Shown here: piece by piece, positions 1 to 64,000 of the stretch
How the letters are laid out: every line of letters begins with the position of its first letter
Numbering within the stretch: the stretch's first letter is position 1
Source of the DNA: Candidatus Bathyarchaeota archaeon
GTDB taxonomy: Archaea; Thermoproteota; Bathyarchaeia; Bathyarchaeales; Bathycorpusculaceae
Length of the DNA: 64,000 nt
Assembly (NCBI GenBank): GCA_963811105.1
Contig: CAWEPZ010000002.1
Coordinates: 32,001 to 96,000 of the forward strand
Reading direction: 5' to 3'
Translations under genes and position numbers: made by a program
The notes under the pieces: generated by a model
Databases searched by the model: none
What the model was told of the DNA's origin: nothing
What the model saw: the letters and a program-made list of their open reading frames with translations, nothing else

Positions 1-235
1 TGCTCTTAGAAACTCAAGGCTGCCTGCCGTCTTTATCAGTTCAAGTGTTTTGTTGACTTTTTCTTTAAAATCTGATGAGCCTTCAACTGTTAAGTTGTGT
101 TTGTAGCCTTGATCGATTAATGTTTTAGCAGTTTTTACTTCTTCAGTAGTGTATATTCTATCTGGAAAATCTCTCAAATGAAACTACTCCATTAATTGTG
201 GAAATTATTAAAACAAAGAATTAAGCTTGAGGAGT

Positions 236-562
236 TCAGGCTGCTTTAGGCTTGTAGATCTTGATGTTGTGGCTTCCGGAGACAAGTTGCAATGTGCCGT
301 TGGCTTCCAGCTGTTCTAGAAAGTCTTTGGCTGCGCTTATGCGTACACCGTACCGAGATGAAATAGCATATGGTGTTAGGACGCTCATCTTTTTAACTTC
401 AGCGAGCACTTTGGCATCTTTTACGTCTGGTGGCATGATTCCGACTGTTTTTCTCTCTTTTGGCGGTCCTGCTTTCTCTTTCTTCTTTGCTTCTTTAGCT
501 TCGTCTTGAGTGACCTGTTGCTTCTCCATTTGTTTTATGCCGAGCTTCTTTTTTCCACCCAT
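236..562 (-). CDS. rps25e: 30S ribosomal protein S25e
   Basis: Lys-rich N-terminus MGGKKK, then LTPYAISSRYGVRISAAKDFLEQL winged-helix typical of S25e. Confidence 0.9.
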   Translation of the reverse strand: MGGKKKLGIKQMEKQQVTQDEAKEAKKKEKAGPPKERKTVGIMPPDVKDAKVLAEVKKMSVLTPYAISSRYGVRISAAKDFLEQLEANGTLQLVSGSHNIKIYKPKAA

Positions 563-596
563 GATTTTTTCACCTTAAATTTTGTATTCTCAACAT

Positions 597-2105
597 CTAG
601 ATTGGTTGGCTTATTTCAACCTTATGTTGTGCCTTCCATTCTTTGAGTGGAACGCCAAGTTTCTTTTCAACTTCCGTTCTATGGATGGAGTTCATGGTGC
701 AGAATGGAATTATGCGACCGTCTGGAACTGCATAATGAATTACGCAACGTTGGACTCGTTCAAGGTCAAAGTTGTATGGATCCATGAAGTGCATTGATGA
801 TAGCATAACTGTTTGTCTTGCGAAGTCGCCTAGTGACTGGTAATCGCCATCCATCAGAACTTTGAGGACATATTTTCGCAGAAAATTGAATTTTATGTGT
901 CTTGCGGAGCCAAGAAGGCGAAGTTTTGCTTTGCTTTTGTTACCTTTTGCTGCGTCAGCGTAAACGCTCTTAAGTGAACCCGCGAATTTTTCTATGTTAC
1001 CATAGCGCGTTACAGGTTTTATTTTGCCGTTTTCAATAAACAAAAATGTTGCCATGCCGCAATGTGGGTGCGCTGTGAATTCGACGTACCGCTTGTTTTT
1101 TAATGCACCAACAGCTTTGGAGACGGGCACCACAACAGGTACAGGGTAGAAGTCAGAAGTTTTCACGTCACCGTTTGTTTGCTCTTCAACTAGTCGCATG
1201 AAATCTGGGATTGTGATTCGCATTTTTTCTCTTTCTTGTTGAGGTAGCCTTCCACAGAGCGAAACTGGCTGAACGTTAACACATCGAATCAAATCAGAGT
1301 TTTTCGCAGCAAACCTAACAATATCCCCAAGTTGTTGGTCGTTAACGCCTTTAACTAATGTAACTACTAAGACGATGCTGTCATATCCTGCTTGACGGAG
1401 ATTTTCGAGGGCTTTCATTTTGGTTTCAAGAAGGTCTAATCCTCTGATGAACTTGTAAACATCAGCGGTTAAACCGTCAAACTGTAAGTAAATTGTGCTA
1501 ACCCCGGCGGCCTTCAACTTCTTGGCGTATTCAGGGTCCTGCGCAATTCGAACGCCATTCGTATTTACTTCTACATGTTTAAACCCTATTTCTTTTGCTT
1601 TTCGAATAAAATCGAAAAGTTCATTGCGAATGGTTGGTTCTCCACCTGAAAACTGCAGGGCTGTTGCAGGCACAGGTTTGTTATTATGAAGGTTTTCCAA
1701 CATACCTGTAATCTGCTCAGCTGTTGGTTCATACACGTATCCAGCTGACGAAGCGTTAGCAAAGCAAACAGGGCACTTTAAGTTGCAACGGTTGGTAACG
1801 TCAATTATTGCAAGTGCGGTATGTGATTTATGTTCCGGGCAGATACCGCAGTCGTTTGGACACCCCTTTTCCTTTTTTGTTCGGGGGTTTTCCATTCCGT
1901 CGCCATCATATCGGAATTTTTCCGCGCGTACGTATTGGTCGTAGTCTGACCAGTAAAGTTCTTGGAAATGCCCATGCTCGGGGCAATCTTTTTTCATGAA
2001 GACTTTGCCGTCGTCTTCGTAAATTGTTGCATCAATTGCTTTTAGGCATTCAGGGCATATGCTTCTTGTAGGTTTAATGTCTTTCATTTTTTTGCCTTCT
2101 AACAT
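597..2105 (-). CDS. tes: Radical SAM tetraether lipid synthase (Tes/GDGT-MAS, MJ0619 family)
   Basis: N-terminal CPEC...CPEHG metal site, CPNDCGIC, radical-SAM CNLKCPVC, HPHCG, C-terminal RCVIHY...IPFC. Confidence 0.85.
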   Translation of the reverse strand: MLEGKKMKDIKPTRSICPECLKAIDATIYEDDGKVFMKKDCPEHGHFQELYWSDYDQYVRAEKFRYDGDGMENPRTKKEKGCPNDCGICPEHKSHTALAIIDVTNRCNLKCPVCFANASSAGYVYEPTAEQITGMLENLHNNKPVPATALQFSGGEPTIRNELFDFIRKAKEIGFKHVEVNTNGVRIAQDPEYAKKLKAAGVSTIYLQFDGLTADVYKFIRGLDLLETKMKALENLRQAGYDSIVLVVTLVKGVNDQQLGDIVRFAAKNSDLIRCVNVQPVSLCGRLPQQEREKMRITIPDFMRLVEEQTNGDVKTSDFYPVPVVVPVSKAVGALKNKRYVEFTAHPHCGMATFLFIENGKIKPVTRYGNIEKFAGSLKSVYADAAKGNKSKAKLRLLGSARHIKFNFLRKYVLKVLMDGDYQSLGDFARQTVMLSSMHFMDPYNFDLERVQRCVIHYAVPDGRIIPFCTMNSIHRTEVEKKLGVPLKEWKAQHKVEISQPI

Positions 2106-2187
2106 CTAAGCGCTTTTCGAAGTGCTTAAGAACATATGTGATGTAATAAGGTTTCCAAACGTTTCCTATGGTGATTGAGGGGAGAGA

Positions 2188-2940
2188 ATGTCAATTAACG
2201 AAAACACAAGGAATGCCCTGCGAGAAATGGGTTTGAATGCTTACGAAATTGACTCTTACTTAGTTCTGCTTGAAGGCGGGCAGATGACTGCTATGGAGAT
2301 AAGTCAAGAAGCTAAAATTCCCTACAGTAAAATCTATGAGGTTCTAAACTTACTAAAGGAAAAGGGCTGGATAAAAAGCACTGAAAGCCGGCCATTCAAG
2401 TACTATCCTGTACCGCCGCTTGAAGCAACAAGGTTCACAAAGCTGAGGCTTGAAGACAAATACCTTAACTGGGAAAACACAATTGCCGAAACACTTCAGC
2501 CCCAATACGAAAAACGAGAACTTTTCGAGAGACCCGACATGCTGATTCTGCGAGGTCAACAAGCGGTAATGGGTAAACTTGAAGAGGTCCTAATGAAAGC
2601 AACTAAAGAAATCGTAATAGCTGCTCCGGTATTTGCTAAACCAGTAATCGTCTTGGCTGAACCTTTACTTGGCAGCGGCTTAAAACGAACTGTTAGCGTG
2701 AAACTGATGGCTGCTGGAAAGACGGAGGATTGGATTTTCCTAAAAAAATATCCTATCTTAAATGAGCTGCGTATCCGTGACCACATGTTTGGCGGCGGCA
2801 TAATCGCTGATGGTAAAGAAGCCATGCTCTTACTAGGCGAGGACAAACCCAGCCTCGTTATATGGAGTGATCATGTCGGGTTAGTTGAGTTTGCAAGAGA
2901 ATATTTCCAGTTCTTATGGGACTCATCGGAAACGGTTTAG
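2188..2940 (+). CDS. TrmB family transcriptional regulator
   Basis: N-terminal wHTH (GLNAYE...IPYSKIYEVL...KGWI) and PLD-like effector domain (IIADGKE). Confidence 0.85.
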   Translation: MSINENTRNALREMGLNAYEIDSYLVLLEGGQMTAMEISQEAKIPYSKIYEVLNLLKEKGWIKSTESRPFKYYPVPPLEATRFTKLRLEDKYLNWENTIAETLQPQYEKRELFERPDMLILRGQQAVMGKLEEVLMKATKEIVIAAPVFAKPVIVLAEPLLGSGLKRTVSVKLMAAGKTEDWIFLKKYPILNELRIRDHMFGGGIIADGKEAMLLLGEDKPSLVIWSDHVGLVEFAREYFQFLWDSSETV

Positions 2941-3033
2941 AAACAATTTTTCGAACAAAGAAAAATTCAAATTGTAATAGAGGAAATCGTGTATACAAAA
3001 AAGAAGAAAGGGAGAACTTTGGTTATTAAGTTA

Positions 3034-3255
3034 CTATTTTCCCATGACTTTTCTAGCGGCGATTTCAATATCTTCCGCTTTAATTGTTTTTCTTCCAGCA
3101 TGCATTGCATAATCAAGTGCTTCTTTAGCAATCTTTACACCAATATCTTCAAGTGCCTTTGCAAGTTCTTTTGCCGCTGCTTCGCTAACTCTATCCGCGC
3201 CTGCTTTCTTACATAACCTATGCATGGGAGCTACAGCTATTTCTAATTCAGTCAT
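3034..3255 (-). CDS. Archaeal histone (HMf family)
   Basis: GADRVS...HAGRKTIKAEDI histone-fold motifs. Confidence 0.95.
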   Translation of the reverse strand: MTELEIAVAPMHRLCKKAGADRVSEAAAKELAKALEDIGVKIAKEALDYAMHAGRKTIKAEDIEIAARKVMGK

Positions 3256-3404
3256 ATCGACATCTCTATTGCTTCTTTTTCATTTTAAAGCAATATTTAA
3301 CCTTTGTTATCGTTTTTTCCTCTAGAACGCCCCTAAGGTTGAAACTTGTTGAACAAAAAAAAGAAAACATAAAAATATTAAATGTGATATTAGCGCTGAG
3401 AAAA

Positions 3405-4178
3405 ATGAAACTAATAGATGCGCATGTGCACCTTTCAGACGCAGAATACAGCAGCCACATTGAGGAATTAATTGCAGACGCAAAAAACACAGGTGTAAAA
3501 GCATTAGTGACAAACTCTGTGGATTTTAGAACTTGCCAAAACGACATATCGTTAGCCGAAAAATACTCTGGCCTAGTTTACCCTGCTTTAGGGATTCACC
3601 CCTGGAACGTTAACGTCCTTAAGGAAAACGAGATTGAGGAAACTATCGACTTCATCCAAAAACAAAGAAGCTGGGTTAAAGCAATCGGTGAAATAGGCTT
3701 AGACTGCAAATACGAAACTGTGTGGGAAAAACAACTAATGGTTTTTGACAAAATGCTTCATCTTGCTGAATCGCTTGAACTTCCTGTAATTATTCATTCC
3801 CGAGGAACAACAGACAAAATAGTAGATATGCTTCCTTCATACCGTCTTAAGCGCGTGTTGCTGCATTGGTTTAGCCATCCCATGAGTGCATTGTTCAAAG
3901 CAATGGATTATGGATACTTCATTACTGAAGGTCCACCTCTAACTTATTCAGTCGGCATCCGTGAAGTAGTAGCAGAAGTGCCGTTAACAAACTTCTTAAC
4001 AGAAACCGATGGTCCAGTAACATATTGGAAACGCCCTTACAACGGTCAATTAACCAAGCCTTCTTTCATACGCAATGTAGTTGAAGCAACAGCCGAGATT
4101 AAGAAAATGCCCGTTGATGATGTTGCCGAGCAGATTGCCAAGAACTTTGAAGTTTTCTTCAACATAAAACTAACTTAA
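3405..4178 (+). CDS. tatD: TatD family deoxyribonuclease
   Basis: DAHVH, GIHP, GEIGLD, HSR, ETDGP motifs; start moved to ATG 3405. Confidence 0.9.
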   Translation: MKLIDAHVHLSDAEYSSHIEELIADAKNTGVKALVTNSVDFRTCQNDISLAEKYSGLVYPALGIHPWNVNVLKENEIEETIDFIQKQRSWVKAIGEIGLDCKYETVWEKQLMVFDKMLHLAESLELPVIIHSRGTTDKIVDMLPSYRLKRVLLHWFSHPMSALFKAMDYGYFITEGPPLTYSVGIREVVAEVPLTNFLTETDGPVTYWKRPYNGQLTKPSFIRNVVEATAEIKKMPVDDVAEQIAKNFEVFFNIKLT

Positions 4179-4341
4179 TTTCTTCTTTTGTGAACTAAAT
4201 TTTGCCTGCAATTCATCGATCAATTAGAAGAGCCTCTTTTCTTAGGCGTAAACTTAAATTAAGCCTATCAACTATTGAGGGATTGCTCCTGCGCTTTTTA
4301 AGCGACGGACATTAAACATTGATGACTCGAGGAATTGAGAT

Positions 4342-4572
4342 TTGGGAAAAGTTAAGACCGATCAGGTTAAACGAGCAGGTAAAGAACTCATGCGCCGTTT
4401 TCCAACTACATTTACCACAAGCTTTGATGAAAACAAGCGTTTAGTTGACTCCTTAACGCAGGGAACAACCACGCGAGTAAGAAATCAGATTGCCGGATAC
4501 ATAACTCGTACTTTGTCATTAGCTCAAAACAACTCTTCAGATGAATCTGTAATTGAAGAAGAATCGGAATAA
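4342..4572 (+). CDS. rps17e: 30S ribosomal protein S17e
   Basis: MGKVKT...FDENK...RNQIAGYIT. Confidence 0.95.
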   Translation: MGKVKTDQVKRAGKELMRRFPTTFTTSFDENKRLVDSLTQGTTTRVRNQIAGYITRTLSLAQNNSSDESVIEEESE

Positions 4573-4599
4573 ACTGTCCATTTTAGGACAAGAAATCTC

Positions 4600-4977
4600 T
4601 TGATGGATGAGTACAGAAAAGGTTGGGCGCTCAGATACCTGCGCGAAGCAAAAGCCGAGTTGGAAGCTGCGCGAAAAATCCCTTACATGGCGCCAGGTTT
4701 AGTTTTAGAAGCCATCAGAAAGGCAAGAAACGCAATATACTATAGTCTTGGCGAACCCGCTTTCATAGAAATTCTTATCCGGGAACAAGTAATGAAAAAC
4801 CCAAACACTAATGATTCGATTCTGCGTTTCTTAATTGAACTCGAAAATATCGTACAACAAATTTCACAACTGGAAGAAGTAAATGGTGATGCAATGATGA
4901 AACAGGCAGATTCTATAGTTGAAATAGCCACAGATATCGTGGAAACTTTAACAGAGGAAAGATTCCAAAACTTTTAG
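4600..4977 (+). CDS. Conserved all-helical hypothetical protein (HEPN/nucleotidyltransferase substrate-binding-like)
   Basis: 125-aa ORF, WALRYLREAKAELEAA N-terminal helix pattern; no RxxxxH motif. Confidence 0.5.
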   Translation: MMDEYRKGWALRYLREAKAELEAARKIPYMAPGLVLEAIRKARNAIYYSLGEPAFIEILIREQVMKNPNTNDSILRFLIELENIVQQISQLEEVNGDAMMKQADSIVEIATDIVETLTEERFQNF

Positions 4978-5051
4978 GTATTCAAGCAGCTAAATTACAT
5001 AGAACTTTAACACAGTAACAGCTTATAGACAAAAGTGAGCAAAGAAGAAAT

Positions 5052-5332
5052 ATGCCTTTGACATTGAAATTTATTGGCGCCTTGCGGCAGATTTCAGGCA
5101 AAACGCAATTAATTGTCCCTTTTCAAGAAGAATCGCTTAAAGAACTCTTAGCCAAGCTTGGCAAAGAGATGCCCCATTAGAAAAAATCTTTGACGCTGAT
5201 CTACTAAATGATTCAAAATCCAATGCGTTGGTACTCGTTAATGGCAGAGAAATCAGTGTTTTAAACGGTTTAGAAACCAAACTTAACGACGAGGACGAAA
5301 TTGTATTTATTCCAGTCGTTCATGGCGGTTAA
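5052..5332 (+). pseudogene. MoaD/ThiS-family ubiquitin-like protein (SAMP), frameshifted at a C4 run near 5172-5175
   Basis: Not in ORF track. Frame 1 gives MPLTLKFIGALRQISGK...KEMP; the shifted frame gives LEKIF...VLVNGREISVLNGLETKLNDEDEIVFIPVVHGG* with C-terminal di-Gly. Confidence 0.85.
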
Positions 5333-5338
5333 ACTGCA

Positions 5339-6118
5339 ATGATAACTTTGACTAGCGACTTTGGCCTCAAAGACCCTTATGTGGCAGAGATGAAGGGCGT
5401 AATCTTAACTCTAAACCCAAAAGCCACGCTAATTGACATAAGTCATGGTATTGAAAAGTTTAACATACGAATGGCCGCTTTCACTTTAGCTTCGGCAGCA
5501 CCATACTTTCCAAATCGCACCGTCCACTTGGCAGTTGTTGACCCTGGCGTTGGCACTCAAAGACGCGCCATTTTAATCCAGACCAGAAAAGGCTTTTTTA
5601 TAGGGCCTGATAATGGGATTTTAATTTTAGCGGCTAAAAACCAAGGTTTAGAACACATATACCAGATTACTAATGCCAAGTTGATGTTGCCGAAAATCTC
5701 TGATACTTTTCACGGAAGAGATATTTTTGCTCCTGCAGCAGCTTACTTAGATAAAAACGTTGAGCCAAACGAGTTTGGGGAGGAAATAAAAGATCTAGTT
5801 GAACCCGAATTCGCAAGACTAACTCGAAGAGGTGATGCTTTAATTGGCGAGGTCTTGCACATAGACGGTTTTGGCAACATTATCTCAAATATAAACGAGA
5901 AAAAGTTGCCACAAAAGAATTGTAAAATCATGACCGTTAAACTTCTTCAAGCTTCTTTAAAACTTAAGTTTGGCAAAAAATATGCCGAGGTAGAACCTAA
6001 CGAGCCGGTTGTTTTGATTGGAAGTCATGGGTTTGTGGAAATAGCGCTAAACCAGGGCAGCGCCGCGGAAAAGTTCTGTGCAAAAGTTGGAGATAAAATC
6101 TCAGTTACGCCTACTTGA
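5339..6118 (+). CDS. SAM hydroxide adenosyltransferase (DUF62, chlorinase/fluorinase family)
   Basis: ITLTSDFG, VVDPGVG, GPDNG, TFHGRDIF, IDGFGN motifs. Confidence 0.92.
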   Translation: MITLTSDFGLKDPYVAEMKGVILTLNPKATLIDISHGIEKFNIRMAAFTLASAAPYFPNRTVHLAVVDPGVGTQRRAILIQTRKGFFIGPDNGILILAAKNQGLEHIYQITNAKLMLPKISDTFHGRDIFAPAAAYLDKNVEPNEFGEEIKDLVEPEFARLTRRGDALIGEVLHIDGFGNIISNINEKKLPQKNCKIMTVKLLQASLKLKFGKKYAEVEPNEPVVLIGSHGFVEIALNQGSAAEKFCAKVGDKISVTPT

Positions 6119-7087
6119 GTTATCAACAATTCTTTCGATTACGTCAACAGGATTCTCTAATTCTGCCAGCTTACTTTGTACCTCAAATCTTTTGCCGATA
6201 TACTTTTTGGCGTATGAGACCACTTGACGTTCTGAAGTGGCGAACAATGGGAACCCCTTATGAGATAGATACTTGTTAACATAAGTTTTAGCCATATCAG
6301 AAATTGCTATGCTGGGAATCCCTTGAAGAGCGGCTTCTCTTGCAATTGTTCCTCCATAACTAATAACTAAATCAGCGTTAGCAACCAAACTCGCTGAATC
6401 AACAAATCGGTCTTTAAATCCAAAAGATCTGCTCTTATTGTTATATCTTTGAATAAAATGCACTTTCCCAAACTTTGCAAGTTTTTCTGCGAGGATTTGT
6501 GCAGAATCCGTATTTCCGCCAGCGTAAGCTGCCTTCGACTCAATCTGCCTTATAACTATCAGTGGCTTCTCTAACCCAGCGATTTTTAGGGGTTTGAAAT
6601 TTTTGATCCAGGCAACTTCATCTACCCCTTTGTATGTTACAATATTTTTGGCGCAATACTCTCTTGTAAATTGTTTAGGTAAAGCCTCTGAAACTACGAC
6701 TGTGTCCGCAAAGGGTATTGTTAACCTGTTGACGGCTTTGGCATATGGAGTATCTGCCGTGAGAATGATTGGGATTCCCAAGCCAAAAGCGGTTCGGCAA
6801 AGCTCAACCGACTGATGCGCTATTGCAACGTCCGGAGGGCTTTCCTTGAACATCTTAGAAAATTGAATTATACGTTCGGCGCTCTCTTCCAATCTTGAGG
6901 AAAGAGTCGATGGGTCATACTTTCCAACGACAATTGGTTTTTCTTCTAGAATTTTTGCTAATGGTATGGTGTCTGTGTGTTCACGGGTTGTAAAAATGAA
7001 TTCGTGACCTGCTTTCCTGAGACGTTGTCCAATAGCCGTGCCATATCTAATGTGCTTTCCTGTGCAGGCGTCATACCATATTTTCAT
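6101..7087 (-). CDS. DUF354 family GT-B fold protein
   Basis: MKIWYD...KH, GVDE, GGTIAREAALQGIP motifs; likely start ATG 7087. Confidence 0.8.
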   Translation of the reverse strand: MKIWYDACTGKHIRYGTAIGQRLRKAGHEFIFTTREHTDTIPLAKILEEKPIVVGKYDPSTLSSRLEESAERIIQFSKMFKESPPDVAIAHQSVELCRTAFGLGIPIILTADTPYAKAVNRLTIPFADTVVVSEALPKQFTREYCAKNIVTYKGVDEVAWIKNFKPLKIAGLEKPLIVIRQIESKAAYAGGNTDSAQILAEKLAKFGKVHFIQRYNNKSRSFGFKDRFVDSASLVANADLVISYGGTIAREAALQGIPSIAISDMAKTYVNKYLSHKGFPLFATSERQVVSYAKKYIGKRFEVQSKLAELENPVDVIERIVDNSSRRN

Positions 7088-7091
7088 TTGT

Positions 7092-7595
7092 TCACCCTTT
7101 TCTTGTTGCAATGAAAGATTCACGTTTAGCTTCATATTCTTCTAAAGTCATTACTATTTGTGCGGGAACGCCTGCGGAAACTGTACGCGCAGGAACATTT
7201 TTGGTAACCACGCTTCCGCCGCCAATAACTGCTTTTTCTCCTATTATCACATCTGGTAGTACGGTTACGCCTCCGCCGATTGCAACCCCGTCTTTGATGA
7301 TTGGCGGTGTCATGAAAGCGCTTTTTGGGTACTTGTCATTTAGAAGTGAACTGTTGGGAGCAATAAACACGTTATCGCCTAAAATGCAGCCGTTTGAGAT
7401 GGTTACATGTGCTTGTATGTTGCAGTTTTTCCCTAAAACTACATCTTTTCCAATGTCACAAAAGCTTCCTATGAGAGTGCCATCGCCAATTTTAGTGTTG
7501 TCGCCAATTACAACATAATTCCAAATGGCGACGTTTGCACCTATTTCTACGTTTATCCCAGTGATTATTCCCTGGCCTTTCTTTGCAATTAGCAT
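7092..7595 (-). CDS. Hexapeptide-repeat N-acetyltransferase (WbpD-like)
   Basis: Left-handed beta-helix repeats, NDKYP, GGGSVVTKNVP...GVPA. Confidence 0.85.
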   Translation of the reverse strand: MLIAKKGQGIITGINVEIGANVAIWNYVVIGDNTKIGDGTLIGSFCDIGKDVVLGKNCNIQAHVTISNGCILGDNVFIAPNSSLLNDKYPKSAFMTPPIIKDGVAIGGGVTVLPDVIIGEKAVIGGGSVVTKNVPARTVSAGVPAQIVMTLEEYEAKRESFIATRKG

Positions 7596-7666
7596 AGCTT
7601 TCCTTTCGGGCTCCGGATTTAAATAGTTTAACTCTAACTTGACATTCTAGTGCCGAGGCAAAAATC

Positions 7667-8539
7667 GTGACCAAAGAAACAGTTCTAATTGTCGGGTTAG
7701 GAGAGATTGGCCATACCCTTTTTGCATTATTTAAAGATGCAAAAAACAGTTTTGATGTTTATGGCTTGGATTTAGATAAAACAAAAATGCGCGAGCTTAA
7801 CCAAAACAGAAATGATTTTCCAAGCAAAATAGACACCCTACATATTTGTCTGCCTTGCAGTAACCAACAAAACTTTGCAGACATAACAATGGATTATGTG
7901 GATGATTTTAATCCAAAACTTGTAATTATCAACAGCACTGTGCCTCCAGGGACAACGATGAAAGTAGCAGAAAGAAGCAAGTGCCTTGTGGCCCATTCAC
8001 CGTCGCGTGGGGTACATAAAAGTCTCAAGCACATGGTTTGGGAAATGAAGCGTTGGACCAAATATGTTGGCGGCGCCAACCCGGAAGCGGGGCAGTCTGC
8101 TCAGACCCATTTTGAGAAGCTAAGTCTGAAAGTGAAGGTCTTGAAAACTTGTTCAGAGACAGAGTTGGCAAAGCTTTTTGAGACAACTTACCGTGCTTGG
8201 ATGATAGCTTGTTTCCAAGAGATGCATCGAATTTCCAGAGCATTCAATGCTGATTTTGATGAAACCGTTGATTTCCTTGAGGACACTCATCGGTTAAGGT
8301 TTGATAGGCCTGTCATGTTTCCAGGCGTAATTGGCGGACACTGCTTGATTCCCAACACTGAATTGTTGTTGAAAGCTTATGATTCAGAGTTTCTGCGGTT
8401 GATTTTGGAGTCCAATGAGAAACGTAAGGATGAAGTAAAAGATAAAACGGTTGAGGCAGAGGTAAAGAAAGTTGCTGCAAGAGCTGAAGCCTTAGAGAAG
8501 GATCTTACATCGCGAAAAAGTAGGAGCGAATGTGAGTGA
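7667..8539 (+). CDS. UDP-glucose/GDP-mannose dehydrogenase family protein (short form)
   Basis: GLGEIG Rossmann motif, STVPPGTT, ELAKLFE, GGHCL catalytic Cys. Confidence 0.8.
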   Translation: MTKETVLIVGLGEIGHTLFALFKDAKNSFDVYGLDLDKTKMRELNQNRNDFPSKIDTLHICLPCSNQQNFADITMDYVDDFNPKLVIINSTVPPGTTMKVAERSKCLVAHSPSRGVHKSLKHMVWEMKRWTKYVGGANPEAGQSAQTHFEKLSLKVKVLKTCSETELAKLFETTYRAWMIACFQEMHRISRAFNADFDETVDFLEDTHRLRFDRPVMFPGVIGGHCLIPNTELLLKAYDSEFLRLILESNEKRKDEVKDKTVEAEVKKVAARAEALEKDLTSRKSRSECE

Positions 8540-8553
8540 TCAGTTTTTTCAGT

Positions 8554-8957
8554 TTACCATCCTATTGCAGTTGTTAAGTAAACTCTGCCATTTTTGTACT
8601 CATGGGTGAAAGGGAAGACTGCGCCTTTACTCCACCGAGCTACGATTGTTGAAACATTACTTATAGAAATTAATGCATAACAACAGTAAGCGTCAATGAG
8701 GTATAGTTGGTTTTGAGTTGAAAGAGATATGCGGAAAGAATTGTTGACAGCCAGATTGGCGCTTCCACTTGAGTTTATGAATTGAGCGCTGCCGAACCAG
8801 TCCTGCAGGGAAGTAAGGTAGTGACCGCCATATAGTTAGGCCACATATCTTTGCAGTAAGTTGAAAAGTAGCAGGGTATTCCGCCGATGATAGTAACGTT
8901 GCAGTTGTTGGTTAGGCAGTCTCTTAATTTGTTATCTTTTGGTACAACTCGAACCAA
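8554..8957 (-). pseudogene. Frameshifted gene remnant, probably from an extracellular protein
   Basis: Two abutting open frames: ...IIGGIPCYFSTYCKDMWP then YGGHYLTSLQDWFGSAQF...FTHEYKNGRVYLTTAIGW* (about 94 stop-free codons with no ATG). Confidence 0.45.
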
Positions 8958-9043
8958 GCCTCAAAAATGACTAGCGCTATAACCGGACAAGTCATCAATT
9001 GTCTGCTAGAGGTTTATGCCGGTGAGTTTTGTTTTCAATTGTT

Positions 9044-10268
9044 TCAAATTACTTTTTCAAATGCTTCTTCCATTTGTTGAGCATATTTTTCCCAAGATAA
9101 ATGTTCCTTAACGTAATTCGAAGCGTTTTTACCTATTCTCTCGCGAAGAGTCGGATTAGTTATTAGATTCTCAACTTTTTTTGCTATCTCTTCTGGCTTT
9201 CCATTTTCAACAAGCATTCCATTGACGTTATCCTGAATAATCTCCGCGACCCCACATCCTTTAGCAACTATCGCGGGCTTTGATGACGCCATTGCTTCAA
9301 CAGTGGCAAGTCCCCACGTTATTTGATGAGGAAAAAGGAATACATCACAAGCCGCGTATACTTTAGCTAAGTCTTCATCACATTTGGTATGCCAAAAAAG
9401 GACCTTATCTTTTACATCAAGCTTTTCACTAAGCTTTTTCAGCTCTACTTGTGAACCTGCGCCATCTAGGATAAGCTTAATGTTACTATGGTTTTTAGAC
9501 AAATAATATAACGCCTTTATGGAATCAGATTGTCGTTTAGGATCTAAATTGGCAACTTGGAGTAGAATAAAATCTTTTTCCAAACCATATTTCTTTCTTA
9601 CTTCCTCTCCAGAAATATTCTGAAACTTTTCGACGTCTAATCCAGTTCTCACCACGGTAGAAGGCTTATTGTAGGCGTCTCTTACCAAGTTCTCCCCAAC
9701 ACGCGATAATACAATTATTCTGTCGATGTATTTTACAGAAATTTTGTCCCATATTCCAAATAGGGGCCAATTAATTTTTTTCCTTATGCCTCTTCCTTTT
9801 CATGTAGAACCATGATGGAGGCTCATTGCACATCCATACTACTGGAACTCTTAATCTTCTTTTTGCAATAAAGGCCGCCCATTCTGTAGGCTGGTTGTGG
9901 TTATTGATTACTTCAAACCCTTTTGGTATCATTCTTCCCAAATTAAGCATAGCTGGAAGCCCAAACGTATAAAACTGATGGACCAAGATTCGTTGAAGTT
10001 GATTCCTAACATTTGTAATCTTTCCAACTTTGCCAAAAGAAGATACAGGTAAATCGTTATCATATTTAAATGGAACAAAGCGATTACGCAGCATAACGTT
10101 AATGGTTACTTGTTTCAGCAACTCAGGATAACAAATCTTTTCGTTAACCCCTGTCGTGAATATTTCCACTTCGTTTCCAAGTTTTTGGAGCTCTATAGCC
10201 AAGTTCAAAAGTTGTCTTTCTGCACCACCACGTCCCCATAATGCTGTATGAACCAATGCAATTTTCAT
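9044..10268 (-). pseudogene. Glycosyltransferase family 4, split by a frameshift near 9775-9800
   Basis: The two ORFs together with the intervening frame (GIRKKINWPLFGIWDKISVKYID) align end to end with the paralog at 12313-13584. Confidence 0.85.
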
Positions 10269-10357
10269 GACTGTTTCACAAGTATTGTTTTATGAGGATA
10301 GTTTAAGTTTATATATTTGTACTTTTAGTATCAACTAAGTTTTTGAGAGGTTTAAAA

Positions 10358-11068
10358 GTGAAGATTAAGACTGCAGTTATATTAGTTGGAGGCGCAGGTT
10401 TGCGCATGCGACCTTTCACCGAAGACATGCCCAAATGCATGGTTCCCCTTAAGGGGAAACCTCTAATACACTGGATAATATCATGGCTGAAAGATTACGG
10501 TTTCAAACACATCGTATTAGGTGTTGCTTACCGAAAAGAGGCAGTCATTAATTATTTAAAGGATAACTCGCAAGGTTTGAAGATAGATTTTAGCGAGCAC
10601 ACAGTTGAAGGAGAAACTGGAGAGGGCTTTCGTCTCGCAATAAGCAGGTTCGTGAAGGATGATGATTTCTTGGCGATGAATGGAGATGAAATCACTAGTT
10701 TGAACTTGGGACGTCTCGAAGAGTTACATTTGATGCATAAACCTTTGGCAACGATTTCTGTTGCGCCGATGCGTTCACCTTTCGGGATACTTGAACTTGA
10801 AGGTGATGATATTGTGTCTTTCAAGGAAAAACCTTTGGTTGAAAACATGTTCGTCAGTATTGGTGTATATATTTTCAACCGGAGAATACTTGATTATATT
10901 CCCGAGAATGGGTCCATCGAAAAAACGGTTTTTCCGTTACTTGCTGAAAAGCGAGTTTTGAAAGCGTGCGTACTCAAGCCTGAGGAGTTATGGTTAACTA
11001 TTAATAGCGTTAAGGACTTATCTGTTGCAGAAAAAGAGTTCGCTGCGTTACGGAGGTCCCAAACATGA
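10358..11068 (+). CDS. Sugar-phosphate nucleotidyltransferase
   Basis: LVGGAGLRMRPFT..PK, NGD, FKEKP motifs. Confidence 0.9.
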   Translation: MKIKTAVILVGGAGLRMRPFTEDMPKCMVPLKGKPLIHWIISWLKDYGFKHIVLGVAYRKEAVINYLKDNSQGLKIDFSEHTVEGETGEGFRLAISRFVKDDDFLAMNGDEITSLNLGRLEELHLMHKPLATISVAPMRSPFGILELEGDDIVSFKEKPLVENMFVSIGVYIFNRRILDYIPENGSIEKTVFPLLAEKRVLKACVLKPEELWLTINSVKDLSVAEKEFAALRRSQT

Positions 11069-12036
11069 CTAGAGCGTTAATAACAGGAATCATGGGTTTT
11101 ATAGGAAGTCACCTAGCGAAGAAACTCGTTGAAGAGAACGTTGAAGTATATGGTCTTGTGCGAAGAGTAGCAAGTCGAAACATGGAAGTTATTCACGATT
11201 TATTGCAAGATATTACTCTAATCTCAGGCGACGTTTCTGACTACGTTTCTATTCTGAATGCGGTCAAGACAGCTAATCCTGACGTGATTTTCCATTTAGC
11301 GGCGTTGTCACCTGTCCGAGATTCGTTTGAGCGCCCTTTTGAATATCAGCAATCTAACTATATTGGAACTATGAACATTGCGCATTCTCTGCTTTCCCTT
11401 CAAGATCCGCAGACGAGAGACTTTATAGCTGCATCAACAGCCGAAGTATATGGGATACAGAAGAACGAACCCTTAAAGGAAAGCTTATCTCTGAATCCAT
11501 CCAGTCCGTATGCAGTCAGCAAAGCTGCGGCCGATCTCTATTTGCGTATGATGTTTAGTTCTTACAATTTGAATGGTACCATATTGCGGCCTACAAACTC
11601 GTACGGTAGGAAATTTGACACAAGTTTCATGGTGGAGTATACCATTACTCAGATGTTAAAGGGCCAGAAAGTGTACGTTGGCTCTCCTGATTCGATAAGA
11701 GACTACATGTACGTCGATGACCACGTGAACGGTTATATGTTATCAATGACGAATGAAAAAGCTAATGGCCAGGTTTACAACGTTGGAACAGGAATTGGCG
11801 TGAGCAACAAGGAGCTTGTAATGATGATCGCTGACAAAATAGGATTTGACAAGAAGAACCTCGTTTTTGGTTCCTATCCTCCTGGCTATCCGTACAGACC
11901 ACTAATTTCCGACCAGTCATCAATAGTTCTGGATGCCACGAAAATAAAAAAAGACTTGGGTTGGAAGCCAACGATTTCGCTAACTGAGGGAATTGACCGA
12001 GTAATCTCTTATTTTCGAAAAAGCGGAAACAAGTAG
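11065..12036 (+). CDS. NAD-dependent NDP-sugar 4,6-dehydratase/epimerase
   Basis: TGIMGFIG, HLAA, STAEVYG, YAVSK SDR motifs. Confidence 0.9.
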   Translation: MTRALITGIMGFIGSHLAKKLVEENVEVYGLVRRVASRNMEVIHDLLQDITLISGDVSDYVSILNAVKTANPDVIFHLAALSPVRDSFERPFEYQQSNYIGTMNIAHSLLSLQDPQTRDFIAASTAEVYGIQKNEPLKESLSLNPSSPYAVSKAAADLYLRMMFSSYNLNGTILRPTNSYGRKFDTSFMVEYTITQMLKGQKVYVGSPDSIRDYMYVDDHVNGYMLSMTNEKANGQVYNVGTGIGVSNKELVMMIADKIGFDKKNLVFGSYPPGYPYRPLISDQSSIVLDATKIKKDLGWKPTISLTEGIDRVISYFRKSGNK

Positions 12037-12312
12037 AGTTAAAAAGGAAAATTAGATTGATGCACAAAAAACTTGGTTGAAGCCAACTTTAGCTAATCGA
12101 AGACTGCTACACGTTTCAAAAAACGGTAGTCGAACATGAAGGTAAACTAAAGCGGTTTCTAAAAATTTTAGTGATTCAAACTGATAGTTAATTAGAAACG
12201 CCTTTATCAGCAGTTCTCGTCTTGTATTCTTCTAAATAATTCCTCAATTATTTAAAGAGACAAATTTATAAGACCAAAGTATTGCTCTAAGCTTAACTGG
12301 AATGCAGACCCT

Positions 12313-13584
12313 ATGAAAGTGGCGCTGATTCACACTCCGCTGGTAGGACGAGGTGGCGGACAAAGGCAAATCCTGAATCTAGCTTTTGAACTTCAAAGAA
12401 TCGGACATGAAGTCGAAATTTTTACAAGTGCAGTTAACAAAGAAAAATGTTACCCAGAATTGATAGAAAAACTCACGATAAACGTTATTTCGCATCCATT
12501 AGGAAATGAGATGCCCAAATGGTTTATTCCTTCTGAGATCCAGCAAAAAGCGAACTATACTGAACCTGCAGAATCCTCTTCTTTACGGAGTTGGATGCGA
12601 AAAGCCATGGGACGACAATTTTACACAATTCCGTACGACTTCCCATCCATGCTTAACATAGGCAGAAAAATACCTAAAGGTTTTGACATAATCAATAACC
12701 ATAATTTTCCATCTGAATGGGCAGCTTTTTTCGCGAAAAAAAGACTAAATGCCCCAGTTGTTTGGATGTGTAATGAACCGCCAGATTGGTTTTTCGCTTC
12801 CGAATCTCGAAAAGGCTTGCGCAAAATTAATTGGCCAATTTATGAAATGCTGGACAAAACGGTCTCAAAGTACATCGATGAGATTTTAGTTCTATCGAAA
12901 ATTGCTCAGGGGCATGTAGATAAAGCTTACCACAGATCATCGAGGATTGTGAGAAGTGGTGTAGATGTTGAACTTTTTCATAACGCTTCAGGAACCGATA
13001 TCAGAGAGAAATACGGACTGGGTAAAGACTTTGTTTTGCTACAGGTCGGGAATTTTCAACTCAGTAAGGGGCAAACTGATTCCATAAGGACACTTTATCA
13101 TCTTTCTAAGAATTATGATCAAATCAAGCTGATACTTGACGGTGGCGGTCGAAAAGAAGAGTTAGTAAGATTAAGCGAAAGACTTGGGGTAAGAAACAAA
13201 GTGTTATTTCTACACAGTAACGATGACGAAGAGCTCGCAAAGGTTTACGCTGCTTGTGACGTTTTTCTTTTTCCACAACAAATAACCTGGGGTTTAGCGT
13301 TGATCGAGGCAATGTCTGCTTCAAAACCTGTTATAGTCTCCAATAAATGTGGAGGTTCAGAAATTATTCAATCCAACGTGAATGGTATAGTTTTTGACCA
13401 AGCAAAACCAGAAGAGATAACAAAACAAGTAGAACTGTTAATTAACAATACCCACTTACGCAAAAAACTTGGGGAACATGCCTATGAATATGTTAAAAGC
13501 AATCTATCATGGGAAAAATACGCGAGGACGATGGAAACAATCTTTGAAGAGGCCCTCTTGAACTTTAACAAAAAGAAGCGATAA
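12313..13584 (+). CDS. Glycosyltransferase family 4
   Basis: GRGGGQR N-terminal loop; YAACDVFLFP...WGLALIEAM. Confidence 0.9.
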   Translation: MKVALIHTPLVGRGGGQRQILNLAFELQRIGHEVEIFTSAVNKEKCYPELIEKLTINVISHPLGNEMPKWFIPSEIQQKANYTEPAESSSLRSWMRKAMGRQFYTIPYDFPSMLNIGRKIPKGFDIINNHNFPSEWAAFFAKKRLNAPVVWMCNEPPDWFFASESRKGLRKINWPIYEMLDKTVSKYIDEILVLSKIAQGHVDKAYHRSSRIVRSGVDVELFHNASGTDIREKYGLGKDFVLLQVGNFQLSKGQTDSIRTLYHLSKNYDQIKLILDGGGRKEELVRLSERLGVRNKVLFLHSNDDEELAKVYAACDVFLFPQQITWGLALIEAMSASKPVIVSNKCGGSEIIQSNVNGIVFDQAKPEEITKQVELLINNTHLRKKLGEHAYEYVKSNLSWEKYARTMETIFEEALLNFNKKKR

Positions 13585-13700
13585 GCGACTAGCGCTATGC
13601 GACTTAATTTTTGAAATGTATTCGTTGTTGTTTTTGCCTGATTATATAAATAGCGAATCTTCTTTAGGGATAACAGTTGAAGTCATATCTTGGGAATGGC

Positions 13701-14603
13701 ATGATTGACAAAGTTGATTTAGTGATGTGGACTAAGAACGGTGCCCAAACCCTCCCTGCAGTCCTGCAACGGATAAATGAAGTAATTCCTCAAGAATTTG
13801 TTTATAAGAAAATTGTGGTGGACGATGGAAGCAGTGACGGTACCCAGAATATCGCCTCTTCTTTTGGCTGGACGGTTATTCCAAACAAAGGCCATGGTAT
13901 AAGCAATGGTGCTAACACAGCCCTAGAAGCAGTGACATCGGACTTTTTCATAAGCTTCGAACAAGACCTATTATTAGCTCCAGAGTGGTGGCAGAAAATT
14001 CCTTCACTCGTTGAAAACTCCAACGTTGCAGTTGCATCTGGAATGCGTTTTGCAGATAAGCCAATTGGGATTAAAAAAATGCAGCAGTACGTAGCGAAGA
14101 AATATCGTGGAGAAGCAAACTTAGCTTCTTGGCTTAAGTCTAGGGATATGTCGGCTTTTACTTTAGGTAAAACATTAGACAATACGATTTACAAAGCAAA
14201 AATAATCCGACAACTCGGGGGGTTTCCAACATTGCGAGTAACCGCTGGTGTCGATACCACTTTAGCATACAAAATTAATCATGCTGGTTACAAATGGGTT
14301 GTTGATTATACTATGCAATCTGTCCATGTTAGAAAGGGGTTAAGGCAAGAACTGGATCATCAATATTGGTATGGAGCGCAATTATACGAGATTTGGAGAA
14401 AAATACTAGCGGAAACAGATATACCCCCGCCTGTAACTAGAAGTGGAGTTATCCGTCGTTTCGTTATGTCTCCATTTACTGGATTGTTTCTGGCATTCCA
14501 AACTAGGGAACCGACAGTTCTATACATTCATCCTTTAATTAGATTTTACTACATGAAAGGACTTCTACATGCTTCGAAAGTTCAAGAATCAGGTAACAGC
14601 TGA
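13701..14603 (+). CDS. Glycosyltransferase family 2
   Basis: VVDDGSSDGT, N-terminal GT-A fold, EQD (DxD-like). Confidence 0.85.
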   Translation: MIDKVDLVMWTKNGAQTLPAVLQRINEVIPQEFVYKKIVVDDGSSDGTQNIASSFGWTVIPNKGHGISNGANTALEAVTSDFFISFEQDLLLAPEWWQKIPSLVENSNVAVASGMRFADKPIGIKKMQQYVAKKYRGEANLASWLKSRDMSAFTLGKTLDNTIYKAKIIRQLGGFPTLRVTAGVDTTLAYKINHAGYKWVVDYTMQSVHVRKGLRQELDHQYWYGAQLYEIWRKILAETDIPPPVTRSGVIRRFVMSPFTGLFLAFQTREPTVLYIHPLIRFYYMKGLLHASKVQESGNS

Positions 14604-14680
14604 GCAATGCCTTCCCTGAATGGTTAAATTAGTAAACCCGTGTATGAAGTAAATTGTAACTGCACGGAGATTCACAGCGA

Positions 14681-16186
14681 TTGGCGAATGAGAGAGAAAT
14701 AATAAAGCTACGGTTAGATGTGGATTACCCTTATCCATCGAGGGCTAAGAGTTTTCTGTACTTAGCCTTAGGAATTAAGAAAAAAAGCAAAGATTACTTG
14801 AAGAATGCCAGAATTATAGCGAAGATGATTAATGAATCGCCAAAAGAAGTTATAGCTTACTGGTTTTTTACGCCCTACACAATTCCAGATAAAAGAACTC
14901 TCGATTTACTGAATCAAGAAAGGCATGAGGTCGCTCTGCACGTTGCAACCAATCCCTATCAAGAATGGAAAATTCTTGAAAACGTAACCGAACGAACCAT
15001 AAGATACTATACAATTCATGGAACATCACGGGTAATTGCCCAGCTATTATGGGGACGAAAGATTGGCGAAAAGCAAACGAAGATTCCCACAGATTTCCCT
15101 TTAGAATCCTTCCATGATTTTAGGACTTATAGTTTAGATGCTGGGCGTTATACGTTAGGCTTGGAGCATATGAAGACGGAATTAGAAAAATTGACTAAGG
15201 AAAATACTGTGTTAGAAGTTCATCCTGAATGGCTCTTTAATAAGGGAAAAATAAACCCGAGAGGACCATATTATGACGTTCTAAAATACTTGTTAGATGT
15301 GGACCATGACCTTGAAACTTTGCAGCTAAAAAAGAAAATATCAATCAAAATAGCTCATGATATCAAAGAATATGAAAAAGATATTGTTCCCTCAAAGGCA
15401 TTCATTGAGAAGCTGCTTGAAAGAGATATAGACATTTTTACTTTTCTGGAAAGAAAATGGTGCTGCCCAATATCTAAACCGCCAACCTCATGGATAAAAA
15501 CAGAAGACAATATTGGCTTATTGGAAATAAAGGATTATCCGACTTGGTGGAGTAGTGTTGGAAAGAAAACTCGCAATATGGTTCGCCTGGCCGGGAAAAA
15601 CGGTTTAGAAGTGATTGTAGTCCAACCGAGCGAGAAGTTCGCAGAAGGTGTCTGGAAAATTTACAATGAAACCCCAATAAGGCAAGAGCGAGCTTTCCCT
15701 CACTATGGTGAGCCGCTTGAAGCAGTCACAAGAAATGTGATTAGCGCTCAAAAATCGACATTTATCGGCGGATTTTTGCAGAAAGAGCTTGTGGGATTTA
15801 TCCAGATAGTCCATGGTGACAACATTGCTATTATTGCTCAGATACTTTCAATGCAAAAACATTGGAATAAAGCTGTAAATAACGCGCTCCTCGCAAAAGC
15901 CGTTGAAGTTTGTGCTTTCAAAGGGGAACGGTGGCTTATGTATGGGCGAATGGGAAATCACCCTTCACTTGACAAGTTTAAGGAAAGTAGTGGGTTTGCT
16001 AAATTCCCGATTACCCGTTACTATATCACTATAACAGGGAAAGGAAAAGTAGCTACTCGATTGGGATTGCATGTGGATTTTAAAGATGCTTTGCCGCATT
16101 CTATTAAGTATCCGCTTATTCCAGTTAATAATTGGATTAGTAGGAATAGGCTTCGAATTAAACGCGTTTATGAAACCAATAAATAA
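14681..16186 (+). CDS. Fusion of polysaccharide deacetylase-like domain and GNAT/FemAB-like acyltransferase domain
   Basis: N-half RLDVD, HEVALH, TIHG, VHPEW; C-half KKTRNMVRLA, LVGF, SLDKFKESSGF. Confidence 0.6.
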   Translation: MANEREIIKLRLDVDYPYPSRAKSFLYLALGIKKKSKDYLKNARIIAKMINESPKEVIAYWFFTPYTIPDKRTLDLLNQERHEVALHVATNPYQEWKILENVTERTIRYYTIHGTSRVIAQLLWGRKIGEKQTKIPTDFPLESFHDFRTYSLDAGRYTLGLEHMKTELEKLTKENTVLEVHPEWLFNKGKINPRGPYYDVLKYLLDVDHDLETLQLKKKISIKIAHDIKEYEKDIVPSKAFIEKLLERDIDIFTFLERKWCCPISKPPTSWIKTEDNIGLLEIKDYPTWWSSVGKKTRNMVRLAGKNGLEVIVVQPSEKFAEGVWKIYNETPIRQERAFPHYGEPLEAVTRNVISAQKSTFIGGFLQKELVGFIQIVHGDNIAIIAQILSMQKHWNKAVNNALLAKAVEVCAFKGERWLMYGRMGNHPSLDKFKESSGFAKFPITRYYITITGKGKVATRLGLHVDFKDALPHSIKYPLIPVNNWISRNRLRIKRVYETNK

Positions 16187-16495
16187 TATCTTTCAAGCTT
16201 TTCTAAACTTACTATTTTACTGTAACTATTGACTTATGGAAACCCAATATTTTCATTAAAAAGTATTTTGAAATAACTTTAAATCAAGGTATGGCTTATT
16301 GAACCTTAATAATTGTACCCGAGAGACTGAGTGTTAACTTAAATGGGAATGGGGGACTTCCACTTACTGAAATTGAAACGGTTGTTCATGGCGATTCAAA
16401 TGTTGGCTAATTACAAAAAAGCTCGCTTTATTCTAAGGGCTATGTTTGTTTCTTTTCAGACTTCTCTTGAAGTTGAAAACAAAAAAGGTTTCTTC

Positions 16496-17881
16496 ATGCA
16501 GAATCATTGGCGATTTAACAGGAAGACAAAAGGTCTGATGGTCTTTGCAATTATAACCGTTATTTTGGTCTCCATTTTTGCTTTCTTACCAAAACAAAGC
16601 GAAAGCAGAGCTATTGTAAAACAACCCAGCGGTGATTTAACCGCTTCTCCATCAGGAATCCACAGCGATATCAACAATAAAACTAGCAGCTCTAACATAC
16701 TTGCAAGTTTAACTCAAGCTATAGAAAAAGTAATTGCGCCAACTCCTGAGCCTAAGCCTCCCGGCGTGATAGCATCAGCTGAAACCATCAATAGTACTGT
16801 CTGGCTTGAAGTGGCAGCGAATGCTTGGAAATATTTCCAACCAGGTGTGGGTGTAGATCCAACAATGGGGCTTCCTTATTCAAATTCTCCAGTTTTCACT
16901 GATTGGGATTTAGGAGTTTATATTCAAGCTGTTATAGATGCGCGAAAAATAGGTTTGATAGACAATGATGGCGCTTGGGGGTTTAATGCCAGAATAGATA
17001 AGGTTCTAACATTTTTGGAAACGCGAAAGCTTAATGTCACAACTAACTATCCTTACTGGTTCTACCAAGCAACGGACGGAGAAGACTATCATGAGCTGTC
17101 AGATTTGGCTACCACCCCTTATGATGGCGTTGACACTGGACGATTATTTGTTGCTCTTAATAATGTTAGAGTTTATAATTCCAGTTGGGCATTGCGTATA
17201 AATAATTTCGTTTACAACGTTTATGGTAACAGATCCAATTATGACGCTATCATACCTAATATTAAGAGTGATACCCTTACCTCAACCGATATTTATGCTT
17301 ACTATATCTACAGTGGGTTTGCTAGTTTTTGGCCTAGTAACCTTACTAATGTTCAAAGTACAATTCTTAATAATATTTTTTCAGCTGGTAATGTTTCAAC
17401 TCCTGAAGGTGTTTTGTTGCCTAAGGCTGGATTAATAGGTGATCCACTGTTTTGCTCAGTTTTTGAACTTAATAGTACAGATTCTAGATTGATGACTTTA
17501 GCTTATCAAGTTTATTTGGCTCATGAGGCATATTATAATGACACAGAACAATATCGAGCTTTCAGTGAAGGCCCCTCTATGTCAGGCGGTTGGGAGTATG
17601 AATGGGTGGTTTTGCCTGATGGTCGAACTTGGACTATAGATGAACATAATTCAAATACGTCTCCCATGATTTATTCAAAAATAGCATTGAGCTTTCTTGC
17701 CATTTATAATACAACGTTCGCCAAGAACATGTCTATTTATCTTGAGAATACTCTTCCAGAGCCTTCAAGCGGATATTGTGAGGGGGTTGATGAATCTGGA
17801 CAACTACTTGAAAGGGCTGCAAGCAATACAAACAGTTTAATTTTAGATGCTGCACTCTACGCTATACAAAATAATACATAA
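16496..17881 (+). CDS. Membrane-anchored DUF3131-family (six-hairpin glycosidase-like) protein
   Basis: N-terminal TM helix, S/P-rich linker, AWKYFQ, TDWDLGVY, DTGRL, FSEG motifs, many N-x-S/T sequons. Confidence 0.65.
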   Translation: MQNHWRFNRKTKGLMVFAIITVILVSIFAFLPKQSESRAIVKQPSGDLTASPSGIHSDINNKTSSSNILASLTQAIEKVIAPTPEPKPPGVIASAETINSTVWLEVAANAWKYFQPGVGVDPTMGLPYSNSPVFTDWDLGVYIQAVIDARKIGLIDNDGAWGFNARIDKVLTFLETRKLNVTTNYPYWFYQATDGEDYHELSDLATTPYDGVDTGRLFVALNNVRVYNSSWALRINNFVYNVYGNRSNYDAIIPNIKSDTLTSTDIYAYYIYSGFASFWPSNLTNVQSTILNNIFSAGNVSTPEGVLLPKAGLIGDPLFCSVFELNSTDSRLMTLAYQVYLAHEAYYNDTEQYRAFSEGPSMSGGWEYEWVVLPDGRTWTIDEHNSNTSPMIYSKIALSFLAIYNTTFAKNMSIYLENTLPEPSSGYCEGVDESGQLLERAASNTNSLILDAALYAIQNNT

Positions 17882-18046
17882 AAAGTATTTAGTTGATCTT
17901 GGGTTTTCTATTGATAAAGTCTGGCGATTTTAAAGACCTTCAACTGTTGCTCTTTCCATTTTTCTCAGACTTTAGAGTATTTATTTAACTGTTGCAAATA
18001 CCATTCAAGCCTACTTATTTGACTATTAACTTCACACTTAAATGTC

Positions 18047-18973
18047 CTATAGGTCTTTTATATTATCAAAGACTTCCTCTCGTAAGTGATACCTTTTATT
18101 ACTTGAATCTGAAAGTAAGCTTTTCATAAGTTTTGGATGATCTTCCCAGTCAACTGTTCCTAGAGCGTCGGGATAGTGAAAACCCAACTCTTTTCTGCGT
18201 ATCTCGGCTGCTTTTTTCCAAAATAGTACAGGCTCATCTATATGCTTGTTGAGAATCCACATGTCTTTTCTCAGCTCCTGAAGACCAAACATTTCTGCGT
18301 GTTTCTCACACTTCTCCAAATAATCGATTGGAAAAAGAGACCAATACCTGAAAATGGGCTTAGGAAGATAAACAGCCCTCGAAAGGGAATTTACACAAGA
18401 ATTGGCATAACTCCATTCAACGCCTTTGTTAATGTACTGTCTGAGCCTTTTTGGATGCCACAACCCCTTAATCGCTTGTGAATTTGTAAATGATCCGCTT
18501 AAACCAAGCGTCCACGCGTCACCAACAGCTATAATTTCTTTTAAGTTCTTGGCAAACCTTAAACGAAAATCTTCATAGAATTTGTTGTCTTTTACAAAGT
18601 GGAAAAAAGGCAAACTGTAAGAGTAAACGTCGGGGCATATCTCGGATAATGCTTTAATAAATTCTATGCTTCTTTCATGGACAATTTCGTTTGCTTGGAT
18701 AGAAAAAATATAATCATAGCTGCATTTTGCTCTAATATTGTTAGTTACCTCTGCTATAACACTATATTTTTTGATTTTAGGCCATTCTTGTCTGAAGAGC
18801 TTAACTTTTTTGTTTAATTTTGAAATTCTTTCTACGACTTCAAAAGTGCCATCTGTTGAGTACCCTTCAGAAATTAGGAATTCATCGCATATCGGTAAAC
18901 TGGCGGCTATTGCTTCCAAGAATGGGTACCCAGTTTTCAGGACGTTTTTCAGCACCATAAAACAGGAGATCAT
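18047..18973 (-). CDS. Glycosyltransferase family 2-like protein
   Basis: YPFLEAIAASLPICDEFLISEGYSTDGT; QANE in the DxD position. Confidence 0.75.
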   Translation of the reverse strand: MISCFMVLKNVLKTGYPFLEAIAASLPICDEFLISEGYSTDGTFEVVERISKLNKKVKLFRQEWPKIKKYSVIAEVTNNIRAKCSYDYIFSIQANEIVHERSIEFIKALSEICPDVYSYSLPFFHFVKDNKFYEDFRLRFAKNLKEIIAVGDAWTLGLSGSFTNSQAIKGLWHPKRLRQYINKGVEWSYANSCVNSLSRAVYLPKPIFRYWSLFPIDYLEKCEKHAEMFGLQELRKDMWILNKHIDEPVLFWKKAAEIRRKELGFHYPDALGTVDWEDHPKLMKSLLSDSSNKRYHLREEVFDNIKDL

Positions 18974-19144
18974 GAATTTTCACTGAAAAAGGTTCAAAGC
19001 CGCTACTTATTAATTTACTTGTAGGTATAATCGTTGTTACAAAGGTTATACATTTCAATTTGTAATTTAGGCAATTAAATGAGAGGCAATTAAATGAGAC
19101 TCGGAACAACGCTAAATTATGAAAGTCAAGTTGTATGATGTCTT

Positions 19145-19414
19145 TCAAAGTAGTAGGTCGGCAAGTAAATTATTGAGTTCTTGCCTACTCTTTACGCTTC
19201 GGAAAATCGCTTTCCCACTTGTATAGAGGCGGAAGGATGTGTCTTCGAAAGTTAATTCAAAAATTATGCCTGCAATCTTATTCTTAATTTGTGCTTTTTT
19301 TAAGATGTTTGTTATGGCCTCGTCTTTCTTATCATACTTGAAAAACACTATGACGTCTTTTTCTGCTCCGCATGTTCCTTCAATTCTGGCAACATAATCT
19401 TCAACTGAAGACAT
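19145..19414 (-). CDS. Small single-Cys protein resembling a MoeB/ThiF C-terminal (TBP-like) domain
   Basis: EGTCG and FRLYTSGKAIF motifs; start overlaps sufS stop (TAATG). Confidence 0.55.
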   Translation of the reverse strand: MSSVEDYVARIEGTCGAEKDVIVFFKYDKKDEAITNILKKAQIKNKIAGIIFELTFEDTSFRLYTSGKAIFRSVKSRQELNNLLADLLL

Positions 19415-20646
19415 TAGAGCGTTTCAATCTCCTTAAGAACCTCAACGAAACGCTCAATTTCTTCTTTTGTGTTATAAATGTAGAAGCTTGCTCGGTCAGA
19501 GGATTGGAGCTTGAGTACTTGTTGGTGGAGAGGCTGTGCACAATGGTAACCACTGCGTATCATTATACCGTAGTTATCGCAAATGAGTGCAACATCGTGT
19601 GATGACAAGCCTTTAAAAGTGAAGGGTACTATGCCGCATTTTTTAGAGAGGTCACTTGGTCCATAAAGGATTATATTGCTGCATTCCTGCATCCGCTTAA
19701 CTGCGTACATAGTTAACTCTTTTTCATGGCTGAAAACTTCTTCCATACCTAGAGCTTCAAGATACTTGACAGCTTCAGCTAAGCCAATGGCACCCTCCAT
19801 GTTAGGTGTGCCTGCTTCAAACTTCCACGGCGGCTCGTTCCACATTATGCTGCAACTTTTGCCAATGCTGAACTCAACTTCTCTAATCATTTCGCCTCCA
19901 CCTTGGAAAGGCGGCATTTCATCAAGCAGTTCTCGTCTGCAATACAGCCCCCCGATTCCTGTAGGACCCAACATTTTATGGCCCGAAAAAGCAAGAAAGT
20001 CTGCGTCTAGATCCTGAACATCGATAGCCATATGTGGCACGGATTGTGCTCCGTCAACAAGCATTAAAGCACCATTGTCATGAGCAACTTTGCCGATACG
20101 TTTAACATCATTAATTACGCCTGTAACGTTTGACACATGGCTTAAACAGGCAATCTTTGTTTTGTTGCAAAATTTGCTTTCAAAATCGTCATAATTCAAT
20201 GTGCCGTCGGCATTTACTTTAGTATATTGAATGGTGAAGCCCTTTAGTTTTGAGGTGATTTCCCAAGGAACAATGTTGCTGTGATGCTCCATTAGTGAAA
20301 CCAGAACCTCATCACCTTTGGCTAGGTTTTTTAGTCCCCAAGAATAAGCCACTAAGTTTATGGCTTCAGTTGTTCCTCTTACAAAAACCAGTTCGGAGGG
20401 ATCTTTTGCATTGACGAATTTTGCGATTTTTTCCCTTGATTTCTCATAGATGTCAGTTGCTTCAAGCGATAAGGTGTGGACTGCTCGGTGAACGTTGCCG
20501 TTGTGGTTTTCGTAAAAATCGCTTATGGCATCGATTACTTGGCGGGGTTTCTGTGTGGTTGCCGCATTGTCAAAGTAGATTAGGGGGTAGTTGTTTATTT
20601 GCCGTTTCAGTATTGGAAAGTCTTGCCTTATCGATTGTACGTCCAC
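19414..20646 (-). CDS. sufS: Cysteine desulfurase, class II (SufS)
   Basis: DNAATTQKP, EHHSN, DGAQ, SGHKMLGP, EAGTP, RSGYHCAQ. Confidence 0.93.
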   Translation of the reverse strand: MDVQSIRQDFPILKRQINNYPLIYFDNAATTQKPRQVIDAISDFYENHNGNVHRAVHTLSLEATDIYEKSREKIAKFVNAKDPSELVFVRGTTEAINLVAYSWGLKNLAKGDEVLVSLMEHHSNIVPWEITSKLKGFTIQYTKVNADGTLNYDDFESKFCNKTKIACLSHVSNVTGVINDVKRIGKVAHDNGALMLVDGAQSVPHMAIDVQDLDADFLAFSGHKMLGPTGIGGLYCRRELLDEMPPFQGGGEMIREVEFSIGKSCSIMWNEPPWKFEAGTPNMEGAIGLAEAVKYLEALGMEEVFSHEKELTMYAVKRMQECSNIILYGPSDLSKKCGIVPFTFKGLSSHDVALICDNYGIMIRSGYHCAQPLHQQVLKLQSSDRASFYIYNTKEEIERFVEVLKEIETL

Positions 20647-20648
20647 GA

Positions 20649-21167
20649 TTATTTCTCTGCCTTTTTCTCATCCTCTATCTTCAGTCTCTTAGAAAGTGTC
20701 TTCGCTAGTTCTTCTTCTTCCAGCGCCTGTTTTTCTTCGAAAGTGTGGTCTGCTGGCATCCAACTGGGTGCAGCGACACCTTTTTCCTTAAAGTACTGTC
20801 GTATTGCACGTTTCAAGGCGCCTACGGCTAGGACTCCGCAGTGGAATTTGACGCTTGGTAAGCCGCCGATTTCTTCAGTTACTTTTTTCCAAGTTATGTC
20901 AATCCAAGCTTGTTCAAGGCTTAAGCCTTTAATCATTTCAGTAACTATGCTGGATGTTGCAATGTTTGCTGCGCAGCCGTAGCTTTCAAAACTTGCCTTT
21001 TCAATGATGTCTTGAGGCGTTATTTTTAAGTAGAAGGTTATCATGTCTCCGCAAGCTGGGTTTCCTGCTACTGCTACTACGGTGGCATCATCCATTTTTC
21101 CAAGGTTTTTTGGGTTTCTAAATAAATCCATGACTTTTGGGTTGTATGGTAAAGGTATACGTGACAT
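20649..21167 (-). CDS. iscU: Fe-S cluster scaffold IscU/NifU-N with charged C-terminal extension
   Basis: NPKNLG, GNPACGD, GCAANIA, KFHC; likely start ATG 21167. Confidence 0.9.
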   Translation of the reverse strand: MSRIPLPYNPKVMDLFRNPKNLGKMDDATVVAVAGNPACGDMITFYLKITPQDIIEKASFESYGCAANIATSSIVTEMIKGLSLEQAWIDITWKKVTEEIGGLPSVKFHCGVLAVGALKRAIRQYFKEKGVAAPSWMPADHTFEEKQALEEEELAKTLSKRLKIEDEKKAEK

Positions 21168-21168
21168 A

Positions 21169-22392
21169 CTAATGCACTCCTGTTGAGCCAACTATCCCTC
21201 TTATACGATTGACAGCTGTAGGTAAAACTTCTAAAACGTAAGTTATATCCTCTTCTGTTTGATTGCGAGTGACTTTCATGAGGATACTGCCGTGTGCTTC
21301 TTCGAAAATGCGTCCGATTGCGATGAGAACGTGACTGGGTTGAAGTAGTCTGCGGCTGCATGCGCTTCCGCTGGAGACATACACTCCTGTGAGGCTGAGT
21401 TCAATGGTTAAGGCTTCGCCTTCCGCTCGTAGAATGCTGATGTTGGCGTTGTCCGGTGACCGTTTGCCCTCTTTCGGGCCGTTAAAACGTAGGTCATCTA
21501 GTTCGTCAAATATTCCGTCAACAAGCTTATCACGCAGCATACGCATTTTAGCTGTGTTTGCCTCAAAGTTTTGGAATGCAAGCTCCGAAGCCTTAGTGAA
21601 ACCAACAATTAACGGGGTGTTTTCCACCCCTGGCCAAAGCTTCTGTGTGCCAATTTGCCCTTCAAGAATGCGCTCCATGTTTATGCCATCACGCATGTAC
21701 AGTGCACCCATTCCTCGTGGACCTTGAATTTTGTAGCTGCTAACTGTGGCTAAATCAACATTTAGGTTTTGAACGTTAAATGGGATTCTACCGTAGGCGT
21801 CTGATGCATCACTGTGAAAGAGTGCTCGCGGGTTTATGTCTTTTACAATATCTACCGCTTCTTTAATAGGCTGTATTGTGCCAATCTCGTTGTTTACGGC
21901 TGAAATGCTAACAAGTATGGTTTCGTTGTCAACGGCTTCTTTGAGTTTTTCAAGGTTGATGAATCCTTCATGGTTTACTGGGATTTTTATTGTTGAGAAG
22001 CCGAATTTTTGCATCATCTCAGCCACTTGCAAGACGTTGATTGGTTCAATTTCTGATATGATGATTTTTTTGCCTTTGTTTTTCTGCGCAAAGCATGTTC
22101 CCATGATCGCTAGATTGTTAGCTTCTGTTTCTCCTGGTGTAAATGTGATTTCTTCTAAGATTTTTGCGCCTATGTCATTGCTAATTTTTTGGAAGCAGTT
22201 CATTATAACTTCGAAGGCTTCCCAGCCTGGTTTATGTGTAAGTGTTGGGTTGCCGTAGGCTCTCTTGTTAAAGTAAGGAAGCATTGCGTCAACGATTTCT
22301 TGGGGAACAATGCTTGAGTTTTCGTTGTCCAAGTAAACTTCATGTCTTATGCCTTCATGCAGTTTGAGAAGTTCCTTTACGTTTTCAACCAT
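21169..22392 (-). CDS. IscS/NifS-like (class I) cysteine desulfurase homolog with degenerate active site
   Basis: Overall IscS layout (YGNP, GETEANN, NNEIGTIQP, SSGSACS) with substitutions in the PLP and substrate motifs. Confidence 0.85.
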   Translation of the reverse strand: MVENVKELLKLHEGIRHEVYLDNENSSIVPQEIVDAMLPYFNKRAYGNPTLTHKPGWEAFEVIMNCFQKISNDIGAKILEEITFTPGETEANNLAIMGTCFAQKNKGKKIIISEIEPINVLQVAEMMQKFGFSTIKIPVNHEGFINLEKLKEAVDNETILVSISAVNNEIGTIQPIKEAVDIVKDINPRALFHSDASDAYGRIPFNVQNLNVDLATVSSYKIQGPRGMGALYMRDGINMERILEGQIGTQKLWPGVENTPLIVGFTKASELAFQNFEANTAKMRMLRDKLVDGIFDELDDLRFNGPKEGKRSPDNANISILRAEGEALTIELSLTGVYVSSGSACSRRLLQPSHVLIAIGRIFEEAHGSILMKVTRNQTEEDITYVLEVLPTAVNRIRGIVGSTGVH

Positions 22393-22499
22393 ATAGTATA
22401 CTACCTGTGAGAGAGATTAGATAACTCGTCACTCTGATAGTGCGACTTCAACTAAAAAAACCTAACCTAACCAGAGCATTGGCAGCCGTGGCAGAGATT

Positions 22500-23003
22500 T
22501 CAGGGACCCCCAGGGGTGTGTGGTGATATTTGCGGGTGGTCGTAGTAGAAAGGTGTTATTGTGCAGTTATCGATTTGAGAGCCAGTATGATTTAGCTTGA
22601 AGTCGAGCCCAAGCGTTATATGTCCTGTCATTCCGCCAAATTCATAATTGCTGTCCACAGCGAGTCCTTCCTTATTATAGGCTATTATGTGCAAATACGC
22701 ATTATACGCGGTGCCTCCACCTGTGTTGTTTAAGCGGCCACTAATGTGAAGTCTGTAGGGCAACAAGACTCTTTCATCTGTTGCATTCAAGCCAGCTGTA
22801 ATAATATTTGGTTTGCTACTGTCTGGGTTAGTTGTGTTAGTTGGCTGGAGAATTGGTACAGAAGAACCAGCATATTGTGATCTATCAGTTTGATGACTGC
22901 CTGTTTGTGAATTATGTTCAAAGTACATGATATAATTGTCATAAAAGAAAGAAGCGATAAGAACAGATGAACATGCAATGAGGGTGAGGCATACGCCAAT
23001 CAC
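22500..23003 (-). CDS. Secreted or membrane-anchored hypothetical protein (Ig-like)
   Basis: N-terminal hydrophobic helix; ISGRLNNTGGGTAYN beta-rich motif. Confidence 0.55.
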   Translation of the reverse strand: MIGVCLTLIACSSVLIASFFYDNYIMYFEHNSQTGSHQTDRSQYAGSSVPILQPTNTTNPDSSKPNIITAGLNATDERVLLPYRLHISGRLNNTGGGTAYNAYLHIIAYNKEGLAVDSNYEFGGMTGHITLGLDFKLNHTGSQIDNCTITPFYYDHPQISPHTPGGP

Positions 23004-23214
23004 TGCAATAATTAGTCTAGTGCCTATTATTAGTGCCTCCGCACTTAATTAGGAGCCGTATTGATAAGAAACTTGCCTTGCCCTCATAAAAAACAATACT
23101 GCTCGCTCGTTCATCTAATCCTAAGCAGGCAGAAAGCACATAGTAGACTAAAAAACTCTAATAACCCATGCAAACCCATACTACCATCACCCACAAAATT
23201 ATCGGGAATCCACA

Positions 23215-25446
23215 TTGAAAATTGGAGAATTGACTGTTCCAGAATCAGTCAAAGAAGTCTTGCAGGGCATGGAAATATTAGAATTGTTTCCGCCTCAGGA
23301 AGATTGCATACGAGCAGGAGTGCTGGAAGGACAAAATATTGTTTTAGCCAGCCCCACCGCTTCAGGCAAAACCTTGATTGCAGAGCTCTGCGGTCTCAAA
23401 CATGTCCTGGAAAAAAACGGCAAAGTAATTTATCTTGCTCCGTTGAGGGCGTTAGCAAGCGAAAAATTTGAAGACTTCAAAAAATACGCTTCCATACGTA
23501 AGCAGGATGGCAGAAAAGTTTCAGTCGGAATCAGCACAGGCGACTTTGACACAGCGGACAATTGGCTTGAACGATACGACATAATAGTTAGCACTAATGA
23601 GAAAGCTGATTCGTTGCTGCGGCACCGAGCTAAATGGATGGATAACATCTCGCTGGTTGTAGCAGATGAGGTTCATCTTCTAAATGATGCAGGGCGAGGT
23701 CCAACCCTTGAAGTAGTCTTGGCTAGGCTAATGCAGGTTAATCCAGACATTCAAGTTTTAGCATTAAGCGCCACTATAGGCAATGTAGATGAAATCGCTG
23801 GATGGCTAAACGCCAAATACATTGTTACTGAATGGCGCCCTGTCTCGCTTAAGGAAGGAGTTGTCATAAACGATGAAATCCAATACAAGGATGGCGACGC
23901 AAGACGAGTAGAAAAGAAAACCCGGTACCCCGCCGTAAACCTAGTTTTAAACACCATAAAAACTGGGGGACAAGCACTCGTGTTTGCTTCAACAAGGAAA
24001 AACGCGGTTTCAGCGGCAAAAACAATTGCTCAACATACAGGGGAAGTCTTATCTAAACCAATGAAGCGAACGCTGGAGCATGAAGCAGAAAAAATCTTCT
24101 CCGCAGGCGAACGAACGCAACTTAGCGAAACCCTTGCGGAGCTTGTACGGTGCGGTACAGCTTTTCACCATGCAGGTTTAGCGGGCCCTCATCGCAAGAT
24201 TGTTGAGGATGCGTTTAAGGATGGAAAAATCAAGGTTTTAACCGCTACCCCCACGCTTGCGTTTGGAGTTAACCTTCCCGCACGCATGGTTATTATTCAG
24301 GATTACAGGCGGTTTGAAGCAGGCTACGGCAATTATCCCATCAGTGTTTTAGAGTATAAACAGATGGCTGGCAGAGCTGGGCGACCCAAATATGACAAAG
24401 TGGGAGAATCAATTCTTATAGCCAAAACCTCAGATGAAGCAGACTATCTGATGGAAGGCTACATTTTGGCTAAGCCTGAACGTATTTGGTCTAGGCTTGC
24501 CGTTGAAAAAATAATCCGCGGCCATGTTTTAGCGACTGTGGCTTCAGATTTCGCTCACTCAGAAACTGGTATTTATGAGTTTTTCGGCAAAACCTTCTAT
24601 GCTTACCAATACGATGTGAAAGCTATCAAGAGCATTATCGCTAAAATCCTCAAGTACCTATACGAAGAGCAAATGCTTGACGTGAAAGGAAACGATATTT
24701 ACGCAACGAAGTTTGGCAAACGCATAAGTGAACTCTACATTGATCCAGAATCGGCAGTTGTTATTCGCGATGCCCTAAAAAATAGACCTGATTTCCTGAC
24801 GGATTTTGGATTGCTTCATTTAATTGCTCATACACCCGACATGGGACCAGTCATGAGACCCTACGCCCGCGAATTCGATCCTTTAGTACTTGCTACAGAG
24901 CAGCATAGAAACGAACTATTTATGGAAATTCCTAACCAATGGGCTGATCACATGTCATTTGAGCAGTTTTTGGGCGAAATCAAAACCGCCATGGTTATGA
25001 AGAGTTGGATTGAAGAGGTAAGTGAAGAAAAACTCATTGAACAGTTTAATGTGCAGCCAGGGGATTTGTACAGGACCATTGAAAATGCTAAGTGGCTGCT
25101 TCATGCTACTGATGAGTTAGCTCAGCTTTTTGGCGGAAAAGAAATTTTGCCTTTCACAGGCGAATTAGTAGAGCGCGTTTCTAAAGGCATAAAGAAAGAA
25201 CTGTTACCAATTGTTCGACTTGAGGGAATTGGCAGAGTCCGTGGTCGCATTATATATAATGCAGGGTATCAAACAATCGATGACATAAAACATGCGTCAA
25301 TTGAGGATTTGACGAATTTGCCGCTAGTAGGTCCAAGGTTAGCAAAGAAAATCAAGGAGCAGGTCGGCGGATTCGTAAAAAAAGATGAGTGGAATAAGCT
25401 TAGCGCTGAGCAGGAGTTTAAGCAGAAGGCGCTTGGAGACTTTTAG
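23215..25446 (+). CDS. hel308: ATP-dependent DNA helicase Hel308/Hjm (Ski2-like)
   Basis: PTASGKT, DEVH, LSAT, FHHAGL, QMAGRAGRP, C-terminal HhH. Confidence 0.95.
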   Translation: MKIGELTVPESVKEVLQGMEILELFPPQEDCIRAGVLEGQNIVLASPTASGKTLIAELCGLKHVLEKNGKVIYLAPLRALASEKFEDFKKYASIRKQDGRKVSVGISTGDFDTADNWLERYDIIVSTNEKADSLLRHRAKWMDNISLVVADEVHLLNDAGRGPTLEVVLARLMQVNPDIQVLALSATIGNVDEIAGWLNAKYIVTEWRPVSLKEGVVINDEIQYKDGDARRVEKKTRYPAVNLVLNTIKTGGQALVFASTRKNAVSAAKTIAQHTGEVLSKPMKRTLEHEAEKIFSAGERTQLSETLAELVRCGTAFHHAGLAGPHRKIVEDAFKDGKIKVLTATPTLAFGVNLPARMVIIQDYRRFEAGYGNYPISVLEYKQMAGRAGRPKYDKVGESILIAKTSDEADYLMEGYILAKPERIWSRLAVEKIIRGHVLATVASDFAHSETGIYEFFGKTFYAYQYDVKAIKSIIAKILKYLYEEQMLDVKGNDIYATKFGKRISELYIDPESAVVIRDALKNRPDFLTDFGLLHLIAHTPDMGPVMRPYAREFDPLVLATEQHRNELFMEIPNQWADHMSFEQFLGEIKTAMVMKSWIEEVSEEKLIEQFNVQPGDLYRTIENAKWLLHATDELAQLFGGKEILPFTGELVERVSKGIKKELLPIVRLEGIGRVRGRIIYNAGYQTIDDIKHASIEDLTNLPLVGPRLAKKIKEQVGGFVKKDEWNKLSAEQEFKQKALGDF

Positions 25447-26777
25447 CTTTTCGCGAATTTTTCAGCTTGCTTTACTGCTGTGCCCAAATAATTCCGAGGG
25501 TTTAATGCTGCGTCTATTTCTTTTTCGCTAAGTTTGCTACTCACAAATTTGTCATGGAATAGAACATGCTTGAAGTCCTTCTTTTCCAATGCACTTTGGA
25601 TTGTCAATTTCCTCAGCAACTCGTGTGCTTCCTGTCTATTGACGCCTTTCTTTGTCAACGCCATCATAACTGCTTCAGACATGGCGCGTCCTTGCGTTAC
25701 ATTGAGGTTCTGTAGCATCCGCTCCTTATCCACCCGCAGGTTAGCTACAATATTAACCATCAGACTTAGAATGTAATCTAGCAGAATGTTTGATTCTGGT
25801 AAAATAAAGCGCTCTGCAGAAGACTGGGTTAAGTCTCTTTCATGCCATGTAATCATATCTTCTAATGCTGGGGTGCTTAGGCTTCGGACGATACGTGCTA
25901 AACCGCAGACACGCTCGCACGTTTCAGGATTCTGTTTATGTGGCATCGTTGAGCTGCCCACCTGCTTGCTAGCCTCAAACGCCTCTAAAACCTCGCCGAT
26001 TTCGGGTCTTTGAAGCTCACGTATTTCTGTTGCGAAATTTTCCAGCGAAGAAGCAACCATCCCGTAAATGCATACAAGCTCTGCGTAGCGATCTCTTTGC
26101 ACGATTTGCGTGGAAATCTCAGCTTGGCATAGATCGAGGCGTTTCATCACAATCTCTTGGATCGCCGTTGCATGTTCACCTAAACCCGCCTGGGTACCCA
26201 CTGCACCGCTTACTTTTCCAACTAAAACACGCTTTCTGCAATCGTTTAAGCGTTCAATGTGTCTGTTTACTTCGTAGCCCCAAACCGCAAACTTGAAGCC
26301 TAAAGTAATTGGTAAGGCATGTTGACCATGAGTTCTGCCAATCATCACTGTTTCTTTATACTGGGCTGCCTTCTTCTGCAAGATAACTTTCAAATCAACA
26401 AGTTTCTTTTCAATTATTTCTTCGGCATCTTTTAATTGCAGTGCGTTGGCGGTGTCTACGATGTCATAGCTTGTTGCCCCTAGATGAACGAAAGCGCCGC
26501 TTGAACCACAAACCTCAGAAAGGGCACGGACCAGAGAGGCTATGTCATGTTTTATTTCTTTTTCAATAGCTTTTACACGTTCAACCTTCACGAATTTAAC
26601 GGAGGCCATTGAAAAAATTTTTTCAGCGTCTTTTTTTGGAATGTTGCCTACTTCTGCATGCGCCAAAGCCAAAGCTGCCTCAACATCAAGCAGTTTTTGA
26701 ACTCGATTTTCTTCTTCAAAGATTTTCAGCATTTCTGGCGTTCCATAACGCCCAGTATCAATAGGAGTGATTGGCAA
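25443..26777 (-). CDS. purB: Adenylosuccinate lyase
   Basis: HLGATS, GRTHGQHA, GSSTMPHKQNP. Confidence 0.95.
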   Translation of the reverse strand: MPITPIDTGRYGTPEMLKIFEEENRVQKLLDVEAALALAHAEVGNIPKKDAEKIFSMASVKFVKVERVKAIEKEIKHDIASLVRALSEVCGSSGAFVHLGATSYDIVDTANALQLKDAEEIIEKKLVDLKVILQKKAAQYKETVMIGRTHGQHALPITLGFKFAVWGYEVNRHIERLNDCRKRVLVGKVSGAVGTQAGLGEHATAIQEIVMKRLDLCQAEISTQIVQRDRYAELVCIYGMVASSLENFATEIRELQRPEIGEVLEAFEASKQVGSSTMPHKQNPETCERVCGLARIVRSLSTPALEDMITWHERDLTQSSAERFILPESNILLDYILSLMVNIVANLRVDKERMLQNLNVTQGRAMSEAVMMALTKKGVNRQEAHELLRKLTIQSALEKKDFKHVLFHDKFVSSKLSEKEIDAALNPRNYLGTAVKQAEKFAKS

Positions 26778-26870
26778 GTTAGTGTTCCCTCAAAGATAGG
26801 GATATACAGATTAAAGATTAATGTTTTACCAATGCTATTGAAGTGTATACATAGGGTTTTGGTGTGACGG

Positions 26871-28316
26871 ATGAAAGTAACTGTTGCAGTATTGGATAAG
26901 CATGGGGATAACGTGATTGATCGGGTTCTCGAAGTGCTCAACTCATTTGAAGGTAGGCAGTCTGCGCATTTTGGGCTAGTTTCTCCTCAGAAAACTGTCT
27001 TTGAAAAAAGTCTTGGTATTCTACGAAGACAAGGCTTAGATTCCTCTTGCATAGTCGGCTATATCTCTTCGAAACCAACCGCATCGAGTAGCTACGAGTT
27101 CCTGCAGCTGAATGAATCTGCATTGCTTTTCGAAGGAAAAGTTTACTCACCACCACCAAAAAACGCGCTGATGGAACAGGTTGCCAAGGACCCGCTCCAC
27201 TGCGAAGCCATTCTGCAAACATTTATGGCAAACGTAGATGGGGATTATTTGTTTTTTATGATAAAAGCTGGTTGGGTTGCTGCTGGAAGAGACTCGGTAG
27301 GTGTTCAACCGCTTTATTACGGTGAAAACCACGACATTGCTGCATTTGCCACAAACCGAAAAACCCTCTGGAAACTCGGCATAGAAAATCCCTTATCTTT
27401 TCTGCCGGGGCACATGGCTTTTGCAAAACGTGAAGGTTTCCAGTTCAAACCTGTAAAAACGCTCGCTTTCTCTGAGCCTACGATAATAACGTTGGATGAA
27501 GCAGCAAAGAAGCTTCAAGCCCTGCTCGAACAGTCGATCCAAAGGCGAACTCGTGGCGTGAAGGAAGTAGCTGTTGCTTTTTCAGGCGGACTTGACAGCA
27601 GCTTAGTAGCTCTTTTAGCAAGTAAACTTGGAGTCAGAGTTAACTTATTGCATGTAAGTTTGGAGAACCAAGCCGAAACTGAAGAAGCCATCGAGGCATC
27701 AAATCAGCTGAACCTGCCCCTTCAAGTATATCTTTTTAAAGATTCTGACGTAGAAAAAACCTTGCCAAAAACTGTAGCCATCATTGAAGAAGCTGACCCG
27801 ATTAAAGCTAGCGTCGGTTTACCTTTTTATTGGGCAGCAGAAAAAGCTTCTGACGAAAAATTCCGCGTAATGTTAGCTGGGCAAGGCGCTGATGAATTGT
27901 TCGGAGGTTATCAACGCTACGTCAACCAATACTGCAAAGAAGGAAGCGAAGCGGTCCTAAAAACAATGTACAACGATGTTGTAAACATTTATGAGAGCAA
28001 CCTGGAACGTGACCTCAAAATCACAGGGTTTCACGATGTTGAGTTGCGTTTGCCGTTTGCATCATTCGACATCGCCAAGTTCGCTTTAAGTTTGCCGGTT
28101 GAATGCAAAATGGAACCGAAACCAGACACTCTGAGAAAGCTGGTTTTGCGGAAAGTGGCGTTTAACGTAGGCATGCCAGACACATTAGTTGATAGGCCAA
28201 AGAAAGCTGTACAGTACTCTACCGGTATAAACGATGCAATTAAGAGGATAGCGAAAAAAGAAGGCAAAACAGTCAATGAATACATATCAGAGTTGTTGCA
28301 AAAATCTAAAATCTAA
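26871..28316 (+). CDS. Asparagine synthetase B-like protein
   Basis: RDSVGVQPLYY, FSGGLDSS, GQGADELFGGY; no N-terminal catalytic Cys. Confidence 0.8.
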   Translation: MKVTVAVLDKHGDNVIDRVLEVLNSFEGRQSAHFGLVSPQKTVFEKSLGILRRQGLDSSCIVGYISSKPTASSSYEFLQLNESALLFEGKVYSPPPKNALMEQVAKDPLHCEAILQTFMANVDGDYLFFMIKAGWVAAGRDSVGVQPLYYGENHDIAAFATNRKTLWKLGIENPLSFLPGHMAFAKREGFQFKPVKTLAFSEPTIITLDEAAKKLQALLEQSIQRRTRGVKEVAVAFSGGLDSSLVALLASKLGVRVNLLHVSLENQAETEEAIEASNQLNLPLQVYLFKDSDVEKTLPKTVAIIEEADPIKASVGLPFYWAAEKASDEKFRVMLAGQGADELFGGYQRYVNQYCKEGSEAVLKTMYNDVVNIYESNLERDLKITGFHDVELRLPFASFDIAKFALSLPVECKMEPKPDTLRKLVLRKVAFNVGMPDTLVDRPKKAVQYSTGINDAIKRIAKKEGKTVNEYISELLQKSKI

Positions 28317-28382
28317 CTCCATGCTATTCATGCATGGTATCAAATTGTTTTTGAAAACACTCAAAAATAGGTAGATAACTAA

Positions 28383-29714
28383 TCACGGCGTTAGTCTTAC
28401 CCTGTCACGCGGATACAACGTTACTTCCCGAATATTTTTTTTTCCAGTCAGAATCATCGTTAACCGCTCAAGCCCAATAGCCCATCCAGCATGAGGCGGC
28501 ATGCCATAATCAAACGCTTGCAGATGATTCTTAAAGGATTCAGGGTTGAGTCCCTTTTCATTCATTCTTTGAATTAACTGCTCTTTTTGGGAAATTCTTG
28601 TTCCGCCTGAAACTAGTTCGATGTAGCGCCACATTAAATCGAAGCCTTCACAAACTTCAGGCTTGTCATCGCGTGGCTTAATATAGAAAGCCTTTGCATG
28701 TGTGGGCCAATCGGTTATGAAGTAGAAGTATGGATAGAGTTTTGCTAGTTCTCGGAATGCTTCTGTGGGGATGTCTTCGCCCCAGGGAATGTTTACGCCC
28801 TGTCCTTTGAGATCATCGAGAACTTGATCGTATGATAAGTGCTTAAACGGAATCTGTGGCACTTCAAACTTGTATTTTAGCACTGAAAGCTCAGCTGCAC
28901 ATTTCTCCCTTACTGTGACGCAGGCGTGATGTATGACCTCTTCAAGAAGCGTCATAACGTCTTTAGCATCCGCAAATGCTAGTTCTATGTCAACTGACGT
29001 GAACTCGCTAAGGTGTCTGCGAGTGTGCGATTCTTCAGCCCTAAAGAACGGCCCAACCTCAAACACATTTTCAAAACTTAACGTTAATTCTTCCTTGTAG
29101 AGTTGCGGACTCTGAGCAAGATATGCTTTTTGACCAAAATAATCTACCGCAAAAAGTTCTGCTCCACCCTCCGTGGCTGAAGCAATAATGCGTGGAGTGT
29201 GAACCTCCAAAAAATTCTTTTGGAATAGGAAGCTTCTGATTGCTTCAAGTGTGGTATGCTGGATTTTGAAGGCTGCTAAGCTTTTTTCTTGGCAGAGATC
29301 CAGCGCCCTTGCATCTAACCGTGCTTCAATGTTGGCAGGTGTCTTTCCCGTAATATCAATGGGTAATTGTTCTGTAGCAGTGTTCAAGATTTTGATCGCG
29401 TTGGGTACAACTTCTATGCCCCTTGGTGTCATGTTCGTTTTCTTAACTTTACCTTTAATGGCTAAGCTGAATCTCTTTTGCAGAAGATCTGACTTAGCTA
29501 AAACTTCAGGAGCAATTCTTTTTTTGGGAATTGTTATTTGGATTGTTCCTTCGCGGTCTTGCAAAATAATAAAGCGTATTCCGCCTAGATCGCGAATTTC
29601 TTGAACCCAACCAAAAAGAGTAATCTCTTGTCCATCAATCTCAGGAGTTACCTTACCAGTGTAGTGTGTTCTAATCCAGTCACCGATAGAGTCCACATTC
29701 ATGGTTACTCCCAA
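28383..29714 (-). CDS. aspS: Aspartate-tRNA ligase (archaeal type, probably non-discriminating)
   Basis: OB-fold N-terminus, AQSPQLYK, FRAE, GMPPHAGWAIGLERL; Pro in the L1 loop (MTPRG). Confidence 0.93.
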   Translation of the reverse strand: MGVTMNVDSIGDWIRTHYTGKVTPEIDGQEITLFGWVQEIRDLGGIRFIILQDREGTIQITIPKKRIAPEVLAKSDLLQKRFSLAIKGKVKKTNMTPRGIEVVPNAIKILNTATEQLPIDITGKTPANIEARLDARALDLCQEKSLAAFKIQHTTLEAIRSFLFQKNFLEVHTPRIIASATEGGAELFAVDYFGQKAYLAQSPQLYKEELTLSFENVFEVGPFFRAEESHTRRHLSEFTSVDIELAFADAKDVMTLLEEVIHHACVTVREKCAAELSVLKYKFEVPQIPFKHLSYDQVLDDLKGQGVNIPWGEDIPTEAFRELAKLYPYFYFITDWPTHAKAFYIKPRDDKPEVCEGFDLMWRYIELVSGGTRISQKEQLIQRMNEKGLNPESFKNHLQAFDYGMPPHAGWAIGLERLTMILTGKKNIREVTLYPRDRVRLTP

Positions 29715-29716
29715 CC

Positions 29717-30226
29717 TTAATCTGCAATTTCAACGCGTAAAGACATTTTACGTACTTTACTAGCGATTTCCTTCAAAGCCTTAAGATCAAAAGGCAGTTG
29801 TGAACCACGTTTGCGCTTAAGTATAACTCTGGTTTCAGTAGTTCCATCGGGCAGCCAAATAGTGTTAATTGTTAGGATACTGAATGGAATAAATAGGTCT
29901 TCCAAGAATTTGCGATCATCAACACCATACTCTAAAACCTTAACATTTTTGCCCGTTTCATCGCCTAATGCTTTGATGATTTTGCCGCTATAACCTAAAA
30001 TTTTCGGCACATCTCCATGACCGACGATGATGGCTAAGGTTTTTTCAACATCAACTGCTTTGTAGAAACAGACATTTTGCAGGGTGGGATACTTCTCTTC
30101 AAGGGAGAGCAGTAAACGAGCAACTTTAAGATCTAAATCAGTAATTTCTCCAGCTTTAACTTTTGCTGAACATTTTTGGCATAGAATGCCGCTTTTTAAG
30201 CAGAAACTGCATAGTTCCGTTTTCAT
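29717..30226 (-). CDS. NusA-like KH-domain protein with Zn-binding N-terminus
   Basis: CSFC..SGILCQKC; LGYSGK KH loop. Confidence 0.75.
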   Translation of the reverse strand: MKTELCSFCLKSGILCQKCSAKVKAGEITDLDLKVARLLLSLEEKYPTLQNVCFYKAVDVEKTLAIIVGHGDVPKILGYSGKIIKALGDETGKNVKVLEYGVDDRKFLEDLFIPFSILTINTIWLPDGTTETRVILKRKRGSQLPFDLKALKEIASKVRKMSLRVEIAD

Positions 30227-30272
30227 TTTTCTGGACTTTTTCCTGCAAAGATAGGAGTTTGCTAATGAGTGA

Positions 30273-30551
30273 TTAACGTATCAACGTTATTTCTATTGTG
30301 CTCACGTTTGTGGCTTGTTCGCCTTCGTCTTGAGGTAGGAACTTGTCTGTTCCAATGCTTATGCTTTTGATTCTTGCGTCTGGCAGGAATCTGTGCCTAA
30401 CAACTTCCGCAACGTCGATTGCTCGGCTAATGGATCGTCCGCGTGCTTTTATGCTGACTTCTTTTGCTCCGCCATGGAAGAAAGTAATGCAAGCGAGGAC
30501 ATAGTTCATTATTGGTTTTTTGCCGATTAAGACTGCACTATCTTCTGTCAC
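30273..30551 (-). CDS. albA: DNA/RNA-binding protein Alba
   Basis: [31 protein letters not shown]. Confidence 0.95.
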
Positions 30552-30877
30552 GCCTTCGCATCACTCCTAGTTTACTTTTAAGTGGCTTCACTAAAGATTT
30601 TTTTCAAAATAAATAGGTTGTGGTATAAGCTCAAGGTTCTTGCTGAATGTCTGCAAATTGAATTTCCGGTGTTTTCTTTTGCAGTTTTTGTGTTAGATTT
30701 TGTTCTGTTATAGCAAGTACGCTAACTAACTCTATACGCTTGTCAGGTTAGCCTGGGCTGCTAGAAAGCCGTGTATGGTTACGGCTGTGTCTTGCGATAT
30801 TTTAGCTTGTCTTGGGGCATCAAATTATTAAGTAACCTCACTATTGTAAAGTTTTAAGTTAACAAAACCTAACAAAA

Positions 30878-31345
30878 GTGACTAATTTGGAACCATTAAC
30901 TAAACGTTCAATTCAACTCTTAAAAACACTCTATGAAAAAGGAAAATCCACAAATACCTATACCCTGAGGGTTAAACAAGACGAGCTATCCAGCCAACTG
31001 GGCGTAAGTCGGCAAGCATTAAATGTACACCTGCGTAAACTCAAAAACCGTGGTTACATTCGAACCGGTAGAGGCTTCATTGATGTTACTGATAAAGGCC
31101 TAAGCGCTCTTGGCGTGTCTACCACTCCAGCTTTTATTCTTCTTAAAGTATCTCCAATCAAACGAATTCACGTTTATGAACAAATTCGTGAGCTTGCCGT
31201 ATCCAGAGCTTTCCGAATAGCAGGCGAAGTGGATGCTTTGATTATTGTTGAACGGGATACTCTTGATGACATTCTAAAGAAACTCTACACTATTGACGGA
31301 ATTGAAGATACACGCTCTTACGTAACCATTGAAGAAATTAAATAG
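30878..31345 (+). CDS. Lrp/AsnC family transcriptional regulator
   Basis: HTH (QDELSSQLGVSRQALNVHL) followed by RAM domain (IAGEVD...IDGIEDTRS). Confidence 0.85.
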   Translation: MTNLEPLTKRSIQLLKTLYEKGKSTNTYTLRVKQDELSSQLGVSRQALNVHLRKLKNRGYIRTGRGFIDVTDKGLSALGVSTTPAFILLKVSPIKRIHVYEQIRELAVSRAFRIAGEVDALIIVERDTLDDILKKLYTIDGIEDTRSYVTIEEIK

Positions 31346-31458
31346 GTGAGAACTTCACATTTAGGATGGCTTTCCTAGTTAATTGGAAAGTTGCGGCAAA
31401 AGGTATATTTGATACTTAACCATCAAAGACTTAGCCAAAACGGAAGGTTAACAATAAA

Positions 31459-31620
31459 ATGCCCATATTAGACCCGGTGAAAAAGGCAATAGCGCAAAAG
31501 CACAGGTTATACATGAAAATCTGCAGAGATTGCGGCTCACGCAACGCTGAAACCGCCATTAAATGTAGAAAGTGCAAAGGCAAAAACTTGCGCTGGAAGA
31601 AACGAGAAATAGTTAAGTAA
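31459..31620 (+). CDS. rpl40e: 50S ribosomal protein L40e
   Basis: Not in ORF track. MPILDPVKKAIAQKHRLYMKICRDCGSRNAETAIKCRKCKGKNLRWKKREIVK*. Confidence 0.95.
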   Translation: MPILDPVKKAIAQKHRLYMKICRDCGSRNAETAIKCRKCKGKNLRWKKREIVK

Positions 31621-32103
31621 TCCCAGTTCAGTCTTTCTTTTAATTTATTTTCAGATTCTGTTTAAGCCAGGCCGTAGCTAGTCGCCAAAAAACCATTTTT
31701 CTTAGTCAATGTATTTTGTGGCAAATTAGTTAATCAGAAAATTGTTGCTTATTCTTTCTTTCATAATTATAATGTTGTTGGTTCAGGTTGTTAAATCTCC
31801 AATCCAGTGCTCTAAAAATAATCATTTCCGTTTATGCTGCCATAACTAGTTTGCATCTAACTGAACCGCAAGTTCTGCGGGCGGAAAAGTTTAAGTTTTG
31901 GATAAAGGGAATCCTAGACTTCTCATCTTTTTCTTTGCAGAAGTGAGAGTACAATCCCGATTCAGAGCATTTCTCACTGTTTCGATAGATATAGATTCTT
32001 TATCTTTCTCCGGCATGGATATCAGGCTATTGCTCTCTTGGACAGGTTAAACATTATGAGCTTTGCTAAAGGTTCAACATACAATTAAACAGTTGAAAAG
32101 GGC

Positions 32104-32718
32104 TTACAGGACTTTTCTTAGTGATTCCATGTTGAAAACCGTGCTTGCACAACCATTTTTTATCAGCGGTATCGCCTGTCCAGTCACGTTCATGCCGTTG
32201 AGAAGCGGTCCCATGATTTTCATTTCTTCACCACATGCAACCCCAACAATCCCCTCGTAATGGCGCAATTTGAGAATTTTGGGTATACATGAGCCTCCAG
32301 GCAAAAGGTAAACATCATAACCCTTTTTCTTAGCAAACTGTTCTGCTTTGTTTACTAAGCATTCTGGCGAGCAATGTGCACAAGTGTAAGAAGGGATGTT
32401 TGCGTCAAATTGAGCTTTGCATCGACTATCCATGTATTTGCGTGAGCAGTGTGGAAGGAAAATAGCCCTTTTTTTTGTCTGCAAAAATTTGTTTCTCTCA
32501 ATCATGTTTATTGCCTGCAAATCAATTAAGTCCTTAAGCAAAACTACTGCGTCGGCAAGGTTTAGTCCTGTGGCTTCTTGTATTTTGAATCTTAAAATAA
32601 GTTCATATAACTTGTTAAGTACGGCTTTATGCATGCCCTTCTGATAACTTACCTTGGCAATTTCAGTGAAGAAGAAGCGCGGAACCTTAGAGAGGTCGAA
32701 CGTAAATCTGTAGGGCAT
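32104..32718 (-). CDS. DUF116 family protein
   Basis: FLPHC, CAHC..C, LPGGS, GVAC motifs. Confidence 0.85.
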   Translation of the reverse strand: MPYRFTFDLSKVPRFFFTEIAKVSYQKGMHKAVLNKLYELILRFKIQEATGLNLADAVVLLKDLIDLQAINMIERNKFLQTKKRAIFLPHCSRKYMDSRCKAQFDANIPSYTCAHCSPECLVNKAEQFAKKKGYDVYLLPGGSCIPKILKLRHYEGIVGVACGEEMKIMGPLLNGMNVTGQAIPLIKNGCASTVFNMESLRKVL

Positions 32719-32762
32719 AGAATAGCATAGCTATCAGGCTGCTTAAAAAAATAACTGTGTCT

Positions 32763-32991
32763 TTACGAGAAATTAACCTGGTTATTCTTTTTCACATTCA
32801 AAGCTAATGTGTCTTTGATCAAATTAAGCTCTTCACGCCAGTTGTTTTACATCATTTTCAAGCTTGCTAGCTCGTAGCTCAGCATTTTTTGACAGATTAT
32901 CTGAATCCGGTTTAAGCTCCAATTGTAACTCCAAGTTTACAAATTAACTCATCAATTTTGTCGCTTCTGAACTTGTAATGGGTTTAGTCAT
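32763..32991 (-). pseudogene. Possible degraded small coiled-coil protein gene
   Basis: MTKPITSSEATKLMS*FVNLEL...SKLENDVKQL, then shifted REELNLIKDTL...; one stop and one frameshift. Confidence 0.3.
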
Positions 32992-33030
32992 GGCCCAAAG
33001 CCTATTTCAAAAAGGAAAAAAATGGTTTGA

Positions 33031-33996
33031 TTATATGCTGATTTGGAACATTAACCGTTCAACAAGTTCTTTGTACCTGTTCCGAATAGTAACCTCAGTA
33101 ACTTGCGCAATCTCTGCAATTTCTCTTTGTGTTTTTCGTTCGCCCGTTAGCACTGACGCTACGTAACTTGCTGCTGCTGCGATTCCAGTTGGTCCTCTGC
33201 CTGATGTAAGCTTAAGCTCTTTTGCTGCTGCTAAGATTTTGTGGGCGATTTCTTCCACTTTACCCTGCATTGTCAGTTGATTAGAAAACTTTGTTATATA
33301 TTGGCTTGGTTTAAGCGGTGGAATTGAATAGTTTAGTTCTCTAATTAGAAAACGGTAGCTTCTGCCAACTTCTTTCTTGTTTACAGTTGATGACTGAGCG
33401 ATTTCATCTAAAGTCCGTGGTAACCCACATTGTCTGCATGCCAAGTAAATTGCCGCGGAAGTAACACCCTGAATTGACCTACCTCTGATTAAACGTTCTT
33501 TTACTGCTTTTCGATAAATTACAGATGCTGTTTCAAGAATGCTCTTTGGTAGGTTTAAGTTATTTGAAATCTTTGTGATTTCAGATAGTGCAAATGCCAA
33601 GTTGCGTTCCGTGGCGTCCGAAACTCTGATCCGTCTTTGCCATTTCCTGAGACGATAAACTTGCGCTTTCTGGCCAGGCGAGAGGCTTTTGCCATAAATG
33701 TCTCGGTCGTGCCAGTCAATGGTTGTTGACAAGCCTTTATCATGGATTGTGTATGTTAAAGGGGCTCCAACTCTGGTTCTTTTTGACCTTTGCTCATCAT
33801 CGAAAGCTCGCCATTCTGGTCCCCTGTCAGCTATTTTAGCGGCTACTACCACACCACAGTCCATACATACTATTTCAGCACATTCGTAATCGCGCATAAG
33901 TCGGGTGCTGCCACATTCAGGGCATGATTGTATTTTTGCGGGTTCAGTTTTTGTGGATTGATCTATTTCTTCATGTAACTTGCTATCTCTGCTCAT
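33031..33996 (-). CDS. tfb: Transcription initiation factor IIB
   Basis: CPECG Zn ribbon, GPEWRAF B-reader, two cyclin repeats, [13 protein letters not shown]. Confidence 0.97.
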
Positions 33997-34272
33997 CTAT
34001 TTCTTGCTCCATTTCGTTTTCGAGAGAAGCAAGTATACCGGTTTATTCAATATTTTAGCGGGTTCCCTCACGGTTGGCCTAACCACTGCATAAGGAGCCG
34101 AGACTGGACCAATAATGTCAAAAACTTTGCCGACTACATTTAAGTTCTCATCAATAACTTCAGAGCCAATTCTAGGTGCCTTATCAGTTTTAACAATCAT
34201 GTTTTTAGATGGAGTTAACGCCCGCACTCTGCCCAATTTCTGCAAACGCCCATTCCCCCTCTCGAAAAACAT
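33997..34272 (-). CDS. gar1: H/ACA RNP component Gar1/Naf1
   Basis: VGKVFDIIGPVSAPY; conserved gar1-tfb adjacency. Confidence 0.88.
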   Translation of the reverse strand: MFFERGNGRLQKLGRVRALTPSKNMIVKTDKAPRIGSEVIDENLNVVGKVFDIIGPVSAPYAVVRPTVREPAKILNKPVYLLLSKTKWSKK

Positions 34273-34408
34273 GTTAGGAGTCCGTAAGAGCTTATTTAAA
34301 GCTTTCTAAGGCCTTTAAAAGCCCATAGCTTAATCTGACATTCTAGAGTCGAAAGATTCTTAAATAGGAAGTGTGGATAAGACTGTGCCTTAAAAGGGTG
34401 AGGCTAAT

Positions 34409-34789
34409 ATGTCTAAACCATTCTATGTAAAATATGAAGTACCGAAAGAAATCGTAGATGCAGCCTATGAAGCCCTAACGATTGCTTCTAAATCAGGAGT
34501 AGTTAGGAAAGGAACAAACGAAGCAACAAAAGCTGTTGAACGATCACAAGCAAAACTTGTTGTAATAGCAGAAGATGTTGATCCACCAGAAGTAGTAGCG
34601 CATTTACCGCTTCTCTGTGAAGAAAGAAAAATTCCGTACGTATTCGTTCCAAGCAAAGACAAAATCGGGACCTCAATAGGCATCGACGTTCCTTGCGCTG
34701 CAGCATGCATCCTCCGAGAAGGAGACGCCGCAGGATTAATCAAAGAAATAGTCACACGCATCGATCAGGTTAAACGAGGATCTCAGTAA
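34409..34789 (+). CDS. rpl7ae: 50S ribosomal protein L7Ae
   Basis: [28 protein letters not shown]. Confidence 0.97.
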
Positions 34790-35007
34790 TGAGCAAAGAA
34801 GCAGCTGAAGAACTTATTCCGTCAGAAGTTATTCAAATCATAGGTCGCACGGGCGTCACTGGCGAAATCACGCAGGTTAGAGTGCGCATCATGGAAGGCA
34901 AAGATAAAGGCAGAATCATAACAAGAAACGTTAAAGGGCCGGTTCGAGTTCAAGATATTCTGATGCTGCGAGAAACAGAAAGAGAAGCAAAGAAAATCAC
35001 AAGATAG
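34789..35007 (+). CDS. rps28e: 30S ribosomal protein S28e
   Basis: [12 protein letters not shown]...RNVKGPVR..D...ETEREA. Confidence 0.97.
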
Positions 35008-35025
35008 ACTTTGGAGATATCTTTC

Positions 35026-35223
35026 ATGCCAAAAAACCGTAAATGTTCGTTCTGTGGTACTGATTTCCCAGCTGGCACAGGCATGATGTTCGTTAAAAAC
35101 GACGGTTCAATTCTATGGTTCGATTCTGGTAAATGCAAGAAAAGTTCATTGCAATTCAAACGAGATGCACGCAAACTAAAGTGGACCAAGTACTTTGGTA
35201 AAGAAGAGAAAGGTAAAGGGTAA
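35026..35223 (+). CDS. rpl24e: 50S ribosomal protein L24e
   Basis: CSFCG..F.AGTGMMFV.NDG...KC...KWT. Confidence 0.95.
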   Translation: MPKNRKCSFCGTDFPAGTGMMFVKNDGSILWFDSGKCKKSSLQFKRDARKLKWTKYFGKEEKGKG

Positions 35224-35331
35224 CACAAAGTCCTTCTCAACTCAACCCATTTTTTCCTGTTCTATTTTCTATTCTAGTTTTTACTGAAAGCTTATCTTTC
35301 GCTGATTTTATCTTCAGGTTCAGGTGACAAC

Positions 35332-35640
35332 TTGCCCCTTTTCCGAACAAAAAAAGAAGCATTCGAATGGCTATGTAGCGGCAAAAAAACAATTGATGTC
35401 CGAAAAGGAATCCCTCTTCATGGAAAAGTTGCAGTTTACTTGTCTGGTCGAAATGTTCTAAGACTAAAAATCATCAAGACAGAAACTGGGATGTTGAGAG
35501 AAGTGGTACGCATGGATAATTTCAGAATGGTTATTCCATCTGCGGTGGCTCTTGATGATGCTTTTTCTTATTTGCTTGGGCTTTATGATGGTTATGATGG
35601 TGTCTTTACTGCTTATCATATTGTGACGATAGAAGCTTGA
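35332..35640 (+). CDS. ASCH/PUA-like domain protein
   Basis: F.W...GKKTIDVR signature. Confidence 0.65.
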   Translation: MPLFRTKKEAFEWLCSGKKTIDVRKGIPLHGKVAVYLSGRNVLRLKIIKTETGMLREVVRMDNFRMVIPSAVALDDAFSYLLGLYDGYDGVFTAYHIVTIEA

Positions 35641-35802
35641 GTTTGGATTTTTCGAGTTTCTTTTACGAAAAGACTTAGTTCTTTGCATGAAAGCTTATGG
35701 TTGAATAAGTATTAGAATTCGTTTTTAGTAAAAATACTAATGAAAACGTAATACTTAAATATGGTATTTGTGATTGTTCATCACCCAAACGAGGAATTGA
35801 AA

Positions 35803-36840
35803 ATGTCAATATTTAGCGGATGTTACACTGCACTAATTACCCCCATGAATCGTAATCGTCAAGTCGACTACGAAGGTTTACGGCAATTGATAGATTTCCA
35901 AATAAAAGCAGGCGCAAAAGGCATTCTTGCGGTCGGTACAACAGGCGAAAGCCCTACCTTAGATTGGCATGAACACAACAGTGTAATAGAAAAAACACAC
36001 GAATATGCAGGTAGAAAGGTGTTAACTATAGCTGGAACAGGGAGCAACTCAACTCAAGAAGCAATTGAAGGCACTGAACATGCCCAGAGCTTGGGCGTAG
36101 ATTGCGTTCTGCTTGTTGACCCATATTACAATGGACCAAGCTCTATGGAGATACGTAGAGAGTACATTGAGCCAATCGCAAGCCAATTCCCTGATGTCCA
36201 AGTAATACCATATATTATTCCAGGCAGAACAGGAACTCAACTTTACCCACAAGACCTTGCGGTTCTGCATCATCAATACACAAACGTTCGCTGTGTCAAG
36301 GAAGCTACGGGCGATTTGAAAAATATGGAGCTTACTAGACAGCTTTGTGGAAAAGACTTTGATATTCTTTCAGGAGACGATGACAAGACTTACACAATGA
36401 TGACTTCGCCCGACATCGAAGCAAGCGGTGTCATCTCAGTCGTTTCCAATGTCGCTCCCAATGCAATTGTCGATATGGTACACTACCTGCTGGATGGAAA
36501 CGACGAAGCCGCCAGCGTTATCGCCCAAGCCCTTCAACCGCTATTTAGCTTGGTTACAGTGAAAACTCAAGAGCAAACACCTTATGGGCCAGTTGTCTGC
36601 AAAGCCAGAAATCCTCTAGCTTACAAAACCCTGATGAATGTGCTCGGCATGCCATCTGGACCATGTAGACAACCTTTAGGAAAAATGACGCGCGCTGGTT
36701 TAGAATTAGTCCTCACAAATGTACAGAAAGTCTACGAAGCCAATCCACAAGTTCTGCAGCCCATCGCCGACTACTTCAATGTAGATCTAAAAGACCGATT
36801 ATACAACAAAAAGTACCTAGAAGGCCTATACTATGCTTAA
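35803..36840 (+). CDS. dapA: 4-hydroxy-tetrahydrodipicolinate synthase
   Basis: TALITP, GTTGES, PYYN, VKEA Schiff-base Lys, LSGDD. Confidence 0.93.
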   Translation: MSIFSGCYTALITPMNRNRQVDYEGLRQLIDFQIKAGAKGILAVGTTGESPTLDWHEHNSVIEKTHEYAGRKVLTIAGTGSNSTQEAIEGTEHAQSLGVDCVLLVDPYYNGPSSMEIRREYIEPIASQFPDVQVIPYIIPGRTGTQLYPQDLAVLHHQYTNVRCVKEATGDLKNMELTRQLCGKDFDILSGDDDKTYTMMTSPDIEASGVISVVSNVAPNAIVDMVHYLLDGNDEAASVIAQALQPLFSLVTVKTQEQTPYGPVVCKARNPLAYKTLMNVLGMPSGPCRQPLGKMTRAGLELVLTNVQKVYEANPQVLQPIADYFNVDLKDRLYNKKYLEGLYYA

Positions 36841-37627
36841 GCTATGTGTAGCAGGCGCTGCGGGCAGAATGGGAAACGCAATCATAACTGAAGCAATCTC
36901 AAGAGGGCATCAGATAGTTGGTGCAATAGAAGCTCCAAACAATCCCTCTATCGGCAAAACCCTGCAGGAACTAGGTATAACGAATTCCGACACTCCAATC
37001 CTGAGCTCCGACAAATTGGGTGAAGCCATCAGAGACGCCGACACCTACATTAGTTTCACAATGCCCATTGCAGAAGTAATCAACATACCCGTAGCGGCAA
37101 AGGCAGGAAAACGTATAATTCTCGGCACCACAGGCTTCACAGCAGAGCAAAACCGACAAGTTATAGCTGCAATGATCGACAGAGTTCCAGCAGTGTTCTC
37201 ACCAAACTACTCTCTCGGTATCAACATACTCTTCAAGGTAGCTGAAGCATTGAAAGCTTTCCCATCAGGATATGATTTCAGCATAAACGAAATTCATCAC
37301 ACTGGCAAGAAGGATGCTCCAAGCGGCACAGCAAAAAAACTTGGAGAAATTATCGCTGACGCACGCGGCTACACGAAAGTTGTATATGGACGAGAAGGCA
37401 TAAGCCCACGCCAAGCAGAAGAACTTGAAATCACATCGTTGCGCGCCGGCGGGGTTCCGGGCATTCATGACTTAATCGTTGCAGGACCATACGAAATGTT
37501 GCGTATCGAGCATACTGCGTTCTCACGTGATGTCTTTGCACAAGGAGCTGTTTATGCCGCTGAATGGTTAAGCAAGCAAAATGAAACTAAAGTATTTACT
37601 ATGGCTGACGTGTTGGGTTTATCTTAA
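36833..37627 (+). CDS. dapB: 4-hydroxy-tetrahydrodipicolinate reductase
   Basis: GAAGRMG, GTTGF, EIHHTGKKDAPSGTA. Confidence 0.95.
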   Translation: MLKLCVAGAAGRMGNAIITEAISRGHQIVGAIEAPNNPSIGKTLQELGITNSDTPILSSDKLGEAIRDADTYISFTMPIAEVINIPVAAKAGKRIILGTTGFTAEQNRQVIAAMIDRVPAVFSPNYSLGINILFKVAEALKAFPSGYDFSINEIHHTGKKDAPSGTAKKLGEIIADARGYTKVVYGREGISPRQAEELEITSLRAGGVPGIHDLIVAGPYEMLRIEHTAFSRDVFAQGAVYAAEWLSKQNETKVFTMADVLGLS

Positions 37628-37699
37628 AGGCGTAAATAAACCATTAGCTTTTTTTATCAGGGAGAACCAACTCAAAGGAGCAAAGGGAAGAATAAACAA

Positions 37700-38758
37700 A
37701 TGTCAATGAAGCGAAAAGTAGCAATACTAGGCGCAACCGGTGCCGTTGGACAACGGTACATTCAACTCTTGCAGAAGCACCCGTGGTTTCAAATTGAGGT
37801 GCTTGCTGCTTCAGAGCGGTCAGCAGGCAAAAAATATGGAGATGCTTGCAATTGGGTTATGGAGTCAAACCTGCCAAAGGAAATTGCAGAAATGCCCGTG
37901 GTTAACGCTGATGTTGAGTCTGTAGAAAAGGCGGGCGAGGTTGATTTAGTGTTTTCTTCGTTGCCTGGAGACTTGGCTGGTCCCGTTGAGTCCGAATTTG
38001 CTGCGCTGTATCCAGTGTTTAGTAAAGCTAGTGCTCACAGAATGGAAAAAGACGTTCCATTAATCATTCCAGAAATCAACCCTGACCACGCAGATTTGAT
38101 AAAAATTCAGCAGGAGCTGCGGGGTTGGAAAGGCTTTATTACGACAGATCCTAACTGCAGCACGATTCAGCTCGCGATTACGCTCAAGCCACTGATGCAA
38201 TTTGGCCTCAGGCAAATTATTGTTTCAACAATGCAAGCGCTCAGCGGAGCAGGATATCCTGGTGTAGCATCTTTGGACATAATTGACAATGTAGTTCCCT
38301 TCATTTCGGGTGAAGAAGAGAAAATGGAAGCAGAAGCCCTGAAGATACTAGGTGATTTTGATGGCAAAGCAATTCGGAATGCTGATTTTCAGCTTAGCGC
38401 AAGCTGTAGCAGAGTTCACGTGAAGGATGGGCATTTAGAATCAGTGTTCATAAAGCTCGCAAAGACCCCGTCGATACAAGAAATAGAGGCAGCCTTTGCC
38501 AACTTTGCGGGAGAACCTCAAAAGCTCAAGTTGCCTTCCGCGCCAAGGCAAACAATTGTTATTCGACATGAGAAGAACAGGCCTCAACCTCGCTTTGACC
38601 GCGAAACAGGATGTGGAATGAGTGTTGTGGTCGGTAGAATACGTAAGGATCCAATTATGACTTTCAAGTACATTTGTCTTGGACATAATACTGTTCGAGG
38701 CGGAGCTGGCGCAGGGATTCTGAGCGCGGAATTGTTTGTAGCCAAAGGTTTAGCTTAA
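37700..38758 (+). CDS. asd: Aspartate-semialdehyde dehydrogenase
   Basis: GATGAVG, PNCST, QALSGAG, HNTVRG. Confidence 0.95.
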
Positions 38759-38803
38759 GCTAATTACTTACAACGGTACTGTATGAAGTGGGTGTAAGCG
38801 GGG

Positions 38804-40090
38804 ATGGTTAAGATGAGAAAGCTTCGTGAACCCTTAGAAGACCGAAAGGGCAGCTTGTTCTTTGATGGTGTTTCAGCTAAAGAGTTGGCGCAACAGCATG
38901 ATACTCCTTTGTACGTTGTGAGCGAGAAACGCATCCTTGATAATTATAACCGCATTCATGATGCTTTAATTCGGAATTACAAGTATGTAAGAGTTTATTA
39001 TGCTGCGAAAGCAAACTCGAACTTAACTGTGCTGAAGATTCTCCAGTCGCAGGGGGCATACTTAGACACTGTCAGTCCAGGCGAGGTGTTCATGGGGTTA
39101 GTCAGTGGATACACACCTGACCGCCTGATGTTCACGGGTACGAGCGTCAGAAATGACGAGTTAAAATTCCTTGCCGACGCAAATGTGACGATAAATATTG
39201 ATTCCCAATCAGAACTTGATAGGCTTCTTAAGATTGCTGTGCCACCTGTTTTGTCGGTTCGAGTTAATCCGGAAATTGGTGCAGGCCATCACAGTCACTG
39301 CATTACGGCTGGTCCAGAATCAAAGTTTGGACTTTGGGAAGAAGAGACAATTCAGGCTTATGCGATTGCTAAGAGGGCCCGTGTGGAACGCTTTGGTATA
39401 CACATGCATATTGGCTCAGGCATCCTTGAGGTTGAACCCTTCGTGCTGGCTGTGGAGAAGCTTCTCAGCATCGCCAAGCGGGTTCATGATGAGGTAGGAA
39501 TAGACTTTGAATTCATAGATATAGGCGGCGGGTTTGGTGTTCCTTACAAGCCTGAGGAAAAAGATTTTGATTTGTCGGAGTTTGCGAGCAGAGTGGTTGC
39601 ACCTTTCAAAGCAAAGATTGCTGAGTATGGTTTGGGCAAGCCATTTCTTTGTATTGAACCAGGTAGGTATTTGGTTTGTGATGCAAGTATTCTCTTAACA
39701 GCCGTTAACACCGTTAAGATTACTCCTGCAAAGAAATTTGTGGGTGTGGATGCGGGTTTCAACACTCTGATAAGGCCAACAATGTATGGGTCATATCATC
39801 CTATGATAGTTGCCAACAAGCTTGAAGTGGCAGAGAAGGAAACCTATGATGTGGTAGGCCCAATTTGTGAGTCAGGCGACGTTTTAGCTAAAGATCGTGA
39901 ATTGCCAATTATTGAAGAAGGGGATTTGTTAGCAGTTTTGAACGCTGGTGCATATGGTTTTAGTATGAGTTCACAATACAATGCACGGCCTCGAGCGGCG
40001 GAAGTTATGATTAGGCAAGGCAAGTCGATCATCATTAGAGCGCGAGAGCAGCTTGATAATTTAACGGCGAATCAGCAGGCGGCAGAGTGA
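38804..40090 (+). CDS. lysA: Diaminopimelate decarboxylase
   Basis: YAAKAN, HMHIGS, EPGRY, GPICESGD, GAYG. Confidence 0.95.
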   Translation: MVKMRKLREPLEDRKGSLFFDGVSAKELAQQHDTPLYVVSEKRILDNYNRIHDALIRNYKYVRVYYAAKANSNLTVLKILQSQGAYLDTVSPGEVFMGLVSGYTPDRLMFTGTSVRNDELKFLADANVTINIDSQSELDRLLKIAVPPVLSVRVNPEIGAGHHSHCITAGPESKFGLWEEETIQAYAIAKRARVERFGIHMHIGSGILEVEPFVLAVEKLLSIAKRVHDEVGIDFEFIDIGGGFGVPYKPEEKDFDLSEFASRVVAPFKAKIAEYGLGKPFLCIEPGRYLVCDASILLTAVNTVKITPAKKFVGVDAGFNTLIRPTMYGSYHPMIVANKLEVAEKETYDVVGPICESGDVLAKDRELPIIEEGDLLAVLNAGAYGFSMSSQYNARPRAAEVMIRQGKSIIIRAREQLDNLTANQQAAE

Positions 40091-40929
40091 TTTTGGTGCG
40101 TTTCTGGAAGATGCATGGGCTTGGTAATGACTATATTGTAATTGACAACAGAGCCGAAAAAATCAGCGGAAAAAAAGCTGCAGATTTGGCTAAGAAACTT
40201 TGTGAAAGACGGTTGTCGGTTGGAGCGGACGGGCTTTTGCTGGTTTCGTACTCGAAAGTAGCAGTTGTCAAGATGAGGATTTTTAACTCAGACGGTAGCG
40301 AAGCTGAAATGTGCGGTAACGGCATACGTTGCTTTGCTAAGTATTGTTATGAAAATGGCATTGTGGTCAAGCCAGAGTTCACAGTTGAGACCTTGTCAGG
40401 AATAAGGCATATCTGGTTGACTATAAAGGACAAAGATGTAATAGCTGTTAAGGTGGATATGGGCACGCCAAACTGGCAGAAAAGCTCACTACCAATGACT
40501 GGGGAGGGTATATGCCTCAACCAGGACTTAGAAGTTGACGGAGAAACCTTTAAGGTAACATGTCTTTCGATGGGCAACCCTCACTGCGTACTCTTTGTTG
40601 ACTGTATTGAATGTTTTCCGGTTGAAGAACTCGGTTCAAAAATTGAAAATCACAAAGCCTTTCCAAATCGAACTAATGTGGGATTTGTTGAGGTACTAAA
40701 CGAAAGTGAGTTGAATGTTCGCGTTTGGGAGAGGGGCTGCGGCGAAACTCTTGCTTGCGGAACAGGAACCTGCGCTGCCGTGGCTGCTGCAAACAAACTT
40801 GGAAAAGTTGGAAACAACGTAACTGTTCACGTGTTGGGGGGAGATTTGAAGGTTGAAGTTGCTGAAAGTTTGTTTTTAAGCGGTGCAGCGGAAAAAGTTT
40901 TTGAAGGAACGTTGTTCGGAGAGATATAG
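40087..40929 (+). CDS. dapF: Diaminopimelate epimerase
   Basis: KMHGLGND, EMCGNG, GNPH, ERGCGETLACGTG. Confidence 0.96.
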   Translation: MILVRFWKMHGLGNDYIVIDNRAEKISGKKAADLAKKLCERRLSVGADGLLLVSYSKVAVVKMRIFNSDGSEAEMCGNGIRCFAKYCYENGIVVKPEFTVETLSGIRHIWLTIKDKDVIAVKVDMGTPNWQKSSLPMTGEGICLNQDLEVDGETFKVTCLSMGNPHCVLFVDCIECFPVEELGSKIENHKAFPNRTNVGFVEVLNESELNVRVWERGCGETLACGTGTCAAVAAANKLGKVGNNVTVHVLGGDLKVEVAESLFLSGAAEKVFEGTLFGEI

Positions 40930-40931
40930 CT

Positions 40932-42092
40932 TTGATGTTTGAATACGCTGACAGAATTAATCGGTTGCCCCCGTACTTGTTTGCTGAGATTGAACGGAAA
41001 ATAAAGGAAAAAAAGGCTCAAGGCGTCGATTTAATTTCTCTTAGCGTCGGTGACCCTGACCTTCCGCCGCCAACATTTATCACTGAAGCGTTAAAAGAGG
41101 AAGCAGCTAACCCTGAGAATCATAATTACTCGTTTAGCCAAGGTGAACCTGACTTTCGAGTTGCAGTTGCAGGATGGTGCAAGAACCGATTCAATGTTGA
41201 CTTGCAGCAGGATCAAGTGGTTGCACTTTTAGGTTCCAAAGAGGGTATAGCAAACATCGCGCGGGCTTTCATAAATCCAGGTGACCGTGTGCTTGTGCCT
41301 GACCCAGCTTACCCTGTGTACGCTAATGGCAGCACCATCCTTTGCGATGGGATCTCGGTGCCGCTACCACTTCTTGAGAAAAACGAATTCAGACCCGATT
41401 TTGACTCAATAAAGTCTGAGGGCGTTAAGATGATGTTTCTTAATTACCCCAATAACCCAACCGCTGCAACAATTGATAAAAAGTTTCTCAAAGAAACTGT
41501 AGAATTCGCTAAGGACAACAACATCATCCTCTGCTACGACAACGCATATTCAGAAGTCACCTTCGACCGCTATCGAGCACCTAGCATCTTGGAGATTGAG
41601 GGCGCTATGGATGTCGTTGTAGAATTTCATTCGCTTTCGAAAACCTTCAACATGACAGGCGACCGAATAGCCTTCGCCGTAGGAAATAAGCAACTTGTAG
41701 CTGGGTTAACGAAAGTGAAGTCACAAATCGATTCAGGACCACCAGTTTACACTCAAAAAGTCGCCGTTAAAGCCTTAGGTGCCTATACAAGCCGCGAAGT
41801 TCCAGAGTTCCTAAAGAAAAACAACCAAATCCTGCAAGAACGTCGTGATCTTCTTGTTGACATGCTCTGTAAAATTGGCTTCAAGTGTGACAAGCCTAAA
41901 GCTACGTTTTATGTATGGGTACGTTGCAAAGGCGATTCAATGGATTTCTCCACAAAACTGCTTGATGCTGGGGTAGCTGTGACGCCGGGCGTTGGCTTTG
42001 GCAAGTATGGTGAGGGTTTTGTCAGGATGACGTTTACGCAGCCAAAAGAACGCATTATTGAGGCCTGCAATAGAATAGCCCGAGCTTTCTAA
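40932..42092 (+). CDS. dapL: LL-diaminopimelate aminotransferase
   Basis: LPPYLFA, GSKEG, NYPNNP, DNAY, SLSKTFNMTG.R; last gene of the dap operon. Confidence 0.85.
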   Translation: MMFEYADRINRLPPYLFAEIERKIKEKKAQGVDLISLSVGDPDLPPPTFITEALKEEAANPENHNYSFSQGEPDFRVAVAGWCKNRFNVDLQQDQVVALLGSKEGIANIARAFINPGDRVLVPDPAYPVYANGSTILCDGISVPLPLLEKNEFRPDFDSIKSEGVKMMFLNYPNNPTAATIDKKFLKETVEFAKDNNIILCYDNAYSEVTFDRYRAPSILEIEGAMDVVVEFHSLSKTFNMTGDRIAFAVGNKQLVAGLTKVKSQIDSGPPVYTQKVAVKALGAYTSREVPEFLKKNNQILQERRDLLVDMLCKIGFKCDKPKATFYVWVRCKGDSMDFSTKLLDAGVAVTPGVGFGKYGEGFVRMTFTQPKERIIEACNRIARAF

Positions 42093-42154
42093 TCCTATTT
42101 TTGTATTAAAGAGGTTTTTAGGTACCGCTGTACTTCTATGGTGGCAGTTTTCTC

Positions 42155-42982
42155 TCAAAGTTTTAGGGTTTGTTCTATATCAGACTTAGACCCAACACCA
42201 GGCACCGAAGCAACAATCTCAACATCCCGCTCATTAGCAACGACTTCATCCTGCACACTGACAAACGACCCCATCCTAGCTTCAATATCATGAATTCTTT
42301 CGTTCAAATGATTAACCGTATCCGTCAACTCTTTGAGCACAAAAATATCCTCTTCACTCAGAGCACCTCTAGCACAGCTTTGATCTCATCGCTTCTGTTC
42401 TTAAGCCAAGTATTCTGAGTCTGCTCCAAAACATCCTCAACTGTCTTACCTACCATTAAGCCTTCAAGGATTTCCTTTCCAGCTTTACCGAAAACATCCT
42501 TAAGCCTTGAACCAAGCCTGATGTTCACCCTGTTTAGAACTTTATGACAACGGTTCTTAAACGCCGTCCTTGTTTGCACAAATTTAGCCCTCATCCTAGT
42601 CAACTCACGCAGTTCCCGAACGCGCCTCTCAGGAACATAACTGGGCTTTATTTGTCCACCCAAAAGCAAATGTGCAAGCCACTCAGAGCTGGATTGATCT
42701 GTTTTACGACCCGGAATAGCTTTTACCTGATGCGCATTAGCCAAAGAAACCTCAAATTTCGACTCTTCCAGGGCCAAATATAGAGGAACCCAGTAAACGC
42801 TGGTTGACTCCATAACTGCCTGGTTGCATTCAGACGCTTTGAGCCATCCCTTAAAGGTGTCTATGCCCTCTTCGTCGTTCACAAAGTGTTTAGTTTCTTT
42901 TGATTTATCGTCGGTAAGAACGGTTGCTACTAGCAAATCGCGATGTACATCTACACCGCAAGCTTTCTTAGATTTACTAATT
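42155..42982 (-). mobile_element. IS110-family transposase pseudogene (frameshifted, 3'-truncated)
   Basis: ACGVDVH, MEST..YW, PGRKTD, LRELTR, SVPGVG motifs. The start codon after RBS GGAGGTGA appears mutated, the fourth catalytic Asp is replaced, there is a frameshift near 42375, and the C-terminal domain is absent. Confidence 0.9.
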
Positions 42983-42998
42983 TTCGTTCACCTCCATT

Positions 42999-43160
42999 TT
43001 TAGAGTCGCCAGAAGATGCTCCTTTTAGGCATTGTTAGCATTTTGCTATCCGAGCTCGGGGCTCATCCATCTAACCGCCAAAGGAGCGCAAAACATTTTG
43101 GGTTACGAGTTTTCAAAAAATCCTCAAAAACAAATCGATGTTCCTTCCAGCGTCTCTAAA
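42999..43160 (-). ncRNA. Putative IS110 bridge RNA (structured non-coding end)
   Basis: Closing stem 43143-43160 pairs with 42999-43016 and encloses two stem/internal-loop/hairpin arms immediately upstream of the IS110 transposase. Confidence 0.65.
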
Positions 43161-43396
43161 TAAAAGAAGAGATAATAAACCGAAAAGGCTTTTCATTTCA
43201 TTCTAAGAGCGCTGCGATAATTTGGGTTGCTTTTTTGATTTAGGATCTGTGGCGTTTTCAGGTTGCGTATAGAAAAGTATTGAAACGTTTGGAAAAGGTG
43301 CAAAAAGGCAATAAAAGGATTGAAAAGGTTAAATAAAGACAACGTCAACATATTGGAAAAAATTTGAAGAATAAACAAAAAAGAAGGGTTAGTTGT

Positions 43397-44323
43397 TTAT
43401 TTTGCAGCTGCCTTTGCAAGTTTCTTTAAAATTGCCTCTTTAGCGATGGTGTACGCGATTGAGTAGTCAAATAGTCCCTGCGGTTCGTTGGTTGCGCGTT
43501 TAATCATTTCTGTTTCTGTCTTGATTTTCAGTTTGCCAATGGCTAATGCGCCTATGCCGTAAACGCCTGGTTTGAGTTCTATGCCATCGTCATTTGAGCC
43601 TAAGCCTTCCACACCTACGGGTTTTATGGCGTTGATGTCAGCAACTATTTTGCAGGATGTACCAATCTGTGCAGCAGATAGAAGCTGTATTCCGCCTGCG
43701 CCTGCTGAAAGAATGATTTCTGCTTCTTTTGTTGCTTCTGCTGTTTGTTCGGGTTTTGTTACTTCGACAACTTTGACTCTTTGTGCTCCGACTTCTTGGT
43801 TGATTTTGTCGGCGACAGCTTGCCCTTTTGCTAATGTACGGGAGGTGATTGTTACGTTTGCTTTTTCTGCAGCGTATATTCTTGCGGCTGTTTGGCCGAC
43901 GGGGCCTGTGCCTGCGAGTACGGTGACTTTTTTGCCTTCAAGTGTGCCAAAGCTTTTCTCCATTGCCAATCCGAAGGTTTTTGCTACCGCTGCTGCTGCG
44001 GTTGAGTATCCGCCTCTTGGGTCAACAATTATGCTGTTTCCCCATGGGGCTGATTTCATAGCTTTCTGTGTTGCCTCAACTACTTTTTCAACCATTTCGA
44101 AGTTGCTTCCGTTGATGAAGACTTTGGTGTGTTTTGCTCCTTCAGGTCCTCGTGGAAACAGCATGTCGTAAACGATTTTTGGGGCATCTTCAGCTGTAAC
44201 ATTTTCGTATTTGAAAATCATAGAATCAGGAAAAGCGTCTATAGCTACTAGCATATCAAATGGGCTGCAATATTTGTCCGTGTCTAAGAAAACGAAAACT
44301 GTTTTGAAACTTGGTTGTGTCAA
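43397..44323 (-). CDS. NAD(P)-dependent methylene-tetrahydromethanopterin dehydrogenase-like protein (MtdA/MtdB family)
   Basis: SPFD..VA.DA, FPRGP, DPRGGYSTAAA, GTGPVG, DINA. Confidence 0.8.
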   Translation of the reverse strand: MTQPSFKTVFVFLDTDKYCSPFDMLVAIDAFPDSMIFKYENVTAEDAPKIVYDMLFPRGPEGAKHTKVFINGSNFEMVEKVVEATQKAMKSAPWGNSIIVDPRGGYSTAAAAVAKTFGLAMEKSFGTLEGKKVTVLAGTGPVGQTAARIYAAEKANVTITSRTLAKGQAVADKINQEVGAQRVKVVEVTKPEQTAEATKEAEIILSAGAGGIQLLSAAQIGTSCKIVADINAIKPVGVEGLGSNDDGIELKPGVYGIGALAIGKLKIKTETEMIKRATNEPQGLFDYSIAYTIAKEAILKKLAKAAAK

Positions 44324-44577
44324 TTTTCTACACCTTTAATCTCTGTGTGATGCGGTTTAACGATTTAAGAATTGTCTAGGTTTTTCTGTCGCTTAAAATT
44401 AGGAACTGTCCGGACTAACCTTACACAGCAAGGATTCCCCGCTGCAACATTTCCATTCTTGCTCGATTGACTTTGCAAAAACTACCACTCGCTGATGACG
44501 CAGAAATAGTCACGCACAGCAATTGTTTAATAAGTTAGCTTTCAAAGTTGTAGCTATAAAACCTAGAAGGTACGTAA

Positions 44578-45621
44578 TTGTCCATAAACGCAAATTTAGA
44601 GAAACTCTCAAACGCCTGCGGAGTAACAGGCAGAGAGGGCGAAGTCAAAGAATTAATGATTCGGTTAATGACACCCTATGCCGACGAGATAGTTGTAGAT
44701 AGACTTGAAAACGTAATAGCCATCAAAAAAGGCACACAAGACACCCCAAAAATCATGCTAGCCGCGCACATGGACGAAGTAGGCTTAATGGTAAAAACCA
44801 TAACAAAAGACGGCTTTTTACAATTCTCTAAAATGGGCGGAATCGACGACCGTATTCTGCCTGCTCAAAAAGTAACAGTTTTCTCCAGAAAAGGCATCTT
44901 TCCAGGCATAATCGGATCCAAACCGCCGCACATCCAAAAGGAAGAGGAGCGAAAAAAAATCATTGCTTCAGATGAGCTTTTCATTGACATCGGGGCACAG
45001 AGCAAGGATGATGCCTTAGCCTTGGGTATTTCGGTGGGAGATTCAGTAGGCTTTGACATAAAATACGTTCAATTAGGCAGAGATATTGTTATGGGCAAAG
45101 CTTTTGACAATCGTGCAGGTTGTGCTACAATGGTTGAAGCTCTCAAGTTAATGGGAAAAACAGATTATACAGTTTGCGCCGTGGGTACCGTTCAGGAAGA
45201 AGTAGGGTTACGTGGCGCAGCAACCGCAGCGTTCGGCGTTGACCCAGATCTCGCAATAGCACTAGATGTTACCATTGCGGGTGATGTACCCGGCGTAAGA
45301 GAATACGACACTAGCGTAAAGTTGGGAAAAGGACCGGCGCTTACCATTTCTGACTCAGGACTGATAACTCACCCTAAAATTCTACGGTGGCTGATGGACA
45401 CCGCTGAAGAGCAAAAAATTCCATTCCAAATTGAGGCAGGCTTGCTTGGATCAACTGACGCGGCGCGGATTAATTTAACACGGCAAGGAATTCCAAGCGG
45501 CAACATTTCAATCGTTACACGATACATTCACAGTCCAGTAGGAATGTTGTCCTTAAAGGACATAGAGAACTCAGCCAAATTGACAGTTGCAGCCATAAAA
45601 AACACATCAAAGTACTTCTAA
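44578..45621 (+). CDS. M42 family metallo-aminopeptidase (TET)
   Basis: AHMDEVG, KAFDNR, QEEVGLRGA, TDA, RYIHS. Confidence 0.93.
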   Translation: MSINANLEKLSNACGVTGREGEVKELMIRLMTPYADEIVVDRLENVIAIKKGTQDTPKIMLAAHMDEVGLMVKTITKDGFLQFSKMGGIDDRILPAQKVTVFSRKGIFPGIIGSKPPHIQKEEERKKIIASDELFIDIGAQSKDDALALGISVGDSVGFDIKYVQLGRDIVMGKAFDNRAGCATMVEALKLMGKTDYTVCAVGTVQEEVGLRGAATAAFGVDPDLAIALDVTIAGDVPGVREYDTSVKLGKGPALTISDSGLITHPKILRWLMDTAEEQKIPFQIEAGLLGSTDAARINLTRQGIPSGNISIVTRYIHSPVGMLSLKDIENSAKLTVAAIKNTSKYF

Positions 45622-45726
45622 ATAGTATCTATGTCTGTGGTTGAAATTTCTTACCATTGGATAATTATTCTTCGGAAGGAGTGGGACAAGGAAAGCGTTT
45701 TTTAGAGAATCCTTTCTAATTAGATA

Positions 45727-46185
45727 GTGATTTACATGAATGCGGAGCAGAAATTTGCAGGAAAATTTGAGTTTTTAGAACATACGGCGGACGTTTACAT
45801 TAGGGCGAATGGCAAGACAATGGAGGAAGCCTACGAAAATGCTGCTCTTGCAATGTTCGAGACCATGACCGACACCGACAAAATTGCTCAGACACAAGAA
45901 GAAATCGTTGAAGTGGAAGCTGAAGACCAATATGCGTTGCTTTATGATTGGCTTGAAGCGTTACTCGTAAAGTTTGAAACGGAAAACATGCTTTACTCAA
46001 AATTCCAAATTATAGAATGGACAGAAACGGCTGAAGACTTCAAGTTTAAAGCCAACGTGTGGGGAGAAAAATTTGATGCTCAAAAGCATCCGCAGAAAGT
46101 AGGTGTTAAAGCAGTGACTTATCATAGAATGGTCATAATAAGGGAAAGAGACCGTGTGGTCTTAGAGTTCATTTTGGACATTTAA
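45727..46185 (+). CDS. Archease
   Basis: FLEHTADV...VKAVTYH...LDI. Confidence 0.95.
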   Translation: MIYMNAEQKFAGKFEFLEHTADVYIRANGKTMEEAYENAALAMFETMTDTDKIAQTQEEIVEVEAEDQYALLYDWLEALLVKFETENMLYSKFQIIEWTETAEDFKFKANVWGEKFDAQKHPQKVGVKAVTYHRMVIIRERDRVVLEFILDI

Positions 46186-46835
46186 GCCAATTTGAGTTTT
46201 TTTAGTTCTGATATTATTTCTTCTACAATTGGTTCTGGCGGTTGAATAAGGTCTGTCGTAGTTACTTTAATTGAGGGCACACTATTCTTCTTAAAATGTT
46301 CCAGCAACGGTTTTGTTTGTTCTTGGTAGACTTGGTGTCTTTTCTTTATTACTTCAGGATTGTCATCTGACCGCAGGTACAAGGGTCCTCCGCATTTGTC
46401 GCAGACGCCTTCAACTTTCGGTTTTAAGAAGCGAATGTTGTAGACTGTTCCGCAATTTCTGCATATTCTCCGCGAAGATAAGCGTTCAATAATTATCCAG
46501 TCTGGAACGTCTAGCAACAATATAACGTCAATTTTGGTAATTACATCAAGAATTTTGGCTTGTTCAGGTGTTCTTGGGAAGCCGTCCAGAATGAAGCCTT
46601 TTTCTTCTGGAATTTTGCTTAAGCGTTTTTTCAGTACTTCTACGACAATCTCGTCTGGGACAAGTAGCCCCTTTTCTACGTAGCCTTTGACTTTTCTGCC
46701 TAGCTCTGAATCTTCCTTCATTAATTCACGGAAAATATCACCTGTTGCGATGACTTCAACGCCGAGTTTTTGTTGAAGCCTTGATGCATATGTGCCTTTC
46801 CCTGCGCCTGGCGCTCCGAACATTATTGCCTTCAT
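46182..46835 (-). CDS. adk: Adenylate kinase (bacterial type, Zn-LID)
   Basis: GAPGAGKGT, LDGFPRT, CRNC...CDKC LID, RSDD. Confidence 0.93.
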   Translation of the reverse strand: MKAIMFGAPGAGKGTYASRLQQKLGVEVIATGDIFRELMKEDSELGRKVKGYVEKGLLVPDEIVVEVLKKRLSKIPEEKGFILDGFPRTPEQAKILDVITKIDVILLLDVPDWIIIERLSSRRICRNCGTVYNIRFLKPKVEGVCDKCGGPLYLRSDDNPEVIKKRHQVYQEQTKPLLEHFKKNSVPSIKVTTTDLIQPPEPIVEEIISELKKLKLA

Positions 46836-46967
46836 TTTTCATTTGCCTCCTTTTTAGCCCCTCGTTTAGAAATAAGCATGTTTTAATAAATTTTGCGCGT
46901 TGCGCAGCTCAATCCATGGAAACATTTATGATTTAACCCGCTTATCAAAGTTAGCCGAGGTGAAGCT

Positions 46968-47879
46968 TTGTACACAAAAGAAATCGGCAAAAACCTGTAC
47001 TTAGTCGAGTTGAACACTGGAGGCTTCAAAAACCTAATTTGCAGTTACGTTATAAAAGGGCTCAAAACAGTTCTTGTAGAGTCTGGCCCAACTTCTTCAG
47101 TTCCTAATCTGATTGATGGGTTAAAAGAACTCGATGTAAAATTTGAGGATGTTGAATACATTGCCATTACTCATATTCACTTAGACCATGGTGGCGGAGT
47201 GGGCACACTTCTAAAATATTTACCAAACGCTAAAGTTATAGTTCATCCCAGAGGCATGCCTCACCTTATTAACCCCGATAGGCTTTGGACCTCAGCGCAA
47301 GAGGTTCTTGGAGTTGTAAGCGAAATTTTCGGGAAACCTGAACCTGTTCCACGAGAAAAAATAATTCCCGTTAACGATGGAACTTTTTGTTTAGATGGTG
47401 GCGTCAAACTGAGCGTTATTGAAACGGTCGGTCATGCCTCACACAACATCAGCTTTCAGGAATCATTAAATGGAGGTGTTTTTCCTGGCGATGCTGCTGG
47501 TACTTATTTTCCAGAGTTCGATGTTGTCATGCCAACTACGCCTCCTCCTTTTTACCTTGACGAAGCACTAGCATCATTAGACAAACTAATCAGTCTCAAA
47601 CCCACAGTTTTGTATTATAGCCATTTTGGGAAAGCTTCAAACGGAGTTCCACGCCTGAAAGATTACAAGTTGCAGCTCCAGCTGTGGGCAAAAATTGCGG
47701 AGGAAGGAATGAAAGAAAACTGGACGCTTGAGCAGATTCGCGATAAGATTGTTGTCGAAGACTTGGTTTTGCGCCAGATTGTGGGTTTTGTTAAGGCTCA
47801 CCCTATTTACTCGAAAACAATTCTGGAAAACTGCGTCAAAGGTTTTATCGATTACGCCAAACATAAACAGGGTTTGTAA
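46968..47879 (+). CDS. MBL-fold metallo-hydrolase
   Basis: THIHLDHGGG, GHA, GD, SHFG. Confidence 0.9.
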   Translation: MYTKEIGKNLYLVELNTGGFKNLICSYVIKGLKTVLVESGPTSSVPNLIDGLKELDVKFEDVEYIAITHIHLDHGGGVGTLLKYLPNAKVIVHPRGMPHLINPDRLWTSAQEVLGVVSEIFGKPEPVPREKIIPVNDGTFCLDGGVKLSVIETVGHASHNISFQESLNGGVFPGDAAGTYFPEFDVVMPTTPPPFYLDEALASLDKLISLKPTVLYYSHFGKASNGVPRLKDYKLQLQLWAKIAEEGMKENWTLEQIRDKIVVEDLVLRQIVGFVKAHPIYSKTILENCVKGFIDYAKHKQGL

Positions 47880-47924
47880 ACGTTTATAATGTCATTTATC
47901 TTTTGTTTGAAAAGGTGAAGATTT

Positions 47925-49403
47925 TTGGGTGAAAGTGAAAGCAGAGCGGCTCCTGAGAAAATACCGCTTGAAAAAGTTAATGATTACATGTGGCGGATCC
48001 CCAATTACAAGTCTGCCATGAGAGTTCCAGGCATGGTTTTCGCAAATGAATTTTTATTAGAAAAAATGAAGACTGACCGCACACTTTGGCAGTGCTCAAA
48101 TGTAACTCAGCTGCCTGGAATCTATAAGTACGCAGTAACTTTGCCTGATGGGCATGAAGGCTATGGTTTTCCCATTGGAGGTGTTGCAGCAACCGACTAT
48201 GAAGAAGGCGTTATCAGCCCTGGAGGCGTGGGCTACGACATTAACTGTGGCGTACGCCTCTTGGCCACAACGCTCATTGAAAAAGATATCCGTCCCAAAC
48301 TTGCACCATTAGCTGAAACTATTTTCCGTAATGTACCTTCTGGACTTGGAAGTCGCCGCAAAGACCTCACAATTTCCAATTCAGACCTTGATCATATTGC
48401 TGTTGAGGGTGTAAACTGGCTTATTAAACGCGGGTTCGGTTGGTCAGAAGACGCTGATCACTGTGAAGAACAAGGCTGTATGACTAATGCAGATCCAAAC
48501 AAGGTTTCATCAACGGCCAAGAGCCGAGGATTAACTCAAATTGGAACTTTAGGTTCAGGAAACCATTTCTTAGAAATACAAAAAGTAGATAAAATTTTCA
48601 ATTCCAAAACAGCTAAGGTTTTTGGAATCACTCAGGAAGGTCAAGTAACTGTAATGATTCATTGTGGCTCAAGAGGCTACGGACATCAGGTTTGTTCTGA
48701 CTACCTGCGAGTTATGGAGCATGCAGTGCAAAAGTATAAGATAACTCTGCCTGATCGAGAATTAGCTTGTGCGCCTGGACAGAGTAATGAAGCGCGCGAT
48801 TACTTTCAAGCAATGGCTTGTGCTGTCAACTTTGCGTTTTCTAACAGGCAGGCAATTATGCATTGGGTTAGACAAAGTTTTCAGCAAGTTTTTCATGAAT
48901 CTCCAGAAAAATTCGGGCTAAAACTCGTTTACGACGTAACCCATAACATTGCCAAAATCGAAAATCACAAGATTGATGGCGGAGAAAAAAAGGTTTGGGT
49001 TCATCGCAAAGGGGCGACGCGGGCTTTCCCACCTGGGCATCCAGATATCCCAACTGATTACTGTAGTGAAGGGCAACCTGTGCTTATTCCGGGAAGCATG
49101 GGCACGAGCTCATGGGTTTTGGCAGGTTCGCAGAAAGCTATGGAGTTAACATTTGGCTCTACAGCACATGGCGCTGGGAGAATGATGAGCCGCTCAGCAG
49201 CAAAAAGGCAGTATTGGGGAGCAGACATAAAGGCTGGGCTAGAAAAACGCGGCATCATTGTTCGCGCTGCTAGCGCATCGGTTTTGGCTGAAGAAGCAGA
49301 TCCCGCATACAAAAACGTTGATATCGTTGCTGAAGTTAGTGATAAAGTTGGAATCGCTACTAAAGTTGCACGGCTTGTTCCATTAGCAGTTGTTAAGGGC
49401 TAA
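47925..49403 (+). CDS. rtcB: tRNA-splicing ligase RtcB
   Basis: PDGH, GYDINCG, GSGNHF, HNIA, HRKGAT, HGAGR. Confidence 0.97.
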   Translation: MGESESRAAPEKIPLEKVNDYMWRIPNYKSAMRVPGMVFANEFLLEKMKTDRTLWQCSNVTQLPGIYKYAVTLPDGHEGYGFPIGGVAATDYEEGVISPGGVGYDINCGVRLLATTLIEKDIRPKLAPLAETIFRNVPSGLGSRRKDLTISNSDLDHIAVEGVNWLIKRGFGWSEDADHCEEQGCMTNADPNKVSSTAKSRGLTQIGTLGSGNHFLEIQKVDKIFNSKTAKVFGITQEGQVTVMIHCGSRGYGHQVCSDYLRVMEHAVQKYKITLPDRELACAPGQSNEARDYFQAMACAVNFAFSNRQAIMHWVRQSFQQVFHESPEKFGLKLVYDVTHNIAKIENHKIDGGEKKVWVHRKGATRAFPPGHPDIPTDYCSEGQPVLIPGSMGTSSWVLAGSQKAMELTFGSTAHGAGRMMSRSAAKRQYWGADIKAGLEKRGIIVRAASASVLAEEADPAYKNVDIVAEVSDKVGIATKVARLVPLAVVKG

Positions 49404-49419
49404 TATTTCCTGCTAAAGG

Positions 49420-49648
49420 TTACTTTCTTTTTCTTAGGAAATTAGCCCGTCTTTTTCTATATCCATTCGATGCTCACTTCTAGGTGGTCAGTTATTTCTT
49501 CTTGAGTTTTGGCTACTTTTTACAGTGAGGCATCCGGTTCCTATTGGAAGAGAGCTTCAGCAATTTGGATGTACAAGGTTGCAGTGCCTATTTTTTTGTG
49601 TCCGAGTAGTTCCTTAAAGTGAAGTATGTATTTGGTTTGATGAAGCAG
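49420..49648 (-). pseudogene. C-terminal remnant of a tyrosine recombinase/integrase
   Basis: HQTKYILHFKELLGHKKIGTATLYIQ (box II LLGH...Y), then KVAKTQEEI...RKRK* with several stops. Confidence 0.7.
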
Positions 49649-49846
49649 CTAGACTTGCAAGGATGGCTGAAATCCTTTAAAATGCATATGTAGCTTAGAT
49701 TCAACCGGTTTTCTGATTCAAAAAATTTTAAGATAACAGATTAGAATTTTAAGAGTTTCCCTTTTCTAAAAAATATAGATAGTGCCTAAACATTATTGCA
49801 AATAGTAAGGTAACTTTTTTATTTGTGAGTCAGATAGTAAGAAAAC

Positions 49847-50074
49847 ATGGAAATATTTCTCTTTGTGTTTGGCGTATTATTAGTTATACTTGGGTTGCCG
49901 CTTTGTTTTTTATGTGAGCTTCAAACGTTTTGGAGAAAAAGGTCAAAAAGCAAAAATGGTCAAACCGAAAAAATTGGTTATCAACATAGAATATTGAATC
50001 GAAGTGTTGGTTTAGCTTTAATATTGATTGGTGTTATCCTGATAATTCTTAGTTTTGCAGGTGCAGCTATCTAA
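49847..50074 (+). CDS. Small two-TM membrane protein
   Basis: Two hydrophobic helices around a basic loop. Confidence 0.55.
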   Translation: MEIFLFVFGVLLVILGLPLCFLCELQTFWRKRSKSKNGQTEKIGYQHRILNRSVGLALILIGVILIILSFAGAAI

Positions 50075-50242
50075 AAAATCGAGTCATTAATTGGATTAAC
50101 TAAGTTATTTCAAAGTGTCTAAATGCCTCTTTGGTGCGTCTAGAACTGTTTCTTTTACTTTTTCTAAGCTGTTTTTAGCAAAATTTTATCAGTTTTTTTT
50201 GAGGGTCAACAGTTCTATTATTACATTCAAGGAGGTGAACTT

Positions 50243-50403
50243 ATGGCAAAATGTCCCAAGTATGGAAAGGAGTTGCTTCAAAAAAATCTTGGAAGATGGC
50301 TGGCAGACCTGTCTAAGCTAGAAAGAGAATGGAGTTTACAGTTGGCTTGTGCTAGTGCTGTGGCAAAACCTTCAGGACGATAATCAGCAAGCAGAAAATC
50401 TGA
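50243..50403 (+). pseudogene. Cren7-like chromatin protein pseudogene
   Basis: RBS GGAGGTGA, then MAKCPK(Y)GKE / KKSWKMAGRP...FTVGL..CCGKTFRTIISKQKI* with a frameshift and two stops. Confidence 0.65.
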
Positions 50404-50656
50404 TTTGCTGAAAAAAGACAATCTTTATTTTTTGGATTTAACCGTTTTTATGATTAGAGCCTTCTGCACAAAACAAGCAAATTGTATTTTGCAAAAACCG
50501 TTACCTTAGGTAGGCGAAATAAGCGCATCTTACATCAGGCATTAAAGATGAGTTCAATAGAAGAAGACCAGCAGAAAAGGAGATACAAAAAAGATAGTTC
50601 TAAACAATTGGTGTTGCTGCTGCTTGAAAATCCTAACGTTAAAATTGTTAGTAATT

Positions 50657-51400
50657 TTACGGAATCTGAGGAAATTTTGGGTGGCCAACCACGCTAAGGC
50701 AGATTGCGCTCTCTTCTGTTCCGTCTATATCCACTATTGAATTAATTTCATCGTCAAAGAAAGCCCCAGCGTGGCAGGATCCGCAAGTGATGCTTACCGC
50801 TGCCAATGCCAAATTTTGCGCTATGTGTCCTGCGTCTAAATAGATGTATCGGTAGGCTCTCTGTGAGTATTTCCACTTTGATCTTCTAAAGATGGCTGTC
50901 CAGATAAAGACAACGGATGCGTGTGCGCACATTTCTTGGTCTAGGGCTGCGTGGGCTAATTTGTCGCCAAAATTTCCAAGTTTTATTTCTTCCAACGAAT
51001 TATTCTTTATGTTGTAGTGATAAATGCCTTCCTTTAGTTCTTCTACGTTGTTGGCAGCTATGTATGTCTCGATTGGATATAATGCTCCAGCCGACGGAGC
51101 AGTACGGAATTCATAATCGTGCTCTATTCTTTGGATGCCTGTGGATGCCCAAAGAAGAAAGGCCAAATCGACCTTGCTTAACGGTTGAGTTGAGAAGGAG
51201 CGGTTGCTCTTACGTTCTAGAATAACTTCAGTGAAGTTAGAAGTTGATTCTTGAAACTTACTTGGCAGCTGAACAGTTTTACTGGATGGATAGCTCTTAT
51301 AGGTTTCAGGCTTATTTGCCCAGTCCAGGTTACGACCAAGGCTTTTGTTGCGCATGTACTTTGTTTCTGTTTGGAAATCGTCTCCAACGTTTTTTCCCAC
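50657..51400 (-). CDS. SagB/ThcOx family dehydrogenase (nitroreductase fold)
   Basis: RKSNRSF, RTAPSAGALYP, LDAGHIAQN, GAFFD; likely GTG start at 51400. Confidence 0.9.
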   Translation of the reverse strand: MGKNVGDDFQTETKYMRNKSLGRNLDWANKPETYKSYPSSKTVQLPSKFQESTSNFTEVILERKSNRSFSTQPLSKVDLAFLLWASTGIQRIEHDYEFRTAPSAGALYPIETYIAANNVEELKEGIYHYNIKNNSLEEIKLGNFGDKLAHAALDQEMCAHASVVFIWTAIFRRSKWKYSQRAYRYIYLDAGHIAQNLALAAVSITCGSCHAGAFFDDEINSIVDIDGTEESAICLSVVGHPKFPQIP

Positions 51401-51800
51401 TATCTGCACCTTCTTAAAACAGCTTTCTAAATATTTAATCAGCTGGAAAACAGTATTTATTGATTTGCTAAAACCAAGTCTCAATTTGCTCTAACATCTG
51501 AAAAACATTTCAACTGATCAACCTGAATTTCGTTTTACTTTCAATCGATGGCAGAGTTCTTTAACTTCAGCTATCCATGCAGTTTGCGGTCAGAAGCCAG
51601 GGGTGCTTTCAATATAGGCTTGGGTTTCTCGGTTAGTTGCCATAAGTAGTGGGCATCCTCCTTCTTAAACGCCCATAGAAGTCAATAAGAAGCAAGCAAT
51701 CTCCCTCTTTTTCTTTAACTATCCAACCAAAAGGGGCTATCCAAGTTTTTCATTGATAAATCTTAAATCTGTAAAGCACAGAAAGAAGACTGACTGATTT

Positions 51801-51983
51801 ATGAAGTGCCCTGCTTGCGGTAAAATGCTTGAACGAATTGAAGGTGTATGCGGCGAGTATATCTGTATTAATTCTGAATGTTTAGAAAACAAGAAAACAC
51901 CAGGGCAGAGACACGCGAAGTTTTATGGACTTACTCAAGCAGAAATTTACACTAACTATCGCACAGCCCTTCCCAAAAAGTAG
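51801..51983 (+). CDS. Small CPxCG zinc-finger protein
   Basis: MKCPACG...YICINSEC. Confidence 0.55.
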   Translation: MKCPACGKMLERIEGVCGEYICINSECLENKKTPGQRHAKFYGLTQAEIYTNYRTALPKK

Positions 51984-52237
51984 AAGGATGATCGCTCGTC
52001 TCTTGGAACTTGTATTCTGCAGCGTCAAGTTCCTTGTTGTGTTTGCATTTATGTCATCTTTGATTCTTTCACCAAGTTTGCTTAAAAATGGCTTTTGCGA
52101 ATGAAATCGACTAGAGCCCTAAGAATACGCCCTTCCCGCCACCAATTTGTTGGGAAAACCAAAAAAATTTTGGAAAAAGAATATAAGTGAGGCACGGCCG
52201 TGCTGTAGTAAATTTGCACTTAAGCAGAGGTGAGTAA

Positions 52238-52642
52238 ATGCGTAGAAGTTTAACAATAACTGCAGAAAACGACAAAAAAGTTCAACTTGCCAGAGGCTTA
52301 TTTCTAAATGACGCAGAGGCTCCAATAGACGTGGACTATACTACGATGGTCAATTTTTTCCTTGAACTCGGACACAAACTATTCTATTCAATGAAAAAAG
52401 ATAGTGCTCAAATAACCATTGTTAAAAATGAAGTTAACAGCATCCTGTCAAAGTACATTATGGGTTCAGAGCTTAAAGATGAGGCGGTTTTAGACCAGTT
52501 TACTGATGTCTTTTATAAGAAACTCATTGAGCAATTACAAAAAACAGCAGTTGAAGTGGGTAATCAAGAATCTGTGCCGGAATTGGCTACTCAAAGATCA
52601 AATTCGACAACCTCAAATAAATCTCCAGAATACGTCTCATAG
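52238..52642 (+). CDS. Hypothetical protein (possible RHH-like N-terminus)
   Basis: 134-aa ORF with RBS GAGGTGA upstream. Confidence 0.5.
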   Translation: MRRSLTITAENDKKVQLARGLFLNDAEAPIDVDYTTMVNFFLELGHKLFYSMKKDSAQITIVKNEVNSILSKYIMGSELKDEAVLDQFTDVFYKKLIEQLQKTAVEVGNQESVPELATQRSNSTTSNKSPEYVS

Positions 52643-52831
52643 CACACATAAGGCGCCGAACTCCAAACTTTTCTCATTACAGTTCTAAAAGCGTAGTTGA
52701 TTGATTCCTTTTTCCTCTATTTTCTGCTTGAGGGGGGAATATTGTTTTTATAGCTTGATTAGGGCAATTGTATATCTAAAAAACTTGTAAATGCATAAAT
52801 TAAATCGTTAACAAAAGTAGGAAAATATCAT

Positions 52832-54370
52832 TTGGGCAAGAATCAAATAAGGGTTCATTACAGTGGGTTTATCATTTTTTCGTCACAGTTGATCAGTGTA
52901 GCAACCGGACTCATCTTTACTCTTTTGCTTACCCGAAATATGAATACCGCCCAATTTGGCATTTGGACAAACATCTTTGATTACACAGGTTACTTTATCC
53001 TCTTTAGCAACATTTTGCCCTTCTGGGCAACTCGCTTTATGGCACGCGAGAAAGAAGGAACGGTCAAAACCAGTACTTTGGGGCAACTTTTCATAGCTAT
53101 TGTTTCAACCATAATTTATCTTCCTGCGATATTTCTGATCTCTCAGGCAATCGGTACCCAAACTTACCTGTTGGTCTACCTAGTTTCAGGATTATACATC
53201 TTTAACTTTTTCATGGTTGCTGTCTTTGAAGGCGTTTTGCGCTCTATTAGACCACAGGTAATTGGATATGGCTTGCTCATTGAAGAAGTTGTGAAGGTCG
53301 CCGTTGCTTTACTGGTCATAGTAGGGTTAGGTCAGTTATTCCTCGGTGCAATATTAGCCTTAGTTGTTTCCGGCTTAGTTCAAGTATTGTATTATACCAT
53401 GAATTTAGCTGGCGAATTTAAGCAAAATGTTAACTGGGGCTACCTTAAAGAATGGCTTAAGGGTTCAGCGGCGATTGCATACAGCGCTATTGGCAGCCAA
53501 TTAATGTCATTTGTGTTTATATTGCTCTTCGTTTACGGTGGGTCAGACACCCGAGCCTTTTACCAAGCAGCATTCACATTTACCAACGTAATCGCCTTTT
53601 CTGGTTCTTTGGCTTTTGCCTTGTACCCTAAGCTTTTAGCTAAAACCTGTCCAGAAGAACAGATAGGCGTTTCTTTTAGAACAGTGATGATGTTGGCAAT
53701 TCCATTATCTTCAATAGTGGTGGCTATGTCTACCTCCTTCTTAACGATGCTAAGCGTATCTTACACTGCTGTCTGGCCCGCTGTTATCGCATTAACGCTT
53801 GACACATTTGTGGTTTTGATATCAACCTTTTATTCTTCATGCTTAATGGGTGCAGAAACGTTTGATGAGGAGGGCAAAGTTTCTCTTCGAAAACTAGTCA
53901 GAAGCAAAATCTTTCTCGTATTCAGCCTTCCTTACATTCAGGCGGCGATTGCTGTGCCCGTAACGTATTTGGTTCTAACTCAGCTGACGGTAGCTGGGTC
54001 AACACAAGCAGTAGTATATGTTATTGCTGTGCTCATTAGCGTTCATCTTGCAACCTTAGTTGGATTATATTGGTTCATGCGCAGTTCTGTCAGACTGCCT
54101 GTCGATTGGAAAAGCATATCCAAATATGTTCTTGCCTCAATCCTTATGGGCCTTGCACTTTTCCTGCTTCCTTTTACTTCAACGTTGATTCTAACAGTAT
54201 CTAAAGCAATTGCCGGTTTTGGACTCTATTTTGGTTTACTCTTGGCAATTGATGCCCAAGCAAGAGATCTCCTTCGATTGATCTTGGAAGAAATCAAGGG
54301 CACAATTAGAGATCTATTTAATAGCGTCAATAATTCAGATCAGAACACTTCCGACGCAAGTGAAAATTAA
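52832..54370 (+). CDS. Polysaccharide flippase (MOP/Wzx-like) membrane protein
   Basis: About 12-14 TM helices; LLTRNMNTAQFGIW N-terminal Wzx pattern. Confidence 0.8.
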   Translation: MGKNQIRVHYSGFIIFSSQLISVATGLIFTLLLTRNMNTAQFGIWTNIFDYTGYFILFSNILPFWATRFMAREKEGTVKTSTLGQLFIAIVSTIIYLPAIFLISQAIGTQTYLLVYLVSGLYIFNFFMVAVFEGVLRSIRPQVIGYGLLIEEVVKVAVALLVIVGLGQLFLGAILALVVSGLVQVLYYTMNLAGEFKQNVNWGYLKEWLKGSAAIAYSAIGSQLMSFVFILLFVYGGSDTRAFYQAAFTFTNVIAFSGSLAFALYPKLLAKTCPEEQIGVSFRTVMMLAIPLSSIVVAMSTSFLTMLSVSYTAVWPAVIALTLDTFVVLISTFYSSCLMGAETFDEEGKVSLRKLVRSKIFLVFSLPYIQAAIAVPVTYLVLTQLTVAGSTQAVVYVIAVLISVHLATLVGLYWFMRSSVRLPVDWKSISKYVLASILMGLALFLLPFTSTLILTVSKAIAGFGLYFGLLLAIDAQARDLLRLILEEIKGTIRDLFNSVNNSDQNTSDASEN

Positions 54371-54435
54371 TATGGTTAAAGAGAGCAATTTAGTTTAGGC
54401 GATTTTTCATTCGCTCAGTAAGGTTGATCTAATAA

Positions 54436-55050
54436 GTGAAAGATGAATGTGGAATCTGCGGTCGAGTTCTGCGGGTTTCTTACATGCGTACTTGTCAACG
54501 CTGCAAAAAATTGTACTGTCGAGATTGCATGGTGCCTGACCTCGCAACTGGTGACAATAATATAATGTTGTGTCTCCATTGTGCAAGGCGGGTGGTTGCA
54601 CCAATTTCAAAAGGCAAATATGATGGGCTTGAGCGTCACCTAAAATTCAGAGCTGCCTTCACTGGAATAGTTAAGCTTTCTTTCGCAAGAATTGACGGCT
54701 TAATCGGCAGTAGTCTTCCAATGAGCGCCTTCAAAGATGTAGCTTGGTGGAGTAACTCTTCATCTAGCGCTCATGCTAAAGCCTGGTTGAATGCAGGGTG
54801 GGAAGTTCAAGAGCTTAACCTTAAAGAAGGCTTTGTTGTCTTTAAGAAAGTGCGTGATGTCGCAATCAAAAAAGGTCCTCGACGTAAACTTGAGATAAAC
54901 AAACCCTTCACGCCTGTGCCTGTTCATTTACCACGATCGCGAGTGCCGTCTAAAACCAAGGTATCCAAACTTTATGCTAGAATAAAAAATTTGGAGAAGC
55001 AGCGAGCCACCCCTCAGCGGTTTAGGGGTTTAAAGTCTAGGCGACGGTAA
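54436..55050 (+). CDS. Zn-finger protein fused to a KY..L...F..I...LP.SA....WWSN....AW..AGW domain
   Basis: Four CxxC pairs followed by a conserved WWSN/AGW motif domain and a basic tail. Confidence 0.6.
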   Translation: MKDECGICGRVLRVSYMRTCQRCKKLYCRDCMVPDLATGDNNIMLCLHCARRVVAPISKGKYDGLERHLKFRAAFTGIVKLSFARIDGLIGSSLPMSAFKDVAWWSNSSSSAHAKAWLNAGWEVQELNLKEGFVVFKKVRDVAIKKGPRRKLEINKPFTPVPVHLPRSRVPSKTKVSKLYARIKNLEKQRATPQRFRGLKSRRR

Positions 55051-55081
55051 GAAGCTTTTTAGGTTCAAATTACAAATTACA

Positions 55082-55645
55082 GTGGCAATTAACGCTAATC
55101 CGAATGGGTTATTGATGTTTGAGCGTACTGTCAGCTTAGAAATCGATGAAGCATACCAAGACTTGAAAACTACTTTGGTCAAAAAAGGTTGCAAGATAAT
55201 CTCTGAATATCCACCAATGAGAATAATTGTTAAACAAGGGTCATTGTGGGGGATGACTCCTAAAACGGCTAAGAGAAATGTGGATTTTAGTTTGAAATAT
55301 ACTGATTCAGAAACAAAAGTGATGACTTCATCTCGTCTAAGCTCAGACTGGAAAAACATCACATTAATTGGTTGTGCCTTCGCTGCCGTGTTAATTGGAG
55401 TCTGCCTTTGGATAGCGTTTGATTTGAGCTCATTTATGATTATTCAAAAACCCAGTTTTTGGAGTTGGCTTATAACTTTTAACGGCAGCGTGGATTTGCA
55501 AATTGGACAATTTTTTGTTAATATGACAAAAGGCTTTGCGGTTTTTCTTTCGGTAATTATTCTTTTGGAAATTGTCGTCATCGTTTACGTGCATGCAGGA
55601 ATAGACCGGTTTGCTAAAGAAGTCCTTAATTCGCTGTCAAATTGA
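55082..55645 (+). CDS. Membrane protein, hypothetical
   Basis: Soluble N-domain and two TM helices. Confidence 0.55.
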   Translation: MAINANPNGLLMFERTVSLEIDEAYQDLKTTLVKKGCKIISEYPPMRIIVKQGSLWGMTPKTAKRNVDFSLKYTDSETKVMTSSRLSSDWKNITLIGCAFAAVLIGVCLWIAFDLSSFMIIQKPSFWSWLITFNGSVDLQIGQFFVNMTKGFAVFLSVIILLEIVVIVYVHAGIDRFAKEVLNSLSN

Positions 55646-55653
55646 GGACTTTG

Positions 55654-56790
55654 TTAAGCGATGTTTTTTCCGCATTTTTCGCAATAAGAAGCATAGGATT
55701 TGTTGCTTGAGCCGCAATAAATGCAGAATTTGTTAGAGTCAGAACTAGAATCTGCCGTTTCGATGACGCTTGGATCTGAAGAAATCGCTTGGGTGACGAT
55801 TGGTTGTTCCTTGGGGCTTTTTGCTGATTTGACTGCTACTATGATGCAGATTGCTACTGCAGCTACAATTATTATAAAGAGTATGGGGGCTTCTGAAATT
55901 AGATTGAGTGACATTGGTAGGGCTGGTTGAACGGTTGGTCCTGTAACGTTTGGTGAAGTGGTCGGGTTCGGTTCAAACGTTGGAATTGATGATGGTTCAG
56001 GCGTAGTTGCAGTGATGGTCGGATTGGGGTCAATAGATGTTATTCCTTGAAGGGGTGGAACATATTGTTGATTCTCGTCTACTGAATATACATTAGCGGT
56101 TTGACCGCTGAACTGGTCTGGAAGTTGACCAATTGTGTAGCCGGATGCTGTAGTTTCACAGTAATAATAAGTTTGACTATTGTAGGTCCAGTAGGTGCCT
56201 TTAAGATTATTTCCTAGTATACCTACCGCTAAATGATCTGGTGGATTAATGTAAACTGTGCCGTAATCCAATATTAGCGTTAATGTCGCAAAAAGTGTTG
56301 AATGGGATTTGCAGTCACCAACTTGATCAACTAAAGTTTCAATAGGGAATCTTGGGTATGATTGGTAACCTGTGCTCACATTGTCTGTTTGGTAAGGTAT
56401 ACTTTGCACGAAGGCCAAAACAAAGTTCACTTGGTCGTATGAGCTGTATCCCAGCTGTGTTGAGGTTTCATTTAGTTTCTCTGCTAAACTTCGAAGGTAG
56501 GAATCTTGAGTTGAAGTGAAGTAGCCAAAGTTGTCAGCTCCAAACTGGGTTCGCACTGAATCTGGAACAGCTTTGTACGCGGCATACGATGCTGCTGGAA
56601 CGCTAAGGTTCCATGTCCAATGATGACCTTGGTAGTCCCATGCAAACAATCGGTCATAATATTGGGTTTCGTTGCGGCTTTGGGCGGTGACGGTTTGGAA
56701 GGGACTAATTATTGGCAAGGAGACAATACATGCTAATGTAAATATGATTAATAGTTTAATTGGTTTTGAGTTTAGGCGTGTTTTGCCCAT
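55654..56790 (-). CDS. Membrane-anchored transglutaminase-like protein with C-terminal Zn ribbon
   Basis: Signal peptide, FVQSIPY..D, GDC, HLAVG, CETT (Cys-His-Glu), P/T linker, TM helix, CIYC...CEKC. Confidence 0.75.
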   Translation of the reverse strand: MGKTRLNSKPIKLLIIFTLACIVSLPIISPFQTVTAQSRNETQYYDRLFAWDYQGHHWTWNLSVPAASYAAYKAVPDSVRTQFGADNFGYFTSTQDSYLRSLAEKLNETSTQLGYSSYDQVNFVLAFVQSIPYQTDNVSTGYQSYPRFPIETLVDQVGDCKSHSTLFATLTLILDYGTVYINPPDHLAVGILGNNLKGTYWTYNSQTYYYCETTASGYTIGQLPDQFSGQTANVYSVDENQQYVPPLQGITSIDPNPTITATTPEPSSIPTFEPNPTTSPNVTGPTVQPALPMSLNLISEAPILFIIIVAAVAICIIVAVKSAKSPKEQPIVTQAISSDPSVIETADSSSDSNKFCIYCGSSNKSYASYCEKCGKNIA

Positions 56791-56859
56791 TTAAACATCT
56801 TCGATCGATAAGATGTATCATTCAATCGTTTAAAACTTCTCCCAAATTGCTTCTAATAG

Positions 56860-57237
56860 TTAACTGTTAAACGAGTGTAACAAGTGGTTAGACTGTAGAA
56901 CAGCCACTATCAAAAGACAAACAAGCACCAATATTGACGAATAAGAAACTGACTGAAAAAGCATTGAGAACGAAACTGAAGCAGGAACCACAAGCAACAA
57001 AAAATAAACAAAAACAATCGCTCCAAGCCTATTTCCAACACTTTCTTTTTTAACAAATCCCCTTCCGAAGAATGAACCTGCAAGTCTTCCAAATCCGATC
57101 GTGCCTGAAATGCATATGACCCAGCTGATGCAACATAGTCTACGCAAAATAATGTGGATTAATAACGTTTCAAAAAATAGGTATAGCCAACCATAAGTTT
57201 GGTTGAAAAAGAATACGCCCAAGAAAGCGAGAAACAC
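56860..57237 (-). CDS. Small multi-TM membrane protein
   Basis: Hydrophobic 125-aa ORF; start uncertain. Confidence 0.45.
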   Translation of the reverse strand: MFLAFLGVFFFNQTYGWLYLFFETLLIHIILRRLCCISWVICISGTIGFGRLAGSFFGRGFVKKESVGNRLGAIVFVYFLLLVVPASVSFSMLFQSVSYSSILVLVCLLIVAVLQSNHLLHSFNS

Positions 57238-57325
57238 GCATGAAAGAAGCCCAAGATTTTCCCAAATAATCAGGCGACGGGTGATTCGAGTTTTTCTTCA
57301 GTTAAGAGTTTAGCTCATGTTTCTG

Positions 57326-57622
57326 TTACTTTTGCTTGATTATGCCGTAGCTTTGCTTCTTCCACGCATCTCTAAACTTGTTGTAATAATCAATCGGTTG
57401 AAAAACAGGTGCATAAGTTAACTCCCACTCAAGGCCACATTTGCATACAGCGTACACTTGTTTTTTGTATATATTCGCTAAAATCTGAAGAAGTTCCTTG
57501 TGGCATTTCGGGCAATAATAGGGGCCATTAACCATTTGCTTGGCATCTTTAGTTAGAATTTTCATACGACTATTAGGAACTTTTTTGTTAGGTACCTTCC
57601 CAGTTTCCTTTCCTAAACCCAT
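57326..57622 (-). CDS. Elf1-like zinc-ribbon protein
   Basis: Basic N-terminus, YYCPKC...C.CG...QPIDYYNKFRD (Elf1 pattern CxxC...CxxC...PxDxYxxxxD). Confidence 0.55.
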   Translation of the reverse strand: MGLGKETGKVPNKKVPNSRMKILTKDAKQMVNGPYYCPKCHKELLQILANIYKKQVYAVCKCGLEWELTYAPVFQPIDYYNKFRDAWKKQSYGIIKQK

Positions 57623-57854
57623 CTTTTTCGACCTAATCAAAATATACCCATGCACAGACTAAGATATACCATTCCATCTAAAAAACAGAATTTTTTTGGT
57701 TTTGGCTTTGTTTACTTTTTTTTGCAAATTCTTGAACTAGCTATTTTGGTGGCTTTTCTAATTATTGGGTTTGTGGTGTTTGCAGATTGCGTCTAGAATT
57801 ATCGCAAATTATCGTGAAACAAATTTTTGACCTGTTTTGAATGGCATAATAATT

Positions 57855-58277
57855 CTATCTTAATTTAGTGCAAATTTTGTTTGTTCGATTTGAATTGTTG
57901 AATTGCATATTTAATACATGTACACTTTGAGCAATTTTATTCTTGCATTTCTCACAATGCTCTGCATCTTCATCAATTATTGCTTCACAATATGGACAAG
58001 TGGTTTTACTAGGAAGGCTTAGTTGTTTGATTGGAATAAATGCCGGGGTATTCTTCCGCAAAAACATTGAACCAAAAGCTATGAAGCCAATTCCAAAGAA
58101 GATATCTCCAAAATTGGAGCTAATAGAATAATGTATCAATGACAGCAGCCCCACAATTATTAGAATAATGCCTATAATTGCTCCAGCCAAGTAAACAATC
58201 CTCATATTATCTAATAGGTCACCCAAGTTATTCCCACCACAATAATACTTCAAATTAAAGTTAAATCTTTGAAACAT
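57855..58277 (-). CDS. Two-TM membrane protein with C-terminal Zn ribbon
   Basis: Two TM helices, CPYC...CEKC. Confidence 0.55.
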   Translation of the reverse strand: MFQRFNFNLKYYCGGNNLGDLLDNMRIVYLAGAIIGIILIIVGLLSLIHYSISSNFGDIFFGIGFIAFGSMFLRKNTPAFIPIKQLSLPSKTTCPYCEAIIDEDAEHCEKCKNKIAQSVHVLNMQFNNSNRTNKICTKLR

Positions 58278-58494
58278 CTAAAGAACTTCTTTTATCGATG
58301 GCAAGGGCAAGTTCTCTTATCACCAGCAAATTAAAGAATGGCTCAAAGTCAGCTAAAAGTCAAAGATTCTACTAATAACCAATTGAACACTAATGCTAGT
58401 AAGATTAATCAGCTGAATGTTCAAAACCTTCCTGAGGATGAGTGCAATAAACTTAAATCAAGCATAGATAATGGAAATACAAGCAATATCGTAT

Positions 58495-58573
58495 GCGGTC
58501 GTCGTCTAGTCTGGTTTAGGACATTAGCCTTCCAAGCTAATGATCCCGGGTTCAAATCCCGGCGACCGCACCA
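58495..58573 (+). tRNA. tRNA-Gly (anticodon TCC), CCA encoded
   Basis: Acceptor stem GCGGTCG/CGACCGC, anticodon arm TTAGC-CTTCCAA-GCTAA, T-arm CCGGG-TTCAAAT-CCCGG, ends ACCA. Confidence 0.97.
58526..58546 (+). repeat. attL core (within tRNA-Gly anticodon arm and variable loop)
   Basis: Identical to 63405-63425. Confidence 0.9.
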
Positions 58574-58926
58574 TTTCTACCTTCTGTTCTAAAAATACAA
58601 CCCGATTTAAGCTCTGTTTGGGGTTACTAAATTCTGTAACTGGTTACAATTTTCCGTAACCATAATTCCAGCGTTCTAAAGCAGCCTCAATTCTTCCCGT
58701 AGCTCCTCAATTTTTACTCGTATCCGATGTTTTAAGCGTCTTAGTGTAATTCGCGTTGAAGCTTTGAGGGACCCGAGTTAAAAACAGCCTGTGTGAACTA
58801 TGCAGATGCGCGTGTCCGATTGCTGCGGAAGCAGAGTTCAATTCGTTGTGAAATAAGAAAAAGTATGGTGCAAAGGCCTTCAAAATTCGCCATTGCTACC
58901 AATTGCATGCGCTTGCAGACTCTTGC

Positions 58927-59283
58927 CTAAATCAGCAGAGGTATGCTTTTTGGCGTCGTTCCGTCGAGAGCAAGGTGACTTCCATATGCAACGCCGAGTG
59001 ATAGCAGCCAAGCTTTTTGATTTTCCGTGAGTTGTTTGTCCTGCAATATTCTGTTGCCGCCATAGGAAATCAAACCCAACGTTGCACCGCTGTGGAACAA
59101 GCTCCTATGATTAGGATTAGTGGCAGGCTCAAGCATATCGGGAACCAACGCAACCGCCGCTCCGCTTATTCCTACCGCAAGCACTTCCCAGAAGTTTATC
59201 GGCTGGTCTTTCGACAATTTGTAAAGCAAGTAGAAAGCACTTGCTAATACGCCTCCCGAAATTGCGTGACCTTTTGCATCCAT
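58927..59283 (-). CDS. Membrane-bound metal-dependent hydrolase (YdjM-like)
   Basis: MDAKGH, PD, HRSLFHS, SHLALD motifs with TM helices. Confidence 0.8.
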   Translation of the reverse strand: MDAKGHAISGGVLASAFYLLYKLSKDQPINFWEVLAVGISGAAVALVPDMLEPATNPNHRSLFHSGATLGLISYGGNRILQDKQLTENQKAWLLSLGVAYGSHLALDGTTPKSIPLLI

Positions 59284-59297
59284 TCTTTTTCACCTCC

Positions 59298-59537
59298 TCA
59301 ACTATCGTCGCCTAAGATTTTCGCGATTGCAGCGATGCCAAGTAAGAGTAACAGGAAGCCTGCTAAGTTTCCAAGCGCGGTGTCGTTGTTTTGTTTTCCC
59401 GCTTTCAAATCTGCTAAGAATCCACCAACTATCTTGTCAACCATTTCGCTTCTACTTGATGCTGCGCCGCGGCTCACGAGTTCGTCAATAGCTTTGAGGT
59501 GTTCTTGGCGTAATGTAACCAGGACTTTTTCAGACAT
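59298..59537 (-). CDS. Ribbon-helix-helix (CopG-like) regulator with C-terminal hydrophobic helix
   Basis: VLVTL....L..IDELV..G...SRSE; tail LAGFLLLLLGIAAIA. Confidence 0.75.
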   Translation of the reverse strand: MSEKVLVTLRQEHLKAIDELVSRGAASSRSEMVDKIVGGFLADLKAGKQNNDTALGNLAGFLLLLLGIAAIAKILGDDS

Positions 59538-59540
59538 TGT

Positions 59541-59595
59541 TATCTATCCTATATCTATTAGATATAATTAGATATTGTTAGCGTTTCAATAGATA
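59541..59595. promoter_or_regulatory. Putative RHH operator in the divergent promoter
   Basis: Palindrome TATATCTA-T-TAGATATA (59550-59566) and five TATCTA/TAGATA hexamers within 55 bp. Confidence 0.55.
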
Positions 59596-59673
59596 AGTGT
59601 TATTGACACGAATAAGTAAAGGAAGAAGACGATTACGTGCAGAAAAACAAATGTTAAATCTTAAAAAGTCTGA

Positions 59674-60678
59674 TTGAGATACATGCACAATCACGATAAT
59701 TCACAAGGCTTGAAAAGATGGCAAATCGTTCAGAAAGCTGCACGAGAACTCGGAAAAGATATCTTCTCAGCAAGTGATATTGTCAAAAAAATTCATGAGA
59801 ATATGCCCGATGTGCCAACAGGGACCATTACAGCTTATGTAATCTCTATGGCTCCGAAGCATCCATCATACGATGAGTATCCAACGCATCATGACTATTT
59901 CGAGTTTCTCGGTAGCGGGAAATATAGGCTGCTAAGTAAAGATTGTTTGCCGCCGACTTCGATGCCGCCTGTTGCCTTTGGTAAAACAGGCGTGTCTTTA
60001 GCAGATGATAACATTAAAAACGATTTTCTGAAAAAATACCGAGATTTAATCGTGTCTTGGGCGAAGGAGCACAAAGATGAGCTTATAGCGGGCAGACGAG
60101 ATTATCGCTGGACGAACAATACCTTAGCAGAATCCTTGGAAAAGCGAAACAATTTGACAAGGTTAATTGTTCAATCAAGAATAAAAAACGATGGCGCGGT
60201 GGACTTGGCAACCCTTGACAAGATTATGGAATGGGGCTTTCCAAAAAATCCTCAATTTACGCCGCGAGACTCAAACGAGTGCTTGAAAAAAACCCGTCAA
60301 GCCTTCAATTTGCTGGATGAAGGAAAACCAGCCGAAGCCATCTGCAAACTCATGTCATTTCCCTTGATAATATCGAGGGCGTCCAAAATAATTGGGCTTT
60401 CAGACCCGAACTATTTCGCAATCTATGATAGCCGAGTCGGGCTTGCCCTTGCTACCCTGCAAGATGGCGGAGAGAGGGTAATCAAAATTCCGGGAAGAAG
60501 ACCACAACCAGGACGGTTTTTCTTGTCGGATGAAGGCAAATGTACTTCTAAGGATTGGGGCGCGAACTATGAGAAACTCGTGTGGGTTTTGGAAGTAATT
60601 GCGAATGTACTTAACGAAGAGGGCTATCCGTTCAACCTTGCAGACGTGGAAATGGCGTTATTCATGGTGGGAAAATAG
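59674..60678 (+). CDS. wHTH N-domain fused to HhH/DNA-glycosylase-like C-domain, putative defence protein
   Basis: N-terminal wHTH ending GSGKYRL; C-terminal IMEWG, SRASKI, AIYDSRV, DVEMALFM motifs. Confidence 0.5.
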   Translation: MRYMHNHDNSQGLKRWQIVQKAARELGKDIFSASDIVKKIHENMPDVPTGTITAYVISMAPKHPSYDEYPTHHDYFEFLGSGKYRLLSKDCLPPTSMPPVAFGKTGVSLADDNIKNDFLKKYRDLIVSWAKEHKDELIAGRRDYRWTNNTLAESLEKRNNLTRLIVQSRIKNDGAVDLATLDKIMEWGFPKNPQFTPRDSNECLKKTRQAFNLLDEGKPAEAICKLMSFPLIISRASKIIGLSDPNYFAIYDSRVGLALATLQDGGERVIKIPGRRPQPGRFFLSDEGKCTSKDWGANYEKLVWVLEVIANVLNEEGYPFNLADVEMALFMVGK

Positions 60679-60683
60679 AACTA

Positions 60684-61493
60684 ATGAAAGAATATTCAAG
60701 ACAGCATTATGTGCCCCAATTCTACCTTAAGCTGTTTTCGCCAGAAAAGGATGGCGATTATATCTTTTGCTATGACAAGAAAAATGGGAAGACCTTTAGA
60801 ACAAACGCAAGGCAGGTGTGCTATGAAATCGGCTTTAATAGTGATGTGAATAAGCCAGATAAGCTTGTAGAGACGGCTTTTTCATCGCTTGAAGGTAAAT
60901 GTTGCGAGTTATTAATGAAGATTATAAACGCAGAAGACTTGCACGTTTTAGACATAGAAGAATTTGAAAATTTCGTTGAGTTCATGCTGCTGTTTAAGCA
61001 GAGAACCAAGAAACGAAGGGAAATTGTAAGTTTGGCTCGAAATATCTGGCTTGAAAGGAAAAATAGTCAACTTGTAAATAATCAAATTACCGATTGGAAA
61101 GTAGTTTCATCGGCTGACAATCCTGAGCAATCGGACCATCTTTGGTCAATGATTGAAACGTTTGACGATGAGATGCGGCTTATACTCAAAAACGATTGGC
61201 AATTAATCATAAACAAGACTAATGTGCCATTTTTGACATCAGACGACCCATTACTCCAACAGCTTGTTAAAAACGACCCATTATTCAAAGAACCTTACGT
61301 TAAAAACTATTTTGCCTTAACACCAACATTGCTTGTCCATTCCCAACCTTTGGTTGGCAACTATGTGAATTTAACAAGAGCAACCGTAATAGACGAAGAT
61401 TTGGTCCACAATGTTAACCGACTAACATGGAATAACGCTCAAAGGTTCGTAATATCAAAAGAGGACAAATTCCTTGCAACACCCACCTGCTGA
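60684..61493 (+). CDS. DUF4238 domain protein
   Basis: RQHYVPQFYL.LF N-terminal motif; FLTSDDP. Confidence 0.85.
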   Translation: MKEYSRQHYVPQFYLKLFSPEKDGDYIFCYDKKNGKTFRTNARQVCYEIGFNSDVNKPDKLVETAFSSLEGKCCELLMKIINAEDLHVLDIEEFENFVEFMLLFKQRTKKRREIVSLARNIWLERKNSQLVNNQITDWKVVSSADNPEQSDHLWSMIETFDDEMRLILKNDWQLIINKTNVPFLTSDDPLLQQLVKNDPLFKEPYVKNYFALTPTLLVHSQPLVGNYVNLTRATVIDEDLVHNVNRLTWNNAQRFVISKEDKFLATPTC

Positions 61494-61581
61494 GATTGGG
61501 GCTGCAAGGTTTTATAAATTCTGCAAGTTAAAACGCTATCGGGGATAGACAATCAGCGACTTCACTAAAGGAACCAAGGAC

Positions 61582-62346
61582 TTGGTCGAGCAGCTTTATG
61601 GAGCGGAGATTACCAAAAACTTTCCTAATTATGGAGAGTTTTGGATTAAGTTCATAGGCGACCCACAAAAGGACATTCCCGTGCCGTACGGTTTAGATTT
61701 CACAAATGCTCCAACAGGAACGAACATTGCACAGATTAACCAGAGCTACGAGGAGCTTTGTATGGCTCATTACTCACTATTTTGCCATTTAGCAGGAGCA
61801 CATTATCAGCAGGTTGTTTTGGGTGAAGCCATAAAACTCCCTGACTCCAACGAAAAGAAGTTCAAGCATTGGGAAGCTTTTGAAACGAGTTACATCCACC
61901 TTGGCTCCGTTTTTAACCAGATGTATCATGTTTGGGGAATCGTTTTTCTCCTCAGAAATGAGGTACGCAAAGTTATAGACAAGCGGGGCAAGGAACACCT
62001 GGAACCGAAAGTGCATGAAACACTCAAACAATTTCTTGAAAAGAATGGCCAGAAGATGATTAACGACAGAAAAACTAAGATTGACCTTAGCATCACATCT
62101 CTCAGAAACAGTATTGTTCATTTTTCAAGGTCAGCTTCGACTTACCAAAATGGCGAGTTTATGGTCCCCAGACAAAATCAGCAGGTTGTATGGTCAAAAC
62201 AGCCCATGAAGGAAGCATACGAAACATCAGGAAAACTACAAAATGACATCGCAGAAACGGAGAAAATCATTAACGACACTCACGTTTACCTTATTCAGCA
62301 ATATGAAGATTTTCTAACTACAAATAAAATAGCGGTTAACAAGTGA
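61582..62346 (+). CDS. HEPN-like putative RNase
   Basis: All-helical pattern with RNSIVH (R-x4-H) motif. Confidence 0.6.
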   Translation: MVEQLYGAEITKNFPNYGEFWIKFIGDPQKDIPVPYGLDFTNAPTGTNIAQINQSYEELCMAHYSLFCHLAGAHYQQVVLGEAIKLPDSNEKKFKHWEAFETSYIHLGSVFNQMYHVWGIVFLLRNEVRKVIDKRGKEHLEPKVHETLKQFLEKNGQKMINDRKTKIDLSITSLRNSIVHFSRSASTYQNGEFMVPRQNQQVVWSKQPMKEAYETSGKLQNDIAETEKIINDTHVYLIQQYEDFLTTNKIAVNK

Positions 62347-62360
62347 AGGAGGCGATGTAG

Positions 62361-62516
62361 ATAACAACCTGTCCAGATTGCGGTTCAACGCTTGTTGAGG
62401 AAACCATTATGACATCCAAGGGGCAAACTAATAATTCAGGTTCTGCTGATGCACGCCTAATTACATACACGAAAATTCTGAAATGCCCAAAATGCCCGTA
62501 CAGAACGTTTGGCTAA
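62361..62516 (+). CDS. CPxCG zinc-ribbon microprotein (ATA start, or mutated ATG)
   Basis: Not in ORF track. RBS GGAGGCGA, then ITTCPDCGSTLVEE...ILKCPKCPYRTFG*. Confidence 0.55.
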   Translation: MTTCPDCGSTLVEETIMTSKGQTNNSGSADARLITYTKILKCPKCPYRTFG

Positions 62517-62529
62517 GTTGACCTGCACC

Positions 62530-63414
62530 TTACACGCCTATTTCCTGCGAAAGCCCACTTCTAAGTTTAGCAAGATAATCCGCGTATTTCGGGTAGAACC
62601 CATCTGCCTGCTTGAGTAAAGCGGTGTAATGATTTGCCCCAATTTTCTTTAGTACGCGCCCTTCGATAAAATCGGCGACGCTTTCAGGAACGTTGAACCC
62701 TTCGCTAATCATCGTGTCAAACGCGAATTTGCGGAGATATTTTGGAGCTGGGAAACCCGTTTTGTAGGCGTAAGCCGATGCTCCGTTTGCGCTGACTTTA
62801 TCTTTATTCCGCTTAAGAAGTTCACAAGCGTAAGGGGTAAAATATGCCGCATACACTAACTTTGAGCCTCGGAAATATCCTAAAGTGCACCTGCAGAATC
62901 CGTTAACCTCCACTATCTCCGCCGAACCTTTGTTAAACTCACCAATTAAACGCTCAGCTTCCGTAAGCCTTAGCCCCGAATCCAAAAGCAAATTGAAGAA
63001 CGCTTGGTACCTTAGCGGCGCATTATGAATTTTGCTGAGAATACTCAAAATTTCGCTTTCAATGGGCACGTTCAAATCTACGCCCACGTTGTCTTTAGGT
63101 ATCGCTTTCCTGAGTACAGCCAGGTAGCCGATGTCTACGCCTTTTAGCTCGTAGAACCTGAAAAGTGCGGATAACGCGCGGTTGATGTTGTGGTTTTGGC
63201 CGTTGGTTAAGTTGGCGCAGATTTTCACAATATCCATCGGCTCGCGGATGACGGTTATGAAACGTTCCAATTGCCTCAAGATTGCCTTCGAGTATGACGA
63301 ATTCAAATGTTGCGCGCCAAGATATTCCTCGAACTCGCTTTTTTCGAGTCGCCAATCTATAAATAAACTCGAATTAAACCGATTTACGCAATTAGAGCCA
63401 GTAGAGCCTTCCAA
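62530..63414 (-). CDS. SSV1-type tyrosine integrase, int(C) fragment
   Basis: SGLRLTE, KYLRKF, DFIEGR, HY catalytic Tyr; 5' end lies in the tRNA-derived attR. Confidence 0.88.
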   Translation of the reverse strand: MEGSTGSNCVNRFNSSLFIDWRLEKSEFEEYLGAQHLNSSYSKAILRQLERFITVIREPMDIVKICANLTNGQNHNINRALSALFRFYELKGVDIGYLAVLRKAIPKDNVGVDLNVPIESEILSILSKIHNAPLRYQAFFNLLLDSGLRLTEAERLIGEFNKGSAEIVEVNGFCRCTLGYFRGSKLVYAAYFTPYACELLKRNKDKVSANGASAYAYKTGFPAPKYLRKFAFDTMISEGFNVPESVADFIEGRVLKKIGANHYTALLKQADGFYPKYADYLAKLRSGLSQEIGV

Positions 63415-63425
63415 GCTAATGATCC
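63405..63425 (+). repeat. attR core (partial tRNA-Gly duplication)
   Basis: 21-bp identity to the tRNA; extends to 28 bp with 2 mismatches (CGGGTTC vs GGGGATC), then similarity stops. Confidence 0.88.
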
Positions 63426-64000
63426 GGGGATCTTATGGGGCAAAGCCGCTTTTTCAAATAGTAAACGTTATAAAACCGCTTTTGCGATATCGTCTTCTCG
63501 GTGACTTGCATGCGTAAAGTAATAGTGTTAACAGCGATTTTTCTAATTGCGGTTTGGTTTTTAATGCTTAGTTACCAAATTTTTGTTGAAAAGCTCTAAC
63601 CCCATTAGCGTTAACACTGCAAGAGCCTAATTCTGCTTCTGGTGTCATCCTTAGTTCTAACATTACAGTTGGTGTTTTCGTTTGTTCGTTCGCTGTGGAT
63701 GTTTGTGTTATCTTCCGTAATTTCAAACCTATTGTTTGGTAAACAAAAACGAATTTTCACCCAATTCCTAATCGGCTTAATATTGACGATAACAGGTACT
63801 GCGGCATTTGAAGATTGAAGACTTTTGGCTATGACTTAGCCAATCCAAATACTCTGCTATCCAATTCCTTCGCTCCAAAATATTTGGCAACGCCTATTTT
63901 TCTTTCTTTTATCTTTCCCTGCCCTTCATCTTCATGATATAGTTGACTTACGAGCAATCACAAACAATACAAAAAATAGCTTTTTATGAGCAGACAACCT

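Follow-up and report, generated by a model that had tools for sequence, protein, structure and literature searches.

A four-gene operon encoding IscS*, IscU, SufS and a small Cys protein

The window analysed here, a stretch of 64,000 nucleotides from a Candidatus Bathyarchaeota archaeon, carries four tightly packed genes, all on the minus strand according to its ORF listing. The first (21169..22392) encodes a type I (IscS/NifS-fold) cysteine-desulfurase homolog of 407 aa with a remodelled active site, designated IscS* in the following. The gene of an IscU-type, MisU-like scaffold with a NifU_N domain (20649..21191, 180 aa from a TTG start) lies downstream, followed by the gene of a canonical type II cysteine desulfurase, SufS (19414..20646, 410 aa), and that of a single-domain, probably TBP-like protein of 89 aa (19145..19414) which matched no family above cut-off. 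For IscU, an in-frame ATG at position 21167 is the likely start, as the resulting 172 aa agree with the 162–170 aa of its orthologs. With this start, a single nucleotide separates IscU from the IscS* stop codon, against an overlap of 23 nt with the TTG start; IscU and SufS are 2 nt apart, and the small gene shares a single nucleotide with the end of SufS. Four minus-strand genes overlapping or separated by at most 2 bp had been proposed in the original prediction, and this layout was seen in the ORF coordinates. Its statement that neither sufE nor sufBCD is present was borne out for the whole 64-kb window. The operon, checked together with its flanking genes, contained no genes for HscAB, Fdx, or IscA; its flanks carry genes for a helicase, for hypothetical proteins, and for glycosylation.

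SufS scored 566.2 bits with TIGR01979 (cut-off 475.1) and aligned over its whole length with B. subtilis SufS, its best solved relatives being 5J8Q and 5XT5 (452 bits). The enzyme, fully canonical as predicted, retains its PLP Lys and catalytic Cys, and its catalytic residues are invariant. No other canonical cysteine desulfurase was found in the genome, where the remaining four Aminotran_5 matches are an aminotransferase, MfnA, an OAH sulfhydrylase, and CobD/HisC. His350-Asp351 of SufS (positions counted along the alignment) align with His342-Asp343 of B. subtilis SufS, in which H342 is the Zn-swapping His, with D343 as its neighbour, used on the IscU-like SufU (PMC13066941). This His is present in 22 of the 23 sequences from these operons, that of the window included, and is replaced by Tyr in E. 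coli SufS. As SufS has the SufU-type His-Asp pair, direct transfer to IscU would be possible. SufE was not found in the window's genome (assembly 96.65% complete) or in any of 301 genomes of the class, while the same search was positive in 5 of 14 control genomes. One SufC-like/SmsB-like pair is encoded on another contig and, as a counterpoint to a SufS-fed IscS*-IscU, SufS could equally serve this scaffold encoded elsewhere.

IscU keeps C37, D39, C63, H105, and C106, and these five ligand residues were found in all 41 partner IscUs, of which those paired with IscS* are 162–180 aa long. It carries a Lys/Glu-rich C-terminal extension of about 40 aa. The protein scored 134.7 bits with NifU_clost (cut-off 187.9) and 59.3 bits with the SufU model (TIGR01994, cut-off 92.5), the latter with no match past position 83. 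The retained His105 and the SufU score identify the scaffold as IscU-type, in line with the prediction. All three NifU_N proteins of the genome stayed below the SufU cut-off, with 80.0 bits for IscU2 and 43.7 bits for the third.

The small protein contains exactly one Cys, C15, which is invariant together with G16 in 23 sequences, and all 18 additional homologs in other classes also have the Cys. In hhalign, the C-terminal domain of a ThiF-family E1 protein was matched with a probability of 96.3% (E 1.5e-9, 79 columns), and the Cys-Gly motifs of both were aligned; the E1 core of this homologous ThiF-type protein is PF00899 (E 3.7e-77). By profile comparison, the small protein is a stand-alone homolog of the ThiF-type E1 C-terminal domain. 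The E1-domain homology says nothing direct on sulfur transfer. Against the PDB, the small-protein profile matched archaeal TBP (E 1.8e-5), as did the E1-domain profile. Pfam matches for the family were below cut-off: TBP for one paralog only (E 0.013) and DUF3378 (E 0.0011). The structural model had a pLDDT of 92.2, with the Cys in an N-terminal beta-hairpin loop of lower confidence. With VIA, TBP was found at Z 5.9 over 79 aligned residues, the best Z being 6.1 and the top matches tied and middling; the best Foldseek hit had an E of 0.086. An atlas lead likewise pointed toward a TBP-type fold. No relative among sulfur carriers was found in Pfam, NCBIfam, or the solved structures.

The active site of IscS*

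IscS* belongs to Aminotran_5 (PF00266, E 3.3e-53, residues 19–383) and aligned over its full length with solved IscS chains. It scored 363.9 bits with the NifS model (cut-off 530.75) and 291.6 bits with the IscS model (cut-off 643.2), below both curated NCBIfam equivalog cut-offs. With residues numbered by E. coli IscS (from NC_000913), the changes are A11N/T12S (DNENS), A75E, H104P (EP), Q183D (DASD), H205Y (SSYK), R240W/S241P/T243V (WPGV), and R354L (SILMK), whereas G74, T76, N155, D180, S203, K206, and C328 are unchanged. From IscS structures, we take His104 to be the PLP-stacking residue, Gln183, His205, and Thr243' to be PLP contacts, and Arg354 to be a substrate residue. All replacements named in the original prediction were present against both the solved chains and E. 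coli IscS, and the PLP Lys and the Cys of the mobile loop were retained as it had stated: K221 of IscS* corresponds to the Schiff-base Lys K206, and Cys345 in the loop SSGSAC to C328.

Both K221 and C345 are invariant in 27 IscS* sequences of clades A and B, and the SSGSAC loop is invariant as well. Further invariant columns in these clades include E24, N25, S26, D198, W253, L371, and M372, and an N-terminal extension of about 13 aa carries an invariant His12. Pro, Asp, Tyr, Val, and Leu at positions 104, 183, 205, 243, and 354 characterise all 26 clade-A loci, with Y205 changed once to Asn and once to Phe. The same substitution pattern recurred at 26 of 26 group-A loci of the class and at five more in other classes; the orthologs, in agreement with the prediction, are not canonical and conserve the loop Cys. 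The phosphate-binding T76 varies within clade A (T/V/A), as does N155 (N/H/P). IscS* showed a dN/dS of 0.035–0.053, and its dN was lower than that of SufS in 4 of 4 pairs for which both were computable. A dN/dS of about 0.05, together with the invariance of the replacement residues themselves, indicates that the gene, whose frame is intact, is not decaying, as had been proposed. The data support that IscS* lacks most PLP and substrate contacts yet keeps the loop Cys, and that it is conserved under purifying selection.

In a FastTree phylogeny of 111 IscS homologs with midpoint root, clades A and B of IscS* were joined with a support of 99 and placed across the root from the K206D group, in the other half of the tree and outside the clade of Lys-less A. 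fulgidus IscS2 orthologs. An ortholog of the latter type is encoded in the window's genome as a second IscS (K206D/H205N, Lys-less; E 2.6e-138 to 4EB5), and TusA and DsrE are present at its locus. Clade B, the sister of clade A, is found in DsrE-TusA-IscS*-IscU operons (11 of 11 loci, with agreeing Pfam names), and only 2 of its 11 genomes have SufS. H104 and H205 are both retained in clade B, where IscS* is the sole IscS/SufS-like protein in 9 of the 11 genomes; with both His residues kept and no SufS in nine genomes, clade B may still do chemistry, or use sulfide. Active-site erosion of IscS with retention of the loop Cys has occurred at least twice, independently.

We infer that IscS* has lost PLP binding and desulfurase activity. 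The invariance of the replaced residues suggests a pocket that was remodelled and is not simply dead, rebuilt in this lineage and not abandoned; together with the conserved K206, D180, and S203, it fits a remodelled, functional pocket and a dead one equally well, and residual or altered catalysis may persist. An IscS* that is still an enzyme, in which the Schiff-base Lys and the rebuilt pocket bind PLP/PMP or another ligand and which either has a substrate that is not free L-cysteine or catalyses another reaction altogether, so that SufS and IscS* would be two catalysts of one pathway, is nevertheless unlikely in our judgement. The exchange of the ring-stacking His for Pro and of the substrate-carboxylate Arg for Leu, the altered phosphate contacts (H205 to Tyr, T243 to Val, and the variable T76), and scores far under every curated desulfurase cut-off are difficult to reconcile with it. 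It gains from K221, D195/D198, S218, and S219, which are invariant or nearly so, from the replacements shared across clades A and B and the low dN/dS, from the His residues and the lone IscS* of clade B, and from the Lys-less A. fulgidus IscS, which still binds PMP or PLP (PMC8918507).

Linkage of SufS and the small protein to IscS*-IscU

Carriers of IscS*, defined by a best match of at least 60% identity, comprised 65 genomes of a 301-genome sample of the class. SufS (E<=1e-60) was present in 64 of them and adjacent in at least 58, and the small protein in all 65, counts that overstate independence because related genomes are kin. SufS is located after IscU, before IscS*, or in convergent orientation, and the operon-linked genes fall into two SufS lineages; three arrangements and two lineages argue for repeated recruitment of SufS. 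The same core of a non-desulfurase IscS and IscU would be combined with interchangeable donors, SufS and the small Cys protein or TusA and DsrE, and the pairing of the core with TusA and DsrE in related archaea suggests that the sulfur-donor module can be exchanged.

SufS lies far from the operon in three group-A genomes (G077, G268, and G136), and G006 (group A, 94% complete) gave no SufS match. At loci L047 and L056, the gene of the small protein is still found with IscS*-IscU although SufS is located elsewhere. In other classes, SufS and the small protein form tandems that have no IscS/IscU next to them (L123, L125, and L135) or are divergent from IscS*-IscU (L124, L126, L127, and L128), and G641 has SufS and the small protein with no IscS* match. 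No gene is coupled to SufS more tightly than that of the small protein, which, with its invariant Cys, is more than an appendage.

The free-standing tandems, G641, and the distant SufS of the three group-A genomes are what would be expected if the operon reflected co-regulation only, with IscS*-IscU building clusters from free sulfide, and with SufS and the small protein feeding the SufC/SmsB-like scaffold, or thiolation or Moco pathways via a ThiF-type E1. The SufC/SmsB-like pair of the genome, the homology of the small protein to an E1 domain, and the sulfide route proposed for A. fulgidus (PMC8918507) are also compatible with this explanation. We regard it as improbable, given genes 0–2 nt apart or overlapping, a SufS from two lineages that adjoins the core in three arrangements and in no fewer than 58 of 65 genomes, and a small protein that remains with IscS*-IscU where SufS lies elsewhere.

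Proposed sulfur supply and related systems

The reading that we prefer, and to which we give an even chance, is that IscS* and IscU form a scaffold complex that is no desulfurase and receives its sulfur from SufS; the probable route is the small Cys protein, direct transfer to IscU, or both. The operon would be a Fe-S assembly unit of the MIS type (minimal IscS-IscU) in which IscS* no longer makes sulfur. IscS* and IscU would form the usual (IscS-IscU)2 complex, in which Cys345 of the mobile loop may act as a cluster ligand and/or relay persulfide to IscU, comparable to the inactive A. fulgidus IscS, and the sulfane sulfur would be produced in trans by the co-transcribed SufS. SufS, having neither a SufE nor a SufU partner, could pass its persulfide to Cys15 on the exposed hairpin loop of the small protein, as in SufE or TusA, and/or to Zn- or apo-IscU directly by its SufU-type His350-Asp351. 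Each binding and sulfur-transfer step of this scheme is one that we infer, and the small protein is accordingly named as a putative persulfide carrier and SufS partner.

The original prediction had suggested that IscS* may be a pseudo-enzyme adaptor that takes persulfide from SufS and delivers it to IscU in a hybrid SUF/ISC relay. Its functional link with IscU and an intact SufS speaks for this, as does the absence of SufE, but the route from SufS over the IscS* Cys to IscU is one of three that the data allow. That SufS docks on IscS* and persulfurates the loop Cys for delivery to IscU, with no part for the small protein, would agree with the invariant loop, the linkage of SufS, and the absence of SufE and SufU, but is very improbable, as we know of no precedent for one fold-type-I dimer persulfurating another, and as the Cys of the small protein is invariant and its gene is tightly coupled to SufS. 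The His-Asp pair of SufS also points away from this route to an IscU-like acceptor (PMC13066941).

Beyond the preferred SufS-fed scaffold complex, we tentatively propose, as less likely than not, that the small protein is a third dedicated SufS acceptor after SufE and SufU, whose loop Cys would carry SufS persulfide to IscS*-IscU. The E1 TBP-like domain would then be persulfide-receiving, like the rhodanese domain of MOCS3/Uba4, and the core would work with plug-in donors (SufS and carrier, or TusA and DsrE). If true, this would explain how sulfur reaches the 'dead' IscS-IscU pairs of archaea, and the widespread, functionally blank TBP-like domain of ThiF/MoeB E1 proteins of archaea and bacteria would gain a persulfide-receiving role by homology.

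The concept of a non-catalytic IscS with a retained Cys, encoded next to IscU, is not new, and such a pair is known from A. fulgidus (IscS2-IscU). A. fulgidus IscS has no desulfurase activity, its Cys ligates a [2Fe-2S] cluster on IscU, and the sulfur source of the pair was stated as an open question (PMC8918507; PMC7585200). The operon and its relatives suggest a concrete, testable answer to the question of sulfur supply raised in PMC8918507. Structures of A. fulgidus IscS2-IscU, the 'inactive cysteine desulfurase paralog', are available (PDB 4EB5, 4EB7, and 4HVK, and the D199K variant 4R5F). IscS2 and IscS* share the type I desulfurase fold, a gene adjoining IscU, the loss of the substrate Arg and of Gln at position 183, the retained loop Cys, and the proposed role of a scaffold partner supplying a Cys ligand. 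However, the Lys is kept in IscS* and is Asp (Asp199) in A. fulgidus, whereas the stacking His is lost in IscS* and kept in A. fulgidus; IscS* also belongs to a different, well-supported clade, and its linked partners are SufS and the small, probably TBP-like Cys protein.

Among carriers, SufE, CsdE, and TusA (E. coli IscS-TusA, PDB 3LVJ) are small and single-domain, with one essential Cys and a gene beside a desulfurase. The small protein resembles them in layout but differs in its predicted TBP-like fold and in a carrier role that is putative; TusA, together with DsrE, is linked to the sister clade of IscS*. The TBP-like C-terminal domain of E1-like ThiF/MoeB proteins (PMC2948915, PMC3597702) is fused in the proteins described there and free-standing in the window's operon. 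The passages on the fused domain in Makarova & Koonin 2010 (PMC2948915) and Brindefalk et al. 2013 (PMC3597702) contain no experimental data on it and do not mention a SufS/IscS*/IscU context, the latter describing it without an experimental function. The operon hints at a possible function for this uncharacterised domain.

For the definition of MIS, the minimal iron-sulfur system (MisS-MisU) of archaea, PMC13066941 and PMC12442378 cite Garcia et al. 2022. As outlined in these citing passages, MIS and the window's operon share a two-gene core, IscS-like and IscU-like, with no chaperones, ferredoxin, or A-type carrier in the operon. MisS is described there as a cysteine desulfurase, whereas most catalytic contacts are missing from the MisS-like protein of the window, a residue pattern that argues against its acting as the desulfurase of the pair; the type II SufS in the same operon is also unlike MIS. 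With B. subtilis SufS-SufU (PDB 5XT5), the window shares a SufS that is nearest to it among solved structures and keeps the equivalents of His342-Asp343, and a candidate acceptor, IscU, that is homologous to SufU. In contrast to SufU, this acceptor is IscU-type, with His105 kept and a score below the SufU cut-off, and in contrast to the B. subtilis system, adjacent SufBCD genes are missing and IscS-like and TBP-like proteins are present. SufU appears to be derived from a MisU ancestor (PMC13066941), and a SufS working with an IscU-type scaffold would correspond to the arrangement thought to be ancestral to the SufS-SufU pair.

Active site and conservation of the IscS-like protein

The operon consists of four minus-strand genes in the ORF listing: IscS*, the IscS-like protein (21169-22392, 407 aa), IscU (20649-21191 with TTG as start codon, an ATG at 21167 being the alternative), SufS (19414-20646, 410 aa) and a small protein of 89 aa (19145-19414). 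They are separated by 1 nt and 2 nt, and the last two overlap by 1 nt. Next to them lie genes for a Hel308-type helicase and for hypothetical proteins, as well as a glycosylation cluster, which sets the four apart as a unit of their own. A read search of RNA runs showed neither transcription nor an operon transcript: the contigs were all short and came from soil libraries, mostly classed as "probably DNA", and the single RNA-labelled run (X3) contributed two, on 21309-21709. Two further features of the window, a gene at 597-2105 (minus strand) for a radical-SAM protein that has an HMPTM-type zinc ribbon and a long cluster of glycosyltransferase and sugar-nucleotide genes (6101-16186), appear unrelated to the operon.

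Families were assigned by a Pfam and NCBIfam scan. SufS matches TIGR01979 with 566.2 bits (cut-off 475.1) and is thus as canonical as originally predicted. IscS* belongs to Aminotran_5 and lies well below the cut-offs of the curated desulfurase models (NifS, 363.9 bits vs. 530.75), IscU is an IscU-like NifU_N protein under the equivalog cut-offs, and the small protein reached no family cut-off. An assignment of IscU as SufU was rejected, as it scores below the SufU cut-off and is of the IscU type with His105. The IscUs partnering IscS* and its sister clade are 162-180 aa long owing to a Lys/Glu-rich, Cys-free C-terminal tail; those partnering other IscS types have 125-139 aa.

IscS* was aligned to solved IscS chains and to E. 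coli IscS from NC_000913, whose numbering is used here unless stated, and positions were verified against the E. coli sequence context. Ten exchanges were found (A11N, T12S, A75E, H104P, Q183D, H205Y, R240W, S241P, T243V, and R354L), so that the catalytic-residue replacements of the original prediction are all real. G74, T76, N155, D180, S203, K206, and C328 are retained, among them the PLP Lys and the loop Cys, as had been claimed. In IscS structures, these residues serve in ring stacking, in O3' and phosphate contacts, and in binding of the substrate carboxylate. Most full-length 50%-identity representatives (133 P0121-P0270 rows among 141 aligned) carry H-Q-H-K-T-C-R at positions 104/183/205/206/243/328/354; the pattern of IscS* is therefore a clear departure.

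Over 120 clusters match at 88-100% identity, several of them labelled Bathyarchaeia by source. Against four relatives, dN/dS was 0.035-0.053, with dS near or beyond saturation in the more distant pairs, and dN was lower for IscS* than for SufS in every pair with both computable. The frame is intact in 37/37 full-length loci, which together with a dN/dS of ~0.05 rejects a decaying pseudogene, in agreement with the earlier view of this gene. When 27 clade members are aligned, even the exchanged residues E24, N25, S26, D198, W253, L371, and M372 (IscS* numbering) prove invariant, as do K221 (K206 in E. coli) and the SSGSAC loop. Judged by this conservation, the pocket appears rebuilt, not abandoned.

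The invariant Lys and exchanged residues speak for one alternative, in which IscS* retains enzymatic activity in a rebuilt pocket. Within the clade of IscS*, T76, a phosphate contact, occurs as T, V or A, and N155 as N, H or P. This variation argues against conserved PLP binding, and we consider a surviving enzyme unlikely.

Relative to E. coli IscS, IscS* has an N-terminal extension of ~13 aa with an invariant His12. The closest solved relatives are a point-variant series of one 406-aa "cysteine desulfurase" (9wep, 9wer, 9wew, 9wfe, 9wf8, 9wfb, 9wfy), mutated at the same active-site positions that are considered here.

Clades of IscS* and linkage to SufS

A class-wide search yielded 40 loci, which were sorted into three groups. 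Clade A, the type of the window, comprises 26 loci (≥59% identical), all with P104, D183, K206, W240, C328, and L354, so the substitutions do recur. At position 205, 24 loci have Y, one has N and one F; position 243 holds V, I or L. Clade B (11 loci, ~50% identical) keeps H104 and H205 and has D183, W240, P241, V/I/L/A243, and L354 in common with clade A. The third group (L078, L079, and L080, ~43% identical) adjoins or lies near SufS; its members keep R354, K206, and H205 and have A or T at position 183, and two of them have N at position 104. An EVYLD-x-ENS motif is invariant across clades A and B.

The genome of the window, G000, has a second IscS-IscU locus on contig C11 (919243-923334; locus L002), where TusA (2637-2921), IscS2 (1429-2616), IscU2 (1044-1427), a Cys-rich ORF (889-1257) and a DsrE-like gene (473-988) lie together (locus coordinates, all minus strand). 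This Lys-less IscS2 matches A. fulgidus IscS2 (4EB5) with E 2.6e-138 and has in common with it Q183A, H205N, K206D, and the loss of R354 (R354M in the C11 protein). In a FastTree phylogeny of 111 homologs (midpoint root), clades A and B were joined with an SH-like support of 99, apart from the K206D group. Thus, erosion of IscS with the loop Cys kept arose at least twice. IscS* as an ortholog of A. fulgidus IscS2 was rejected, since its Lys is kept and its clade is different.

Linkage was assessed in one class sample of 301 genomes with IscS*, SufS and a small-protein profile as queries, and counts were read by hand from the tables. A best IscS* match of ≥60% identity was found in 65 genomes (G000, 47/48 of its family and 17 others); three genomes with IscS* fragments only were left out. 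SufS occurs at E≤1e-60 in 64/65, the exception being the 94% complete G006, and in 198/301 genomes overall. It adjoins IscS*-IscU in at least 58/65, lies elsewhere in three (G077, G268, and G136), and has unlisted coordinates in another three. The small protein is present in 65/65 and remains with IscS*-IscU where SufS is elsewhere (L047, L056). As these genomes are kin, the counts are descriptive, not statistical. The position of SufS in the gene order varies: it lies after IscU, before IscS* or convergent. The operon-type SufS genes form two lineages (FastTree, 35 sequences), which suggests recruitment more than once. Clade-B loci have the order DsrE-TusA-IscS*-IscU in 11/11; the small protein was found in 0/11 of their genomes and SufS in 2/11.

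A probably TBP-like small protein with a conserved cysteine

The small protein has a single Cys15, which is invariant together with Gly16 in 23 orthologs. The Cys also persists in 18/18 additional homologs found in other classes of the phylum, with A or Q sometimes as the next residue there. In the confident AlphaFold model (pLDDT 92.2, pTM 0.82), an N-terminal beta-hairpin bears Cys15 in its loop (block 11-20, pLDDT 74), and a strand-helix-four strands-helix arrangement comes after it. The profile matches archaeal TBP repeats (E 1.8e-5), and Atlas gives a TBP lead. VIA placed PH1819 first (Z 6.1) with TBP at Z 5.9, rows that are tied and middling, and Foldseek of the model against the PDB gave nothing at E≤0.001.

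In the genome search, the profile also matched the last ~90 residues of an E1-like protein of the ThiF family (348 aa) in ~30 genomes. In G000, this protein lies outside the window on contig C2 (351686-352732; L085:1187-2233). Its TBP-like C-terminal domain carries a near-invariant W-L-C-G motif (17 aligned domains), and the domain alignment matched the small-protein profile with 96.3% probability and E 1.5e-9, the Cys residues being aligned. BLASTP gave no alignment between the two, and the relation is visible to profile methods only. Fused, longer forms of the small protein were not found at E≤1e-5 in an alignment-based search, which is weak evidence; the E1 fusion surfaced only in the genome search. 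The E1 domain is without a Pfam model or described function; Brindefalk et al. (PMC3597702) point out that experimental information on this domain is lacking. G157 encodes a second copy of the small protein (L086:1858-2127, minus strand; profile match at E 2.7e-23), which directly follows a 531-aa molybdopterin-oxidoreductase-like gene and adjoins neither SufS nor IscU.

A phylum-level genome search provided 18 small-protein loci from outside the class. The full operon is found in L118, IscS*-IscU-small protein in L119, L120, L121, and L134, and SufS-IscS*-IscU-small protein in L122. SufS and the small protein stand divergent from IscS*-IscU in L124, L126, L127, and L128, and form a tandem without IscS or IscU nearby in L123, L125, and L135, whose genomes have a clade-B-like IscS* elsewhere. 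The small protein is divergent from SufS in L130 and alone in L129, L131, L132, and L133. One genome, G641, has SufS and the small protein without an IscS* match. Hence, across these arrangements, no other gene is as closely linked to SufS as that of the small protein.

Possible sulfur supply to the IscS*-IscU pair

G000 (3.49 Mb, 96.65% complete) has seven Aminotran_5 matches. SufS is the sole canonical cysteine desulfurase among them; the eroded IscS proteins account for two, and the rest comprises an aminotransferase, MfnA, an O-acetylhomoserine sulfhydrylase and CobD/HisC. A single SufC-like/SmsB-like pair is encoded on a contig other than that of the operon. SufE was found neither in G000 nor in any class genome searched (0/301), by a search that detected it in 5/14 reference genomes, and none of the three NifU_N proteins of G000 reaches the SufU cut-off.

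The closest solved relatives of SufS are the B. subtilis SufS structures 5J8Q and 5XT5 (452 bits, vs. 404 bits for E. coli SufS). His350-Asp351 align with His342-Asp343 of the B. subtilis enzyme; E. coli SufS has a Tyr there. PMC13066941 describes this B. subtilis pair as swapping onto the Zn of SufU and forming a salt bridge to SufU. The His is present in 22/23 SufS sequences of these operons, the window included. This SufU-type pair makes it plausible that sulfur passes directly to an IscU-like acceptor.

The closest precedent for IscS*-IscU is the IscS-IscU pair of A. fulgidus. PMC8918507 (section 10) and PMC7585200 (discussion) describe this IscS as lacking desulfurase activity, with its Cys as a ligand to the IscU-bound [2Fe-2S] cluster, and treat the origin of the sulfur as an open question. 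By analogy, we give about an even chance to a scaffold complex of the A. fulgidus kind fed by SufS. IscS*-IscU would be the non-desulfurase scaffold and SufS would make the sulfur; persulfide could reach IscU, the Cys of IscS*, or both, through the small Cys protein, directly, or by both routes. In the relatives, TusA and DsrE would take the donor role.

Alternatively, the clustering might reflect co-regulation only, with sulfide feeding IscS*-IscU. The three genomes with SufS elsewhere and the SufS-small protein tandems without IscS or IscU nearby would fit this. The adjacency in at least 58/65 genomes, in varying arrangements and from two SufS lineages, and the small protein remaining with IscS*-IscU where SufS is elsewhere would fit it less well, and we give it little credence. 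A direct relay from SufS to IscS*, as originally predicted, is improbable next to the SufU-type His-Asp pair, which points to an IscU-like acceptor.

A non-catalytic IscS beside IscU is already known. New with respect to the searchable literature are the Lys-retaining, His-less IscS clade with its invariant rebuilt pocket, the systematic coupling of this clade to SufS, and the link of SufS to the gene for a Cys protein of putative TBP fold. The search found no paper on a Lys-retaining eroded IscS with SufS or on the small protein; Garcia et al. (2022), who defined the archaeal MisS/MisU system, fell outside it and may classify these sequences.

The third NifU_N protein of G000 is degenerate (157 aa; C63R, H105D) and lies on contig C11 (1448000-1462000; L012). 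Its neighbors, named from their translations, are an Mrp/NBP35-like ATPase, two small NifX/NifB-like ORFs and two MinD/CobQ-type 4Fe-4S ATPases. This cluster is located ~5 kb upstream of the SufC-like/SmsB-like pair.

Follow-up and report, generated by a model that had tools for sequence, protein, structure and literature searches.

Organization of the locus

The window, i.e., the whole stretch of 64,000 nucleotides that was analysed, carries on its minus strand the relic of an insertion sequence of the IS110 family, which begins next to a repeat that is common in the genus and breaks off inside its recombinase gene. An intact element in another MAG (L012) is 98% identical to the window copy, and the gaps and losses described below are counted relative to it. 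The features of the locus, given in the direction of the element, are the following.

43225-43335, minus strand: left flank, one copy of a repeat with many occurrences in the genus, whose end carries the insertion target (recognised by matches in related genomes)
43221-43230, minus strand: left target half (GCAACCC) and A-tract core (AAA), directly upstream of the element
43201-43220, minus strand: degraded terminus of the left end, the remnant of a terminal imperfect palindrome, with gaps relative to L012
43177-43196, minus strand: left sub-terminal inverted repeat (ATGAAAAGCCTTTTCGGTTT), whose right-end partner is absent in the window
42999-43160, minus strand: putative bridge RNA gene, consisting of closing stem P1 and two arms (from fold and covariation)
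42979-42995, minus strand: Shine-Dalgarno-like GGAGGUGA (42995-42988) and ATT codon (42981-42979), where relatives have ATG or TTG
42358-42981, minus strand: N-terminal DEDD (RuvC-like) domain of the recombinase, open frame (PF01548, E = 3.5e-29)
42373, minus strand: 1-nt deletion shifting the frame, a gap relative to L012; two metagenome contigs have the extra base
42175-42340, minus strand: out-of-frame fragment reaching the start of Transposase_20 (..VPGVG..), with an abrupt end of the element at 42175
42166-42174, minus strand: right flank, AA and right target half CAAACCC, orthologous to L022 from position 3749 onward

The recombinase model NF033542 ("IS110 family RNA-guided transposase") is matched at 272.6 bits against a cut-off of 140, both PF01548 and PF02371 are found in the intact elements L012 and L022, and residues 1-204 of the window recombinase are 99% identical to L012. 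The original prediction held that the transposase is dead, and this was borne out: the IS110 DEDD recombinase gene downstream of the structure is frameshifted, cut off at 42175 and without a right end, and about 450 nt of L012 (the C-terminus and the right end) are missing. Metagenome contigs of runs X1 and X2 run past 42175 into sequence unlike the window. The frameshift deletion at 42373 may be an assembly error, and the eight single-base gaps that the window copy has in all relative to L012 could be errors of long-read assembly; it is the truncation at 42175 alone that firmly establishes the death of the gene. At the left end there are five single-base gaps at 43213-43220 and one at 43200, and metagenome contigs carry the undeleted terminus. 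The ATT start codon is also present in the otherwise intact L012, with no difference listed at this place in the metagenome contigs. The window copy lacks the intact recombinase gene and the pair of ends by which an active IS110 element is recognised.

The left and right ends of L012 share an exact inverted repeat of 20 nt, and exact sub-terminal inverted repeats are 14-20 nt long in six of nine elements measured and 8-11 nt long in the other three. The recombinase stop codon is followed by only about 26 nt in L012, L015 and L022. Two candidate features of the left end were considered and set aside. As a 5' stem-loop of the RNA, the terminal palindrome has a folding energy of 0 to -2 kcal/mol in the majority of copies, and L114 and L172 are the only ones in which it is strong. 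A putative TATA-like sequence where the left end begins fits neither L012 nor the window.

Fold and covariation of the structure

The structure ahead of the recombinase gene had been predicted as an archaeal bridge RNA in which a long closing stem encloses two arms with internal loops. Its 3' end (42999) lies 17 nt ahead of the recombinase start codon, and its parts, in 5' to 3' order, are as follows.

43143-43160, minus strand: P1, 5' strand, pairs with 42999-43016
43126-43136, minus strand: predicted target-binding loop, 5' side (GAUUUGUUUUU), complementary to the core and right target, top strand
43107-43125, minus strand: P3, hairpin of arm 1 (GAGG ... ACUC), 83-85% of cells paired (A3, A4)
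43095-43106, minus strand: predicted target-binding loop, 3' side (GUAACCCAAAAU), same sense as the left target and core
43065-43075, minus strand: 5' strand of P6 and 5' side of the predicted donor-binding loop (GUUAG AUGGAU), resembling a left-end segment of L012 in the same sense
43052-43064, minus strand: P7, apical hairpin of arm 2 (GAGC CCCGA GCUC), 85-86% of cells paired (A3, A4)
43039-43051, minus strand: predicted donor-binding loop, 3' side (GGAUAGCAAAAUG; GAUAGCAAAAU), same sense as right end CATAGC and core
42999-43016, minus strand: P1, 3' strand, pairs with 43143-43160

The closing stem joins UUUAGAGACGCUGGAAGG (43160-43143) to UCUUCUGGCGACUCUAAA (43016-42999) on the minus strand, exactly where a stem of 18 positions with one mismatch and G-U pairs had been described; it has one A.A mismatch and three G.U pairs, and RNAfold returns it in both the MFE and the centroid structures. 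The minus strand folds at -49.8 kcal/mol (z = -3.00), which none of 200 dinucleotide shuffles equalled.

The same architecture is kept in about 40 related copies with many compensatory changes. RNAalifold applied to plain MAFFT alignments recovered the closing stem alone, or nothing. Because the loops cause MAFFT to misalign the arms, the helices were written by hand and counted: eight helices with 44 pairs, derived from the two-arm layout, were scored on two alignments, namely A3, a plain MAFFT alignment of 18 related copies that was not fitted to the structure, and A4, a model-fitted alignment of 36 distinct copies, which leans towards the structure. In A3, 76.0% of cells are paired, and sliding the partners by 1-3 columns lowers this to 48.0% or less; changes on both sides are seen in 25 of the 44 pairs, and in 11-16 after sliding. 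None of 500 shuffles reached the observed value for four of the five measures, and four of 500 did so for the fifth, "further standard pair types". The corresponding values in A4, with its lean towards the structure, are 75.9% of cells paired (at most 46.4% when slid; 0 of 500 shuffles) and both-sided changes in 41 of 44 pairs, including all 17 pairs of P1. The original prediction had named a lack of covariation in homologous IS110 left ends as grounds for its rejection; in both alignments the stems covary.

The arms differ in detail from what had been proposed. The basal stem of arm 1 exists, and the register proposed for it (AACAU/AUGUU) does not hold, being two bases off the ACACC/GGUGU of most copies; read in the consensus register, the window copy is mismatched at two places (U.U and C.U). 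In arm 2, GAGC (43064-43061) and GCUC (43055-43052) form the apical hairpin and covary as GGGC/GCCC, GGGU/ACCC and GGGA/UCUC, with the fourth pair being CG, UA or AU; CCGAGCUCGG, which had been taken for the hairpin, is not it. The weakest helices are the middle stems of arm 2 (GGC/GCC and GUUAG/CUAAC), with 57-61% of cells paired.

A covariance model of the family (R1) scores the window RNA at 153 bits, a match that arises by construction since the window RNA is among the 18 sequences used to build the model. A search of 41500-44000 against Rfam 15 (E up to 10) gave nothing on the structure and two chance matches elsewhere (Lnt, snR40).

The strand on which the pairings act deserves separate consideration. 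The opposite strand folds nearly as well (-44.0 kcal/mol, z = -2.91, two of 200 shuffles as good), and it would pair equally well in A4 (77.3% of cells vs 75.9%) because the cells hold 103 G.U and 125 A.C combinations, so neither the fold nor the G.U/A.C count discriminates between strands. The left end also has features of a DNA kind, namely the 14-20 bp sub-terminal inverted repeats of six of the nine elements and a palindrome at the terminus that would make only a weak hairpin in RNA. An alternative is that the conserved pairs form in the DNA of the left end, in cruciforms or in sites bound by the recombinase, or else in an antisense RNA, and not in a sense RNA. However, a nested fold of 160 nt with multiple helices and internal loops is the known design of RNAs, an 18-bp stem whose strands are 126 nt apart is an unlikely protein-binding site, and the IS621 bridge RNA and the seekRNAs, in the cases considered (Durrant 2024; Siddiquee 2024), come from a non-coding end in the sense of the recombinase gene. 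We regard pairing in DNA or in an antisense transcript as highly improbable.

Insertion site and predicted target-binding loop

The left flank is common to the window copy, L012 and L022, and positions of about 130-236 of the query 43225-43460 match many places in related genomes. Uninterrupted copies of this repeat were obtained from other genomes (13 fetched copies) and from the window's genome, where L140 is the only extra copy and a weak one. All 14 run on past ..AAAAAAGCAACC (..GCAACC), the continuation of the empty site being CAAAACACAAAG in seven and close variants of it in the other seven. The right flank is 97% identical to L022. The predicted 13-nt target has nine exact copies in the window's genome.

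Read in the same direction, the 3' side of the arm-1 loop corresponds to the left target GCAACCC followed by the A-tract core; its pairing partner would accordingly be the bottom strand. This side is identical in sense to the left flank of the window copy over the 8 nt AACCCAAA, and across elements the mean longest common string is 7.0 with the element's own flank and 4.29 with the flanks of other elements. No permutation out of 20,000 reached the observed sum for the left target guide (21 elements), nor did any out of 20,000 when the comparison was made with no assumed boundary (7.2 own vs 5.5 others, 34 elements), counts that overstate the significance because related copies are not independent. 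An unbiased scan of 42 RNAs against their own upstream 110 nt gave 45 exact same-sense matches of at least 8 nt, 24 of which fall on the 3' side of the arm-1 loop, i.e., on one tenth of the RNA; reverse-complement matches in the same scan number 12 in all. The relation holds down to protein identities of about 34-45% (L094, L092, L064, L057, L041, L034). The match to the left flank is poor in four of the 21 elements (L005, L017, L024 and L014); an inversion accounts for the poor match of L014. Not counting the core, the left target guide has a length of about 7 nt.

The opposite side of the loop relates to the other half of the target. The reverse complement of its sequence, AAAAACAAATC, matches the right junction of L012, AAAACAAA, over 8 nt, L014 has a right-target match of 8 nt (AAATTGGG), and in the window the CAAA of CAAACCC with the preceding A-run matches the reverse complement of the 5' side. 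For the ten elements compared, the value is 5.7 with the own and 4.4 with other right targets, and 50 of 20,000 permutations reach the sum, a count inflated in significance by the same non-independence of related copies. The left target guide matches one strand of the target and the right target guide the other, and their overlap is the core, each of them including the A-tract.

Predicted donor-binding loop

The 3' side of the arm-2 loop copies the right end of the element. Eight of the ten elements with a right end share 8-10 nt between this left donor guide and their own right end, and the loop variants AUAGC, AUAGA, AUAGG, AUACA and AUGGC each recur in the right end of the same element; in the remaining two (L031, L118) the right end differs from the element's own loop at the variable base. 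A failure of the loops to match target or donor sites was the second ground on which the original prediction was to be rejected, and the comparisons show the arm-1 loop matching the target and the 3' side of the arm-2 loop matching the right end of the donor.

The 5' side of the donor loop behaves differently from the right donor guide of IS621. A convincing complement of this side to the start of the left end, where the IS621 rule puts the right donor guide, was not found. The only candidate for a complement of the core plus left-end start was a 4-nt AGAU:ATCT pairing with a bulge, which was rejected as it does not covary and fails in L023, L016, L024 and L111. Instead, the 5' side is similar to the segment CTTAGAAGTGAA in the left end of L012, read in the same sense, and this same-sense relation is strong in the divergent elements L094, L023, L027 and L172. 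An ungapped comparison over 21 elements gives almost no signal (6.19 vs 6.0), and gapped local scores are 4.83 with the own left end, 4.16 with those of others and 3.84 with shuffled sequences; the relation is clear only in divergent members.

The matches of both loops also bear on a reading in which the structure is a cis-acting 5' leader of the recombinase mRNA that affects translation or stability and has no guide function. The structure does end only three bases upstream of the ribosome-binding sequence GGAGGUGA and the start codon, as a leader might. However, the ribosome-binding sequence lies outside P1, and there is no reason for a leader to have hypervariable loop sides that copy the element's own insertion flank and right end, which leaves this reading with a very small probability.

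Identity and state of the RNA gene

A conserved, covarying fold with two internal loops, a DEDD/Transposase_20 gene next to it and a loop whose two guides match opposite target strands are among the marks by which an IS110 bridge RNA or seekRNA is recognised, and all three are present. Of a further mark, a second loop matching the joined right and left ends of the donor, the right-end match is seen in eight of ten elements, while at the left end the match is a same-sense one to an internal segment. The covariation of the stems in homologous IS110 left ends and the matches of the loops to DNA thus support the original reading of an archaeal bridge RNA: positions 42999-43160 of the minus strand very probably encode the bridge RNA of an IS110-family element in a Bathyarchaeia genome, lying in the left non-coding end of that element. 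By analogy with characterised elements, RNAs of this family would be transcribed in the sense of the recombinase gene, bind the protein and direct recombination; among the sequencing runs listed as containing the stretch, none is an RNA run. With its sequence intact, the RNA of the window copy represents a well-preserved remnant of an already known type of system. It is an RNA gene with no enzyme or donor of its own, since the recombinase gene is frameshifted and cut after the DEDD domain and the right end is gone.

Copies elsewhere and possible use in trans

The original prediction suggested that the RNA might be used in trans by an intact copy. The window's genome (15 contigs, 96.65% complete) gives this suggestion no support: it contains a single match each to PF01548, to the protein and to the covariance model, all at the window locus, and a second IS110 recombinase or second copy of the RNA was not found in the assembled, 96.65% complete genome. 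Intact members of the family are known (L012, L015, L022 and others), and the proposed search for intact copies found near-identical ones only in another MAG (L012) and in metagenome contigs from soil, peat and sediment. The contigs, which come from four metagenome DNA runs, say nothing about the population of the window's genome because they cover only the insertion-sequence part and not the window's own flanks. A metagenome protein scan returned mostly relatives of 31-40% identity because the peptide patterns chosen were general; its only close match is L031, followed more distantly by L027-L029. The clade as a whole extends from Bathyarchaeia to relatives of about 34% protein identity in assorted metagenomes.

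The RNA might still be in use if it were transcribed and acted in trans with an intact recombinase of this lineage, whose gene would lie on an unassembled copy or on incoming DNA. Insertion sequences often fail to assemble in MAGs, so an intact copy may be missing from the assembly. The window RNA has no differences from the L012 RNA across its 162 nt, whereas the rest of the relic carries 11 substitutions and eight single-base gaps in about 900 aligned nucleotides (about 1060 with the RNA). The nine exact copies of the predicted target in the window's genome and the near-identical intact elements in metagenome contigs of several studies are also in keeping with continued use, and the IS621 bridge RNA is described as working when supplied in trans (experiments reported in Durrant 2024, PMC11208160). 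On the other hand, the only PF01548, protein and model matches in this nearly complete genome of few contigs are those of the window locus, and the absence of differences in 162 nt is only mildly unexpected, with a chance of a few percent to about ten percent by a rough estimate. The relic cannot itself act as donor because its right end is absent. We consider continued use in trans unlikely and prefer to regard the RNA as a relic.

Proposed mechanism and significance

By analogy with IS621 and the IS1111 seekRNAs, in intact members of the family a recombinase tetramer carrying the bridge RNA would join the element, as a circular copy, to its target, which here lies at the end of the repeat that recurs at many places in the genus. 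For the donor we put forward a more speculative reading, which we hold to be doubtful: the clade may be intermediate between IS110 and IS1111 and read its donor in a way unlike IS621, both loop sides having the sense of the top strand and pairing with the bottom strand by way of an extruded palindrome. The 3' side of the donor loop would copy the right end and core, and the 5' side would copy the 7-10 nt between the terminal palindrome and the left sub-terminal repeat. Extrusion of the palindrome could offer the RNA a single uninterrupted segment of the donor's bottom strand to pair with; an RNA/DNA four-way junction would then arise from P6 and the DNA hairpin, and all of the top strand would stay available for cleavage and transfer.

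The window copy itself has no biological consequence beyond marking a past insertion, and the known principle is unchanged, many variant bridge RNAs having already been reported by large surveys. The analysis does confirm that a bridge RNA can be recognised from raw sequence, in this case one from the uncultured archaeal lineage Bathyarchaeia. The intact members, with a long left guide and a defined target with empty sites, offer a ready test system for an archaeal RNA-guided recombinase. The mix of IS110 and IS1111 features (an RNA upstream of the gene, long sub-terminal repeats and a seekRNA-like order of guides) and the odd match of the donor loop bear on the relationship between IS110 and IS1111 and on how the donor is read.

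Comparison with known systems

The comparison with IS621 refers to the features of that element that are described in the relevant portions of Durrant 2024 (PMC11208160). As in IS621, the RNA lies in a long left non-coding end, upstream of a DEDD and Transposase_20 gene and in the same direction, and it consists of two stem-loops with large internal loops, of which the first is variable and corresponds to the target and the second is conserved and corresponds to the donor, here through its 3' side; the target is likewise a genomic repeat. In IS621 the 5' side of a loop matches the bottom strand over 8-9 nt and the 3' side the top strand over 4-7 nt, whereas the window family has its long bottom-strand guide on the 3' side of both loops. 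It further differs from IS621 in having a covarying closing stem of about 17 bp that encloses both arms, a core that is an A-tract of 3-4 nt instead of CT, sub-terminal repeats of 14-20 bp (exact in six of nine elements, 8-11 in three) instead of 2-3 bp, and a donor-loop 5' side that resembles, in the same sense, a segment inside the left end, where IS621 has a complement to the start of that end. The six other bridge-RNA designs presented in that article may include the one found here.

The family shares several features with the IS1111 elements, as far as they are characterised in the sections of Siddiquee 2024 (PMC11187229) on which this comparison draws. The top-strand match lies 5' of the bottom-strand match and the two overlap in the target, as in the seekRNAs of ISEc11, ISPa11 and ISKpn4; REP-type repeats are targets in ISPa11; and the sub-terminal inverted repeats are long and near-perfect, in line with the approximately 11-13 bp or more by which IS1111 is recognised (14-20 nt in six of nine elements), with only the left repeat kept in the window. 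The 3 nt between the right repeat and the A-tract and the 7-nt spacer before the left repeat recall the 3-bp and 7-bp extensions of IS1111. Unlike IS1111, the family has its non-coding region and RNA upstream rather than downstream of the recombinase gene (a few IS1111 members are also exceptions with an upstream RNA region). Two further differences are an additional palindrome of about 22 nt, which occupies the left terminus beyond the 7-nt spacer, and a donor loop that is a simple internal loop.

A 2026 survey (Evo-PIN; bioRxiv 10.64898/2026.10.21.760802) reports, in the parts relevant here, 32,190 bridge RNAs and 86 models from bacterial and archaeal intergenic sequence, many with structures that are unlike IS621 yet covary with target and donor. 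Section 2.4 of its main text names no archaeal or Bathyarchaeia example. The window family probably falls inside one of the bridge-RNA clusters of that survey.

Structure and covariation of the RNA

The predicted bridge RNA on the minus strand is closed by the stem originally proposed, P1, in which UUUAGAGACGCUGGAAGG (43160-43143) pairs with UCUUCUGGCGACUCUAAA (43016-42999) over 18 positions, three of them G.U pairs and one an A.A mismatch, and which is present in both the minimum-free-energy and the centroid structures from RNAfold. The minus strand folds at -49.8 kcal/mol (z = -3.00), a value equalled by none of 200 dinucleotide shuffles; the plus strand is nearly as good (-44.0 kcal/mol, z = -2.91, 2 of 200 shuffles). 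A search of Rfam 15 with E up to 10 gave no match to the stretch.

Because RNAalifold on MAFFT alignments recovered little of the structure, the helices were written by hand from the window sequence and then counted on two alignments of RNA copies: A3, a plain MAFFT alignment of 18 copies, and A4, 36 distinct copies fitted to the covariance model and consequently biased towards structure.

Helices of the RNA
P1, 43160-43143 with 43016-42999, minus strand: closing stem
P2, arm 1, followed by the internal loop: ACACC/GGUGU in most copies, AGACC/GGUCU in L023, AGGC/GCCU in L114
P3, arm 1, beyond the internal loop: GGGG/CCYC
P4, arm 2: GCUCCU/AGGAGC; ACUUCU/AGAAGU in L022; GUCCCUC/GAGGGGC in L023
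P5 and P6, arm 2, followed by the internal loop: the weakest helices, 57-61% paired
P7, arm 2, beyond the internal loop: GRGC/GCYC; GGGU/ACCC; GGGA/UCUC

(L numbers denote related loci in other genomes and metagenomes unless stated otherwise.) The fraction of paired cells is 76.0% in A3 and 75.9% in A4, compared with 34-48% and at most 46.4%, respectively, when the partners are slid by 1-3 columns. Pairs changed on both sides number 25 of 44 in A3 (slid, 11-16) and 41 of 44 in A4 (slid, 18-25), and the covariation scores are 0.262 (slid, at most 0.127) and 0.335 (slid, at most 0.131). None of 500 shuffles matched the observed values in A4, and in A3 none did so on four measures and 4 on one. 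The expected covariation of the stems in relatives is thus found, with two corrections to the original fold: a basal stem of arm 1 exists, but P2 is off by two bases from the proposed AACAU/AUGUU register, and P7 takes the place of the arm-2 hairpin CCGAGCUCGG. With the P2 register, U.U and C.U mismatches arise in the window copy. The numbers of G.U (103) and A.C (125) cells do not discriminate between the strands, and a look for RNA runs containing this stretch gave none.

Predicted target recognition by the arm-1 loop

The arm-1 loop is predicted to read the target. Both of its sides are hypervariable among copies, and the 3' side is a same-sense copy of the bases directly upstream of each element's left end.

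Arm-1 3' side and the element's own left flank
Window, L012, L022: AACCCAAA
L015: GACTTAAAAA
L021: GGATTAAAT
L111: GAGCTAAAAT
L018: TAGATAAA
L023: AGCTAAAC

The longest string common to the arm-1 3' side and the flank is 7.0 for an element's own flank and 4.29 for others (0 of 20000 permutations, n = 21); without an assumed boundary, when the RNA is compared with upstream positions -130 to -40, the values are 7.2 and 5.5 (0 of 20000, n = 34). An unbiased search of 42 distinct RNAs for stretches of at least 8 nt identical to their own upstream 110 nt gave 45 in the same sense, 24 of them within the one-tenth of the RNA containing the arm-1 3' side, and 12 scattered ones in reverse complement. 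The correspondence extends to the distant L094, L092, L064, L057, L041 and L034, and is poor in L005, L017 and L024. In L014 the flank mismatch arises because the element body is inverted between its sub-terminal repeats, and the guide matches the flank beside the displaced left terminus (TGGTAAA).

The arm-1 5' side is the complement of the A-tract and the first right-flank bases.

Arm-1 5' side and the right junction
L012: AAAACAAA
L014: AAATTGGG
L015: AAAAAAAGAA

Here the own and other values are 5.7 and 4.4 (50 of 20000 permutations, n = 10), a weaker signal, given the A-rich sequences and the short guide. A match between loop and target is found on both sides of the arm-1 loop.

The left flank of the window element (43225-43335, minus strand) is one copy of an intergenic repeat of ~110 nt with many copies in genomes of the genus (repeat loci L134 and L140-L152); several genomes have 6-7 matches each, and the window's own genome has, besides this one, a single weak copy. 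Uninterrupted copies, 13 from other genomes and one from the window's genome (L140), run on past ..AAAAAAGCAACC, which is followed by CAAAACACAAAG in 7 of the 14 and by close variants in the others. The elements of the window, L012 and L022 are predicted to have the conserved repeat end ..AAAAAAGCAACC as their insertion target, and the uninterrupted copies give this target as GCAACCC - AAA(A) - CA.., with the A-tract as its core. Nine exact copies of the predicted 13-nt target are left in the window's genome.

The L014 element body is inverted relative to its two termini (L014:2380-2500 and L014:3725-3800), the reverse complement of a right end lying left of the left sub-terminal repeat and that of a left terminus right of the right repeat, which fits an inversion via recombination between the inverted repeats. 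At L114:2880-2960 (minus strand) the left guide TAGAAAAC matches a flank like another copy's right end TTTTTCATAGAAAAC, which suggests insertion beside or into a sister element.

Predicted donor recognition by the arm-2 loop

For at least one of its sides, the arm-2 loop is predicted to read the donor. The 3' side has the sequence of the right end followed by the core (CATAGCAAAA for both L012 and L013) and varies along with the right end (AUAGA in L015, AUAGG in L017 and L018, AUACA in L110, AUGGC in L022). In 8 of 10 elements 8-10 nt are common to this side and the own right end; in L031 and L118 the two disagree at the variable base. A donor match of the kind originally predicted is seen on this side. 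The 5' side has no convincing complement to the core and the beginning of the left end; it shows instead a same-sense likeness to 7-10 nt flanked by an imperfect palindrome at the terminus and by the left sub-terminal repeat. Within the subclade of the window copy this likeness is weak and needs a gap.

Arm-2 5' side and the left-end segment
L094: ACAAATTAG, 9 exact
L023: GAGACAAA, 8 exact, 9/10
L172: CTGGAAGAA, 9 exact, the sole two copies in the locus
L027: GCTGGAxGAAT, 10/11 by hand count, 9/10 in the scored window

The palindrome occupies +1 to +22 of the left end in relatives (e.g., L015:2250-2272) and is degraded in the window (43201-43220). Its arms co-vary by lineage (AAAGC/GCTTT, GTGCGC/GCGCTC, AAAAC/GTTTT, AAAGT/ACTTT, CACCGCCG/CGGCGGTG), its second half is similar to the right end (TTTCATAG), and as an RNA hairpin it is too weak in most copies.

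State of the element in the window

Judged from its sequence, the RNA gene is intact in a dead element.

42981-42358, minus strand: DEDD_Tnp_IS110 domain (PF01548, E = 3.5e-29)

The transposase had been called dead, and the damage consists of a truncation, a frameshift, and gaps in the left terminus and spacer segment. The frame breaks near 42373 and goes on in another frame as far as ..VPGVG.., where Transposase_20 begins; insertion-sequence DNA ends at 42175, next to a flanking aminotransferase gene. About 450 nt are missing, among them the C-terminal domain and the right end. The truncation at 42175-42181 fuses internal ..CTGATATAG to AA+CAAACCC. The internal ATAG is similar to CATAG, the tip of the right end, so a pseudo right end may have served in the deletion.

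The frameshift is possibly an assembly error. In four metagenome runs, contigs show the element undamaged: they have the extra base at 42372-42373 and a full left terminus, and also continue past 42175. The window is 98.0% identical to L012 over 1068 nt (43234-42175), with 11 substitutions and eight single-base gaps, none inside the 162-nt structure. The gaps, within ~1060 nt (42373, 43176, 43200, 43213-43220), include four missing Gs, a pattern that could reflect long-read assembly error instead of decay.

GGAGGUGA lies three bases past P1, with an ATT codon six bases further. The recombinase frame opens with ATT in the window (42979-42981) and, six to seven bases past GGAGGUGA, in the otherwise intact L012 (L012:2504-2506); relatives have ATG or TTG there, and the four metagenome runs show no difference at this place. 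ATT is either a non-canonical start or the mark of a weakly translated lineage.

Relatives and distribution

The window's genome (3.49 Mb, 15 contigs, 96.65% complete) has one DNA copy of the stretch, one protein match, one PF01548 match and one match to R1, the covariance model built from 18 copies including the window's, all at the window locus. Intact copies were found elsewhere: 15 loci came from a scan of species-representative genomes, mostly, judged by record title, in Bathyarchaeota/Bathyarchaeia MAGs, and seven (L012, L013, L014, L015, L016, L018, L022) have full open frames of 408-446 codons. PF01548 and PF02371 are both present in L012 and L022, and L012 scores 272.6 bits against NF033542 'IS110 family RNA-guided transposase' (cut-off 140).

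In another MAG the orthologous locus is L022. Its right flank is 97% identical to the window's, and it carries at the same site a different, intact IS110 lineage with ~74% protein identity. One chromosomal site (window 42175-43234) thus holds two IS110 lineages in two genomes, with the common left guide AACCCAAAA, which looks like independent RNA-guided insertions at one site, or replacement.

Across 401 genomes of the class, a search with a protein profile gave matches at E <= 1e-80 in 12 places, 6 with internal stops, in 9 genomes, 8 of which, the window's included, belong to its genus. Within the genus, R1 finds the RNA in 21 of 120 genomes, with 43 places listed. Among 79 loci from the metagenome scan (~31-50% protein identity) it has 11 matches at E <= 1, of which 5 reach E <= 0.01; all span the full length, lie immediately upstream of the recombinase gene and have its sense.

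Comparison with known bridge RNAs

The design of this family may already be published. A 2026 preprint (bioRxiv 10.64898/2026.10.21.760802) describes, in the part covered, 32,190 bridge RNAs by means of 86 models, and reports many structures that are non-canonical. Vaysset 2024 counted 662 archaeal IS110 recombinases, the covered passages of that paper not describing their RNAs, and among the papers listed by a literature search there was none on Bathyarchaeia or archaeal bridge RNA as such.

As far as the covered passages of each paper go, the left target guide of IS621 reads the flank adjoining the RNA-bearing end (Durrant 2024, PMC11208160), and compared with IS621 the guide sides in the Bathyarchaeia RNA are swapped. 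In IS1111 seekRNAs the top-strand match is 5' of the bottom-strand match, the sub-terminal repeats are 11-13 bp and carry extensions of 7 bp and 3 bp, and the non-coding region is downstream, with few exceptions upstream (Siddiquee 2024, PMC11187229, same limit). The window's RNA family is like IS1111 in guide order; its sub-terminal repeats are exact over 14-20 bp in 6 of 9 measured elements and 8-11 bp in the other 3; a 7-nt spacer precedes the left repeat, and a 3-nt extension separates the right repeat from the A-tract. It is like the IS110 group in having the RNA upstream of the gene.

Follow-up and report, generated by a model that had tools for sequence, protein, structure and literature searches.

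The stretch of DNA analysed here, 64,000 nt from a Candidatus Bathyarchaeota archaeon (the window), carries a tRNA-Gly(TCC) gene into which, with a probability of roughly 85%, a cargo element of the SSV type has integrated, its integrase gene being cut at the insertion site (Table 1). The tRNA gene, the sole one found in the window by ARAGORN, is 100% identical to that of one relative (G019) and 97% identical to those of three others (G013, G010, and G001). The insert adjoins its anticodon arm, and 4,879 bp are enclosed by a direct repeat (58526-58553 and 63405-63432) with 26 of 28 positions identical and a start-to-start spacing of 4879. An earlier note had bounded about 4.9 kb by a 21-bp repeat; its 21 nt (AGCCTTCCAAGCTAATGATCC) are exact and, allowing up to three mismatches, occur only twice in the 3,491,141-bp genome (two forward, none reverse; none with a reversed-pattern control). 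In tRNA terms, the repeat comprises the anticodon loop with its 3' stem strand and three nt of the 5' one, followed by the variable loop and the first T-stem base; the tRNA 3' part from 58547 onward is the copy borne by the element (P' side). Base composition is no marker of the element, GC being 0.38-0.47 inside and 0.32-0.44 nearby.

Table 1. Features of the tRNA-Gly(TCC) locus (positions counted from the first letter of the window)
Feature	Position	Strand	Basis or remark
tRNA-Gly(TCC), intact, CCA encoded	58495..58573	+	ARAGORN
attL core, 21-bp exact repeat, anticodon stem to start of T stem	58526..58546		similarity to 58553, 26/28
int(N) stub, ATG at 58574, 16 codons (MVRSPGFEPGIISLEG), then TAA	58524..58574	-	translation
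P' arm, upstream of int in the joined form	58575..58769	-	conserved with the left end of the G008 element
YdjM-family membrane protein, 118 aa	58927..59283	-	PF04307, E 8.5e-12, 45.4 bits, cut-off 29
79-aa ORF, possible ribbon-helix-helix N-terminus, hydrophobic C-terminus	59298..59537	-	sub-threshold NikR N-terminal matches only, E 0.014
334-aa winged-helix/OGG-like protein	59674..60678	+	DUF7669, PF24706, E 4.5e-14
DUF4238 protein, 269 aa, candidate anti-virus gene	60684..61493	+	PF14022
HEPN-like protein, 254 aa, motif RNSIVH (R175, H180)	61582..62346	+	motif conservation and fold
int(C), 294 codons, starting at the TTG of LEG	62530..63414	-	whole SSV-type catalytic domain
attR core, second copy of the 21-mer	63405..63425		similarity to 63432
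34 nt between attR and the first host-homologous sequence	63426..63459	.	displaced tRNA 3' end expected, absent

The two parts of the integrase gene lie at opposite ends of the element (58524-58574 versus 62530-63414). The int(N) stub is encoded entirely by the antisense strand of the tRNA 3' half, its ATG overlapping the encoded CCA, and upstream of this codon the frame holds no further ATG, GTG, or TTG (minus-strand translation of 58521-58646). At the other end, the int(C) frame is open back to 63432, the minus-strand translation of 63340-63450 giving a stop and then DPRIISLEGSTGSNCVNRF.... When 62401-63425 and 58547-58700 were joined in silico, a single open frame of 330 codons was obtained, 307 of them counted from ATG 58574; the 21-bp core forms its codons 11-17, and attP thus lies inside the integrase ORF. 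The same tRNA-antisense peptide makes up the N-terminus of the full-length homologues P0003 (306 aa, 76% identity) and P0021, and P0004, P0005, and P0078, also full-length, likewise begin with the tRNA-antisense peptide. The earlier note had read a stub from this ATG through the tRNA 3' half to attL, an int(C) continuing from the same LEG codons at attR, and an in-frame rejoining of the two by recombination: the stub stops where proposed, a 294-codon frame begins at LEG, and the rejoined frame is continuous and matches the N-terminus of the full-length homologues. The integrase runs antiparallel to the tRNA, whose 3' part is the target, in all nine loci of the genus and all nine metagenome loci inspected, and the T-arm lies inside an open integrase frame in 35 of the 35 loci where it was detected. 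Since Int(N) is wholly att-encoded in this clade, splitting takes away only 13 codons and the promoter.

The SSV1-type assignment of the integrase, proposed from the sequence, was borne out by matches to PF16795 (Phage_integr_3; E 1e-23; 84.5 bits, the cut-off being 27; alignment over profile positions 3-160 of 161), to the phrog_5127 integrase of PHROGs (7.7e-37), and, by sequence, to the SSV1 Int catalytic-domain chains 3uxu, 3vcf, and 4dks (E 1.2e-8 to 2.5e-8). The alignment of 26 homologues contains the catalytic Arg, Lys, Arg, Tyr set, with R149, R182, K225, R228, R253, H262, and Y263 invariant and K185 near-invariant. Y263 aligns with the Tyr of the SSV1 Int HY pair, which we take to be the nucleophile Y314. 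At E <= 0.001, the database contained 442 proteins related to the integrase, and within the genus an integrase of this type is carried by 9 of 120 genomes; a scan of viral contigs with int found no relative.

Over 224 nt, the P' arm and the left end of the element in a related genome, G008, are 81.7% identical. When the arm was aligned with G008 and G013, a GATTTAAGC box at 58604-58612 proved to be conserved; read on the minus strand it is TATA-like, about 34 nt before the ATG. A GGTTAC-N8-GTAAC(C) box occurs twice in the arm (58622-58640 and 58643-58661), at a spacing of about 21 nt; for the boxes of the arm we infer promoter and operator roles. A sigma-70 promoter and terminator scan gave a shuffle-level result, the sigma-70 model not being apt for an archaeon. 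In the metagenome contig L043, an intact int with the tRNA half in antisense directly follows a 50-nt sequence sharing 84% identity with window positions 58587-58636; judged by this arrangement, L043 shows the attP configuration in nature.

Empty tRNA-Gly sites in related genomes, which the earlier note had proposed to seek, were present in five genomes of the same genus (G001, G010, G016, G021, and G023), in which the spacing between the tRNA 3' end and the right-flank genes deviates by 15 to 37 nt from that in the window without the insert. The interpretation as a minimal cargo element likewise gained support from the sibling in G008, which is equally small (5.2 kb), is flanked by 48-nt att copies that are pristine on both sides, and lacks any recognised replication gene as well. 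Its int shares 77% DNA identity with that of the window and its upstream arm of about 220 bp 82%, the cargo being wholly different. After integration the G008 integrase still has a whole frame of 306 codons at attR, since identical residues are encoded by the host tRNA half. A further element, in G093, consists of int, a DUF7669 gene, and hsdMSR (type I R-M); its DUF7669 homologue, 61% identical to the 334-aa protein, adjoins int and the type I R-M system. At the same site in another species (G050), 772 nt (62002-62773) are 95.6% identical, with flanks at only 76% and 67-72%, a pattern that points to recent mobility. The G008 site holds a tandem array with three att copies (5.2 kb + 19.7 kb), G050 has internal deletions and an int of only 83 codons, and G013 retains the left arm only, without int or attR.

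The copy in the window departs from this arrangement on its attR side. Host homology begins at AGTAAACGTTATAAAAC (63460-63476), where the sequence aligns with G016, G010, G023, and G001, and the tRNA end and spacer have lost at least ~40 nt; attR retains only 21 nt (26/28), compared with the 45-48 nt of att in G008, G093, and G050. A decayed tRNA 3' half was considered for this flank and rejected, as, once the first 7 nt are passed, the two agree at only 5 of 20 positions, a chance-level score attained by 10,256 of 20,000 random windows. The earlier description of an SSV1-type integration product holds as regards the repeat, the frames, and the integrase family, and needs qualifying at the attR flank, which is not the displaced tRNA 3' end: the copy is not pristine. 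A further departure from that description is the att-only Int(N) of this clade, which lets the G008 sibling retain a whole integrase frame. The absence of that end indicates that the copy was altered after integration and makes its ability to excise doubtful. Moreover, substrates under ~54 bp were inactive in vitro with the related pT26-2 integrase (available text of PMC7253208); with so short an attR, excision may be impossible and the window copy may be trapped.

Among the cargo genes, the YdjM-family protein covers only positions 1-116 of the 176-position PF04307 profile, and the 79-aa ORF, with no Pfam match, is a weak candidate for a regulator. The DUF7669 protein comprises an N-terminal winged helix followed by a helical domain, C-terminal and some 210 aa long (AF2 model, pLDDT 87.6). 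VIA-align of this model matched residues 12-89 to winged-helix proteins (Z up to 9.3) and residues 124-334 to the Tm1821 8-oxoguanine glycosylase 3n0u_A (Z 7.7, rmsd 4.6, 165 aligned); together with an Atlas lead to PF21790 OGG (14% share), these middling Z values tentatively suggest an OGG/DNA-glycosylase-like fold for the C-terminal domain. A literature search for DUF7669 found no paper. The DUF4238 protein matched PF14022 over its full length (E 2.8e-34, 119.3 bits; residues 6-261 aligned to profile positions 1-280 of 281). HEPN nucleases are marked by an Rx4-6H motif in a bundle of four helices; in the HEPN-like family, H180 is invariant and R175 at least 90% conserved among 35 aligned members. 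Of the 50 VIA rows listed for the HEPN-like AF2 model (pLDDT 92.6), about 10 are presumably HEPN-type (for example 5hy3_A, 8xdj_A, 2hsb_A, 7ae2_A, 4nqf_B, and 7aex_A); the HEPN chains among the listed rows reach Z 6.4-8.9, which is middling for helical proteins. An Atlas lead pointed to HEPN_Cthe2314, and no Pfam HEPN model scored above its cut-off. This protein is a candidate RNase effector; its gene was found in none of 300 other sampled genomes of the class.

For the DUF7669 and HEPN-like families, sequence-profile searches of the PDB gave nothing (best E 0.28 and 2.9), and Foldseek found no PDB match at E <= 0.001 with either model, VIA-align alone providing usable rows. PADLOC returned noise-level matches only (Cas13a model, E 6e-4, weak, for the HEPN-like protein; Cas1, E 0.0067) and none above noise for the DUF4238 protein. 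In agreement with what had been noticed earlier, no replication or virion family was recognised in the element with Pfam, PHROGs, or NCBIfam. Most likely, to judge by the gene families, the trio of DUF7669, DUF4238, and HEPN-like genes defends the host against viruses. This role is proposed from family resemblance only, virus protection being known just for the DUF4238 member from the E. coli P2 hotspot, a single protein conferring strong resistance to T7 (available text of PMC9122126).

We propose that the host tRNA-Gly(TCC) gene was the recombination partner of a circular form whose tyrosine integrase is of the SSV type ('suicidal', type I), attP lying within the first 16 codons of the element's own integrase gene and the crossover presumably inside the 21-bp identity covering the anticodon loop. 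As the element would have carried its own tRNA 3' half, the tRNA is intact at attL. Integration would have cut the integrase gene, so that attL kept the promoter arm along with 16 codons headed by the ATG (itself the CCA plus one T) and the catalytic part, 294 codons, came to lie 4.9 kb off at attR; recombination between attL and attR would restore a gene of 307 codons, again preceded by its conserved arm. The backbone amounts to about 1.2 kb (arm and int), the remainder being exchangeable cargo, here the co-directional trio and a small membrane/RHH-like pair. Given that no replication or transfer genes were recognised, spread would probably depend on helpers. The chances are evenly balanced that the integrases of this clade are switchable rather than suicidal, with Int(N) being the antisense of the tRNA 3' half, the start codon coming from the CCA, and the coding sequence surviving integration: at attR the same codons would be supplied by the host tRNA half, so that the gene would lose only its promoter arm. 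Should this hold, integration would swap the upstream region, outward transcription at attR could re-arm excision, and the window copy, having since lost its attR flank, would be the truly split exception.

Three other explanations were weighed against an integrated, self-split element. That the repeat is a chance match or a duplication artefact of the tRNA gene, the genes in between being native chromosome, is extremely improbable: the repeat is short, but nothing else speaks for this view, the 21-mer has exactly two copies with none for the reversed control, the integrase abuts the repeat in frame, and the five relatives without the 4.9 kb at the same position already refute it. It is also quite unlikely that the integrase is a classical one (pNOB8/lambda-type), with attP just upstream of the gene, translation starting downstream of att, and no split. 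The gene caller did begin the product at an internal Met (P0001, 235 aa), and, as att encodes only a short, GC-rich part of 16 codons, chance alone could keep the frame open there. However, int(C) residues 17-59, upstream of that Met, are conserved in 26 homologues (among them L49 and P59, invariant, and F28, near-invariant), no start codon other than a TTG within the core lies between the core and this conserved region, and the T-arm falls within the open integrase frame throughout (35/35 detected loci; 9/9 genus and 9/9 metagenome loci inspected).

A possible, though less probable, history is that the 4.9 kb arose by deletion, from a larger element or from a tandem array at this hotspot, and are now fixed as an immobile chromosomal islet. 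The truncated attR with its foreign flank, the tandem or decayed arrays at the same tRNA in G008 and G050, and the solitary left arm in G013, without int or attR, all fit such a history. Against it stand the equally small G008 sibling, with pristine 48-nt att on both sides and no recognisable replication gene, and the integrity of the window integrase, whose int(C) is intact over 294 codons with all family-invariant residues kept and whose int(N) stub and arm are intact as well.

SSV-type integrase elements were reportedly the subject of work by She et al. in 2001/2002. The self-splitting integrase design of the integrated element favoured here is already known; the host group and some details are new. 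The window element resembles SSV-type elements in its PF16795 domain, its attP inside the integrase gene, its translated att site, its tRNA 3' target starting near the anticodon, its antiparallel integrase, and the position of int(N) and int(C) at opposite ends. It differs in being much smaller (4.9 kb) and without recognisable replication or virion genes. None of the six element ORFs matched the Fuselloviridae marks (VP1/VP3, SSV DnaA-like ATPase) in PHROGs or Pfam; fusellovirus identity was rejected for want of a structural or DnaA-like ATPase match, the integrase alone being SSV-type. The known type I ('suicidal') elements include SSV1/SSV2, pTN3, pT26-2, and the TKV elements (Badel et al. 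2020, PMC7253208; review PMC8371274; available text of both), and an att site read antisense to the tRNA is a known trait of this integrase class (PMC7253208). In the text available, the class is described in hyperthermophiles, whereas the host here is Bathyarchaeia-like, and the Thermococcales integrase gene consists of a 5' part, att, and a 3' part, whereas the window integrase has no 5' part: with the start codon overlapping the tRNA CCA, att alone is translated as Int(N).

Cryptic integrated elements of Thaumarchaeota, including NitEve-E3 with its split SSV1-like integrase (Krupovic et al. 2019, PMC6563490), are, in the accessible portion of that report, similar in combining a small integrase-plus-cargo layout (from 2.6 kb), mesophilic archaeal hosts, R-M or other accessory cargo, short att sites, and no viral hallmark genes. 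Their host class is different, and NitEve-E3 has an MCM helicase, whereas the window element has none; an att at the extreme 5' end, a trait of the window clade, is not described for them in that portion. Bacterial tRNA-targeting cargo and defence islands moved by tyrosine recombinases, such as tycheposons and phage-satellite defence hotspots, have in common with the window element the small backbone, exchangeable defence cargo, tRNA integration, and, as proposed for it, helper dependence. In contrast, they have integrase genes uninterrupted by their own att and use another recombinase family. The P2/P4 hotspots are treated in PMC9122126, as far as its available text goes. The window element would show that a backbone of ~1.2 kb is enough to carry interchangeable defence cargo across species at one tRNA hotspot. 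With att in its opening codons, an integrase would have a simple route to surviving integration, which bears on the persistence of 'suicidal' integrases. Furthermore, the self-splitting integrase, a speciality of hyperthermophilic archaea in the available text of the reviews, is common in Bathyarchaeia-like genomes.

The only tRNA that ARAGORN called in the window is tRNA-Gly(TCC) (58495-58573, plus strand), and the earlier note had placed an integrated element of about 4.9 kb there, bounded by a 21-bp direct repeat. The repeat is present: 58526-58553 and 63405-63432 are identical at 26 of 28 positions, exact over the first 21 nt and spaced by 4879, and the 21-mer occurs in exactly two copies in the 3.49-Mb genome when up to three mismatches are allowed, while its reversed control gave none. 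The note had further held that the N-terminal part of an integrase, int(N), is read antisense from the tRNA 3' half and that its C-terminal part, int(C), resumes at the other repeat; translation bore out both. On the minus strand, the frame that reaches the tRNA from its right side has its first start codon, an ATG, at 58574, where the final two bases of the CCA encoded by the tRNA gene are joined by the next T; from this ATG the int(N) stub reads MVRSPGFEPGIISLEG before a stop. At the other repeat, the minus strand carries a stop and then an open frame of 300 codons beginning DPRIISLEGSTGSNC. Joining 63425 to 58547 in silico, by coordinates, fused the two parts in frame, as the note had anticipated, into one open frame of 307 codons from the ATG, and the full-length database protein P0003 (306 aa, 76% identity) begins MVRSPGFEPGIISLEGSKGSNC, exactly as the join predicts.

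The 294 residues of int(C) matched Pfam PF16795 (archaeal phage integrase; E 1e-23, 84.5 bits), PHROG 5127 (integrase; 7.7e-37) and, at E about 1e-8, the catalytic domain of SSV1 integrase in its three PDB chains. An alignment of 26 homologues revealed R149, R182, K225, R228, R253, H262 and Y263 as invariant, and Y263 aligns with the HY of the SSV1 chain, where its counterpart is presumably the nucleophile. A database search returned 442 homologous proteins at E <= 0.001, the named ones being assigned to Bathyarchaeia, Bathyarchaeota or 'Crenarchaeota archaeon'; within the genus, 9 of 120 genomes, the window's own among them, encode the integrase at E <= 1e-20. The window's own genome contains two more weak PF16795 matches (G000:C11:1106485-1106754, 26.5 bits; G000:C2:558444-558551, 20.5 bits), which may be integrase remnants.

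Features of the integrated element and the evidence for their assignment
Feature	Coordinates	Strand	Evidence
Arm upstream of int in the joined form	58575-58769	-	
YdjM-family membrane protein	58927-59283	-	
79-aa possible RHH protein	59298-59537	-	
Winged helix (DUF7669) plus helical domain	59674-60678	+	DUF7669 E 4.5e-14
DUF4238 protein, full length	60684-61493	+	E 2.8e-34
HEPN-like protein	61582-62346	+	Conserved Rx4H motif; HEPN proteins recurrent among structural neighbours
int(C)	62530-63414	-	

With Pfam, PHROGs and NCBIfam, no gene of the element was recognised as similar to replication, packaging or capsid genes, in agreement with the earlier note, which had seen no replication or virion genes. 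Among the cargo proteins, the C-terminal domain of the DUF7669 protein had 8-oxoguanine glycosylase as its only structural match (Z 7.7, rmsd 4.6, 165 aligned), a tentative, glycosylase-like resemblance. In E. coli, a single DUF4238 protein has been reported to confer protection from T7 (PMC9122126). The HEPN-like protein reaches the threshold of none of the Pfam HEPN models; its homologues align with it from residues 11-13 of their own sequences, the frame is open for 11 codons further upstream of the TTG at 61582 (61549-61581), and the gene start may be mis-set.

Genomes of the same genus share the gene order Elf1-like gene, tRNA-Gly, 91-aa gene and 244-aa gene. The earlier note had proposed a search for empty tRNA-Gly sites in relatives, and these were found in G001, G010, G016, G021 and G023; judged from coordinates, the interval between the tRNA 3' end and the right-flank genes departs in these five by 15-37 nt from the one counted from attR in the window, and in G011 and G019 by +151 and +425 nt. 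The tRNA-Gly site is an integration hotspot, with occupied or remnant sites, sized from the same kind of coordinates, in G008 (about 30 kb), G003 (+6.9 kb), G013 (about 5.6 kb), G014 (+4.0 kb), G050 (+2.9 kb), G015 (+1.8 kb), G002 (+1.0 kb) and G012 (+0.6 kb). The orthologous tRNA-Gly genes of G016 (L009:1962-2069) and G050 (L038:3630-3737), uncalled by ARAGORN, carry an extra 28-29 nt after tRNA position 31 and before position 32, which is precisely where the att core begins on its left side. This insertion may be a non-canonical intron, and it does not obviously block integration, since elements are still integrated downstream in G050. Furthermore, G021 has a second copy of the 5' part of the tRNA (positions 1-44, 91% identity; G021:C10:106023-106068) some 4 kb ahead of the intact tRNA gene (110030-110111), whose 3' side is empty; this duplication suggests a different element type, one by which the 5' half is duplicated.

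The sibling element in G008 measures 5.2 kb and has 48-nt att copies. Its int is 77% identical to that of the window at the DNA level over 872 nt and its left arm 82% over 224 nt, and the two elements have no cargo in common. It is followed by a second insertion of 19.7 kb (L036:6791 to L037:13525, corresponding to G008:C6:273793-293525), which has at its end another att copy, the third (45 nt, 100% identity), and in which no integrase of the same family was found. A related element in G093 (L040:9112-15994, on G093:C23) encodes an int with 69% identity, and its DUF7669 homologue (61%) adjoins a complete type I R-M operon (HsdM, HsdS, HsdR); the contig stops short of the tRNA. In G050, a 772-nt fragment is 95.6% identical to window 62002-62773, whereas its host flanks are 76% and 67-72% identical, a disparity that argues for recent transfer between species.

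The siblings retain 45-48 nt of the tRNA at attR, as against 21 nt (or 26 of 28) in the window, where 5 of the 20 nt that follow match the tRNA, which is chance level. Host homology restarts at 63460, 34 nt past the core, with the box AGTAAACGTTATAAAAC (63460-63476), which also follows tRNA-Gly in G016, G010, G023 and G001. This box probably serves the small gene on its right as a promoter, and in empty sites it lies about 50-120 nt past the tRNA end. The unrelated attR flank, together with this position of the box, indicates that the window copy has lost the displaced tRNA end of 27 nt along with some of the spacer, possibly through deletion or through recombination with an older att remnant. 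Since substrates below about 54 bp were reported to be inactive with the pT26-2 integrase (PMC7253208), excision of the window copy appears doubtful with so short an attR.

The integrase of the window is truly split, and the integrated frame lacks its first 13 codons and the putative promoter arm. In G008, by comparison, int keeps all 306 codons of its frame at attR after integration, since identical residues are specified by the tRNA half of the host. In 9 of 9 genus loci, the extreme 5' end of the integrase frame is antisense to the T-arm and acceptor strand of a tRNA, a set that leaves out the window's own locus and an 84-codon remnant in G050; a whole tRNA was called at one of the nine. 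Antisense T-arm and acceptor sequence likewise lies at the integrase 5' end in all 9 of the 23 metagenome loci that include this end. Among species-representative genomes, we examined 63 of 80 loci, namely those with a match extending into the N-terminal region; the remaining 17 are partial C-terminal matches only. A strict T-arm pattern was detected in 35 of the 63, always within the open frame, and this count is a minimum, as loci with variant T loops (e.g. L079, L094, L097) are missed by the pattern; the first start codon lies no more than 6 nt from the tRNA 3' end in 10 of the 35. About 19 loci belong to a subclade in which the N-terminus is extended by a coiled coil of 60-100 residues and the T-arm is missing at this end. 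Loci of this subclade (L069, L072, L073, L076, L077, L081-L086, L088, L089) and its proteins (P0092, P0093, P0100, P0104, P0116) have the extension ELKRRVDEQ...SLASSLEG..., in which the SLEG held in common may indicate that att is restricted to the anticodon arm.

The metagenome contig L043 (1,464 bp) contains an intact int (62% identity), and the 50 nt before its start share 84% identity with window 58587-58636. What the in-silico join yields thus occurs in nature, L043 being either a free form or a tandem junction. Within the arm, a box, GATTTAAGC, about 34 nt before the ATG, and a pair of GGTTAC-N8-GTAAC(C) boxes spaced by about 21 nt are conserved between the window and G008; they are a putative TATA-like box and a putative operator.

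In summary, the first reading of this element is real and was correctly interpreted. Our literature search, supplements aside, found no description of the Bathyarchaeia-like integrase clade or of a zero-length Int(N), and a term search of two Bathyarchaeia papers that mention integrases and proviruses (PMC10848311, PMC11697101) shows no such arrangement. From Thaumarchaeota, small cryptic elements with an integrase only have been reported, and in one of these an SSV1-like integrase is split (PMC6563490). The design is the one described for SSV1, pTN3 and pT26-2, in which attP lies inside the gene, the tRNA 3' half is targeted, the genes are antiparallel and att is translated (PMC7253208, PMC8371274). 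In Thermococcales, att is described as lying between a 5' part and a 3' part of the integrase (PMC7253208), whereas the 5' part has zero length in the Bathyarchaeia-like clade; the complete frame at attR in G008 is one outcome of this. To this known design, the element adds its host class, a 1.2-kb backbone loaded with putative defence cargo, and an Int(N) that consists of att only.
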